DNA of 61,726 nucleotides, filler included, from Asterionella formosa (taxonomy: Eukaryota): assembly GCA_002256025.1 (NCBI GenBank). It is 18 parts of 18 records of this genome, joined end to end, with 100 filler letters (N's around TTAATTAATTAA, not from the genome) between each part and the next. Parts side by side here need not be neighbours in the genome. Positions count along the whole stretch, not along the records: positions 37,837 to 41,171 come from NKIB01014233.1; positions 41,272 to 44,603 come from NKIB01014234.1; 16 more parts are not named here. One strand, written 5' to 3'. A program made the translations under genes and the position numbers. Each line of letters starts with the position of its first letter. The first letter of the stretch is position 1. The notes under the pieces were generated by a model. The model saw only the letters and a list, made by a program, of their open reading frames with translations. It did no database searches and had not been told where the DNA came from. Shown here piece by piece: positions 1 to 61,726 of this stretch.

Positions 1-784
1 AAAAAGGAAGCAATTGACGGTGTGGTGCTACATAGTGTTCGTGAGTTCGTGAACCAAACTACCGGTACCGGGTACCAGGTACCGTGTACATGATACCAGG
101 TACGAGGATAACAATGTTCACAGTGACTGTCGTCTGTTGGAACATCCATACCAGTATGTACCGGTAAGAAGTCGTGAATGCCGGTATTCAACGCATGACA
201 CATCCTATACTATTTACGCAAAGTTTGATTCCTGGTACTCCTACATACCAGCAGGTAAAAAACCACTTCTTCATATCTGACAAACCACGTCATGGTGGGG
301 GAAGAAAATGACTATTGGGCGGAATTAGCCCTTCTTGTTATTTACCGGCACCAGGTAGTAGCCATCGTTGAAGGCATCCACAGTCACGCACACCACCACA
401 TGATAAAGGCTGGCGGGGGATGATTGATTCCATACATTTACATATCATACATACACGAATACCGGGATATATAGATATTGGCTGTGCACAATACATGCGC
501 AGCCAAAAAGGAAAGCAAATCATTGTGCCTGTTTTTTGGACACAATGACTGATAAAGGTACCGGTGCACAGTACATACTGGTCCAAGAAAGCATGTTCTG
601 AAATATTTGTATATTAGTAGGAGTACCAGGTACCGTATCCTCGGCCTACAAATTGATCATTTCAAGTACAGTACATCCATACAATACGGCTGCGGGTTGA
701 CCCAAGGCTACAGGACTGTTTGTTATACTTTCAAAGCTTCAGGGCAGTGCCAACGTTTGATTCTGCCTTCAATTCCCTATTGCC

Positions 785-2728
785 ATGATGCACTCGCGAA
801 ACGCCGTCGGAGAAATGGCCGCTGGCGACGATGTTGCGCCTCTGTTGCGCTACAAGGAGGACAAGCGCTTACCTCTTGTCGGTCCATCAACAAAGAAAAA
901 GATTGTCTATGCCATAGTCCTGCTCTCATTCTTCGGTGTCTTGCTTGTACTGAGCGGTAAAATCTCTTTGAACGGCGATTTTACCAATTTCAGGAGCGGC
1001 GTTTCCAACATGGCGGACAACCGGTACTCCACAAGATCCTTGAACGACTATCATGATCTTTGCATTGTTGGAGCTGGCTTGTCTGGAACTGTCATTGCAG
1101 AGCGGTATGCCAACGTGCGCAACCAAACCTCTCTGATTATTGAGCGCAGAGATCACATTGGTGGGAACTGCTATGATTTCATTGATAAAGAAACTGGCAT
1201 TCGCGTCTCCAAGTATGGCGCACATTTGTTCCACACCTACTATCAACGAGTCTGGAATTATGTACAGCAATTCAGTGAATGGACCAAGTACGAGCATGAA
1301 GCACTCGCTCTTGTGAATGGAAAGCATGTTCCTGTTCCTGTCAACATAGAAACTGTCAATGAATTGTTTGGTCTCACCATCAACACTGAGCAGGAGATGG
1401 ACGAATGGCTAAAGAAGGAACAAGTTCCTTTCGACAACCCCAAAAACTCGGAGGAAATGGCCTTGTCACGAGTTGGCCAACGTCTCTACGAACTCATTTT
1501 TCATCCCTACACGATCAAGCAGTGGGCCAAGGAGCCAAGAGATCTCGGACCAGAAGTGACAGGTCGCATCCCGGTGCGGAACAATCACGATGGTCGATAC
1601 TTTGCTGACCCACACCAGGCCCTGCCTACCAATGGTTACACTGCCATTTTTGAAAAGATGATGGACAACCCACTCATTACTGTAAAGACTAATACTGACT
1701 TTTTCAAAGTACGGAACCGGCTCAAGTGTGGAAAAGTGTATTACACTGGACCCATTGATAGGTACTTTGTTGATTTGGGGTGGGATAAATTGGAGTATCG
1801 TTCATTGGACTTTGAACGCAAAGTTGTCAAGAATACTGATTACTTTCAACCCAAGGGTGTTGTCAATCATCCCAATGCAACTACCAAGTATACAAGAATT
1901 GTCGAATACAAACACTTTTTGAATCAAAAGTCGGATCACACAATTTTGTTTTACGAATACAGCAAGGATGGCGGGGAACCGTACTACCCGGTTCCTAACC
2001 CAGAGAATGAGAGTTTGTTCAAAAAGTATCAAGAAATGGCTGCGAAGGAACACGGGGTTACCTTCGCTGGGCGCCTTGCCAATTACAAGTACTTTAACAT
2101 GGACCAAACCATTGAAAACGCACTCAGTTTGTTCGATGATGACACAAGTTCGTTGGATTTGGTTGTCAGCTATTGCGAAGGTGATGACTTGTCTTGGGTC
2201 CTCGATTGGAAAGACAAACATACTTTCCATGGAGCCTACGTCTATGCATCCTGCAGTAATCCAACACCTTCAGTGGATGCGGTCGAAATTGCACAATCAT
2301 TCACCTACACCCTCAACCTTGGAAATAACAATCAGGACCCCTTGCTTCACAAGATGATGCCATTTGACGAGGCAAATAATCTAATGAAGGCAAAGATCAA
2401 TCCAATCAGAAACTCTTTGGATCGCAGTGACCTTGATTCAATCGCTCATCACCTTCTTCGCAAAGATATTGATTTTGGTTCTCAATCGCTGTTTGTGGAC
2501 GGGAGCACTATGCTTACTTTCGATAATGTGCAAACTTCCATCAAGGCAATCGAAATGGAACCTGTTTTTGTCGATTTTGTAACGTTGCCCTTCCAGGGTT
2601 GCCAAGCCAGTGGGTGTGCAAGGAATCTCCAAGCAGGCATTGGCAAGGAGTTTTATGTAACTCACGAGGCCATGAAGCGATATTTAAGTGTTAATCGGGC
2701 AAGTTTGGAAAAGGTCGCTTCGAAGTAA
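785..2728 (+). CDS. glf: UDP-galactopyranose mutase (prokaryote-type Glf) with N-terminal type II membrane anchor and a C-terminal extension of about 190 aa
   Basis: Intronless 647-aa ORF. Motifs GAGLSG, ERRDHIGGNCYD, YGAHLFHT, YTIKQW, RIPVR..RYF.D..Q.LP..GYT, YRSL, TRIVEYKHF, EPYYP and GRLANYKYFNMDQ all match bacterial-type UGM. KKK-IVYAIVLLSFFGVLLVLSG forms a hydrophobic helix near the N-terminus. Confidence 0.92.
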   Translation: MMHSRNAVGEMAAGDDVAPLLRYKEDKRLPLVGPSTKKKIVYAIVLLSFFGVLLVLSGKISLNGDFTNFRSGVSNMADNRYSTRSLNDYHDLCIVGAGLSGTVIAERYANVRNQTSLIIERRDHIGGNCYDFIDKETGIRVSKYGAHLFHTYYQRVWNYVQQFSEWTKYEHEALALVNGKHVPVPVNIETVNELFGLTINTEQEMDEWLKKEQVPFDNPKNSEEMALSRVGQRLYELIFHPYTIKQWAKEPRDLGPEVTGRIPVRNNHDGRYFADPHQALPTNGYTAIFEKMMDNPLITVKTNTDFFKVRNRLKCGKVYYTGPIDRYFVDLGWDKLEYRSLDFERKVVKNTDYFQPKGVVNHPNATTKYTRIVEYKHFLNQKSDHTILFYEYSKDGGEPYYPVPNPENESLFKKYQEMAAKEHGVTFAGRLANYKYFNMDQTIENALSLFDDDTSSLDLVVSYCEGDDLSWVLDWKDKHTFHGAYVYASCSNPTPSVDAVEIAQSFTYTLNLGNNNQDPLLHKMMPFDEANNLMKAKINPIRNSLDRSDLDSIAHHLLRKDIDFGSQSLFVDGSTMLTFDNVQTSIKAIEMEPVFVDFVTLPFQGCQASGCARNLQAGIGKEFYVTHEAMKRYLSVNRASLEKVASK

Positions 2729-3344
2729 GCCCTACCTTATGGCAAACTAAAACAACTGTTTTTCGGAAAATTATATTTTAGTCCGTGATTCTAGTAATAG
2801 CTACCACGATTTGAAGACTTAATGTTTACTATCACTTTTGATGACAATATATAGCTACTGCGATTCAAAAACAAATTATTTGCGATTACTTCTGAGCGTT
2901 TTTTCAAACACACATCAGTAAAATGAATCAATCAAACTTTCCTTACTTTGAGCCAAACATCTTCCAAGGGCCTAATGGAACCTTCTCCAAGCACGGTGTT
3001 GGGAGATTTCCATCAAGACTCTTTAGAGGTCACTTCTAATTTCTCCATCTGAAGAATGAGTTTAAACATTTGCTCCATGAGAGCTCCAATTTTTCTGTTG
3101 CCATGAGGATAGTACCTGATACATAGTGCTTTGTCATCGGCAAACATTGTTGCTTCAGGCAAAGGTCTACTATGCTCCAGTCTAGCAACCAATGATGAAG
3201 ACATAAGAAATGTTCCAATTTTGGGAGAAACTCGTCTCCTTTTGGTAAAGAACTGAAGTTCAATGTACCCAGAAAGGGAGGCTACAAATCAAAATCTTCA
3301 TGCATGTGCTTCAACACATCAGTGAAGCAAGCCGCCAAAATATC

Positions 3345-3444
3345 NNNNNNNNNNNNNNNNNNNNNNNNNNNNNNNNNNNNNNNNNNNNTTAATTAATTAA
3401 NNNNNNNNNNNNNNNNNNNNNNNNNNNNNNNNNNNNNNNNNNNN
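3345..3444. other. Artificial contig-joining spacer (first of 17)
   Basis: 44 N + TTAATTAATTAA (stops in six frames) + 44 N. Recurs at 6788, 10231, 13672, 17113, 20553, 23992, 27433, 30868, 34303, 37737, 41172, 44604, 48033, 51462, 54881 and 58305. Confidence 0.99.
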
Positions 3445-3647
3445 CAACTCGTAATCTTGTGTACTTGACTTGGGAGGCCCTCGCAGGTTGACCTTCTCGC
3501 AGCGCCGGGGGCGCCACTCGTTCGGTCAACCCCTACTCGCGCCTCCCAAGCCTCGAACACAAGAATACTCGCAGGCAGTCTCCACCCTCGGTCGTGTCTT
3601 ACCTTGGGTAGTAGAGCAGTATATCCTGATAAGGGTTCATCGAATTG

Positions 3648-4199
3648 ATGTTGCTAGTATTGGAAGAAAGTGGGAAGATGCAGATCATTGAGTTAGCAGC
3701 GAGCAACAGGGCTACAACTGAAACCGACAATACCACTATCGTTGACTCAACAGCTGATATTCCTCTCACCGCACCGTCGTTGTCAGAAGTTGATGTTGAG
3801 ACTGATGTTGTCATTCCGAATGACCAAGACGAAGATGACGATTTGACTATAATCGGACTTGAACAAGATCCTGAGCAAGGAGGTGGTGTCGTTAGAGGTA
3901 GGACGCGGCAGAATGCAACCGCCTGGATTGAACAACAAGGACCGGAAATGGAAGCACGGCGACGCATTTTGTTATTGAGAGAACTCCAGCGTGTTCAAAG
4001 AGCTTCTTTTATTCATTTCTTCTTGCTCTGCCTCATTCCTACTTCCCTCTTAATTGTTTTGGTTGCGATTGTACTCGGAGAAAATCAAGTCTGTACTTCA
4101 CAAGCGACTACCTGTATCCAGGAAGCCAGAACTTTTCTCAACGCTTTCACCACTCGGTGCATCTGCGACGCCATTGATGTCACTGATAGAGGCAACTGA
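3648..4199 (+). CDS. Hypothetical single-pass membrane protein
   Basis: ORF of about 183 aa with an acidic N-terminal half, a basic helix, a TM segment FIHFFLLCLIPTSLLIVLVAIVL and a Cys-containing C-terminal tail. Start codon uncertain (3648 or 3678). Confidence 0.7.
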   Translation: MLLVLEESGKMQIIELAASNRATTETDNTTIVDSTADIPLTAPSLSEVDVETDVVIPNDQDEDDDLTIIGLEQDPEQGGGVVRGRTRQNATAWIEQQGPEMEARRRILLLRELQRVQRASFIHFFLLCLIPTSLLIVLVAIVLGENQVCTSQATTCIQEARTFLNAFTTRCICDAIDVTDRGN

Positions 4200-4548
4200 G
4201 CGGCAAAGTCAATCAAAAGAGAATTATCAATTGTTATACTTGTGCGGAGGATTCTCTATGTGTACTATCTGTTACTTTTCTAGTTACATTATTTACCTGT
4301 CAACACCCAGGCATGTATACAATCTAATGCGTTGTTGCTGTTCGAGACTACTTGAACGGTGTTGTATACGCGCGACTCCAATGAATAGATAGTTGCTATT
4401 TAGTGTTTACCGACAGTATTTATTCTTGCACTGACGGAGGACGGGGTGAGTAGTTTTTGGATGGCTCATAGTGAATTATTGAGTGTGAAGTATTTGAAAG
4501 TATGAAGCATGCGGCAGAATACAGTGGTCGCCGCCCTTTGCTCAGAAA

Positions 4549-5693
4549 TTATAGAGAGTTAAAAGATCCCATAACAAGCTCGACGTGAACCTCAGGGATC
4601 TCGTCGGTCAGCAATGTCTTGCTAGTAGAGAAGCGAAGTGTAATAGTAGTATCGCGGTCGCCATGGGTGCACGATGTGTAGAGGTCCACTGCAGTCTTCG
4701 GCTTTGGTGGAAATGCGTTAACTTGCACCCTGAAAAATTGAGATCACCTGAGTGAGCCGCTAACATATTCCAAGGAAATTTTCAATGGCGTGGTACTTAC
4801 GTCCTGACCTCTTTGACGCACAGATATCCAACTTCCTTGTCAACTCCCCAGGTCGTTTTCTTCTGCTTCATTGCCCCGAGAGGAGCTAGTCTTACCGTCA
4901 ACGAGCAGTCCCCGACAATACCGGTTTCAGGTGCGCAAAATGACCGACTTTCGTGATTGCACTTTTTTATACCGACAATGCATGGTTGGTATGATCCCAC
5001 AGAACCGAGGACAACTTCATTTGCTACCACCTCTGCAATAGCGGTAACCTTTAACTTAAGAGGTACTTGATCATGATTGAATTCATGGTGGTAGATAATT
5101 AGAGGGCCAGCGGTAACGTTGAAGACCAAAGAGGGAGATTTCCAGAAGGAAATAGTGACGGATGGAACTTGCATTTCTATGCCGTTTCTCGTTTGATAGG
5201 CAAGTGAGTCAGTTACTGATAGCAATTCCATGTCTAGTATCTCACGAGATTGGTGCTGCATGGCACTGTGAATGGTCTCAATGTACGAGTCAACCCGAAT
5301 TTGAGCCAGTGAAGCTCGCCAAGAGGTAATCACGCTTCCTTCTTTTCCAAGGTTCTCGAGCAACACCTTAGTTTCCTCGAACAAAATACTAGCGTCTGAC
5401 AGAAGTGAACACTTGCATGCCCCAAGAGTTGGCGAGAAAGGCATTGATTCGAGCCTTCGATCAACTTCGTCCATCAGGTCAGAGTATTTGAGATACAAGT
5501 GAAGTAAGCTTTCTCGCAACGCATGGCTTTCATTCGTGGTGTCACAAGAGTGCGCTAAGTCCAAGCAATCAAAAGACAACGATGACCTCCTCAAGCGAAA
5601 GCAGTTTTCTTTCGCAAATGAGTTTGGCGAGCAAGGTGTGCGAGAGTCGCTCTTGAGGTCCTCTCCACAACTATCATCCTTTCTTGGCGCCAT
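4549..5693 (-). CDS. Hypothetical protein, 2 exons (5693-4801, 4729-4549)
   Basis: The ORF-track protein ends at a GTAAGT donor (4800). A 71-nt intron to a TTTCAG acceptor (4730) restores the frame: ...KEVRT-VQVNAFPPKPK...MGSFNSL*. First ATG at 5693. Confidence 0.65.
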
Positions 5694-6407
5694 GGGTTTA
5701 ATGGAATATGCAAACGACTCGAATTGTAGATGAGACTGGGCGGACAAATTGTCAAGACTGTGTTTGCCTAGAAATAATGATGGTCTTTTCTGATGGACGT
5801 GGTCTTGTGTTGGTGTGAGGTCCCTTTTTTAATTTATAAGAACACAATTAATTTAATTTTTGTCGCTCTTTTTGTGTGTGTGCAATCAGCGGCAACCATA
5901 CGTATATACCGGTACTGTGGTACCTGGTACCAGGGTACTAACAGCCATCCTGTAAGAGGTCATTTTCTTCGCTCTCTTGTCGAATCACTCCTACATATTC
6001 AGGTGTAATGGAAATAACGACAGGAAACAACTCCAACAACGAACGAGGTCTGATGCTTCAATTGGCTGAACAATTCTCTATATTTCTATATGATCAATAT
6101 ATATGCGTGAATAATACGATATAAGAAATGTCAACCTTGCCACCGGAATATTTCCTTACATGAGTAAAAATATGTCTCCGACTAAATAGTAATTACGCAG
6201 CTAGAGCTGTATGAGGCAGTTGACCAATTACCTATACCTGGTACTGCGGAGCCTGAATAAAACGTATTCCCTGGTATCTTCTTGAAGAAGTTGCCTCGCA
6301 AGGATGTTTTTACCTGCGATATGAGACAATTATGAATACCGGTTTATCATTCTATGTAGGCCCTGGTAACAGGTAAATGGGAGACTGCTACGGAGTACCA
6401 GGTATAG

Positions 6408-6787
6408 TACCCCAGTAAGAAACTGCCCTGACCCATTGAGAATATTTTTGTACTGCTCTGACCCATTGAAAGAATAACACGTTTTGATGTCAAAACTTAC
6501 ATAAATGTAGATTCTGAGAGTTCTGGCACTCTCCCGAGCATGCAGGGTACCAACTAAAAACTGATAGTGAACATTAAATCGAGTAAATTCACGTTTTGGG
6601 CTAAATATGCTAGATACGAACATAATTATTCAAGAAACGTTGTAGCGATTTAAGTACTAACCAATAATGATTGTGCTTTGAACTTGTCAATTAGCTAGCG
6701 TTACTTCCGTATTTGGTCCCAAAGGTTGCTGTCGACGAGAAATGGAATAAAAAAGCTAAATTAATTTTTATTTCATTCAGCTGGCAT
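6408..6787 (+). mobile_element. Two adjacent DNA-transposon ends of the TA-CCA..AAAAACTG family (at about 6412 and 6550)
   Basis: CCAGTAAGAAACTGCCCTGACCCA with an internal direct repeat resembles 44896. TA+CCAACTAAAAACTGATAGT (6548) resembles 16498 and the reverse complement of 52447. Confidence 0.55.
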
Positions 6788-6887
6788 NNNNNNNNNNNNN
6801 NNNNNNNNNNNNNNNNNNNNNNNNNNNNNNNTTAATTAATTAANNNNNNNNNNNNNNNNNNNNNNNNNNNNNNNNNNNNNNNNNNNN

Positions 6888-7110
6888 TTGTATTGTAGAA
6901 ACCAAATCCACTATTTTGGTATCCTCCATATCCCGTAGCAACATTATTGACGACAACGGTCTGGTTGGAGTTGCCGAAAGTGTTGCCGAATTGGCTGGTG
7001 TTTTGATTACTTCCACCCCAACCGGAAGAAGATCCACTATGATGGCCACCGCCATGATGACCTCCTCCTCCTTCTCCTCCTCCATGGTGATGACCTCCTC
7101 CATGAACCAT
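6888..7110 (-). CDS. 5' fragment of a Gly/His-rich low-complexity protein (truncated by contig end)
   Basis: MVHGGGHHHGGGEGGGGHHGGGHHSGSSSGWGG...GYGGYQNSGFGFYN stays open to the contig edge. Confidence 0.5.
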
Positions 7111-7672
7111 ATTTGTGGATGCACGAACGGTGAATCAAAAACGTATAAATCAGTCAAATCATCGCCTTCGATGATGATTCTGAGATTCTTGTTCAAGTCG
7201 TGTTTTCAGTTTTGCCGCGTACTGATCATGCATGATGATGGTGTGTTCAATGGTGTGTGGTGTCTATGTATACACCGGTATGCCGGTGTTTTAAGGTCTC
7301 TCATTCCTTATCACATGTGTTTACCGGGGTAGCTATGTTGGGGTGCGACCACGAGTAGCTTGTGTACATACGCAGTGTAAGAATATGCATTGCTTGCTGG
7401 TCCTGCTCCGGAGTGCGGGTACGTAACTGGCTGGCTACGAACTTACCGTTACCGTATACTAACGGTATACCTCGTCGTTCTTCTCTGTGCATGTGGGTGA
7501 TGCTCCTGGCAGGTGTGTCATGGTGTCGTCCGAAATTCAGTGTTCTCAAATATCATAAACATTACGTGTATTAATTATATGTGTTGATGGTCTTTTTTCT
7601 TCGGTCTCCTGCCTTTTTGTTTGCTTACCGGTATGCAGTAGCATAACGCCTGGTAGCGGTAACTAGCACTAA

Positions 7673-9462
7673 GGCCATTGCTAACGGTGGACCAAAACGC
7701 AAACCAAACAGTGTTTTGGTTTTGGTAACCCTAAAAAACGATGCTATCAGGAGTGAAAAACCCAACGCAGTTGACTGGATGACTCCATATTTCTGGTTCA
7801 CTATACCGGTACCAGGGTACCGGTAGTTAGTCTATTGCATATTCATTCATATGTAGGCCCTGGAAATCATGATGAAAATAGCACCAGATGAGCGAGGTGA
7901 ACCAAAGCCCAACGATCTACATAATCTTTCTGACTTGTTCCGGTTTCTCAAATCCCGTTCGTGAGTTCAGCCACCAAAAGCCTACATAGATCCCAATATC
8001 GTTCTGAAATTTCGGTATCATTTCCGGGTTTCAGGCAACAAATTATGTATCTCACCACAGGGGCAGTACATTTCATTATCAATGATTGCCCCCTCGTGCC
8101 TCCTTCCAAAACAGTACCAGGTACCAGGTACTTTCGAGTAGCACATCCTTTGCCAGGGATAAAAAATACTCAAAACACACCAGCAGGACATTAAATCAAC
8201 AATATAATTGCATTTCTGTGTGAGGCCATTGCTATCGGTGGACCAAAACGCAAACCAAACAGTGTTTTGGTTTCGGTAACCCTAAAAAACGATGATAATG
8301 GGAGTGAAAAACCCAACGCAAACGCATTACATTTAGGGGATTCCGTGCCCATATCCCAATAAGTTACCCAAACGCATTACATTTGGTTTTTTTTCCCAAA
8401 GTTACCTAAACGTAGGATTCCATATTGACTACTTTGAATGTAGTCACTAGAAACCCAATTATTATCATCGTAGAATCAGTACATATAGGACGCATCATTT
8501 ACCAGTATATCATACATAGATACAACAATAGCTATACGGTACTCTGGTACCAGGTACCAGGGGACCACACTGTCGAGAACAACAACAACAACAAATCATC
8601 TCGGATTTCACCACAATCAACATGTCATCAAACCCACATTTCACCAACATGGCACACATGGATTCATGTGACCATCGCCCACATAACATTGTACAATGTC
8701 TAGATGCTAATGGTGAGGTAGAACCAGAGAAATACTTCCAGTATCTTCAGTTTTTGTCTGATTTCGGAAGAACTCTACTCATGCCCACTCCAGAAATACA
8801 AGGTCTTAACAATGTGCCTCTACCCCCAAGAGTTAGAGTGAGAGGAAAGAACAAGGTCTATGAATACATCAATGACGAAGGGCTAATTCAAATGATACCT
8901 CCTGTGATGTCAAACTGGTATATACTATACATTTCCAGACCAGCAGTTGAATCATTGTCATTTCAAAAGAAATTCCGCCACAGATTTCGACTACCACACA
9001 ACCAGTTCCTCCAATTTGTTGTTGATGCTAGAGATTCAAATTGGTTTCCTTGCTGGACTCGACCTGATGCAACAGGAAGGGCATCATCACCCCTTGTTGT
9101 TGTTGTTGTGTAGTACCTGGTAATATGTACTTGGAGTATATATTTACTACTCTATATTATATATATACATACTGGTGTGTAGTTGGATGACAGCAAGACA
9201 GCAGCATTGCTCCAATTGCGGGAAAAACTAACTAATTCCCAAATAGGAATCATAATATTTCATTTATAAAAGTAGTCTAATAGAAATATTTTACTTTTTT
9301 TATAATGGTTTTGTCATCCTACGTCACAGTAGATGGGTGGTTGACAGCATTTGGGATTTCCCAAAAACCGATAGCATCGTTTTTTCGTCAGTCGACCAAA
9401 ACCAAAACCAATCCAAAAAAAAGTGTTTGGGTTTTGGTTTGGGTCAACGGTTAGCAACGGCC
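7673..9462 (+). mobile_element. Non-autonomous PIF/Harbinger-type DNA transposon with duplicated left end
   Basis: TIRs GGCCATTGCTAAC (7673) and GTTAGCAACGGCC (ends 9462), flanked by TAA on both sides (7670-72, 9463-65). A second ~97-nt copy of the left end starts at 8224. Contains a truncated transposase ORF. Confidence 0.75.
8622..9113 (+). pseudogene. Truncated Harbinger/PIF transposase N-terminus
   Basis: WYILYI...KKFRHRFRLPHNQFLQFV...WF...DATGRASSPL matches the FRRRFR N-terminal motif of stramenopile Harbinger-type transposases. The ORF ends before the DDE core. Confidence 0.65.
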
Positions 9463-10330
9463 TAACTACCGGGATGCTATGGTACCTGGTACAAATTGAG
9501 ATGCTACTATCATAGTAGCAGTGAAATACAACAGTGACGTATCTTGGCCGACATTTTAAAGTAGTCTAGTAAATGGAAGAGTAGTGTAAATTCCTTTCGA
9601 GAAATACTGTCGCTCAACACCATGGTATTATGTATCGCATGACCAGGAAAAAACCACAACCGTCCTACAGACGTACATGCACTATGAGATAAAAGGTTTC
9701 TCTATCCTACCGGTACCCTGGTAGTACCGGTACATAGGCACATCATGTACGACAAAAATAAGAATATAACCAGAATGAACATCTACATACCGGTATACCG
9801 GGTAATGCAATGACTACCTGGTACTATGTATGGCATGATGTCACATTGCAATCTGTGCGTATGGTGACATGCATGTAGAATAATAGCGCCATCAGAGGAG
9901 CTTTACATAATGAGGATGTCAGGATACGGTATGTTCCTTGTTCTTCTCCTTGACTCGGCTCGTCACCCCCCGCATTCAGACTTTGTCAGATTGCATACGT
10001 ACCGGTATTTCTATTCATATCAGACTGTTGGAGAGATCGGCGTCTCCCCATCAATCCTGGTTGTTCAATTATTCACACACCTTGTCTCCAGTCACAAAGG
10101 GCACGACAAGGCGCTTTTAAATTTTTGTTTGCCTCCGAATTCTGAAACCAAGGAAGCAAAACATTCACAAATTCATACAACACTTTGTGTCTATACCGGT
10201 AGTAACCAAGCATTGCGCATCACATACTTANNNNNNNNNNNNNNNNNNNNNNNNNNNNNNNNNNNNNNNNNNNNTTAATTAATTAANNNNNNNNNNNNNN
10301 NNNNNNNNNNNNNNNNNNNNNNNNNNNNNN

Positions 10331-11181
10331 AAAAACGACTTACAGTTGCCACTGAGGCCTTGAGGTCCGTCTTGAGTCTTGGTGACCCCATGCGCATGGA
10401 GGGTGCCATAGTCAAGATGGCTCGTGAAGGCAAGATCGATGAGCCCTTCTTGTTGCTGCTGGAGGCCAACGCCACCCAAGCTCGTGATGCAGGTGCGACT
10501 GGACCAGCTCAGCTGATGGAACGGCTCCGTAAGCGTGCTTCCGAAGAAAAGGACAAACAAGCGTCGAGCAAGGAGATCCGTCTGATCCGACAATTGCTTC
10601 GCGCCGCTGATGGTATCGAACGTGAAAAGATCCTTGTAGAAGCATTCACTCCAAAGGATGTCTTGTTGGTAAGTATTAACCAAGAGAATCAGACGTCGTG
10701 TGGCGTCATTATATCCTGTTCTCTCATTTTTGTTCACTTTTTGTTCTTGTCAACAACGTGCCTGCAGGTCGCTGGAACTCCCGAAAACGCGCAAAAGGCA
10801 TTAGACGGTGAACGCCCTGACGAGCAAAAGCCAATGCCCGATGTGCCTCCTCCTGATTTTGTCAATGCATGCAAAGCTGTCTTGCTTAATTTTGGAAATT
10901 TGGTCGCTGATGATGATCGTGGTGACCTTGCAACCCGAATCAAGAATATTGCTTCCGAAGCCGAAGTTGTTGCAACTCGCATTTATGGTAAGGGAATGTC
11001 TCTCCGTGAACAACAAGACCGTGCATGGAAGGAACAAACAACGTCCATCTTTGACTTGGAAACATTGGAAATTGAAGCGGAAAGAAATGGAGAAAGCGCC
11101 CCATGGGCAAATCCCGAAATGGGTGATGAGATTCTTCCAGGGTTTGATGCTGGTGGGAGAATGCGTATTGGTGGCCAGTAA
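10331..11181 (+). CDS. 3' part of an At4g37920-like conserved (probably plastid) protein; intron 10669-10767
   Basis: KEIRLIRQLL...ERE.IL.EAFTP and KMAREGKIDEPFLLLL resemble the At4g37920/At1g36320 family. 99-nt GTAAGT...TGCAG intron; 5' end cut by the contig edge. Confidence 0.65.
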
Positions 11182-12915
11182 ATAGGATAATATAGCATAG
11201 TTGGGATGAATGGATTGATGTATTTTTGATGGGGCTGTAGAATGAACAACACATTACAGCTAAGCAATTAAGATTGTTCTACATTGAAAGTTTACTGAAC
11301 TATTTGCAAATGATGGTGGCAATTATTTGCAAGAATTAAAAAACCAAAATATGAATGCATTATGCCAGTATATATATTTATGTTTTATGGATAAAAAGTA
11401 TTAAAAATATTGTCTCTCGTGATTGCTACAGACGATTGCTGGGGGTTTTGGATTGGGAGGTTTCCCCCTGATCTCAATCCTGAGCGAGTGCCAAGATTCC
11501 TTATTCCAGAAATCTCCTCGTTTACATGGGCCTGCATTTCATTCTAGCTATGAATGTACAGAAGTGAAAATTGCTGGCGGTATGTACTAATGCATCATTT
11601 GAACATACTGGTACACAACATCTATGTTCTATATACACAAATATTTATATATCATAGTATGTACAATGATTCAAACATGAGAAATTTTCCATTACTAGCT
11701 TTAAACAGACCATGATAAAAAAATGATTTTTAATTTTGTACAACTACTAAACACTTTTATTAGTTTCTTAGATAGAAGAGAAGTATCACCAGCATTTAGA
11801 GGAAGTGTTGGCATAGCTTTGATATTCATGCAAAATAGCTAAAATTGAAAATCGGCAGAAGCAAAATAAATGTTTCTCAACCAGACCTATATATCTACCA
11901 CTTCCTACCTGATTCTTCTTCTCCTTCTATTCTTCAGACTCATTTTTCTTGCATATCACTACATGATCAGCAAGTTGTGCGTATTTTGACTTGCTATGAC
12001 CCCAATACCACTGGTATGCTCATTTTCTGTTAAATAAGCTATACCATGCAGGTACCTCCACAGAGATCAACAAGATATCAACCATATTTTTTTTTGTTCT
12101 ACTACTCAATGGACATTCCTTCATTATACTCCTGACCTCCTGGCCCTCTTCCTATACTGGTCATCTGTGTACTAGAAGCTTGCTTCTGGCCTTTCCTCAC
12201 TTTACTCATTTTGCCAACTAGAATTCAAGTCACATAATTGAAAATATCAGTTTTGCCACCCAAATTTACATCCATTCCTTTCCTTTTAACTTCACTCACT
12301 ACATTCAATACTGCTTTCCAGCCACTTGATTTCTACAATCTACTAGCTTGCTAATCTACCACCTTGGATCCTTATACAAGCCACCACCTCCTATCTGAGT
12401 CTTCTATTTTGCATCCTCAGACTCCATTTTCTTGTTTATCACTACATACATCATCAAGTGGTATTTTGACTACCGGTATATTGTTGCATTACCAGGACCA
12501 GTACCAGGTACCAGTTACCGGTAGTTCACTAGGATGCATACTGTAGGAAATATTCCCAGACTACCGGGACTCAGTGTCAGCCCAGGAAATCTTGCCTGTT
12601 ATACAAGCAGCTTGTGCCACCTTACTACCGGTAGTAAATCGGGGGAGGAGATACAACAAGGGATCTCATGCCATCACAAAACTATTTAGGTGATGATGGA
12701 ACCTGGTGGTATTACCCAGTACCAGGGGTACCCAGAACCTGGTACCCCAGTCTATAGTACAAGTAGATTGTGCTAGCTTTGTCGAGGAAGATGCTATGAT
12801 AAATAAATTACCAGGTACCAGGTACCAGGTAACAGGTACCTGGTACCTGTGTGTTCATAGCAATGACTTTTATATGTAGCCATCAGCCTACGTACAACGC
12901 ACAGCACACAAGAAT

Positions 12916-13195
12916 ATCGCGAGTTTTTTTTGTCGAAGGTAAGGTTAGCTGCCAGTGCACTACATAACTACAACTATTTGTAACCCTGGTACACAGTCTA
13001 CCCGGTATCATACAGCAAGAATAAATCGCGAGTTTTCTTGTCGAAGGTAAGGTTGTTAGCTACCAGCGCACTACCAGTGTATTCCGGTAGCTACGACTAT
13101 ATGTACACTGGTACCTGGTACCCAGTCTACACGGTATACACCATGTAAACATCGCGAGCTTTGTTGGCGAACAAGGTGCTAGGTAACCAGCACCT
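12916..13195. repeat. Degenerate tandem repeat, about 3 units of 110-125 nt
   Basis: ATCGCGAG(T)nGTCGAAGGTAAGGTT..AGCT.CCAG.GCAC recurs at about 12916, 13025 and 13151. Confidence 0.7.
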
Positions 13196-13771
13196 GCAAG
13201 TTGCGATCATTTTGCTTAAACTAACATTTTAATCTTGGATAAAGATAGCTAAATCTTTATTTTCAGCAAAATTACCGCAAATTGATGGTACCTGGTACCA
13301 GTGCACCACTGGAAGATACCGGTATATGGTGGCCATTTATGGTTGCGCTGAGGAGAGTTGCTTATTTTTCGGGTGTACCAACCAGGTACCGGTATGTTCG
13401 TAATGCAGCGCTGCATAATGAATCATTCAGCACACAATCCAACAGCAGTTGAAATCCAGAATAAAATAAAAAGCTATTTATTTGTTTATTTATTTAGGGC
13501 AAGATATATGTTGTACTATTTACAAGGTAAGAGTCCTTGTTACTGGGACCAGATACGAGGGATTATGGTAGTTAAAATAATATCATGTATCTGTACAAAA
13601 TCACCTACATTCGAATTTTTATTAAGTAGACTCTACATCCAACATAGTACTATTTAATTTACCCGGTACCANNNNNNNNNNNNNNNNNNNNNNNNNNNNN
13701 NNNNNNNNNNNNNNNTTAATTAATTAANNNNNNNNNNNNNNNNNNNNNNNNNNNNNNNNNNNNNNNNNNNN

Positions 13772-14053
13772 AAGTAACCTTTTTTACGTCAAGAGTGGCA
13801 TTAATGCATGTGAAGTACCACATAATTAACACTCGTACGTAGACGAAATTTCGAAAAGTCAAATGAATTATTTGAAACATCAACTAATTCAGTCTCGCTT
13901 TCAAAATTCATTGTGAAAACTTCACATGAAACCGTTAAAAGTAATCTTTTTTACGTGAAGAGTGGCATTAATGCATGTGAAGTACCACATAATTAACACT
14001 CATACGTAGACGAAATTTCGAAAAGTGGCGTATTTCGCGTCTTAGATGTAGGG
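13772..14053 (-). mobile_element. End of an unclassified repeat element, with an 88-nt direct repeat
   Basis: 13772-13859 is repeated at about 13939-14026. The reverse-complement terminus CATCTAAGACGC....TACG.CACTTTT.CGAA is homologous to 34097-34150. Confidence 0.55.
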
Positions 14054-14764
14054 CACTTGACTTGTGCACAACTCCACGGCTGCTCAAATCAATGTTTTGA
14101 AAACAATGAGGCTTCTTGGATTTCCCATTTATGAGCAACTACAACTTTTCCTCAGCTGCACTGCATATCAAAGCAACTGTAACTCGATCCTTTGCCAATT
14201 TTCCTCCTTCGCATGATTTCGATACTTGATCTTGACCGTTGAATTGGGGAGAGCATGATTAAATTATCCAGTCTCATCAATGTTTAAAATGTCCCCATCA
14301 CAGAAACTAGCGAAGAAAGCTTTCCATTCTTCAGCCTCATCAATGTCTACATTCCCCGACTCTCCACAAATAGCATAGGATTTGACATTCTGTCTTTTCT
14401 TTCATTTTTCAAGCCAGCCATTAGATGCCTTAAAATTATGATCTGCTTCGAATACGTTGGCAATCGATAACGCTTTGCTTTGTAGGATGGGTCCACTAAT
14501 TGGATATCCATTTGCGCGAGCAGTACGAAACCATCTGCACAATACTGTCTTCATTTCTGTACCGCTATTAAGGCAAGCCATTTTCATTGATCGCATCGAT
14601 TCTCCTTCCATCAGTAAGTCCTCCTTCTTTTTCTATGCTTTTTGAACAGTTTCAATTCTTATCGCAAGTTTAAAAGCAACTTCTCCAACAATATTCCCTT
14701 CACCAAAAAGCTGCATTGCTGCTATTTTTGTATCAATGGAAACACTTTTACGATTCAACTTCAT
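14054..14764 (-). pseudogene. Degenerate pogo/Tigger-type transposase (CENP-B-like HTH plus start of the DDE_1 domain)
   Basis: MKLNRKSVSIDTKI..., WFRTARANGYPISGPILQSKAL, FKASNGWLEK*KKR, ICGESG, ILNIDETG*F, GGKLAKDRVTV, GKSKKPHCF. Several stops and a frameshift. Confidence 0.88.
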
Positions 14765-16499
14765 TTCCGACTTGCACTTCACAATAGTTCCTTTCAGTTC
14801 CCAATTGCGATGATTTCTGAATCTTGGAGATTGAAATGATTAAAAGAATGGAAGCAAATGGACGAGAAAAGATCAAGGTTCGTTTCAGTAAAGTATAAAA
14901 CTAAAAATTATTATAAAAAGTGTCATTAACATGTAATCTCACAAGTGATAGTACCACCAGATCATCGCTAAGCAAGATGATGTGGTACATATACTACTGA
15001 CACTTCTATTACATGCGTACTCATATAATAGTACTGAAGATTGTTAGTCCACAGCCATGATTAGAGGTGCTCAAAGCATGCAAAACAGCGTAGGTAAAAA
15101 CTACTGGCTCAAACTGAGGAGTGCAGACTGTGCGGCGCTCGTTTTTATCTTATACAGAGGTCAGAATAACCAATTTTTTAGAAAAAGTGTGTATCCAACA
15201 AGTGTATATAATGGAGGATGTGTCTTATTGAGAAAGTCCTTCCTTACAAGGATCTCCAAATTGTGTCGAGGGTGTATCTTATTACATTTATTATATATAG
15301 GAGGGAAACAATGCAGTAATCAATTTCGCATTCTTTACCACAACTTCGCTGTTCTTGTGATACCTTGGTAACTGGTATAATTTCTTTGATGTGTTTATCA
15401 ACCGGTACTACAGGTACCAGCCAGGGTGATTTCCCGAGTTCTTGCAAGTTGCGGTATGTCTTTGTGCTGGCAATAGCTAGTGATTCCAAAAATGTCAAAT
15501 AAATCTTTAAGTACATAAAAGCTATCAAATTATTGCACTCAGGCCCAAATAATTGGACACAATTAGTTCCTGTTTTATTTGTCCATATGGTACAATGGGT
15601 CCTGTCTTTCTGTCTGTTAGCAGTAGACCTTGGAACTGTAGGGACCACATGAAAAAAGCAGGTAAAGAATGCAGGAATCAAACCATCCACCTTGGAAGGT
15701 GTGCTCACCAACTAAGCCATTCCCCCAATAGCAAGTGGTGATTACATGTGAAAAATGTGTTTTTATTACTTACATAGCATTCCGTTTCTGTAATTAAATT
15801 ATTGGCATTTAAATAATTTTATCGAAACCAATGCATTGATACATTGCTTTTAACATATCCATATCGCCAAATGCTGTTTTACATCAGCCAGACACTCAAA
15901 TATTTGAGGGAAAGCAAATAAAGCATCATGTCACTAGTATGATAATTATTTTATACCTTGAATCACAGTCTCACTATCATAGTCACCATATACCTTGAAT
16001 CACAGTCATTCCATATTCTTTCTAGAGTTGTTACATTTACATGGACCATCCTGCCAGATATATAGTGGTTCCAATCATCAAAATGAGCATACCATCGTTT
16101 TTTCCCTTCCCATCATTGTGACTTCCACAATTTCACAATCCATAAGCAAATGCAAGGTGCTGTTTGTTCTAGCTACTGTCACATCCTGCTTTGTATGTAT
16201 GTTGAGAATAGGTGGCTGGACAAAAACTGGTTCCTCATGCATCTGCACTTTGCTCAAGATAACCAATAGCGAAAATCGAAAAAGGCCAAAGGACGTTTTC
16301 TCGAAATGTAGTTACCAATTTGCTTTACTATTTCTCTCTATATTGTACACATGGATCTGTAACTAATGCATGGCGCACATCATGGCAATTGAGCCGCCGG
16401 AGAAATTTTACTACCGTATGTATGTAACAGCGAATTGAGGCAATTGTTTTCGCCCAGAGAGAGGAGTACCTGGTACCTGGTACGGAGTACGAGGGACTA

Positions 16500-17112
16500 C
16501 CACTTAAAAACTGTAAGCCACCGCTATTTTACTCTATCTTTCGACTAAAAATATTTATGTAATTCAACGATCAAAACTTGACGCAAGTACAAAGCTTATG
16601 TTAGACAATGCTCTCTGCTATACTATTAAGGAATCAGTTTTGATTCAGTGTATCTAGCCATGAAGAAATAATTTTTCCAAAGTCACTAAGATTATTGCAT
16701 AGCGGTGGCTTACAGTGCATATTTTTCTATCTGTACATGGATATATTTTACCCCCAAACCGTGTTTATTTTTACTCCGTTAATACTACAAAAATTATTTT
16801 CTTATTACTTTACGTTTTACACTTTTGCAGGGGCAGCATCATCGTTGGAGAATTCTTCTGATGCATTACATTAATCTCGAGCTTCTTTGCATCTACTTAC
16901 TTGCTTGCGGAGTCTCAAACTTCATCACGGAATGGTGGATCGGCAGTAGCAGTTGTAGAAGGAAAGGGAATAGCAACAGGAGGAGGTGCAGTAACAACAA
17001 CCACAGCAATAGGAGGTGCATGGAGAGGGAATGGCGGCTGCTGGTCACCACGGTGATTGGTATCGTCGAATCTTGTAATCAGAGCTTGCCTTGTTTGTGG
17101 AACCGGCAAATC
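16500..17112 (-). mobile_element. 3' end of a TA-flanked DNA transposon (terminus CCACTTAAAAACTG) with a degenerate ORF C-terminus
   Basis: TA at 16498-99. The terminal ~120 nt align with the reverse complement of 52330-52445. The peptide PVPQTRQALITRFDDTNHRGDQQ is homologous to the one at 51562. An 18-nt inverted repeat lies at 16510-16527/16699-16716. Confidence 0.7.
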
Positions 17113-17511
17113 NNNNNNNNNNNNNNNNNNNNNNNNNNNNNNNNNNNNNNNNNNNNTTAATTAATTAANNNNNNNNNNNNNNNNNNNNNNNNNNNNNNNN
17201 NNNNNNNNNNNNTCCTTCCACCTGTCCGTACTGCCCACGACTTCATTTCATTATAGTAAGTACCAGTACCTGGTACGAGGTAGTACTATGTAGAGTGTAG
17301 GAGGAATGCTACAGGGACTGGTATAGTAGAAACAGTGCATACTATCCCACAGTTTACCAGAACCCTAACCCTAACGCTAAGGAGTACCACACACCACATC
17401 AGTTACCGTATCTGCGCCTCAATTATCCTCAGCCTGCCAACAACAGAACAGATCGATTGCTGGTGTAAATTACGACAACCTACACTACTCATTACTGAAT
17501 TGTTAATAAGG

Positions 17512-18595
17512 ATGATGAAGCTTGTATCCTTGTTGGTCGTTGTCGGCGTCTTCACCAGTACGGTGGGTGCTTATGGTAAGTAGCAGCTCACTACTAAACT
17601 GAACATTCCTTGCTATTCTGTTGTCACAAACCGGACTTGCAGTGAATAGTTGACAAGTTGAAGCCACGCTCGTCGTTGTGGCTCAGGTGGATACCAAATG
17701 TGACAATCGCGCTGCTGCTCTGTGACACTCACCACTCTGTCTGCTGCCAGCACCATCCTTTGTTCCTCGACTTTCTGGCGCTGCCAGCATCACCTCCCTG
17801 CCCAAGAACGTGCGAGACTTGAACAGTATCTACTCCAATACGAATGCCAGGCGCAACAACGATATCAAAATGATGCCCATTGGTGTCCCCAAGGTTGCTT
17901 ACCGTGTTCCGGGATCTCAAAGTGCGGATTGGTGAGCGTCGTGGGAAGGTCGCGCTGTAGCAGTTTTATATTACCTCTTGTTGCTGTTTTTATTGTTGGT
18001 CTCGTCGAAAACCATTGGACTCACTCACATATCTTATATCAGGGTCGACATTTACAACCGCCTCTACCGTGAACGCATCATCTTCTTGGGATCAGAAATT
18101 GATGACGAACTTGCCAATCAAATCATTGGGGTCATGTTGTATTTGGACTCGGAAGACTCCTCCAAACCCATTTATTTGTACATCAATTGCCCTGGAGGGT
18201 CCGTCATTTCAGGACTTGCCATTTACGACGCCATGCAGCATATTAGGTCTGAAGTTATTACTATTAATTTAGGCCTCGCCGCATCCATGGCATCCTTTAT
18301 TTTGGCAGCAGGGTCCAAAGGCAAACGTTTGGCATTGCCCAGTTCAAGAATCATGATCCATCAGCCCATGGGTGGAGCACAGGGGCAAGCAGAAGATATT
18401 AAAGTCGAGGCGGCACAAATTATGCGCATTCGGGATAATATTTGTAAAATGTACTCCATGATGACAGGACAAACGACAGAGCAAATTACCAAAGATTTGG
18501 ATCGGGACAACTTTTTGAGTGCAGCTGAAGGAGTGGAATATGGATTGATTGATCGAGTGTTGGAGTATAACAAGGACAATGATACTCAGCTTTAA
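17512..18595 (+). CDS. clpP: Plastid-targeted ATP-dependent Clp protease proteolytic subunit, 3 exons (17512-17575, 17751-17931, 18043-18595)
   Basis: Spliced product [25 protein letters not shown]...[36 protein letters not shown]. Catalytic S (AASMASF), H (IMIHQP) and D (DRDNF) are present. Both introns are GT-AG and keep frame; GAYAP is an ASAFAP-type motif. Confidence 0.93.
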
Positions 18596-19267
18596 AATTG
18601 GAAAGATATAGTAACAAGAAGGGTATTTAAATTCACATCGATTTACCTAGAAATTTTCTTGCAATCCACCCTCTCAGTATGTACTGACAACCACAACAAC
18701 ACTGTAAATAGCTAACAAGGAACTTAGGAGCGAATGGTGAACCCTCATTTTAGATCACATGCATTAGACTCTCGTGTTTTGTTTGAACACTCTAAAAGTG
18801 TACGTATATATATATATATACGGCATCTCCCCTATGCAAGTATAGACGATGTAATATCAGTATGGATTCCTTTCCACTAACCTTTTCGTGAAAAAAGATT
18901 CGATGCTACAATTATTTAATGGATCCAAAGGCCAGCCATCTCTAGAGAAAGAATGGGATGTTTCATTTAAGTTTAGCTTCATTCTTGGTATCTAAGATAC
19001 ACACACACACACACACAGAAACATACCTCATCATCGTTGACAATGATTGCCAAAAAAGTTATTTTTCGATTCCGTTGAAAACAACCTATACTTATCCAAA
19101 TATAAAATTTCATTCAGCATAATTACATTACATCCCGACAAATTGTTGCGCCACAAAGAAATGTATATCTTCACTTATGCTGTAACATACACACACATAT
19201 GCAATCTGTCTCGCTGATTATGAATCGTTGTGACAAACCATCAACAGCATCCATTATAGTGTCAATA

Positions 19268-19830
19268 CTAATGAAAAAATGGAGGTTGCTGTTTTTGCAA
19301 GAATAATTTTGGACGTTGACAACTCAAGGAACAAAGAGCCGTCGTATCGGATCCACAATATTCACAACGAATTGGAACCACATAGGCAGATCCTGATGGA
19401 ATAAATCCCAACGACTTATAGTCAGGAGATGGATTATCATGATGGTCTTCCACAATGACATCTAAAAAGGACAATTTCTGCCGAAAAGGCTAACAATAAG
19501 CATAAACAGTAAATAAATAATGTTAATAACAATTCCAAGTGTGTTCGAGCATACCTAGCGTATAGGAAGAAATGACATGCTCACGAGTTCAACTCTTGGT
19601 AGACTAGTACTACGTACCATTAGGAATCCATCCATTTCTTCCGTCGGCATCATTCGGCATGGTTGGTCTACGACATTGTAAATTGTTTCCAAAGCTTCAC
19701 GTTGCATGTCTTCCATTTTTTGCAGATAGGCGGAAAGAGGCGACTTGCCAGGCGACGCTTGATTAAGGGCTGACTTGGTTGCAATGTCAGCTTCGGATGA
19801 TGCTGCTGTGTCGGCAGCTTCCATGTCCAT
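19268..19830 (-). CDS. Small hypothetical protein with a C-terminal Cys cluster, 2 exons (intron 19478-19617)
   Basis: A GTACGT donor and GGCAG acceptor join ...GFLM to KLSFLDV... in phase 0. C-terminus RCEYCGSDTTALCSLSCQRPKLFLQK. Confidence 0.55.
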
Positions 19831-20652
19831 ATTGTAACTGAATGATGGTGCTTAAATAGTAAATAGTATTAAAACTGATACTGATGGAATAGATGACCAC
19901 TATCACAACCGTTCTTTAGTCATCGGGATGTAGAGGTTGGGTGTGCGCTGTTGTGCGGTTGATGGATTCTCGGCTCCGAGATGTTACCAGATTTACCAGA
20001 TCGCAATTACCGGTATGTCATTGCTGAATAATTAGTACATGTGCAAAATGTACATAAATAATATTTCACTCAACGGATGGAAAATATGCCCCGATATACC
20101 CCGGTATCATACTGTGGAACGTCGTGTAGTAGGCCAGCAATGGTTATTATATACCAGTATATAAGGAATATCCAAAGTTCTTTCTTTTATGTTCATAATT
20201 GACAAGTAATGAACCTCCCATTTTGGGGGTGATAAGAGAAAGTCGAGTGGGAGAGTTGCAGAGTCTGAGGCTACTTATGAATTTATGAAACCACTCATGA
20301 ATAAATCTGATGAAGAAGGAGGAATCCTTGTTTCTTGTCCTTCAATTGTAGGTTGGGTTTTTCTTGAGAGTCACCAGCAACAAATACCATGAAACCAATA
20401 ATGATATAGGGGCTTTTATTTAATCTCCCACCTGAGCAGATAGGGGACCCTTGTCTTGCAATTTTTTGTCAACATGATTTTTCTTCATCTTTTTGCATGC
20501 CTCGAACTTTGTTCCTTGAATAAATAACATTGATGGCCAATGTGGATATCATNNNNNNNNNNNNNNNNNNNNNNNNNNNNNNNNNNNNNNNNNNNNTTAA
20601 TTAATTAANNNNNNNNNNNNNNNNNNNNNNNNNNNNNNNNNNNNNNNNNNNN

Positions 20653-22424
20653 AATATGATCAAGGTATCTTGTATCTATGATGATTTATTAATATGTTAC
20701 CAACCTTGAAGTATAATGATAATAGGAGCATTATCATCACACAATGTATATAAACTGATCAACAACATTTCTCGTCAATATCATAAACCTTCTCATATTA
20801 TTATCACTTCTCGTGATCGCCCGATGTAAATTATAACTACAATGCATCCTAACATCAGCTAATTTATATGCTATCATTTGAATTGTTTCATTGTATATCT
20901 ATCTTAAACATGATCATATTTCTAATTACAAGGATTGTTAAAAAAGGATTGGAACAGATCTTAATTTAATTGACAAATTTAGCAATGCTATCTATGATTC
21001 TACAGGCCAGCAACCCAACGTTTCTCTCTACTCGGCTCAATGAATATTGATCGTGTCTCGCCCTTTCCTTCCTCTATTCTGAATCTTGCGCCATACAGTG
21101 CTTAATGTCTCGCATTTCTCCCTGCAATTAGTGACACTCTGAACTCACCGACTATTCTGTTGTTTGATTGGTTTTATTGTCCTATGCAGTAACAGTAACA
21201 ATGAGAAGGAATGATTTGTTAGCTAGTCATGTTACATTGACACAACGACACACAATTCCACCGTATCCTCTTGCTTCACTTACCACAAATCAATGCAACT
21301 GATGCATAATTCTGTAATAGTAACTTGGCAGTAAGCCAAATTCTTGAATAAGTAAGTTTCGGGTATCCAATGTTGTCGAATAAAACTTACCGGTTCATTT
21401 TTGTCAGCTTAACTTTGAGAGAAGGTCAACTTTTTGTCAGTTTTGTTCCAACAGAAGTGAATAGGTCCAACGAGCGACAAGAGCACTTACGCAATTTGGT
21501 TTTGTTTTGTTTTACATTGGTGCTCCCCAACAAGCGAAACGAGCTGTTGAAAGAGCATCAACTGAGAAAAAAGGAAATGTGCATTTAATTAACAATTTGT
21601 TGTTGTGCTGCCTGCCTCCCAACGATTGTCATCCAAGTACCACATTGATGGCTTCATTACCTTAATCATTCTCCATCCTTCGAATGCGCAATGTGTCGAA
21701 GCCACAATGTTTTTCGTTATGTATTGCATAAACTTTCTTTGCTTGTCATGTGCTTAACTACAACATATCTTTTCAAGAAGCAGCAGGCATTGCTTGTTAA
21801 CATGACAGAACGATTTCAAAAATATATATGCCATGAATATAGTAAAAAAATTTGTAAATATATATATATATATATATTAAGTGTTATACATTTAAAATAA
21901 AATTCAAAGGCGCTCTCGATATGGAGCATCTGATATGGTTGGGATGATCATACTCGCATATACATAATTCGAAAATACTCAATGCACTATATGTCCATTG
22001 TTTCCCACGACTACGAGTACCGGAATTGTTTCTGAAATTTGTTTGCATCGATATTTTCTACGTCCTTTGAAACTAATTATTTAGACCGTTCAATTGCCGC
22101 AAGGGTTTTGGTAGCAAATTGTTTAAGCCCCTTTTTTTGTTGGGAGCTTTTCATGTGTACCTGTACATCATATGACAATAACAATATATCATATATATAT
22201 ATACAGAGTACCAGTAGCAGGTAGTAAGTGATATACTGGGGGTATTCAGAGTAGTAAACTAGCAACAGAACACCATATGTTCAGGACTGTTGCTACTGCA
22301 GTGGGACAGTAAATCATCATAGGTTTGGGATCGTATGATCGTAAAACCAAAAACCAAAAGAACACCATATGTTCATGACCTTTGCAATTACAGTGAGACA
22401 GTAAATCATCATAGTTTTAGGATC
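20653..22424 (+). repeat. Large non-coding AT-rich interspersed repeat, copy 1
   Basis: Colinear and highly similar to 45922-~47685 over about 1.8 kb. Confidence 0.9.
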
Positions 22425-22750
22425 TGACATGGTTGTCATGAACCGAAAGGAAGCCACATATCTCGCCGCCATGCAGGCATACTTGAAAGGTGAACCGATG
22501 ATGCCAGATGGTGAGTTTGACGTATTGAAGACGGAGCTCAAGGAAACTGGATCGAAGTTTGCAGTCTTAACATCTCCAAAATGCTACATCGACACTGGAA
22601 TTTGCACTGTCACATTGAAAGAAGACCAATTCAGATCAAATCTTCTCTACCTTCCCGCCATTATTATTCTCACAAGTGTTTGGCTTGGTATTGGTTTCGA
22701 ACTCTTGTCGACAGATCAACCCGTTGTTCTTCCTCCTCATTGGCACTCCG
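22420..22750 (+). pseudogene. PGRL1: Internal fragment of a PGRL1-like (PGR5-like 1) gene embedded in repeat DNA
   Basis: GSDMVVMNRKEATYLAAMQAYLKGEPMMPDGEFDVLKTELKETGS...PKC...LLYLPA matches the PGRL1 core. There is no presequence or N-terminus, and a frameshift precedes INPLFFLLIGTP. Confidence 0.75.
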
Positions 22751-25499
22751 TTCCTGTAAACCGTATCTAAATTTATTACAGAAGAGCTTCTCTTCCCTGG
22801 TAAATTCATTGCTTTCATTTGATCTCTGAGTGTATTCAAAGGAGCAAATCTTCGATTGATTTCATAACTTTCTTCATCTTCTTTTCCGAAAACATAAAGT
22901 CTTGTAGTGTAAACAATGGAAGTAAGTCTCGTTTCTTGTTTGACTGATCCTTTCCATGAAATCCGTGAAATGCAATTTGGAAAGTTGTCAAAGGGCCAAA
23001 AGACAATGATGTAAAACAGTGGAAGGGAAATGCGAAGCTTATTGTGGCGCTTGTGGAGGTGGAACTGTTGTGATGGTAACCGAGTGTAGTAATTGTTGAA
23101 CAGAGCACAGTGTAATATGCATGTTCCGCCAGCATAGTCTTTACACAATACACATGCTGGCATATATATAGCTAAAACAACGAAAGACGACACAACAATG
23201 AATGTGATGGCTGGTTGTTGAGGATACCGGTATGTGATATGCATCAATCCATATCACAAATCATATTATAGTGATGTACATATCAACGCATCCATATACT
23301 TAGATCCTATCCACTGTAAAATACTATCATATTAAGTGTTGACTTTAACTGTATACTTTCTTAAACGACAAACATATATATATTAATTAACATACTTTAT
23401 GATTGCTTGATTTATATTCTATGATGTCTTGATAAGACTTGCGTACATATTTTATCGTATTTCATTGTCATTGTACTATTTTAACATGATCATATTTTGA
23501 TCAAAATTAAATCATATACATTTTATAAAATCATCACAGTTCTATGATCGCTGCATCATAGCTATGTGATGAACTTTATTCAATATTACGTATCATACTT
23601 TGGTGATGTATGCATCGATGTAACCCTATCATGATATCACATTATCATCTTGTCAATCATAATGAGATGATTGGGAAGCAACTGTATTATTCATCGTGCT
23701 ACAGGGTATATTATTATATCACGCAATTTAGTAGCTAACAAGTCACTCCGCCTGTAATGTACAAAAGTCGACAGTGCACATACTCACACGCTAATCAGGT
23801 TTGAGGAAACGGACAGTGGTTCCAACGAACGAATAATGATACCACGAGTACCAATTTTTCCAGCGAAAGAACTTGTCTCTCTATTGATGAGGATGACACG
23901 GACACCGACTTTTCCAGGAGCAAACAACAATGAAGAAACCCACTTGTCGCTCTATTGATGGTAACAAAGATGCGGACAAGCTCAACAGTGANNNNNNNNN
24001 NNNNNNNNNNNNNNNNNNNNNNNNNNNNNNNNNNNTTAATTAATTAANNNNNNNNNNNNNNNNNNNNNNNNNNNNNNNNNNNNNNNNNNNNATGAATTTT
24101 GGTCAATATGTCTATATACATAAATGTATGATTTCGACCATTTGAAAAATTGGTGATGACTCCCGTTTATTAAGGGGCTTAATTAAATCAGCCACTGACT
24201 TGTAGGTACAAGAATTGATAAAACAAAAATTGAAAAAACTCAACAGGTCGTGGAAAACTATGAACTCATCATGCATTGTATATATTTGAATTATGTATAA
24301 TCAAAATTGATGAAAGTATACACAGGATGTGCTGTATCATGAGGGTGTTTAAAGCTATGCAAATGTTCAACTATGTATACATTTAAACTTCTTACAAATC
24401 TTTATATATATATGTATTCATGGCTGAAACATTTGAAATCATGTTTTCATGTGGTTCCTTGTCATGCATACACTTTGCTCCTGAATTGAAGGATTAACAC
24501 AGATGACGCGGAAAACGAAAGTGATAATAAAGCACAATGAGCGATACTTGCGGCTTAGAAGAGAAGGGCGGAATCAATTGATGGTAAGTCAAGAGCGAAT
24601 GCCTTTCGTGTTCCTTGTCATGCTGCATCCACTTCCTGAAATGAAGGATCTCAAGCAACGAAAAACTGAAGTGACAATACACCATGTGGCTAAGAAGGAG
24701 TGAATATGATGGGCGGAGAAGGGCGGAATCAACAAGCTGTGTATAGTATCACAGCATGTCAAGAGCATATGCCAGGATGATCAATTGTTGAGATTACAAT
24801 TACGAAATGACTCATCCCCTAGCTTTCAGTGATTCAATAGCTCCTTTTCGATTTGGTGACTGGTGGCTAACCATCAATGGCTGTGGACAAAAGAAATCGG
24901 TAAGTGCTGCCTATCAGCCATCTTTGGATCAATCCACAACTGTTAGAAAAACTGACACATATGTGTTGCTTCTTTCAGGATAATGGTAGACAAACAGTGA
25001 TTGTAAGTTACAAACAGCAGTGTTGGAGCCCATTTATTGATCGATACTTTGCTTCTCATTCAATCTTCGACTGACACATTCTTCTACAGAAATATGCATC
25101 AGTTACTTCCTCAATTTGTGGTAAGTGAAGATAGAAGCGAAATGAATGTTGTTGTGTAAGCAAAGCATGAACAGCTGCCTAACAATGAATTGCTTCTCTT
25201 TGTTAGTATGATTGGGACAACGAAACGGATTAAATAGTAATAGGAAAATGCGTGAATGAAAACTCAGAACAACCCTTAGGAGTAAATGGAACAAAGCAAG
25301 CAGGGGAACAACGGCAAGGCAACTAGTACAACAACCTTCAGAATTGGATTGGGGGAGGGGGAGGTGGAAGTGAAAGCGGCACCAACAATCATTGCAATGA
25401 GAGCATTGTAGAACATTCTGTAGCCACTTAAGATATGATAGAATCATAGAACCATTCTTAGCTAAATATAGTTCTAAATATCGATCAATTTCATCCTAT

Positions 25500-25785
25500 T
25501 TTAGACAGTGATATCGATGAGAATTACGATCATGCTAAGATAGATGTATGACAAAAGTATACACATCATATGACCATGTTTAACTAATTATATGATGCAA
25601 TGGTATTATAACTATGATAGTTACATCATACTTCAAGCTCGGTAAAAGTTTACTGCGTGATCATAATTATATGATACATTGATCATATTTTTGATCGAAA
25701 AACTATCATATATGTGAAAATCCTGTGCTACTTAGCGTACGATACCCTTGATCATATTTTCATGATATTTTTTATTTACAGACGT
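25500..25785 (-). repeat. Diverged terminal part of the large non-coding repeat family
   Basis: The reverse complement begins ACGTCTGTAAAT..ATCATGAAAATATGATCA.GGGTAT.GT.CGCTAAGT.GCACAGGATTTT, as at 45826. Confidence 0.75.
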
Positions 25786-27432
25786 CAGGATGATCATTTG
25801 CACTCATTGTAATTGTACTTTTGGGTTGCACACCAAACATCACCTCAATTCTTGCAATCGACTCTTGTATGTATTTCTTGCATCCGAAACACCACCTGCC
25901 CTTTTTGTCCTTCTTGAAGTCGTTCCCAAGGTAATATTCTGGAGGACCTTCAGACTTGATTGTATAGACCTGCTTGAGTCCTTCCATAATTACTTCAGGA
26001 GTTTTCGACACTATCATGAAGTCATCTGAGTGGGTGCAGATATATTCATAGTGAGAAGTATCATTGCTCATCTTGTACCACACATCTTTGTTGTACCTAG
26101 TTGGATGGAACCCCATTCCCCAGATCGTGTCCGCAAAATGCGCCCACCAACGCTCAGAGCTTGATCTCAAACCATATAGTGCTTTTCGGATGAGAATGAT
26201 TGATCCCCTCAACTCCTCTCCAAATTCTGGTCCAGCACGGGAGTATACTAGCTCATTAGTGTATGCATTGACGTAAGCATTTCCAACATCTCCACAAAGC
26301 AGCTTCAAGTTCTGCTTGTGTGCAATCACATGTAGCATTCTAACACTTATGCCTTTCACAGTTGAAGATTAAATATTGTTGTCAAGAGCGTCAACTAAAT
26401 GTCCGCCAGCCATAAGTCTTGCCTTGCGCCATATATCTTGTTTGATGTCAAAGATCACTGTCAGTGTTGTCCATTGATAGCCGACTCCAGGGTTAAAATC
26501 TGGCTTCTTAAATTCAAAATATTCCATTCCGACAAGTGAGGAGATTTCACGTTTGATTGCCTCTTGCCAGAATGTGTTTCCACTTTGCTTGTCCAATTCC
26601 ATTGCATGGGTGACATTTCATGGGACCTCAACGCCATACTTGAGAATTTGCTTCCTAATCTTAGGATGCTTATTCTTTCTTATGTTGGCACGCCTCACTG
26701 TGTACACCTGATCACATCCATCAAAATGATGCTCATGTAACATTGCAATTCTTCGGACAGCTCATTTGATGTCTCGAACTGTTTTCTTTGCCCATTGCAT
26801 GACTCTATCCAGTCGTTTGTAACGACTGACATTATTGTCTACAATGTATTGTGCTGTCATGTTTGGATGGTCAAGCTTCAAGTCCTGAAATGATTCCCTG
26901 GAGATGATTTCAGTATCCCAGTGCACCTCCAACTCAAGTTGCCCGGCCTTCCAGCGATGCGCTCGAATATATGTTACCCTGGAACCACTCATCTTTGTTG
27001 CCTCTGTATGCTCTTCAGCTAGATCATTATTGATCTCATCACACATTTCAATGTCGTGTTGCGACAAGTGGATCAAAGTCGAACTGAAAATCATCTGTGT
27101 TGGATAGTGGATTTTTTGATATGTTGTTGTCTACTTCTGATGTAGTGCATTGCTCCTCTTTGACCCCCCTGTTCCTCTAGAACCTTTGATGTTTCAATGA
27201 TCTGAGGAGTGTCTTTCCCCCCCCCCTGTTCCTCTAGACCCTTTGATGTTTCAATGATCTGAGGAGTAGAAGCAAAATGAACAAGACGAATAGGATCATG
27301 ATCCTCTGGTTCATCTAGAGGTTCAGGAATAGGACTGGTGGGAGCGTTCCTTTTGCGTTTACGATCCTTCATTTTTGTTATTCTGGACTTGAGCGTAAGG
27401 TCACCATAAGGTACCTCATCACTGTAAGGCTC
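25786..27432 (-). mobile_element. Decayed CoDi-type Ty1/copia pol fragment (inter-domain region plus RT)
   Basis: KYGVEVP*NV.HAMELD..GNTFWQEAI, VIFDIKQD..RKARL.AGGH, DVGNAYVNA, KALYGLRSS, YICTHSDDF, YYLG. Several in-frame stops; a ~60-nt tandem duplication near 27165-27270. Confidence 0.9.
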
Positions 27433-27681
27433 NNNNNNNNNNNNNNNNNNNNNNNNNNNNNNNNNNNNNNNNNNNNTTAATTAATTAANNNNNNNNNNNN
27501 NNNNNNNNNNNNNNNNNNNNNNNNNNNNNNNNGATATTTGTTCTGTGTGCTGGATATACCGGTACTACCACCTAGCTAATATTAGATAGAAGGAGGATCG
27601 AAGCGTTGAACTCCTCATTTATAGGACTGAATTGATGTCAAGTACCGGTACCCCAATCACCAAGTCGACGCACATTCGGGC

Positions 27682-29256
27682 ATGAGATACCTTCGGACCG
27701 ACCGTCGAGGCATTCCTATCCCCTGGAGACAGCGAAAACGGCCCCCAGGTCGACGGCATCCATACCTACCGAAGCTCTTTTATCTCGTACAGAACCGCCA
27801 GTGGGACGACGCGATTCGGCGAGCTCTGACCCATCCTCACGAGATTGTCATTCAAGAAGAAACGACAGGCAACACGCCTCTGCACGTTGCATGTCGTTTG
27901 AACCCGCCGAGTGACCTCGTGCAGGCTCTGAGAAATGATATCATGAACGCGGAGGGAGCTACGGCCTTGCACATTGGCGCCTCGCATCGATGTTCGGTGG
28001 AGGTGCTGCATGTCTTGCTGGAAACGTCGACCAGCGCCACTGCCACCTTGACGCGCATAGGCCGAGCGCCGATTCATTATGCCTGCATGTCCTTTCGTGG
28101 ACTGGCTGTGGAGTCGTTTGCTGTCTTGTTAGAAGCCACCATCCAACATGGCTTCTTTACGTACCCCAACGATTTGGAAGACCTGATGGAAGACGACAGT
28201 TACTGTGAAGACGACGACTGCTTCGGGGAATGTAACGTTATGATGATGCAAGACTCAACGGGCCAAACGCCCCTGGGTCTCTTGTTTCGACGCTACCGAG
28301 AGCGAGTGAGGTGTGTCATACAAACAGTGGAGAAATTGAGAACAGACCAGCCCTCCACGTCTTCCTTGCAAGCTGCCATGACGGTACATGCAGACTTAGG
28401 AGAATTGTGGGAAAAGGCAAGGCTCATTGTGACAAGGCTGACGGAACAAAATTTGCAGCGCCCTGTATCCAGTTCTGGTTTAGACTCGCCAGGGGAGCAA
28501 GCAATCGCCGAAGCCGCTGCCGAGTGGGCAGCGGAACAACATCGTAAAATTTTGAGACAAGGTGGACATCCAGAAAGCCGCCGATCCTTTCGAATTGTTC
28601 ATGCCAGCGTCGGACTTACAGGATATGGATGTCCACCTGAGATGATTCGCTTGGCCCTATCGATTCATCCTGAACAAATTCAAGAAATGGATGAAGATGG
28701 AAACTTGCCCATACACGTGGCGGCAGTTGCATCAAGTGTCACGGTATATGGTAATTTAGGAGGGAACGACGAAGACAGTATGGTTTCTGATCTATCATTT
28801 CTTAGTACAGCTACAGCTTGTACGAATGCCTTTGACAAGGTCATTCGCATCTTGCTTCACCAATATCCAGCAGGAGCGAGAATTCCTCACGGAGTATCGG
28901 GAAAACTCCCGCTGATCATGGCGCTCGAAACAAGGTCTTGGGACGATGGTATTAAAACCTTACTGGATTCGTTTCCAGCCGCACTTCACGCGAAACGTAT
29001 GTTACCAGGAGTGTATCCCCATTTACTAGCCAAGGTTGGAAGGCCAAGTCTCGTTCTGGATATGAATCAACTTCGAAAGTGTGGAGCGAAACCAAGAGAT
29101 CGTGGACTAGCCACATTGTTTGAAATACTCAAAGCCAAGCCTGATTTGGTCAAACGATGTGAGTACAATGTCATCAAGGAGGAGCCAGGGGAAGCACTGT
29201 TGAAATGCAAGGAGCAATGTCATACAATTGACATGCTAGAATCCATGCACATGTAG
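27682..29256 (+). CDS. Ankyrin-repeat protein
   Basis: 524-aa ORF with GNTPLHVAC, GATALHIGA, GRAPIHYAC, GQTPLGLL, GNLPIHVAA and GKLPLIMAL. Confidence 0.88.
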   Translation: MRYLRTDRRGIPIPWRQRKRPPGRRHPYLPKLFYLVQNRQWDDAIRRALTHPHEIVIQEETTGNTPLHVACRLNPPSDLVQALRNDIMNAEGATALHIGASHRCSVEVLHVLLETSTSATATLTRIGRAPIHYACMSFRGLAVESFAVLLEATIQHGFFTYPNDLEDLMEDDSYCEDDDCFGECNVMMMQDSTGQTPLGLLFRRYRERVRCVIQTVEKLRTDQPSTSSLQAAMTVHADLGELWEKARLIVTRLTEQNLQRPVSSSGLDSPGEQAIAEAAAEWAAEQHRKILRQGGHPESRRSFRIVHASVGLTGYGCPPEMIRLALSIHPEQIQEMDEDGNLPIHVAAVASSVTVYGNLGGNDEDSMVSDLSFLSTATACTNAFDKVIRILLHQYPAGARIPHGVSGKLPLIMALETRSWDDGIKTLLDSFPAALHAKRMLPGVYPHLLAKVGRPSLVLDMNQLRKCGAKPRDRGLATLFEILKAKPDLVKRCEYNVIKEEPGEALLKCKEQCHTIDMLESMHM

Positions 29257-29461
29257 TGGGGGATGTTGCAAATATTTAATTCATTCTGGTTATAGTGTAC
29301 GAGATACCGCATAACTTATGGGGTTAGGAAGGTGGGATCCATGGCTGATTATGAATTTTCTGGCGAATGCAAAGAAGTTGCCATGGATGTTGAATAATTG
29401 ACTTTAAAACGAACTCATCTAAAACGATCATGTAGCAATAATAGCTTTATCAATAATAAGA

Positions 29462-30645
29462 CTACTTCCCCGCCGAAGCACCTTCCACCATTAGTATAGA
29501 ACGAAAGAATTCATAAAAAAGGAAAAAGAATCCATTCGCTGGTACCTTGTGCAACAACCGTGGAACACTTCCTCGTAAAAAGGCCTCAGGCCCGCCTTCA
29601 CTCCACGTAGCAGCGAAGCACGCCGATATCGATCCGCCATAAAGTTCTGGAGAAGTTTGAAGCCTTGTTTTAATGACATCCATGGGATTTGTGACAAATG
29701 ATCCAATCCCTCCTGCAATGGCTCCAGCAAAAGCATCTATTAATGTTGATTGCTTTGGGTATCGTTCTTTGTATGGTTCCATTTTTTGTTTAATAAATTC
29801 GTAACATAACAAGGTCACCATGGCATACGGTATGTCCCGTATCATTTGAATGGAAACCCCTCCCAGTGGGAAAAATGCTCGCATCCCTCCGTTTCGACTC
29901 ATGTCGGTCAGGGCCTGTACTGTGGAGGTATAGACACCCGCTTGCAACTTTTGCTTGACAACTTCATATGGAACTCGTGAGAAGGAGGCCACTGTATTTC
30001 CAATGGCAGCCGATGTTGTGATACTAAGTGTCCAAAGGAAATGAGATGGGAGCCGATGTTTCGACCCTTCTCCAAACGTGTCATGCATCCATGGTCCAAG
30101 CAACCGTTTGCAATAACTGTACACACCAAAATACAACCCCACCGATGGCATACTCCCCACCACAGCAACTCCTATTCCGGCCTGTCGAATGTGTGAGTTG
30201 ACATGAAGGCACCGCCCTTGACGTACTAGCAATTAATCAATCAATCAATCAATCAAGACACACGTAGTAAAAAGGGAAGCAGCAGGGAAACACTCACATA
30301 AAATTCCATGACACCATGGGGCCTTGCCATGACAAGGGCACAGGCATCTTGCAAGGACAGGGCGGCCCCAGTTGATTTCGAATACTGCTGCTGAATGGTT
30401 TTCAGAGTATCAAATGGAGCCAGTAGCGTTTTGCTACATCCTGCTGCTAATGCAGACGCCAATGAATTCCCCAGACCTTCCCAATGGGCACCAGAACGAC
30501 GTCGATGTGGTGGCTTGGTGGGGGTTGGTGTTACAAGGACGGCGGATGCGTCAACAAACAGGAGGACATGAAACGTGGAGAGCAGTAGCAGTAACAGGAC
30601 GATCGTATGAGGGCGAGGGTGAGGGTTGAGCAGTGACACGACCAT
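29462..30645 (-). CDS. Mitochondrial-carrier-family (SLC25) protein, SAM-carrier-like, 2 exons (intron 30182-30297), with a hydrophobic N-terminal presequence
   Basis: Three PX[DE]XX[KR] signatures: APFDTLKT, VPYEVVKQ, NPMDVIKTRLQ; also RDIPY. A GTGAGT...GACAG intron joins EFY to AGIG. Confidence 0.88.
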
Positions 30646-30967
30646 GATGGTGGTAGGTGGGTCGGTCGAGTGCGGGTGAAGCCAAAGCGGCTTGTGATGT
30701 TGATTGTTACTGACGGCTATTAGTACTTAGGTACATGCTATGTGGATATCCGTACTCGGAGGAGGTACCACCTGGTACCAGGTACTACCGGGATCATAGC
30801 GGTATATAGTGTAACCATGACCATGAAAGGAGTCGTCGCTTGCAGAATATTTATATATATGGTAATANNNNNNNNNNNNNNNNNNNNNNNNNNNNNNNNN
30901 NNNNNNNNNNNTTAATTAATTAANNNNNNNNNNNNNNNNNNNNNNNNNNNNNNNNNNNNNNNNNNNN

Positions 30968-32607
30968 TGTCAAATATCCAATCTCTGTAGGAAGTGTGCC
31001 ATTGAAATCATTGGAATTTGCTTCAAAATCTGTGAGAATTGTCAAATATCCAATCTCTGTAGGAATAGTACCAGTGAAGTTATTATAGCTGACAATCAAA
31101 GACAATAGATTTGTCAATAATCCAACCTCTGTTGGAAGTGTTCCCTTCAATGTATTATTTTCCAGATTCAAAGCTAACAGGTTAGTAGACAAAACAATGA
31201 TTTCTGTTGGAAGTGTTCCGGTCAACTTGTTGTCATACAATGCCAATATTGTGATGTTGGCCAACTGTGCAAGCTCCCTTGGAATTGGGCCAGTAAGCTG
31301 GTTCTTGTATAAATACAACTCTGTAATACTTGTCAGTAGACCCAGTTCACTAGGTAGTGATCCATCTATGGCATTTGATGAAAAGGTAAGGAATTCTTTG
31401 CCATAAAATGACATGTTCTCAATTCATAAGTGAGCAATTATGAATGATTTTGTTTTTTCTTCTCGCCCAAGTTTAACTTACCTAAATTTGACAAATAGCC
31501 AATTTCTGAAGGAATGAAACCAATTAAGGTATTTTTGCGCAAGTCTAATTCAAGTAAGTTTGACAAATAGCCAATTTCCGGGGGAATGGACCCCATTAAG
31601 GTATAGCTTGTCAAATTCATTTTAAGGAGCTGGCTTTTATCTGCATTGCAAGTCAATCCAAACCACTCACAATAATTGTTGATACTAAATAGCCATGAAG
31701 ACCTGCTATTGAATTGGTCATTATAACCTTGGTTGAACCCCTGGTTTCCAGAGGTTGCATAATAAAGGGTCACCAAGGCATAGATTTGGAGTAATTCAGT
31801 ATCCATGATTTCTGCAGTACCTTGCTCACTTTCTAACCAGATCATTGCCTGCTGCTGTGGGGAGCCGTCAGTCAAAAGTGCAGCCCCATTATCAAACGAG
31901 TTCTCAGATAAAAAGAGGAACAAAACAGAAGTTGGACTTGGTGATGGAGGAACTGATGTTGGATTCGATGTGAAAGGAGCCAATGTCTCATTGCCTGACT
32001 TGTTCCGAGTAAGCACAACTGCAACTACAGCAGCAACAATCGCAACAAGACTTGTGAGTCCACAAGATACCATGATGTTAATCATGCTACGGCGACGTTG
32101 GGCCTTCGCTTCAGCTTCAGCATCGACAATTGCTACCCTTGCAGGAATATCAGGGGCAGATTCATCAACTAGAATGGCACTCACGGCCTCATGTTGGCCT
32201 CCCTCTATGCTATGCATGGCGAGTGGTTGCTGACTTATTCCCTGGGACTCCTCCAAAGACCATTCATCGTCGGCACTTGACCTTGCATGACCACTCCCTC
32301 CCACTGCGACTGCTCCAGGAAGTGTTTGTGGAGGTGCTCCTGGTTCTTCATGCTCCACCACCGCAGGAGAATCCTCCTGCAAAATGTTAGGCGCTGGTCC
32401 AGCCCTGTGGTTAACATATTCCTTTCCATTAATGTCTTCTCCATGTGAAGATTCAGAGTCCCGAGCTCGTTCTTCCTCCTTTGCTTCGTCAGCAAAAGAT
32501 ACCCTGCTGGCATAATCGCTCTTCTGTTTTGCAGTGCCAGAAGGTTTCACTGACCTTACGTGATCATATTGGCTGCCTTTCTTGACTTCCTTGCTGTCTT
32601 CTTTCAT
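30968..32607 (-). CDS. Diatom-type membrane-anchored leucine-rich-repeat protein (3' truncated; intron 31396-31481)
   Basis: PGAVAV low-complexity N-terminus, TM LVAIVAAVVAVVL, PTSxP linker, PQQQAMIWL...YALVTLYYAT.G...W...CEWFGLTC cap, then plant-type LRRs (N.LTGTLPTE.GLLT.L). Confidence 0.88.
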
Positions 32608-32872
32608 ACTGCTGCTTGTTGTATATTGTGTTTAGTGCGCAGAATAATCACAACAGTAAGGCAAGGACAAGATTGTGTGGAGAAGAAAAGAACAAAGCAT
32701 CAAACGAACAAGCAAAACTTCGCAAGCAATATTCTCAAGGGAGGTCTGCAAAAAGAAGATTCGTTTATCGTGGAAAATACTATGTACGGGTGAACGAATA
32801 TTGCAGTGCAGTGTGGGCGCGTGGATGAACGTATCGTGTCATACGGTACAGGGGACTAACTAGCCATTAGAG

Positions 32873-34096
32873 TGTTTTAGCGATAGTACAGCGTGCAAGC
32901 TTGGAGCAGCGAATGCGCTAGAACGGCGTAGGTGTATAACCTTTATCTTTCTTTCCTTTTGCACCATGTAAGTTGTTCTGCCGACCACACTAGCGTATTT
33001 CTTCGGTTTATCAGACCCAGCGCTCTAACGATGACCACTTGAGTTATCTTTGAATCGGAGAAGAGCGTACAGTGCGAGCAAATAGGAGCGTCGAATTCGA
33101 ACCATCGAGACAAGGCGTCTGGCGTTACGTGTTCGTAACGAATTTTTCATATTCAGTATGTAGTGTCATGTGTGCGTACCGAATTTGGATGATGATGATC
33201 ATTCGCAGGCGTCGGTGACCGTGTGCACTTGAGTCGTACCGACGGGTATCCGCAGACGACCAGCGAGCAATAGCGATTGTGGCCGGAGTTGAACTGATCA
33301 CTCAACGACCACAGACGACCAGAGAGCGATAGCGATTGTGGCCGGAGTTGAACTGATCACTCAACGACGGCATTGGCGTAACTGTGCTGCCTGCACACAA
33401 GTACTATTTGTTACAGCGGGAATCCACTGACAACATGCGTTTGCGTTTGCGAAATACTATCATTCTCTTTTCCCAGCAAATCCACTCATTATCATGGCGA
33501 ATAACTTGGTCGGAGTCGCCCACGTTCTGTTGGCAATCGGTTTTGAGGTTGCTGTCGAATGTATGAACATCATGGCAGCAGGTATTAGCGAGTTTGAGGA
33601 CTTCCGTTATCTAGTAGAAAAGGACATTCGTGACATGGCGGACGAATTTGCGAAGCGTAGCATGGCAAACGGTAAGATTGTTTTTGGACTTGGACGCACA
33701 AAGAAATTGACAGGCGTTATGCATTGGGTCCAGGATTGTCATCGAGTTAACGATGTTCCGGACCACAACGATTTCAATGTTGAGATTCTGTATCAATCGT
33801 TGAGCCTTGCGCAGATCAGGAAGTCCGACATAGATCTTGTGGCTACTAATTCCAAGGCTGCCGATCCGGAAAAATTCAAAGATGAGAGGAAGTGGCCTGA
33901 GTGGGAAAAGGCCTTTATCAACTACTTGGCTGTCATTCCCGGCGTTAGCGGCATACCATTGTCTTATGTGGTAAAAGAAGCGGAGGATCCCGAAGCTGAG
34001 GCCGATTATGGCTCATTCAATGAGCGCATGATCCATCGTGCCCCCCTTAACGGTCAGTATTACATTGCGGATACGAGACGTGTGCAAACACTGTTA
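32873..34096 (+). mobile_element. 5' part of a CoDi-type Copia LTR retrotransposon (putative LTR 32873-33013, 5' UTR, gag from 33494, truncated)
   Basis: Gag motifs DP.KFK....WPEWEKAFINYL..IPGVSGIPLSYVV and APLNG..Y.AD.RRV. TG...CA-bounded ~141-nt candidate LTR (boundaries inferred); ~59-nt tandem duplication at 33253-33368. Confidence 0.78.
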
Positions 34097-34302
34097 CTTG
34101 CATCTAAGACGCCGTTTACGGCACTTTTTCGAATTTATGTCTAAAGTGACGTATTTATGCTACTTTTTTAAAATATTATGTTACTTTTTTGAAATATTAT
34201 GCTACTTTTTCCCTAATTTATTCGGGTTAAACAAAAATTTATTTCACTTATCGAATAATTATGTGATCACACCAATAATTATGTGTGTTCGTGACAATAT
34301 AT
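34097..34302 (+). repeat. End of an unclassified repeat element interrupting gag
   Basis: Homologous to the reverse complement of 14000-14053; followed by three ~21-nt tandem units TATG.TACTTTTT..AAATAT. Confidence 0.55.
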
Positions 34303-34402
34303 NNNNNNNNNNNNNNNNNNNNNNNNNNNNNNNNNNNNNNNNNNNNTTAATTAATTAANNNNNNNNNNNNNNNNNNNNNNNNNNNNNNNNNNNNNNNNNN
34401 NN

Positions 34403-36321
34403 TGCTTCCGCGCTTCTCCCTGCCCCAGCAATTATGACCTGCGAGCGTCCAGAGTCGTTTGGCCCCCACCAACGACGCTTCTCATCTCATGATCTCCATA
34501 AACTGTTCGGGAATCGAAAATTCCGCAACTACTCTATTTTCCCCACTGTCGCCGATGGCATCATACTCTCTGAGAAGTTTGAGCCTCCCATATCCATTGG
34601 TGATGTCGTCAATATGAAACGGGGCCCATCGGGGTCCCCTCTTCCCCGCCCTACTGCCATTCTCCACCGTGTTGGCGTGGACATTGGCTATGGTGATGGT
34701 CCAAGCCCAGGCGGTTACCGCTACTGTCTCATGTTAGTGGACCAATTCAGTCGAAAAACCTGGTGCTATGGGTTGAAGGATCTATCTAGCCCCTCCATCA
34801 CTGACGCCTTCTGGCGCTTCTTTGTCGATTCGGGCGGTTTTCCCCGGGTTATCCAATGCGATTTCGATCATAAATTTTTAGGGGGCCCGACCTACAAACT
34901 CCTTGTTTCTAAGGGCATTCGGGTCAATGCCGCTCCCCCCTACCGCCAATCGCAAAACGGCCTCGTGGAATCTCACTGGCGGGTTGCTGTCTCTATGGCT
35001 CGCTCCTTCCTTGCCGAAGCGTCACTGCCCAAGCGCTATTGGTTCTGGGCGGTGCGGGAAGCCTCCCTCCGCATGAATATGGTCCCCTGTCTCCATGGCA
35101 GCACAACCCAGTATACCACCCCATTTGAATTATTCTATGGCACTAAACCTAACCTCCGCACCCTTTTTCCTTTTGGCTGCATTGGTTACTATCGTCGCCC
35201 CCGCGACAGCACACGTGGCGCCCGCACCCAGTTCGAAAGTCAGAGCTTCACAGGCATCGCCTTAGGTCGGGCAGATACAGCAAATGGAATGCTCTTCTGG
35301 AATCCCACCCTTGGTCGTTTCTGCGTCTCTGCGGATTACTCCCTAGACGTTACCCGTGCCATCGCTGACCCCTTCCCCGACATCATCTACGATGGCGGCC
35401 TTCACCTGCGGCTATACACTGACTCCACCACCACGGCGGCTGAACCATACCCCCCTGGCAGTACGGCGTTTGTCCGTCTGACCCCTCAGGGCGACGTGGC
35501 CGAGGGCCTCATCAACTCGGTCCCTACCTCGTCCGTTCGTTTTTACACGGTTGACCTCCTGGATGGCGCATCTATCACCGCCTCCTTTACTGACCTCATC
35601 TCCCCCGACGAGGCCATTAACCCGGCATTTTCCCAACATTCCCCTGATGGTTCCCATGATGGCGACCCCCTTACTCCCCTCCTCCCTCCTTGGATGATGG
35701 TTGGTTCTAAAGTCACTATCGCCCTGGACGGTGCCTTTGTCCGTGGCACCCTTGATGTGGATTCTGATTTTGATTGGCTTTTTATTCGGCGCAACTCCGC
35801 TGGCCAAATTATTCACCAACACAGCCTTGTCGACCTCCCTTACACCTGGCGGCAACGCCTTCACGAAGAAACCCTCCTGACTGGGTGGAACACTCTTCCC
35901 TCCCCGGGCCCTCCCACTACCATCCTTGGCCATGGCCACCATGTGTCGGCCGCTACCCTTCATCATGAATGCCCCCCCACACTGGCCCGGGCCCTCCTTC
36001 CCACCTCTCCCGACCGCCTCGTCTGGTTGGACTCCTACCGTGAAGAATACGACTCCCTCTGTGACCAGCAAACGTTCTCCGTCATCACTCAGGCTGATCT
36101 ATCCCTCCTGTCCTGCAAGGTTCTCCCCTGTATGACCGTCCTCACTGTTAAACGCGATGAACTTGGCCACCCCGTCCGCGCGAAATCACGCATCGTGGTC
36201 CTTGGCAACCTCGAGGAGACCTACTGGTCCAAATCCGACACCTACGCCCCTGTCCTCAGTCAGGTTTCTCTTCGGCTCCTCCTCTCCCTGGCCATTGAGC
36301 GTCGTTGTGTCCTCCACCAGG
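34403..36321 (+). mobile_element. Ty1/copia pol fragment (integrase core to start of RT), open reading frame
   Basis: VGVDIGYG, LMLVD..SRKTW.YGL, IQCDFD.KF, QSQNGLVE..W, KRYWFWAV, TPFELFYG.KP, LFPFGC.GYY, then RT start AKSRIVVLGN.E...YAPV. Confidence 0.9.
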
Positions 36322-36660
36322 GCCTTTTAACTCAAATATTATTTCAGTTTTTGTGTCAATAATCTTACTTTCATTCGTTTTGATGATGGTTTGATATAGA
36401 TTTATATAGGGATTATTTACGTTCGTCACTAATTAGTGTTCTGCTTACATCAGGCTACTGGTTTGGTATTACTACTATGACAGATGTCAGCCAGCAAGCG
36501 AGAATTTTTTGTTTGATTGCTTTTTTTCTTCTCCACCTTTGCCTCCACCTTGCTCCGCTTCCGCTTCCGCTTCCGTTTCCGCTTCCGCTTCCACTTCCGC
36601 TTCCGCTTCCGCTTCCGCTTCCACTTCCGCTTCCGCTTCCGCTTCCGCTTCCGCTTCCGC
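36321..36660 (-). repeat. Shared transposon 3' segment plus a (GAAGCG)n hexamer array
   Basis: 36322-36565 is near-identical to the reverse complement of 51826-52056. About 18 CTTCCG units span 36554-36660. Confidence 0.85.
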
Positions 36661-37736
36661 CTCGTGGTGCAGTTGTAGACTCTAGCAGTCTGAGTTTTGC
36701 AACATTTGACTTCTCAAATGATTCCAATGCACTTGCAAGATTTTGAGAAGATGATGTAGGTTTTTGCGTCAAGATTGCATGTCTTCCCTTCTTTCTAACA
36801 CTGAAATTGCTTGAAGATTTTGATTTTGATGACAATGTGGTGGCAGTATCGTCAATATCTATACTCTCACGGAAGGCATATTTTGGTAACAGTGGTAAAG
36901 CAAAATTCAATTGATGTGGAACTTGACACAACCAAAGATGGTAGTAAAATAGGAAATGATGTGACCCAACAAATTTGACAAAATCATCATGATTGCCTGA
37001 TTGTTTGTTTTTTCGATAGGCAACTTGATAATGATGATTAATGTATCAAATTACCAATGAAAAGTCTTTGGAAGTGAGGACATCATATTTTTTTGCGTAG
37101 TCAGCATCAATTCCAACTTGGTCCCAGTATTCATCTTCGGGAAATGCTAGAATGATGCAGTCGTCATCCTCATCATCATTATATGTGACAACAAGTCGAT
37201 CAAAAATGAACTTGTGTCGAAATCTTCTTGCATCAAGTTCAGCCAGAGTTGGTGGCTGACCTAGACGAAAAACATCACTGCGATGCTTGTTGCACATGTA
37301 GACATTAATGACACGGAAGTATGTGTTGATGCAGGTCACAGCATCTGGAGGGGTTGACTTTGCCTGTGCCTTATTCTTTTTCGCCTTTTTTACAGGAGGG
37401 TTCACTTCCTCTTGTTCAAACTGAGGATCGACCAAAGACTCATGTGGCTGCACTGCTGTTGCCTCTTGAACTTTGTCGTTCCTTTCATCATTATCATCTT
37501 CGCAATCTTCATCGACTTTGAATTCCTCATCATTAATTGATGAATCTTCGTGATTTTCATTATCACTATCCAATTCAATGTCTGATTCATTGACATTGAA
37601 AGATCTAGGGTATATCCTCTGTGACAAGCTGTCTCTCTTCAAAAGTCGAGCAATCAAAGCAACAGTGAAAGCCTTCTTCGCATTTTTGTATCCAGAAACT
37701 TTGTATCTGACGCAAATTTTTCGGAGAACCTTGACC
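36661..37736 (-). pseudogene. Transposon accessory ORF (probable Harbinger-type ORF2), one internal TGA
   Basis: ORFs 37046-37657 and 36455-36931 share a frame separated by a single TGA. KQSGNHDDFVKFVG....FYYHLWL...P resembles stramenopile Harbinger-associated ORF2 proteins (recalled, not searched). Confidence 0.5.
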
Positions 37737-40700
37737 NNNNNNNNNNNNNNNNNNNNNNNNNNNNNNNNNNNNNNNNNNNNTTAATTAATTAANNNNNNNN
37801 NNNNNNNNNNNNNNNNNNNNNNNNNNNNNNNNNNNNTTTGAGAAAGACCGGAGGGCTGAAAGTCGTTGGGATCGAAATCAGTGTCTGAGTCGCTTTCCGT
37901 CATGTTCCGACGAAAACAAGTGGGCACTATCTGCCGTTGGTTCAATGGTGGTGATGCGCAGATGAGGGATACTAAATAACAAATGCGGTGGAAGCTCTGG
38001 AATCATTTGGAATGCGAACTCTAAGAAAGCGGGATGATTGCTGAAATAAGACGAGATTATGTATATTAGAGTTTCTGTACACGCATATAATTATTAAACA
38101 GACTCTCAACAGTTCTGCCTTCGTGTCCATTATAATGATGCATTACGGAATGCTGAATATTTAACATGTATACCACATTGATACATACATTCCGGTACAT
38201 GGACATACATATTATTTTATGTAAGCAAGATATTGATGAGCGAAACCAAATTACGGCTGGTGACCAACTCGAGTGCGTACCGTTAAGGGTAGAATCGGTA
38301 CGTGCATTCTTGTGTGCAGAATTATGTACAATGGGTACCCACCTTTATTGTTGTCCTCCTTTAATTCTTCTTCTTTGTCATATCAATACTTTGGTGAACA
38401 ACTCTCACAGAATTGGATTTTTCGCGTTATCTGGCAGTGGTCCCTAATCAATTCTTGCTTAGCTTCCACATGAATTGTACTTCTTCATTGTTATGATAGA
38501 CTTTTTCCAACAACAACTCAAAACAGAATGCTGGTCCTTTTTCATTCTTCAAGTTGATACAAATCGGAAAATTTTTTGAGTTGAACTGCCAGCAGACTCA
38601 AACAGAATTTTGTTTTCCATATGAACTATTAGTCTTCTTTTGTGATAATGGAGCAAATCAAAACAGTTTATTTGTACTATAGGTTTAGTTGATGCAAAAT
38701 CAAATTGTTTTATTAAAGTAAACTTTGACAGGCTCAAACCAAATTTTGATTACGATCTGAATTGATATTCGTTGTCAAGACGAGAGATTGTGATTCATGT
38801 TCAGTAACTAGATTTGCAAATCATCATTGGTCAATAAGAGTAACAGTCTTTCTAAATTAGTAAGGGAATATTCGAAATTGAAAGCTGATCTATCTTACCC
38901 AGCAGGCATGGCAGGAATCATTGGGAAGGAGTCAGAATTGAAAAGGTGACATAAAATATACATTACCTGAATTTCCAGGTTACAAAGAAGTGTAGACATC
39001 TAGACTATAGTCACACGTTGCATTGAGTGCAATGGATATGGGATGGTGTATGATCTCATTCACCGATACTGTGATTCCCAATTCCGACAGCAAGTAAGTC
39101 ATTCAACGAATTCTGGATTCCGTCTTCTGGAAGACTCGCTCGCTCTTTTGTATAAGTCATCGTATTTACATATAATGTTTGTAGATGACCTGCTTACTAT
39201 ATGTCAAGGTGTTTGGTAAAACTGATAGGCATGGCATGATGATTTAAACTTATCACAGCCACCTTGAAGTTGAAATACCGGTAGCGGAAGGCAATCTTAT
39301 TGTCATGCTTGTATACATAGACGAATGTCTAGCGACGATAATAGAACAAATCCTCGCCACATTTAAAATTATTCATACCGTAATAAATGCATAAAATCTA
39401 TGGAGCAAGCCTCCTGAAGGTAAGACACGACCGAGGGTGACTAGAGACTGCCTGCGAGTATTCTTTTGTTCGAGGCTTGGGAGGCGCGAGATAGTTGACC
39501 AAATGAGTGCGATAGTTCGTATGTTGGATGCAAACTAGCCAATTGCCCTTCATATAATAGATATATTGCATATTTCATATGTACAGTTTCTGGACTATTC
39601 AATCCTGCAATTGCCTGTCATATAAAACATATGAAGTATATTTCAAATGCTCCGTTTTGGGACTGCTAAAAAATCAGATCTCGGCAGCAAGATTTAGTGC
39701 TCATGTTTTAGCTTGCTTCCACTGCTTTCTAATCACAATATTACTTTTGTTCCTTCAATATAATCATCTACAATGACAACAAAAAGTTGTCAATCTCAAT
39801 GAGCTATCTCGAACTCAGCAAAGCAGCCAGAACATGATGGTACCGTTGTTCTGCATGAACTCGCATTCAACAAGGAAAAGAGGACAGATATGTGCTTGTT
39901 GATTGTTGCTGTCATGTTTGAGTTCCCGCCATGGTGGAGCATACTAATTATAATACATATTCTTTCTCTTCAGAATGTTGATGAAGGCACCTGTCACCAT
40001 GTTACTCCTCCACTTCCTGACAATGCCACCAAGTCACCATTCACTAGTCAAACCCTTGTCCAGCCAATGAGGTAAAGTATATTGCCAGTTGCTTGTTATT
40101 GTTTTTCACAAGGTATAATAGAAATGCATTGACATTATTCGTTTCTTTTTCTTGTTTCCCAATGCTAGCAAAGCCACTTAATTCGAAACTTGCACGAAGA
40201 TTGTAAAGTCTTCAGGATGCCAACAATGTCGGCAACACATCTCGCCAGCACCAACAAAGTATCACTCCATTGCTCCCTGTCATCCTTCTTCTCAAACTTG
40301 TCCTCCTAAAGTTACAAGCCACAAGCACCCACATCAGCCAGTACATTTTTCGATGCATCCTGCTCCTCCTCCTGCCAGATACTACCAGCAGCCTGCACCC
40401 CCAGCACCAAAACTCCACTATCAACAAGCTGTTGCTCCTCCACCACCACAACTCGAAATCAATTAATCCAGAAACCACTCCCTCCAAATCTATGCATGCA
40501 TCGGTTTCTGCTGCTCCAGGCCCGATCTGACCATTTCTGAAATTTCATTGCGACAGCAAAAAAGTGTGAGTTGACATTACGTTGCTTGATGGTCCCCTGC
40601 TCAAACCTAAAATTGGGCCGAAAAATCCAATTTGCCCCTAAAAAAATTACTTAAGAAATACCAAAAATTACTTAGACACACCCACAGTTCTCATCGAAAA

Positions 40701-42220
40701 GCAAGACGATAGCTGGAGCGGGAATTGCTCCCGGAAAAACTACCGGTATTTGGTACAAGAGAAGGCCCTGACATCTTAATTTCGTGCATAAGTTGAAACA
40801 CATAGAGATTCCTGATTCCTGATCAGGTTATGACTGTCAATATATTTTCGCCTCTAGTGACCTGATTAGGAACATGTACCACAATCCACTAGATGATTGA
40901 TTCAAGATTACATGGTTAAATATCGCGTGTAAAATGCCACAGTTGAGAGAGGAACTTTCAGGAGAAGTTCTCTCTAACCTGTTAATTGGACTCTAGTAGA
41001 AGACGATCAGACCTAGAAGCCAAATCAATAAATGATTGACTAGACAATTACAGATATGTCCGCAACATCAAGGAACATTAAAGAAGCAAACTAGATATGA
41101 TCTAGTTATGATTAACAGGATCATTCTGTAAGTAGTCTTCGATCAAACAGCATCTGGCCTAAGTTGAGACANNNNNNNNNNNNNNNNNNNNNNNNNNNNN
41201 NNNNNNNNNNNNNNNTTAATTAATTAANNNNNNNNNNNNNNNNNNNNNNNNNNNNNNNNNNNNNNNNNNNNATCGTGCGTACAGTTATGGTTTAATTAAA
41301 CCAAAAAATTAAACCCCCAGTTAAACCGGGTTTAATTTTTCTACTGGCAAATACTATTGTAACACGGTGCTTCCACTAGTATTTTCAGATCAATACCGTG
41401 CCAGTATTAACATGACCCAGTAGACACATACCAGAGGCCTACGGGAAAATACAACTTGGGTTTAATTTTACCAATTACGGTACGGTATAGTAAAAAATAA
41501 TTTAGAGAGTAACAAATATATTATGATAACCGAGCAGCAATGAAATTCAGCATCTAATTAATCATCATGAGTTTGGAGTACCCGCCCTGGTACCCCTAGT
41601 ACCAGGGTGGTACCAGGTACATGGTTTCCTGTTGTTGATATGTATTTAGAAGAATGATGTTGATGGCTGCAAAGCAAGGGACCAGGATCGAGCAACTGGC
41701 GCAGCAGGCGACACGATACATGATACTATCCAGCGACATCACATATACCGCTGATACCGGTGTATGTATCAAGTACAATACTGTACCTGGTACCATGTAC
41801 CTGGTACCAGGTGCCTGTTTTGTAATGGACCTACCAGCATCTATGATGAGACAATGCATCGCTCAATGATCAGTACCTGGTACTAGTACAGTACCAGGTA
41901 CCAGGGTGAACCAGGGTTGCAGTACCAGGTACCTAGACCTGGTACCTGGTACGCAAATCGCGAATCATCGTTTCCATGTCCATGTTCTTTTAATGATTGT
42001 TACTGTAGAGGGTTGTATAGGATCATATATATTTATAGACAAGACGACGCTGGAAGTTTATTTCTTTGATTTTAGAAAATATGTACCGGCAGGAAGAATG
42101 GAATGATACATACCGGTACCATCGTTTTTGCTAGATACGACCACACTATGTAGAAGGAGGTATACTTTTGTCATTATCGTATTTATTTAATACACGCACA
42201 CAAAAGCAAAGGCTCATGCG

Positions 42221-42940
42221 ATGACAGCACAGTCAGCATCATCCTCAACCGAACATTGCAAAGCGATAACACCATTTCTGACAGTTCATGATGCTCCGGT
42301 TTATTTTCAAGAAGATTGGAACACAGGAATTGGTGGAGGGTTGTGGTCCACTGGCCTGGCCATGGCACATTATTTCTGTTCCGAGTCGGCGAGAAACTCC
42401 GTTATGCGACTAGCAGCACCCGCGGAAACGAAGAAGCCGTTACGAGTGCTGGAGCTGGGAAGTGGAAATGGATTTTTATCAGTTTGTTTACTAGCCATGG
42501 CACGAGACTACATCGACACTTTGGTTGTCACAGATGTTGCCGATCATTTGCCATTAATAGAAAAGACTGTGGCAGCAAACCAGCATTTGATAGTTGCAGC
42601 TGATGACCATCATCCTGTTACGAAAATTATTATCAAAGAACATAACTGGGGAGAATTTGAAAACAACATGGAGGAGACATTCAACTTGATTCTTGGTTCA
42701 GACGTTGCCTATCGTCCTTACCTATACGACCCTTTGATATCGTCTCTATCACATTATTCCGATTCCAACACCATATCGTTGATTGGAGTCACCATGAGTG
42801 ATACCACACCTGCATTTTTCGTCAAGCTGCAAAAGGCAGGCTTTTCTTACACGAGATTGAATGATTTCTTAATGCATACAAACTTTCAAGGGACTACCTT
42901 TGCCATTTTTGTCATTCGAAAAAAGGCAAATGTCTTGTAA
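42221..42940 (+). CDS. SAM-dependent protein methyltransferase, family 16 (METTL21-like)
   Basis: GIGGGLW.TG, VLELGSGNG, VVTD, WG, ILGSDVAY. Confidence 0.9.
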   Translation: MTAQSASSSTEHCKAITPFLTVHDAPVYFQEDWNTGIGGGLWSTGLAMAHYFCSESARNSVMRLAAPAETKKPLRVLELGSGNGFLSVCLLAMARDYIDTLVVTDVADHLPLIEKTVAANQHLIVAADDHHPVTKIIIKEHNWGEFENNMEETFNLILGSDVAYRPYLYDPLISSLSHYSDSNTISLIGVTMSDTTPAFFVKLQKAGFSYTRLNDFLMHTNFQGTTFAIFVIRKKANVL

Positions 42941-43018
42941 GTTATCTAGACAAAATGATCTTTTTGGCTTTTGAATGTTTCTTTACCTGATAGTGAGAGT
43001 TGTATGGAACTACATATT

Positions 43019-43771
43019 TCATACAGCATCTCTGGAACGAATCGTGGGAGGATTCATCCATGACGGTTCCGTCACTTTCGGTTTCCCATCCCCTCTCACA
43101 AGAGCTCCACCATCTTGTGGGGAAAATATCAATGCTCCACCATCTATACAATACCGTTCCCCGGTCACAAATGCTGGAGTTCCAACAAACAATCGTCCAT
43201 CTTGAAAGACATCTCCCAAATGTCCACCACAATTGGCACATCGAACTTCAGCCCCACCAAGGGTCTTTTGAAGGGCTCCTACTGATTCTACTTGTACATT
43301 GCTGGTATCTACACTCGATGCAAAGCTGGGCCATCCTGTTCCTGAATGAAATTTAGCCGAAGATGTAAAGAGGGGAGTAAAACATCCAGCGCATTGGTAC
43401 ATTCCTGTTCGTTCTTCGCTTTCCAAGACGGACGTGTTTGGGCGTTCTGTCCCGCCTTGGCGTAGAATATAATATTGTTGAGGAGATAAAAGGTACCTCC
43501 ATTCCTCATCTGAATGTTGAATGCGATACCCAATGGATCGGTCCTGGCTCATGGCCTGCGATGTTTTTGGTAGTGCAGTCATCCCAGCAGCAGCGCTGGC
43601 GACACAGAGAATGGATTGCCGTCTTGTGATATCTTCATTGTTTGTTGCTCGGAGGAGCGACGAGCTTTCTTGAATCGGACGGATGACGGAGCTTGTCCAG
43701 GAGTGGATGACCGTCAATGAACAAAGCAAGCAACAATGAAAAAAAAGTATCAACATCAATCGGCCTGTCAT
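43019..43771 (-). CDS. msrB: Peptide methionine sulfoxide reductase B, plastid-targeted
   Basis: EWR..LSP.QY.ILRQ.GTERP, CAGC, KFHSGTGWPSF, EVRCANCGGHLGDVF.DG and RYCIDG. N-terminal signal peptide followed by a transit-like region. Confidence 0.93.
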   Translation of the reverse strand: MTGRLMLILFFHCCLLCSLTVIHSWTSSVIRPIQESSSLLRATNNEDITRRQSILCVASAAAGMTALPKTSQAMSQDRSIGYRIQHSDEEWRYLLSPQQYYILRQGGTERPNTSVLESEERTGMYQCAGCFTPLFTSSAKFHSGTGWPSFASSVDTSNVQVESVGALQKTLGGAEVRCANCGGHLGDVFQDGRLFVGTPAFVTGERYCIDGGALIFSPQDGGALVRGDGKPKVTEPSWMNPPTIRSRDAV

Positions 43772-43943
43772 GATCTCATCGAGCTGCTCCTTTCTTTACT
43801 AAATCTCGGCACAGATAACAAAATTTATATCCTACTTTATTCACTTATTACCTGGTGCCTGGTACCACAACGTTATGCTACGAGCTCTGGTACCAGGTGA
43901 GCAATCCTGCACATCGATACAGATATATATAGAGTTGGGGTTA

Positions 43944-44603
43944 TGTCAAATATATCGGAATTCAATAATGAGAGAACTCGACTAACACCCATTCTATACT
44001 TTGATGTCAGTTCAGGAAATGAGTTATACATAAGGATTAATTAATAAGCTCATATATTCAACAAATACTATTACTTCTAGTTAGATACTTCACTTTGAAT
44101 TCAAAAAGAGTCGAATTAGAAGACAACAAACATGGCAATGTATTCAAGGGTTCCTGTGATTCCTTTGATCAAAGACTACAATGTATTGACTATCAAAACT
44201 AAAACGTTCAGAGTTGCTTTAACCGGTGGAAGGTTTGAATCGTTTGATCAAGATATGATCGATGGAAGCTCAGTGGAAGCATTGTTAATTGGAGTGAGTC
44301 AATTTCGTGATATGGCTAACACATGTGACTTTAGCCCTGCAGATACCTTTTCCTATTTTAAAAGGTGTTTGACAGACATTGCCTTATCGGATTGGTTGAA
44401 TGTGGAAGTACACCCAGAAGATCAATCTTACGATAGTTTCGAAGAAGCGATGGCTTTATGGTTAGACGATCGTTTACCAAATGAGAGTTTTCAACATCAA
44501 CGACAATGGATGCTACGTTATTTATCTAAACCCTTTTCCATGTTGGTAATGGATTACGGAGCTCGTATTAAAACTTTAAACAGGCTACTTCAACTAATGC
44601 CTC
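43944..44603 (+). mobile_element. Probable Ty3/gypsy 5' end: candidate 120-nt LTR (43944-44063) and gag (44132 to contig end)
   Basis: Gag-like F.YFKRCL...A..DW...QRQWM.R...KP.SM.V.DY.ARI..LN.LL..MP. The candidate LTR has imperfect inverted ends TGTCAAATATAT/ATATATTCAACA. Confidence 0.55.
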
Positions 44604-44893
44604 NNNNNNNNNNNNNNNNNNNNNNNNNNNNNNNNNNNNNNNNNNNNTTAATTAATTAANNNNNNNNNNNNNNNNNNNNNNNNNNNNNNNNNNNNNNNNN
44701 NNNCCAGGTTCTACGGAATAGCTGTAAAAGATAATGGCTTCTTAATCAGGGCAGAAAAATGGGGAGTTTTGTCTCCCCAAAAATTGGACTATCAAGAAAA
44801 GACGACGCTTGTACAAACCGAATGTTTGTTTGATCCTGTTCTGTGAATCATTTGTCGTCGTATGTACTGCTGGGGGTACCTGGTACTCCCTGG

Positions 44894-45050
44894 TACCAGT
44901 AAAAAACTGCTGTGACCCACTAAAAAAAATTTGGAACCGCTGTGACCCACTGAACAGGAAAAAAGCACGGTTTGACCCTAGCAAATGCAGATTTGCTAAT
45001 TTTAAAATTTCGACCCTAATCCTGAGCATGTACGCTTTAAGGCTATGCCA
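44894..45050 (+). mobile_element. DNA-transposon end of the TA-CCA family
   Basis: TA+CCAGTAAAAAACTGCTGTGACCCAC with an internal direct repeat GCTGTGACCCACT; similar to 6412. Confidence 0.5.
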
Positions 45051-45074
45051 TGATTAGATATAAGTTTATAACAA

Positions 45075-45825
45075 TTGGTTTGCTCCAAGTGACTTTCGTC
45101 CATTTAGATTCTTACGAGGATGTAGTTTCCACACTTTGCGGGAGTAGAAGTTTTCAATCTCAGCTTTGATTGCCTTGGTCCATTCGTCTTTTTCGTTACT
45201 CAGTAGTGCCTGCTTGTAGCTCTTGGGTTCCAGTGGGTCAGAAGCTAGGCTCGTTAAATGTGCTTATTCGTTAGGTTGGTGCTCTTCGAGGTTTTCATTC
45301 GTGTCGTCATCCAAAATAAGCGTGCGTGCTGCGGATGAGTGCTGACGTGTACCTGCACGAGTAGGTGTAGGCGAGGTCACAAGGCCTGTTGATTGCCTAT
45401 TCAATTCTCGATCTAGCTTTATAAATTTCGTAGCATAATTCGTACGATGCTCGTTCGTATTCATACCACCTGCGACGGAATCTGCAAAGCTCACTCCTTT
45501 GGGAGTACTGGGATCGTCCGGTTTCGTTGGTAGATGCGTATCATCGCCTTGTTCGTCAGGAGGTATTGCGTTGGAAGGTTTGGTAAGAGTGTAAAATTCT
45601 TCATCTATACCGGATCCGTCTGTGGTGAATTCGTCCATGTCCGCTGTCGGTTTGGCATTTCCATGCCAGTCGGCCCATTTAAGGTCTTTTGTGTTGAAGA
45701 CCTTTTTCGTGGCAACGTTGTACATGCGGTAGGTATCACCGGCGTGGTCATGGCTGTATCCCCAAGCACGACACATTTGACACTTTTTGGGGTTAGTTTC
45801 TGCCTTGGCATCCGAATCGTGGCCC
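45075..45825 (-). mobile_element. Decayed Ty1/copia pol fragment (integrase C-terminal region to RT start)
   Basis: KLTPKSVKCVVLG/YSHDHAGDTYRMYN..TKK (frameshifted), then LASDPLEPKSYKQAL....EWTKAIKAEIENF..RKVW. Confidence 0.85.
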
Positions 45826-48032
45826 ACGTTTGTAAATTAAAAAAATCATGAAAATATGATCACGGGTATTGTGCGCTAAGTGGCACAGGATTTTTGTATA
45901 TATGATAATTTTTGGATCAAAAATATGATCAAGGTATCTTGTATCTATGATGATTTATTAATATGTTACCGACCTTGAAGTATAATGATAATAAGAGCAT
46001 TATTATCACACAATGTATATAAACTGATCAACAACATTTCCCATCAACATCATAAACCTTCTCATATTATTTTCACTTCTTGTGATCGCCCGATGTAAAT
46101 TATAACTACAACGTATCCTGAAACCAGCTCAACTCTATGCTATCATGTGAATTGTTTCATCGTAAATCTATCGTAAACATGATCATAATTCTAATCACAA
46201 GATAGCTCAAAATAGATTGAAATGGATCGTAATTTAACTATCAAGTTAAGCAATGCTATCTATTAATCTACATGCCAGCGACCCAACGTTACTCTCTCTA
46301 CTCGGCTCAATGTATATTCCTTTCTTGCTCTTTCTTCCTCTGATCTGAATCGTGTGCGAGGCAGTGCCTTACTGATGCTGCGTCTCTTTCCCTGCTGTAA
46401 GTGTCATTCTGATCTTGCCGACTATTCCGTTGTTTGATTGTTTTTATTGTCCTATGCATGCAGTTACAGTTACAGTTACAATGAAAAGGAATGGTTTGTT
46501 AGCTAGTCATGTTACATTGACACAAGAACACGTAATTCCATCGTATCCTCTTGCTTCACTTACCACAAATCAATGCAACTGATGCATAAGTCTGTAATAG
46601 TAACTTGTCAGTAAATTCTTGAATAAGTAAGTTTCGGGTATCCAATGTTGTGGAATAAAACTTACCGGTTCATTTTTGTCATCTTAACTTTGAAAGAATA
46701 TAAACGTTTTGTTAGTTTTGTTCCAACAGAAGTGAACAGGTCCAACGAGCGACAAGAGCACTTACGCAATTTGGTTTTGTTTTGTTTTACATTGGTATTC
46801 CCCAAAACAAGCGAAACGAGCTGTTTAATCAACTGAGAAAAAAGGAAATGTGGCTGCGATTAGTTAACAATTTGTTGTTTTGCTGCCTGTCATCCAACGA
46901 TTGTCATCCAAGTACCGCATTGATGGCTTCATTACCTTAGACATTCTCCATCCTTCGAAGGCGCAATGTGTCGAAGTCACAATGTTTTTCGTTATGTATT
47001 GCGAAAACTTTCTTTTCTTTTCATGTGCTTTACTACGACGTATCTTTTCATGAAGCAGCAGGCATTGTTTGTAAACATGACAGAACGATTTCAAAAATAT
47101 ATATGCCATGAATATAGTTATAAAATTTGTAAATATATATATCATTTTAGTGTTATACATTTATAAAATTCAAAGGCGCTCTCGATATGGAACATCTGAT
47201 ATGGTTGAGATGATCATACTCGCATATACATAATGGGAAAATACTCAATGCACCATATGTCCTTTGTTTTCCACGACTACGTGTAGCGGAATTGTTTCTG
47301 AAATTTGTTTGCATCGATATTTTCTACGTCCGTTGAAACTAATTATTTAGACCGTTCAATTGCCGCCAGGGTTTTGGTAGCAAATTGTTTAAGCCCCTTT
47401 TTTGGTTGGGAGCTCTTCATGTGTACCGGTACATCATATGACAATAACAATGTATCATATATACATACAGAGTACCAGTAGCAGGTAGTAAGTGATATAC
47501 TGGGGTTGTCGGAGTAGTAAACTAGCAACAGAACACCATATGTTCAGGACTGTTGCTACTGCAGTGGGACAGTAAATCATCATAGTTTTAGGATAGTATG
47601 ATCATAAAACTAAAATTCAAAAGAACACCATATGTTCATGACTGTTGCTACTGCAAAGGGACAGTAAATCATCATAATTTTAGGATCGTATGATCGTAAA
47701 ATTATGATTTAAAAGAACACCATATGTTCATGACTGTTGCAATTACAGTGGGACAGTAAATTATCATAGTTTTAGGATTGTATAATCGTAAAAAAAATCA
47801 ATTAAACACCCTATTTTTATGAATGTTGCAATTACAGTAGAACAGTAAATCATCATATCTTTAGGATCGTATGATCGTAAAACTAAAAAGCAGTAGTCGG
47901 AGTAAAAAGCAAGCAATAGAACACCATAGTAAATCATCATAGTTTTAGGATTGTATGATCGTGAAACTGAAAAGCGGTAGTCGGACTAATAAGCAAGCAA
48001 TAGAACACCATATGTCTATGACTGCTGCTACT
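45826..48032 (+). repeat. Large non-coding AT-rich interspersed repeat, copy 2, with terminus and a ~92-nt tandem array (47530-48032)
   Basis: Matches 20653-22424. Starts ACGTTTGTAAAT. Unit AGAACACCATATGTTCA.GACTGTTGC.A.T.CAGTGGGACAGTAAATCATCATAGTTTTAGGATCGTATGATC occurs about 6 times. Confidence 0.9.
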
Positions 48033-49745
48033 NNNNNNNNNNNNNNNNNNNNNNNNNNNNNNNNNNNNNNNNNNNNTTAATTAATTAANNNNNNNNNNNN
48101 NNNNNNNNNNNNNNNNNNNNNNNNNNNNNNNNGATCTTTGGTTTTGTTTCAACAGCTTTCTTTGCTGCGCACAGTGAAGTCTCTGCTGGTTTCAGTGCCT
48201 ATTTGGCTCTCTCCAGGTGCTTTGTCCTCTATCCTCAGGTTGTGTTGTGGTACGAGCTCAAGGTGACTCAAACAATGAGCAAACAGACCTACAAACCTCG
48301 TGAAGAGCAGTCTTGCTGCTGTGTTTCCAACAAATAGTAAACACACAGTTGCCATTGGCAAACCATACTATCAGGCAGGAGATTTACATTAATTACACTT
48401 GTTGAATGAAATAGGCTCCTTAGCACCGTGTGTGTCCAAGTATTATTCAGGCAGGGTCCTGAATTTTGTTTCAATTAATTTTTTTAGTAAGGTGGGGTTC
48501 TGCCATTGTGATATTGATGTTCCTACCTTTGTATGATAATCAGTGATTTGTACCACATCAACAACAACACCACAACATTAAAACAAATAAGGATGTCAAC
48601 ATTGGCAATGAAAGCAAGGACAACAATGTCAAAGTTGAATTGAAATTTAAAATGGATATGGGCTTGTTGTGCCAGATGTTGAGTAGAAATAAGATATTGT
48701 TTGCTTGGATTAGAATGGACATGAAGAACAAAATTCTTTGCTCTTTATTGTTTTCTTCTTGCACACAACAGGAACAAAAATGTAACATACATACTACATA
48801 CATACATACATACATACTAATGAATGCAGGGAAGCAAGCAACGCCACTTAACAACAAGCCTTTTGTGTCTGGCAGCACTTTTGTATAGATATTTCAAGGG
48901 ATTCAGCTATGCTGCTACCAACACAGTCACCAATTGCAGTACCAATACATTTCAAATAAGTATGTTGACCTATTGAGATTTCAAGGAATATTCCCAAGTT
49001 AACAATACAGTCAGAATTCACAATGTCACATTACAAGTGAGGATTTGCTATAACGCATTAATTCTCCATATTGAATGTCAGAATACAATTTTCAACAGTG
49101 TCCTTTGCATTGCAATTAAGAACAAGATTTAAATTCTTCCTATACAAAATCCATCAACAAACTTGGCAAAAATGGCTCGTCATTAATTCTGGTGGCATCA
49201 TTTCCATTGGAGATACCAACCAGTTTCATTTTTAATGCAAGCAAACAGATGAATATTTCACTATATGGTAGTACAATGATGTAACTCTTTGTATAGGGGC
49301 TACTAGCTACTACTACAAAGACAACATGAAACTAAGATATACTAGTACCAGGTACTTGTCCCTCTCCTTTTCACTTGATTCAAACATCTTGATGAGACTT
49401 CAGCTCCAATAGTTTACATTGGCAGACAAATTCACTGATATGTCCCTCTATTTTATATCACCCTATTACGAATACCAGTATTCTTTTTCTTCAATCATAA
49501 TTTTTTAATGGCATGATTTATCATCATGGCAAGGTACCTGGTACCAGGTACACACAGTATCCTGCCTCTGCTTTTTGTCATCACGAATTCGACTCGCTTG
49601 ACTGCAATTTAAGAATCCGTCCGTCCTTCATCAGTATGTTGTGCTCAGGATGCATACCAGTACACAATTTAGTATACCGGTACTTAATAACACCATGACG
49701 ACCAACCATCCTGCCATCCCTCAGCATCCCAACAAAAAATGTTTC

Positions 49746-51461
49746 TGATGTGAGGGAGTGTGATGGTGGGAGGTGTACTTATCAAGCCAATGTATGTTGA
49801 AAGGTCTCGTACTCCTTCCCGTCTGACGGGTTCCTCTTACGTAAAACTTACCTGTTATACCACTAGTATTGTTATCTTCTTTCTGCTGCTAGCCTTCGTG
49901 CTAGTTTTCGCTATTGACCTTACTCTGTCAATTCTCACTGTTTCTTAATTATAAGATTAAACTAAAACTAAGTTTCAATCCCATTCATCACACTTCGAGA
50001 ACCTGTTCTTCGTGTTCCCTTTTCGTTGATGTAAACCTTCTTCTGATTGATCTAAGACATCAATCTCGTTAGCAAGCTTCTTGACATGGGAACGCACCAT
50101 TTGACTTATTGGACTATAGTCGAGTCCACAGTCCTTGTGACTCATTATAGCCATTGATGCTATATTCTTGACATCCTCCTCGTTACCATGTTCAAGAAGT
50201 TCTAAAATTGTACCACTCAGCACGGGTCCAGATAACCTTGTAAAAATCTGCTCTTTGACATTCTTCGTCAAAATGTCTGCTGGATTGTTTTCTGATCTTA
50301 GAAAAACAATATGAAACTCACCCTCATCTATCATGTTCTTGACATGATGAAACTTAATATCAATGTGTTTTTGTAGTGGACCTTGTTCCATGATATTAAA
50401 ATCCTCCTTGATCATATTTTTCATATAGTCGACTGCATTCCTGGTACCACAAATAATTCCATCATCCACGTAGTTTGCCAACAGCCCTTCAATTTGTCCA
50501 TCGTTGTTACGGTAGATAAACAACATTGGGTCTATTTCACTTTTCGTTATACCTTTCTTGCTGGTGACGCATTTCGCAAATGTCTTAGACCAGCATCTTG
50601 GAGCTTGTACAATTCCATACATAGCCTTAATTAATTTGCAGATATGTATATTCTGATCGATCCCTGTCAATCCTTCTGGGGGCTCAATATAAATGTCTTC
50701 GTCGACGTCAGCATTTAAAAACGCTGCTTCAACATCGATTGCTTCCGCTATCCAACCATAGTACAAAGTAACAGCCAGAACAGTTTTTATTGTAGCATCA
50801 CTGGCAACAGGAGCGAATGTTTCAGTAAAATCAACTCCCGGGATCTGTTCATATCCCTTTACAACCAACCGTGCCTTGTATACTGTCTTTCCGGTTATCA
50901 CGTCCTCCTTAATACGGAAGACCCATCTTGTCTTAAGAGCTCTCTTGTTCACGTCATTTCTCTTAACTATTTTCCACACTCCTCTTGCTTGGAAGTTTTC
51001 AAATTCTTTCTTTATAGCTTTCATCCACTCTTTGCGATCAGGTCTTACCATTGCCTCATTATAACTATTTGGTAAACCTGGGTCCGATGCAAGACTTGCA
51101 TTGAATACGAAATTTACTTCAGTTTCCTTATTCGAAGAAGCTTCCTCCTCAATCACATTTGGTAGTGAAGTGTCTGAAGTGAATTTAACATTTTTAGTTG
51201 GATTATACGATGAGTCCAACTTCTTCATTTCTCGTTCCAACTTTGCCTGTTGCTTCAAAACATTTCTCTTTTCTAGGTCAGAAATTTCATCACTCCTTGA
51301 GGTAGATTTTCCTTTTTCAGTGTCTGCGGTTAAGTTATCCTTGTCGTCATCATCTTCCTTGTTGTCTGAACCTTCTGGTAGTAAATCTTCATTGTAGAAA
51401 TCATCATCTAATCCATCATTATTGACTTCAGCTTCTGGTTGAACTGTTACTTTCTCTTTAG
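49746..51461 (-). mobile_element. 3' part of a Ty1/copia element: RT with internal deletion, RNase H tail, PPT and 3' LTR (50173 to about 49746)
   Basis: YKARLVVKGY.Q.PGVDF.ETFAPV, DVEAAFLN, KAMYGIVQAPR.W, YVDD, then directly KHIDIKFH...SENNPADILTK. The purine tract GAGGAGGA precedes TGTCAAG; the LTR's far end is approximate. Confidence 0.9.
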
Positions 51462-51561
51462 NNNNNNNNNNNNNNNNNNNNNNNNNNNNNNNNNNNNNNN
51501 NNNNNTTAATTAATTAANNNNNNNNNNNNNNNNNNNNNNNNNNNNNNNNNNNNNNNNNNNN

Positions 51562-52445
51562 TTCCCGGTACCACAAACAAGACAAGCCATACTTACCCGC
51601 TTGGGAGAGACCTCACACCGAGGAGACCAGCAGGCGCCAGCAGAAGAGATCAAAACTGCTGTGGTTCTTGCTGCGAGTCCAATCCCCCCTATTCTCCCCC
51701 CTTGGCCTGGAGTTGACAATTGTGCTGGCACATAAGGGGGAAATTGAAATTCCAGTCGCACTGCCTTGCATGATTCGGGCAAGGAAGAATATGAAGGGTG
51801 GCTGGCTGAGAGGAGAAATATGAAGGAAGCGGAAGCGGAGCAAGGTGGAGAAGCAAACAAGCAATCAAACAAAAAATTCTCGCTTGGTTGACATCTGTCA
51901 TAGTAGTAATACCAAACCAGTAGCCTGATGTAAGCAGAACACTAATTAGTGACAAACATAAATAATCCCTATATAAATCTATATCAAACCATCATCAAAA
52001 CGAATGTAAGTAAGATTATTGACACAAAAACTGAAATAATATTTGAGTTAAAAGGCAAACGCATTATTATTTAAGGTTTAAAAAATGAAAACAATGAATA
52101 ATAAATGGGTAGATGATGCAACGGACAAATAATATTGTGGCAGGAAAAAGCTTTAGAGTGAACAATAGGGTAATCGAAACCAGAATTTGAATATAAAATT
52201 TTCTTCAGGTACGTAGTAAAAAATATGTATTGATAGTCATACAAAACGACCATAATCATCAACTTTAAAAACTTCATATCTCTTGAATTATGAAGCTTCA
52301 TTACTAATTAAACAGACCTATTGAAAGCGGAGAGCCTGTTCTACATTTAGCTACGTACTTGATTTGTTGTCACCATGAAATTTGACTAAAATTGTTTGAG
52401 TCGAAACATGGGGTAAACTTTATATGACTCTCAGTTTTTAGGTGG
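51562..52445 (+). mobile_element. 3' end of a TA-flanked DNA transposon (terminus ...CAGTTTTTAGGTGG-TA)
   Basis: Peptide PVPQTRQAILTRLGETSHRGDQQ and the terminal ~120 nt are both homologous to 16500-17112; TA at 52446-47. Confidence 0.7.
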
Positions 52446-53042
52446 TACCGTGCATTGCGAATATGTAAACGGTAAAGATGTATGTACCGGTATATACCGT
52501 ATATATATCTACAAGCAGTCCAAAAATATCATCAGTCATAACCAATCTAGAGAAGAGACCTAAAGTTAAATGCCATAACGGTTAGTACAGTATAGATATA
52601 GCAGAGATAAAATAGGTGAGCCTATTAGACTGAAGTATTTGGAGCTATTTATTGTACATTGTCCATATTTATCAACTTGAACCGTGGCCGTTTCGATTTG
52701 ATGTTGCCTCTTGCTTGCCTTGACTCTATTCAATTTTTGTTTTGCCACGGTTTTGCTCATAGAATACGACGAACAGTGTTTTATGCCAACAAAAAACAAA
52801 TACTAATGTAAGTTTTTGTCAATTGAATTGCTCGTCTCGTCTCGTCTCGGCTTGTCTCGTTCGTTCCTTCCTGCTTTCGACTCGCTCTGCTTCCCTCATC
52901 ATGGGAAGGAGACGAGAAACTGCAGTTCCAGTTCCAATTCCAATTCGCTTGCTCACACCAGCCACTTCTTCCATTGTCGTCGTTCCATGTCTTTGCGTTT
53001 CCGTTTTCATTTCCGTTTCCGTGCTCAACAGAAACGAATAAA

Positions 53043-54173
53043 ATGAATCTACTTTTCCTTTTACTTTTCGCTTTAACCTTTCTAGGAAAGTCAATGTTGT
53101 CTTCGCCACGGTATGCCTACTCGAACTCCAAGTTCGGGGGAAAAAATGTGGCTTTTCAACAAGACTTTGCAGAGAGGCTTGGCATGCAAAGGGTACATGA
53201 GTGCAGAAGTGCAACGCCCATTGAATCCATTATACTTTCCGAGAATTTCAGCTGGAAGACAAGTGGAACAGAGTTTCTGCTTATTAGTGCTCCACCTGCT
53301 ACCAGGAGCATTATCAAGAAAGCAGCAGCAACAACCACCACCAACCAACCAAGTGAACTCCTTGTCTGGGAGGAGCATGCATTTGACTACTGGCGGTACT
53401 ATGCCTACTGGTATGCATACTATGGCAAGTGGCTCATGTTCCTTCGAGTCCACCACGATTGCATCAAATTTGTTGCTTTTCTTGACAGTACATGGAGTAA
53501 CTTGGATTGGTGGTTACCAATTAACTACTATCAGTATGACAAGTTGATCTTGTTCATTCAAATACCAACATTGACGGAAATACTGGATGCGTCACAGGAC
53601 GGGTTGGCAGAAGTGTTGGGGGATGTGTCGGGGACCACGTTGTTGGTGCAATTGCTAGTGTATGTGTTTGTGTTTGTGTTCGTCTTGTCAGGGGTTTCGT
53701 TCTTGTCGCACTTGTTGGCATATGTGTCGGGGACCACGTTGTTGGTGCAAGTGTTGGGGTATATGAAAGTATTCAAGCTGACGACATGGCTGCCGACTGT
53801 CTCACTGCATCCCTACTACGCACCTGGAGACGGATTGGCGCCTCAAGTGAACTCGAAAGCAAGCTCTGTTTCTGTTGCTCCGAAAGTCTATAGGGGGTCA
53901 TCTTATGCTCGTTCTCTGCATACGGATTACTGGGTGGATTACAGGCCACCCAAGGAATGCCACATGCGACGAGATGATTTATGGTTCCTACATTGCTACT
54001 TTTCTCGCAAATCATGGAAATCAAGGAAGATGGAGATTAAGGCTATGCTAGATGGTGTGGTTGCAAGAAGCTTTGCTCAATACATTTCCGACAATGAAGA
54101 CAGAAGGCAAGTTTGCATGAAAGATATCAGTGTGACTGCTATTGTAATGTATTTTCTGCAACACTTGAACTGA
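53043..54173 (+). CDS. Orphan 376-aa ORF, hydrophobic and Tyr/Trp-rich; possibly repeat-derived
   Basis: Long open frame with a signal-like N-terminus and an internal duplication VSGTTLLVQ. No recognisable domain. Confidence 0.4.
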   Translation: MNLLFLLLFALTFLGKSMLSSPRYAYSNSKFGGKNVAFQQDFAERLGMQRVHECRSATPIESIILSENFSWKTSGTEFLLISAPPATRSIIKKAAATTTTNQPSELLVWEEHAFDYWRYYAYWYAYYGKWLMFLRVHHDCIKFVAFLDSTWSNLDWWLPINYYQYDKLILFIQIPTLTEILDASQDGLAEVLGDVSGTTLLVQLLVYVFVFVFVLSGVSFLSHLLAYVSGTTLLVQVLGYMKVFKLTTWLPTVSLHPYYAPGDGLAPQVNSKASSVSVAPKVYRGSSYARSLHTDYWVDYRPPKECHMRRDDLWFLHCYFSRKSWKSRKMEIKAMLDGVVARSFAQYISDNEDRRQVCMKDISVTAIVMYFLQHLN

Positions 54174-55494
54174 ACAAAACTACTGAATGAAGAACAAAAA
54201 CTACCAAAACTACCAAAACAACAAAAAAACAGAGACAACAACATGAAATTCTATCAAGTTCGGTTTCTTGCTGTGAAATGTTTCCTTAGATGCCACACTC
54301 GATCGTTCAAGTAACAACTGGTTTGGGACCCAGTAACCCCTACGGGGGTACGCCCTCGAGTTCAATTGTCTTCTTCTGGTCTCATCTCACAACAGGTAGA
54401 CCGTTCTCACAAACCAACAGGCGGCGCGGCGAATTACAACAATGTATTATAGAGCTATAGAGCTATGAAGCTTTTCTTTTCGTGGATGACTATTTTGTAT
54501 TATAGTAGAAGGCATTAACTTATTTTCGGGTATGACATGATGATTACTTTGTCTTATAGAAGCTATAGAACGATTGGAGTTATTTCATTTTATCGGTATC
54601 GGTAGTCTTGAATGAGAGCATCATCATTGGGTTTTAGGGTTTTAGACAACGAATATAGTGAGCGACACTTGTTGCGATTCAAGACCTTAGCGACCGTAAC
54701 TGATTTAAAAACTGGGCACCAACAGGCTTTGTGGCAGGCAACAGTTTCTCACTCGCCGTACCGTGATCTCCCAGGGAACAAACATATAAATTAAATTTTT
54801 TCAATAAGAGGGAAAAATCCCCGAAGGCTCTTTTCCAACCAGACATGAGTTTGTTTATGTCAACGTAATCTCCAGAGTTCNNNNNNNNNNNNNNNNNNNN
54901 NNNNNNNNNNNNNNNNNNNNNNNNTTAATTAATTAANNNNNNNNNNNNNNNNNNNNNNNNNNNNNNNNNNNNNNNNNNNNGACCGATCATTGCGTGGAAA
55001 CTGAAAAGGGTGTTGGTGAGGATGGTTTGGCGGGATTCTGGCGTGGTTGCTTGGTCTAGCGAGGTTGCGAAATGGTGGAACTCAGTCAAGAGTTTGTTGC
55101 GCGCAACGAGAGTATCTGTAAAATAGTTCTTCCAGGTGTTTGCGAGAATCATGTTGCTAGAGATGTTGTTTATTGATTTAGACTATAAATTGCGAAAGGC
55201 TTGGCGATGCTTTAGACTGCTTCTCTGAATCGTTATTCAAAGAGTTGTGTGCTTCACCCCTGTACTACTACTTTCTTGTTTAACCTCGCGTGGTTGCTGT
55301 CTTCTTCCCTTATTGTCTTAGCTGCCGATTCTTGGTTGTTCGATTCAACTCTAAAAGCTAGAACTTAATAGTCGCGTTGTCGCTATATTAATTTCTCAGC
55401 TTCGACTCCTTCGATTCGCATCGCGTGGTTTTTCTAGTGCATCTGGTGCTCGACTGGTATAACTCCATCGCATCTGTCCTTGTCCGTAATATAA

Positions 55495-55916
55495 ACTCTG
55501 AGTGCCTTAACTATGATTGATCCGGCCACTGGCTGGTTCGAAATCAAAGCGATAACGGACAAAAGTGCAGCTTCCATAATGGACCATTTTGATAACGAAT
55601 GACTGGCGCGCTATCCACGACCACAAAGCATTATATTCGATAATGGTGGGGAATTTAAGAACTTATTTAAGGCTATGTGCGATAACTACGGGCTTAAATC
55701 TACACATACCATGAGTTATAACCCGCAGGCCAATTCTGTCCTTGAACGTGTTCACCAGGTATTGGGCAAAATGTTGTGCACGCAGCAACGCATTGCTGAT
55801 ACTATCTCGGTTGAACAACCCTGGGATAATTTCCTTGCCGCGGCTGCCTGGGCTATTCGCAGCACGTACAATACCACTCTTGACGCCACTCCCGGTTAAC
55901 TGGTTTTTGGGCGTGT
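55495..55916 (+). pseudogene. Ty3/gypsy integrase core fragment
   Basis: ALTMIDPATGWFEI, E*LARYPRP..IIFDNGGEFK, NPQANSVLERVHQVLG.ML, AWAIRSTY.TTL.ATPG*LVFGR; two nonsense codons. Confidence 0.9.
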
Positions 55917-56973
55917 CTTGACAAGACTTCATCTCGGAAGTAATTCAATTGGTGATGACGGAGCCAAGGCCATTGCAGAGGCTCTCAAGGTCAATACTGT
56001 CTTGACTAAACTTGATCTCGATAGTAATTCAATTGGTGTTGATGGAGCCAATGCCATTGCAGAGGCTCTCAAGGTCAATACTGTCTTGACTACACTTGAT
56101 CTCTGGCGTAATTCAATTGGTGATGACGGAGCCAAGGCCATTGCAGAAGCTCTCAAGGTCAATACTGTCTTGACTAAACTTGATGTCGATTATAATTCAA
56201 TTGGTAATAATTTACTAAATGATATTCAAAAACTGGTTGATGGAAACAAGAATCGCAAACCAACAGCAGCCAACACAACTCAGCCAACATCATCAAAAAC
56301 AACAACAAATGCAGCACATCCTTCTTCCCCAACAACTCCAACACCAAGCAGTAACAATCCAACTGATCCCATTGTCGAAAATAGGTTTTTAACTAATCAA
56401 CAACAGGAAGGCACCAATATAAAAGGAGACAATGAGCACATTGTACATGAGAATCTAGTCAAGCTAATGGCAAAGACGCAAGAAGACAATGAACGTATTA
56501 AGACTCTCATTGAATCTTTTGAAGACAAGAAGTCAAATCAAGCATTTAGTTTTCAACTCACAACCAAGCATCAGGAAATATTGAATATATTACTTGAAAA
56601 AACAAGCCAGGATTCTGACGATCAGGAGGAACAAAAGGCAATCCTTTCTTGTAAGAAATACAGTGAGTTCTATCTAGAATTTTTTGGCAAACTAAACTGT
56701 ATGATTGGAGCTTGTGAGGGTCTTTCCTCAAACATGTTGGCAGCTGGTAGCAATGGTTCTGTACGTTCTTTTATCATCCAACTTCTTAGAAATAATAAAG
56801 TTGAGCAGATCAAGAATACCAAAATTGGTGCACTTGTTGCTAATGCCATCGGGGTTGTTAAGAATGAAATAAAATTACCTGGCGCGCATACAATTGGTTC
56901 CTTTTTTCAGATGATTGTTCAACTCAAAGAGAGTCGAGATCGCTGGTTGGGCATTGCTAAAGAGGTTCATTGA
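55915..56973 (+). pseudogene. Fragment of an RI-like (NLRC3-type) LRR protein with a C-terminal helical region; 5' end missing
   Basis: 28-aa repeats LT.L.L..NSIG.DGA.AIAEALKVNTV (three, plus a partial fourth), a Thr/Pro/Ser linker and a coiled region. Begins mid-repeat at the integrase junction. Confidence 0.75.
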
Positions 56974-58405
56974 AAAAAAACGACATGTGGCAAATACTGC
57001 CGGTATGGAACAAAGAAGCAAGTTCCAAAATGAGTTTACAAAGAAAAAGCGAATAGGCGATTATCCAAAGCAACCCAATCGGCGATTGGCTGACGTTGGG
57101 GGTAATACCCCATCGTCGAAGGGGACACCATTAGCTACTGGTACAAATGATCCCTTAATTGACAACCATTTTTAACAGGAGAAAAATCTGGTGCGATCAA
57201 ATTTCAACTCAGTCTTCGGCCACAGTGTGAATTGTAAACACGTTTTTTTGGTTCGCTGATCAATGCCAGTACAGAAGCATTTTGCTTCTTGTTGCTGAAA
57301 GGAAAATTGCGATTGCAACAAAAATATTTGGGTTTCAATCCAGATACCCATGAAATTTCAGAGAACGATATTCGTCATTCTACCGATTTTGTCGACATTG
57401 GTGGGACACCACTTATTAAAAAAGTGTGAAGGAAGAAAGTTGATTTTCAAATTGTCTCACTGATCAATGGACTGATGATTTACTCGTTTATTATAAGGAA
57501 ATCTACAAATTATGCTTCTCCACTTTTCAACTGCAGTTTGATATGAGTCTGCAATCTTCTTCAAGTTCATTCCAGAAGGGCTATCAAAAGATACAAAATT
57601 TTCTTTCAACTCTTTGTCAATTTTGATGCATCAAGAAATTTGGCCAAGAGGTGCATGATTATACCATTTGAAGGGAGCAAGTTTGTCATTACTTTGTTGT
57701 ATCATGGGTTTTACGTAGACAACTTCATCCTTTTTGAAAGAAGAGTTGCAAGGAACTCGTCCAATACTTCGTTCAACATTTTTAAATCTAAATAGGATGT
57801 CAAAATTTTGTCGATACAAAATGAAGAACAGTTATTTCCAACTGAAACATATCCTCACGAGAATTTGCTTGTCTTTGTCACTTGAGGCCAAACTGTTCCA
57901 AGATGAAAGTATGTTGACTTGGTTGGTGGGTCAGATGTAATGGATAAGAAATCGTCTGTTCGATCTGTTGCTACCACCTGACGTTTTAAAACTTTCCAGG
58001 ACTCAATCTCCAAACGGAAATGTGCCCGTTTGCCAAGAAATTTGGTTTTGCCATTCCTTTCTAATTGCAATAGGTTTTCCAACACTTTCACAATTGTAAA
58101 AGGTCCACATGACCATCCACTGTCATCTTCTGGTTGAAATAACATGGAATCATGCATATTCAGTGGCCATACTGATCTGCAATGGTGCTTTGGTGCCAGT
58201 ATAGAAAGATTCCGAGAACCCAATTTCTTCAGGTATATGGAATTCTTGTGGAAGATATCCTGTATCGGTGCATAACAATGCCAATCCTATTCTGCATCCG
58301 GGGANNNNNNNNNNNNNNNNNNNNNNNNNNNNNNNNNNNNNNNNNNNNTTAATTAATTAANNNNNNNNNNNNNNNNNNNNNNNNNNNNNNNNNNNNNNNN
58401 NNNNT

Positions 58406-61400
58406 GATTGTAGTAAAACTACCCTTAGTATGGGCAATCCACTACCATCACCGCAACAAGGAGTTGTTACCAAACTAATGGATGAAGGGTTGCCTCATAA
58501 CTACGGCATGTCCACTACATCTTCTGCTGTTTCTCCACATATTACCACTTCGGCTCCTCTTCCACCAATTACCACTTCGGCTCTTCCTCCACCAATTGCC
58601 ACCAAGATCGAACCCATGATGGGACAAGTTCCTCTAAACAACAATGCGGATGTTAATAATCACACTCAACAAAATATGGTTCAAGTTTCGTCGGTTACTG
58701 TTTCGGAGGCGAAGATTGAAGAATCAGCTGCTGCAGTAGTAGCAGTTACAACTAGTGCCAAAAGTATGGACTCGTTAGTTAACAAACATGTGATTTCTCC
58801 TCCTATGTGGTCGATGCCTCATAGTCAGGTTCACGCTACAACAACAACAACTACTACTGCTACTACATCAGACGACACTCAAGAAATGACACGGGAACTA
58901 CCAATCCTGAATAAGGCAAAGACATTTGTCAATGATCCAAGTAACACAGCAGCCCTGCCACTTGTACATCATGAGGAAATGGGTACTAAGTCTCTTGTAA
59001 ACGAGCCTGAAGTAGCTGCACAAATATATGGGTTAAACAATGAGGGAAAGTTGCATTCATCAGGTTGGGTGGCTCAATTAGACTCCAGTAGTGGTCAGAC
59101 ATACTATTATCATGCGGACACCCAAGAAACGACATGGGAAAAGCCACTGGAAAATGTCGTCGAGAATACATCTTATCCAAGCAATTCAACAGCAATGCCA
59201 CTAGTAAATCAAGATGAAATAGGTACTGACAATCTTGTGACAGGGAATGCTCGAGAATATGGTTTAGAACATGAAGCTAATGAGAGGTCAGGGAGAGTGG
59301 CTCAGGTAGAAACCAGAAGTGATGGACAAACCTTTTCTGGTTTTATGGACAACCAAGAAATTTCAGTTGAACAGCCTATCCTTCCACTGGAAAATGTGGT
59401 TGGAGATAAATCCGATCCAATCGAGAAAACAAGGCCACAATTGAATCAAGATGAAATGTATACTAACAATCTTGATAATAAGCCTGAGGAAACTGTCCCA
59501 ATTCATAGTTTGGAAAATGAATCAGTTGGGAGCTTTCTTCCATCAGGTTGGGTGGCTCAGACAGACCCCAGCAGTGGTGAGACATACTACTATCATGTGG
59601 ACACGCAAGAAACAACATGGGAAAAGCCAATCCTGCATGCGAACGACACAGATGAATGCCTAGATGTGTGTTCAGATGACAAAGCTGCAACTCCAGAAAT
59701 GAAAAGTGAATTGGTTTCTGACGATCTTGCACAAGAGACAATGATACCTGAGCCAGTTCATAGGATAGAAGATGAATCAGTTGAGGGGTTGCTCCCTTCA
59801 GGATGGGTGGCTCAGGTAGACCCCAACAGTGGCGAGACATACTACTATCATGCGGACACCCAAGAAACAACATGGGAAAAACCAATTCTACAGGGAAACA
59901 ACAATGATGAATACCTAGATTTGTGTTCAGATGAAAAAGCTACAACACCAGAAATGAACGATGAATTTGCTTCTGGCAATCTTGCACAAGAGCCTGTGGT
60001 ATTTGATTCAGTTCATGGGTTAGAAGGTGAATCAGTTGAGGGCTTGCTTCCTACAGGATGGGTGGCTCAGGTAGACCCCAACAGTGGTGAGACATACTAC
60101 TATCATGCGGACACGCAAGAAACAACATGGGAAAAGCCAACCCTGCCACAGGAGGATGTTGTAGTCGGTATGCCGGATGCAAGCAATACAGCAACGTCTT
60201 GGGAGGATCTGTATGAAACGGGTACTGGCAATGCTGTAGAAGAGACTGAGGTCACTGCACCAGTTTATAGTTTGGACAATGAACCTGTTGAGGGCTTGCT
60301 TCCATCGGGTTGGATTGCTCAGGTAGACCCCAGCAGTGGGCAGACATACTATTACCATGCAGATACCAATGAAGCTACATGGGAAAAGCCAATGATGTCC
60401 CTTGACAGTGTTGTCGATGAACCAATCACGACAGAGACATCGATTCCACTAGTGCATCAAGATGAAATGTATCCTAACAATCTTGATAATAAGCCTGAGG
60501 AAACTGTCCCAATTCATAGTTTGGAAAATGAATCAGTTGGGAGCTTTCTTCCATCAGGTTGGGTGGCTCAGACAGACCCCAGCAGTGGTGAGACATACTA
60601 CTATCATGCGGACACTCAAGAAACAACATGGGAAAAGCCAATTCTACAAGTAAACGACAATGATGGATGCCTAGATGTGAGCTCAAGTGAACAAGCTGCA
60701 ACTCCAGAAATGAAAAGTGAATTGGTTTCTGACGATCTTGCACAAGAGACAATGATACCTGAGCCAGTTCATAGGAAAGAAGATGAATCAGTTGAGGGGT
60801 TGCTCCCTTCAGGATGGGTGGCTCAGGTAGACCCCAACAGTGGTGAGACATACTACTATCATGCGGGCACCAAAGAAACAACATGGGAAAAACCAATTCT
60901 ACAGGGAAACAACAATGATGAATGCCTAGATTTGTGTTCAGATGGAAAGGCTACAACGTCAGAAGTGAACAATGAATTTGCTTCTGGTAATCTTGCACAA
61001 GAGCCAGTGGTATTTGATTCAGTTCATGGGTTAGAAGGTGAATCAGTTGAGGGCTTGCTTCCTACAGGATGGGTGGCTCAGGTAGACCGCAACAGTGGTG
61101 AGACATACTACTATCATGCGGACACGCAAGAAATAACATGGGAAAAGCCAATTCTACAAGTAAACAACAATGATGGATGCCTAGATATGAGCTCAAGTGA
61201 ACAAGCTGCAACTCCAGAAATGAAAAGTGAAATGGTTTCTGACGATCTTGCACAAGAGACAATGATACATGAGCCAGTTCATAGGATAGAAGATGAATCA
61301 GTTGAGGGGTTGCTCCCTTCAGGATGGGTGGCTCAGGTAGACCCCAACAGTGGTGAGACATACTACTATCATGCGGACACGCAAGAAACAACATGGGAAA

Positions 61401-61726
61401 AACCAATTCTACAGGGAAACAACAATGATGAATGCCTAGATTTGTGTTCAGATGGAAAGGCTACAACGTCAGAAGTGAACAATGAATTTGCTTCTGGTAA
61501 TCTTGCACAAGAGCCAGTGGTATTTGATTCAGTTCATGGGTTAGAAGGTGAATCAGTTGAGGGGTGGCTTCCTATAGGATGGGTGGCTCAGGTAGACCGC
61601 AACAGTGGTGAGACATACTACTATCATGCTGACACCCAAGAAACTACATGGGAAAAGCCAACCCTGCCACAGGAGGATGTTGTAGTCGGTATGCCGGATG
61701 CAAGCAATACAGCAATGTCTCCAGAG
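58406..61726 (+). CDS. Internal part of a very large acidic protein with a tandem WW-domain array (10 intact, 1 degenerate)
   Basis: The frame from 58406 appears open to the window end (1107 codons), consistent with its absence from the ORF track. LP.GWVAQVDP.SGETYYYHADTQETTWEKP occurs at about 59063, 59546, 59801, 60056, 60308, 60557, 60812, 61067, 61322 and 61577; the degenerate copy is near 59290. Confidence 0.9.

Follow-up and report, generated by a model that had tools for sequence, protein, structure and literature searches.

The short TA-bounded words that crowd the non-coding DNA of Asterionella formosa are, at a rough probability of 0.85 and judging from sequence comparisons, excision footprints that have accumulated and been inherited, left by cut-and-paste transposons of two kinds that target TA, one with CCA…TGG and the other with CCG…CGG termini. 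The link to excision is drawn because the motifs are built of the terminal bases of these elements, the elements duplicate TA, and the flanks of the motifs match the target bias of the elements. The DNA analysed, below called the window, is 61,726 nucleotides long and comprises 18 contigs of ca. 3.3 kb each, joined by spacers, from an assembly of 68.4 Mb in 15,436 contigs; the N-TTAATTAATTAA-N spacers are contig joins and were ruled out as biology. The labelled sequencing runs with matching DNA are mostly freshwater, which suggests a freshwater diatom.

Distribution of the motifs

The window contains 70 copies of TACC(N0-2)GGTA (26 TACCGGTA, 17 TACCAGGTA, 17 TACCTGGTA, and 10 others), whereas 100 dinucleotide shuffles yield 1.21 on average and never more than 5; the copies are spread over 13 of the 18 contigs. 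When words are ranked against an order-2 Markov model, TACCGGTA, hereafter the 8-mer, is the top 8-mer, and TACCWGGTA, hereafter the 9-mer, leads the words of nine bases together with its one-base shifts. TAGCTA and TAGACTA stand ca. 2.3-fold over a Markov model. Some k-mer lists are dominated by a (GCGGAA)n-type short repeat at ca. 36500–36640 and a longer tandem repeat at 59400–61726, both unrelated to the motifs. ATG-initiated ORFs of at least 200 aa (17,373 bases) hold one of the 70 motifs; 60 fall in the 28,289 bases not covered by an ORF of 100 codons, and the other 9 in unclassified sequence. The same distribution is found in 280 kb of other genome stretches, unselected for motifs, with the 8-mer occurring once in coding versus 92 times in non-coding DNA and the 9-mer once versus 62 times. 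In the whole assembly there are 28,528 copies of TACCGGTA (reversed control 1,718) and 26,886 of TACCWGGTA (reversed control 902), ca. 55,000 copies together; with 6 and 7 inserted bases each, respectively, they amount to ca. 359 kb, or, by arithmetic without background subtraction, ca. 0.5% of the assembly. Motif density is 3.4-fold higher upstream of ORFs (56 in 22 kb) than downstream (18 in 24 kb), a count in which ORF starts may include internal exons.

An earlier note, made from the sequence of the window alone, had described such motifs on most contigs, had noticed none in intact coding sequences, and had named a k-mer enrichment in intergenic DNA as the first check; all of this agrees with the counts above, and every cluster it listed was located within 1–11 bases of the position given. 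It had also named what would speak against an excision origin, namely no enrichment over a Markov background, motifs arising by substitution or slippage, or full-length elements lacking TA duplications, and none of these was encountered. The main motifs of the window are as follows (no strand is assigned to any of them):

41611–41619, 9-mer TACCAGGTA in a GG-TA…TA-C context, a putative CCA-family scar
41784–41951, six 9-mers (41784, 41798, 41874, 41892, 41923, 41943), putative CCA-family scars
42111–42118, 8-mer TACCGGTA in an A-TA…TA-C context, a putative CCG-family scar by the flank test
60–102, chained 8-mer and 9-mer units sharing TAs, with starts at 60, 66, and 73
5907–5937, an 8-mer, then a 9-mer chained to a 10-mer
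8115–8130, a pair of chained 9-mers with starts at 8115 and 8122
12809–12845, a chain of A- and T-centred 9-mers
16467–16482, a pair of chained 9-mers with starts at 16467 and 16474, 17 bases ahead of the element end at 16500
30776–30784, a 9-mer in a GGTACC context
44877–44885, a 9-mer, 10 bases ahead of the element end at 44896
49535–49550, chained 9-mers of opposite orientation (T then A) with starts at 49535 and 49542

The cluster at 41784–41951 has mixed A and T centres, all six units lie in a G-TA…TA-C context, and it is situated upstream of a lysine methyltransferase gene (Methyltransf_16, 42191–42937). The other ordinary host genes of the window code for a UDP-galactopyranose mutase (761–2725), a Clp protease subunit (17936–18592), and a SelR methionine sulfoxide reductase (43022–43795), and fragments of Copia-type retrotransposons (RVT_2, rve) are found at 25775–26368, 34404–36359, and 49978–51459.

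Two families of TA-targeting elements

Ends of the form TA-CCANNWAAAAACTG occur 685 times in the genome (control 2). They pair into MITEs of 730–965 bases, and in seven distinct elements of 2.2–3.8 kb the CCA…TGG termini, as terminal inverted repeats, enclose a transposase ORF. The four ends pointed out in the earlier note, at 6550, 16500, 44896, and the reverse of 52445, proved real, TA-flanked, and all of the CCA family; three have G-TA, and the one at 16500 has C-TA. With one decayed neighbour, these ends are:

6412–6549 (+), decayed CCAGT-type element end directly before the 6550 end, 83–86% identical to the ends in L034 and L031
6550–6787 (+), CCA-family end CCAACTAAAAACTG, TA-flanked and cut by the contig end, 85–88% to the full-length MITEs L032 and L153
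16500–17112 (+), CCA-family end CCACTTAAAAACTG, TA-flanked, from the terminal portion of an element with a transposase (L185, 3.7 kb, is 91% identical over 622 bases)
44896–45079 (+), CCA-family end CCAGTAAAAAACTG, TA-flanked, 88% to the full-length MITE L029
51562–52445 (−), CCA-family end CCACCTAAAAACTG, TA-flanked, the terminal 0.9 kb of an element with a transposase (L191, 3.76 kb, is 91% identical over 904 bases)

The genome has at least 150 matches to the CCA transposase, most of them broken; a near-intact copy (L181) has a 779-codon frame with a frame break at a homopolymer tract. The protein, of ca. 900 aa, has a mariner-type RNase-H-like DDD/DDE core of the DD37D type (37 residues between the last two D), in which D310 and D459 are invariant and D497 nearly invariant across 61 homologues. 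No Pfam DDE match was obtained in 41 homologues or in the L083 copy, a PDB sequence search gave no placement, and a profile of the family did not match the one pogo protein against which it was run. Its look-alikes according to a language model are pogo DDE_1 clusters (0.90–0.94). The best structural matches of a model of the protein (pLDDT 83.6) are Mos1, Metnase, and Sleeping Beauty (Z 11.5–13.0, rmsd 3.2–4.6 Å over ca. 190 residues), with integrases ranking lower (Z 9); Foldseek gave the identical ranking, but with E above 0.001. The CCA…TGG elements are TA-duplicating transposons of the ITm fold. The named homologues are from the diatom Fragilaria crotonensis, and the family numbers 8,633 representatives at E 0.001 and 1,347 at 1e-30. 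Among 42 loci of metagenome relatives examined, 12 have a clear terminal pair, all starting with CCA, and the rest have none or a partial one.

A search for TA-flanked inverted termini brought out CCG…CGG elements, absent from the account given in the earlier note. Their ends number 417, 308 in one family (control 0) and 109 in a second (control 4). Copies of 2.3–2.7 kb encode, between TA-flanked terminal inverted repeats, pogo transposases in the narrow sense (HTH and DDE_1, with DD35D spacing), two of them with long open frames: the 2.46-kb elements L282 and L283 have ORFs of 406 and 416 aa (PF03184, DDE_1, E 1e-21 and 3e-20). L278 and L279 carry decayed relatives. In the genome (G000, e.g., C63, C213, C396, C3388), several DDE_1 copies, most of them truncated at contig ends, have identical scores and an open frame of 367 codons, which suggest a recently active CCG-ended pogo family. 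A second ORF of ca. 130 aa with a Cys/His cluster lies on the opposite strand in these elements (L282:393–782, +; L283:2026–2415, −; also L278, L279, and L280); it had no Pfam match and no usable Atlas match. Other TA-flanked elements with inverted termini start with CAAGG (L032:1215–1821), GCCGA (L026:113–1936), and GTTCG (L100:6897–7272).

Full-length elements of both families have TA on both sides in 42 of 49 cases. The empty site is a single TA in a filled and empty pair of a CCA element (L187 versus L063, L108, and the window) as well as in two pairs at CCG elements (L121, L124), so that the TA duplication of the IS630-Tc1-mariner/pogo type, assumed in the earlier note, is borne out. The base before TA is G in 590 of the 685 CCA ends (86%), and 69 of 105 sampled CCA ends have GG there, while at CCG ends all four bases are found (A 15, C 13, G 11, T 7). 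Ends of the form CA…TG with a duplication of four bases, GTAC, were considered and rejected, since non-G before TA was counted 95 times and non-C after TA 38 times (p 8e-7), where equality is predicted. Elements of other kinds are nested in CCA-family MITEs. One of them is TA-flanked, with CTCCCTC…GAGGGAG termini (L050:7118–7945), which resemble those of plant Stowaway/mariner elements, and another, of 500 bases (L161:2223–2722), has GGTTCCTG…CAGGAACC termini and is inserted at a TTAA-like site.

Origin of the 8-mer and the 9-mer

All fetched loci were aligned with each other, and indels were listed regardless of motif. Of the 40 distinct indels of 6 bases, 12 convert a TA to TACCGGTA; of the 27 with 7 bases, 4 give rise to TACCWGGTA, and two of these lie in chains. 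A motif-centred test took the motifs covered by a non-identical homologue, and a site was scored as empty if the motif had collapsed to two bases. An empty homologue was found for the 8-mer at 24 of 72 scorable sites (exact TA in 19) and for the 9-mer at 16 of 55 (exact TA in 13), the latter comprising 9 isolated sites (exact TA in 7) and 7 in chains; at the remaining sites the motif was common to the homologue (8 and 4, respectively) or was substituted or poorly aligned (40 and 35). Multi-copy families have the motif in one copy, with many alignments empty (e.g., 29, 22, and 18, counts that take in overlapping fetches and are not copy numbers), hence the motifs are gains. The inserted CCGG or CCWGG neither copies nor mirrors the flanking sequence. 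Two such sites involve the window:

43966–43967 (+), an empty TA in a repeat, at which the homologue L186:2325 has a clean 7-base CCAGGTA insertion
47424–47431 (no strand assigned), TACCGGTA, a 6-base CCGGTA insertion relative to the single TA at the homologous site in L077

The alignment of 47385–47470 with 21900–21990 of the window concerns a wrong paralogous position and is uninformative. The insert at one ancestral TA consists of element-terminal bases plus TA, as an excision footprint does, and the clean insertions that the earlier note proposed to seek among repeat copies exist in both forms, CCGGTA and CCWGGTA. In a separate case (L035:6400), a 7-base insertion makes TACCAGGTA inside the terminal repeat of a CCG MITE; the homologous site is GTCC in 32 alignments to other copies, and a substitution giving GTAC apparently created the target for a CCA element before the insertion.

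The flanks of the two words differ. At the 9-mer, the preceding base is G in 206 of 248 both-strand counts (83%), close to the 86% of CCA ends (p 0.40) and far from CCG ends (p 1e-10); at the 8-mer it is G in 91 of 288 (32%), a value compatible with CCG ends (p 0.64, n = 34 ends) and not with CCA ends (p about 1e-38). The bias of the 9-mer is partly inflated because chaining builds it in; away from GG/CC neighbours, G precedes 19 of 38 9-mers versus 48 of 228 8-mers. Among newly made insertions, G on the left or C on the right was found at 18 of 38 positions for 8-mers and 12 of 18 for isolated 9-mers, a by-eye count with small numbers and a weak contrast. The minor variant TACCSGGTA has 8-mer-like flanks (8/26), and TACCAGGGTA has 9-mer-like ones (19/22). 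These flanks indicate that the 9-mer probably stems from CCA elements and the 8-mer from CCG pogo elements. The earlier note had derived all the motifs from CCA ends, which stands for TA-CC(A/T)GG-TA and probably fails for most copies of TACCGGTA.

A single family of CCA-ended elements, whose cuts vary between 2 and 3 bases and so produce both words, is unlikely. In its favour, a 2-base cut on CC…GG ends would give TA-CCGG-TA just as Tc1 gives TA-CA-TG-TA (PMC3520976, available part), and the cuts of Sleeping Beauty are described as mixed, of 2 and 3 bases, in the consulted part of 10.1101/659086. Moreover, 8-mers in a G-TA…TA-C context are slightly above expectation (42 of 288 both-strand counts), and some 8-mers may be CCA-made. 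It is opposed by the flank frequencies given above and by the presence of 417 CCG ends together with near-intact CCG transposase genes. In addition, the 226 kb around the best 80 metagenome relatives of the CCA transposase, mostly element-internal and some from related samples, contain 19 9-mers and only 2 8-mers nearby.

In the two-family reading, excision by the transposases would leave the donor site with 3′ overhangs of about three element-terminal bases, and Tc1/mariner transposases are described as leaving 2–3 (10.1101/659086, part consulted). CCG/CCG overhangs would pair via their last CG and close as TA-CCGG-TA, a word that a 2-base cut with fill-in would give as well. CCA/CCA overhangs could not pair, and with one base overlapped, mismatched, or trimmed they would yield TA-CCAGG-TA or TA-CCTGG-TA. 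The third terminal base is required because the centre of the 9-mer is A or T, and a fourth is absent from the scars, with no TACCACGGTA or TACCACGTGGTA in 340 kb even though 68 of the 110 ends sampled read CCAC; for these two reasons a three-base overhang fits best, and we somewhat favour it. A 4-base overhang, which would explain CCWGG for CCAG ends, was rejected, as the predicted CCAC-derived scars are absent. Full fill-in is rare, with TACCATGGTA at 2 sites in 340 kb, and TACCATA shows no enrichment. Scars so uniform would need a putative conservative end-joining pathway, a point against this reading.

Being small and near-neutral outside genes, the scars would pile up to ca. 100 per surviving element and decay by CpG transition. 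The commonest one-letter variant of the 8-mer is indeed the CpG transition (157 both-strand counts versus 10–36 for the others), and old 8-mers decay mainly to TACCAGTA/TACTGGTA. The latter pair was considered as a third scar and rejected, its flanks being 8-mer-like and CpG decay (CpG observed/expected 0.72) accounting for it.

A very unlikely origin of the words is by point mutation, with selection maintaining them as transcription-factor sites or promoter elements, the interpretation given to TACATGTA and TACCGGTA in Phytophthora. The 3.4-fold upstream bias speaks for it, as do, in the available parts of the respective papers, the listing of TACCGGTA (M94) and TACATGTA (M93) among high-confidence promoter motifs of P. 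infestans (PMC3597505) and the report of a Myb protein regulating effector genes via such sites (PMC11134190). Nevertheless, the words appear as whole insertions inside transposon copies, which are no promoters, and their top variant is the one expected of neutral decay; the insertion alleles largely refute this origin, and co-option may have come later. Insertion bias alone could give the upstream excess, as Passer prefers promoters and a AAGTACTT target (PMC9976928, part consulted); by that analogy the excess can come from insertion bias or from selection.

It is highly improbable that CC/GG letters are added at TA breaks by some repair or editing enzyme that has nothing to do with excision, or that hairpin (P-nucleotide) repair of another superfamily makes the palindromes. 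Besides the high number of scars per surviving element, such an origin would agree with the absence of an element-to-scar transition, which also speaks against the excision reading: none of the 49 full-length elements had a scar-bearing homologue at its site (ca. 1 Mb fetched; five had a both-flank homologue, one of them weak). Likewise, no element, scar, and empty triplet was found among the large nested insertions listed, which have TA or TTAA duplications of other elements, and no excision joint of the L033 MITE in contigs of three other runs, whose tables are dominated by repeat copies and which still cover the right end of the MITE. Some contigs have a net length difference of 6, 7, 7, or 14 bases in motif-bearing spacers, to which no weight is given. 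Against such an enzyme or hairpin repair, the inserts are no mirror image of the flanking sequence; they are identical to the termini of resident elements and reproduce the target bias of each family. At L033:3559–5114, contigs of runs X1 and X4 skip ca. 1.55 kb including the MITE, with 16–38 other letters at the joint, the skip representing another allele or a paralogue.

The chains bear on the targets of the CCA family. Of its ends, 27 of 105 adjoin a motif (16 9-mers, 3 8-mers), compared with 1.5% of all TAs, in a sample that includes loci picked for non-G flanks and is thereby biased against this result; none of 46 CCG ends does. Adjacent 9-mers have the same orientation in 41 and the opposite in 28 of 69 pairs, compatible with 50:50 (p 0.15). 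Because CCA ends adjoin motifs and chains mix orientations, the proposal that scars supply new targets for CCA elements is supported, and with it the suggestion in the earlier note that each footprint provides new TA targets and so explains the chains. CCA elements would prefer (G)G-TA-C(C), a scar made there would rebuild two such targets, and chains would grow via feed-forward re-insertion or via local hopping; an element landing again close to its donor site would likewise end up next to a motif. Slippage of a (GGTACCA)n unit, as in microsatellites, to which the tandem chains, the 7 of 16 empty-homologue 9-mer sites standing in chains, and the slight excess of same-orientation neighbours (41 vs 28) might point, is a most improbable source. 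As the main one it is refuted by the non-templated insertions, isolated ones having no adjacent template (window 43966/L186; L190, L100, L069). In addition, copying cannot account for the opposite orientations in 28 of the 69 neighbouring pairs, and 8-mers are mostly solitary. Slippage may lengthen some chains. In MITEs of the L032 family, an internal GGTACC-rich patch at ca. bases 590–620 (e.g., L152:2107–2135, L160:1506–1520) has more units in some copies than in others, a natural series in which the growth of a chain can be followed.

Known footprints and stramenopile promoter motifs

Excision footprints are textbook knowledge. The mechanism is known, and what is unusual is the scale, together with the family-specific code and the self-seeding target. 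Among the sources searched, with subscription papers and repeat databases outside the search and some queries poorly aimed, no publication was found that describes these motifs in diatoms or treats footprints as a dominant word of a genome. As far as the parts consulted go, the footprints of Sleeping Beauty, TACAGTA/TACTGTA (10.1101/659086), and of Tc1, TACATGTA (PMC3520976), likewise consist of terminal bases between two TAs, the former with an A/T centre as in the 9-mer. Canonical Tc1/mariner footprints keep three bases, the 9-mer five (CC-A/T-GG), and a five-base CC(A/T)GG scar from non-complementary overhangs is absent from the available text on the published footprints compared. Unlike the canonical footprints, those of A. 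formosa would be fixed at ca. 55,000 natural sites, two families would write two words, and one scar would regenerate its own target.

The CCG elements resemble Passer, a pogo element with HTH, DDE_1, and DD35D spacing, which in the part of the report available inserts at TA in a GTAC-centred palindrome near transcription starts and leaves footprints of 0–4 bases (PMC9976928). They differ from it by the extra ORF of ca. 130 aa, and the GTAC bias belongs here to the CCA family, whose DD37D protein has no Pfam match. In Asian versus African rice, natural excisions were likewise read from aligned homologous sites, but according to the consulted part of that study they were mostly messy (8 of 94 perfect), with deletions and filler DNA (PMC4423477), unlike the uniform and abundant words found here.

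A further likeness is to the Phytophthora motifs TACATGTA (M93, motif-1) and TACCGGTA (M94), the latter identical to our 8-mer; they are palindromic, TA-bounded, and very abundant upstream of genes in a fellow stramenopile. There they are read as transcription-factor sites, and a footprint origin of TACATGTA was raised and then dismissed for its abundance and conservation (PMC3520976, in the text available). Tentatively, and with somewhat less than even odds, excision scars can become dominant short promoter words with a family-specific code and a self-amplifying loop that rebuilds the target of their own element; if this is general, TA-bounded stramenopile promoter motifs such as those of Phytophthora began as scars, some of which were then co-opted.

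The results point to a large, Pfam-invisible transposase family of mariner fold with a GGTACC-biased target. Footprints, usually treated as rare laboratory by-products, would here make a countable record of excision, which with ca. 100 scars per surviving element goes far beyond what the copy number suggests. Through the scars, mutation would also supply upstream motifs that motif-finding programs would take for binding sites, which bears on the published dismissal of a footprint origin for the oomycete promoter motifs.
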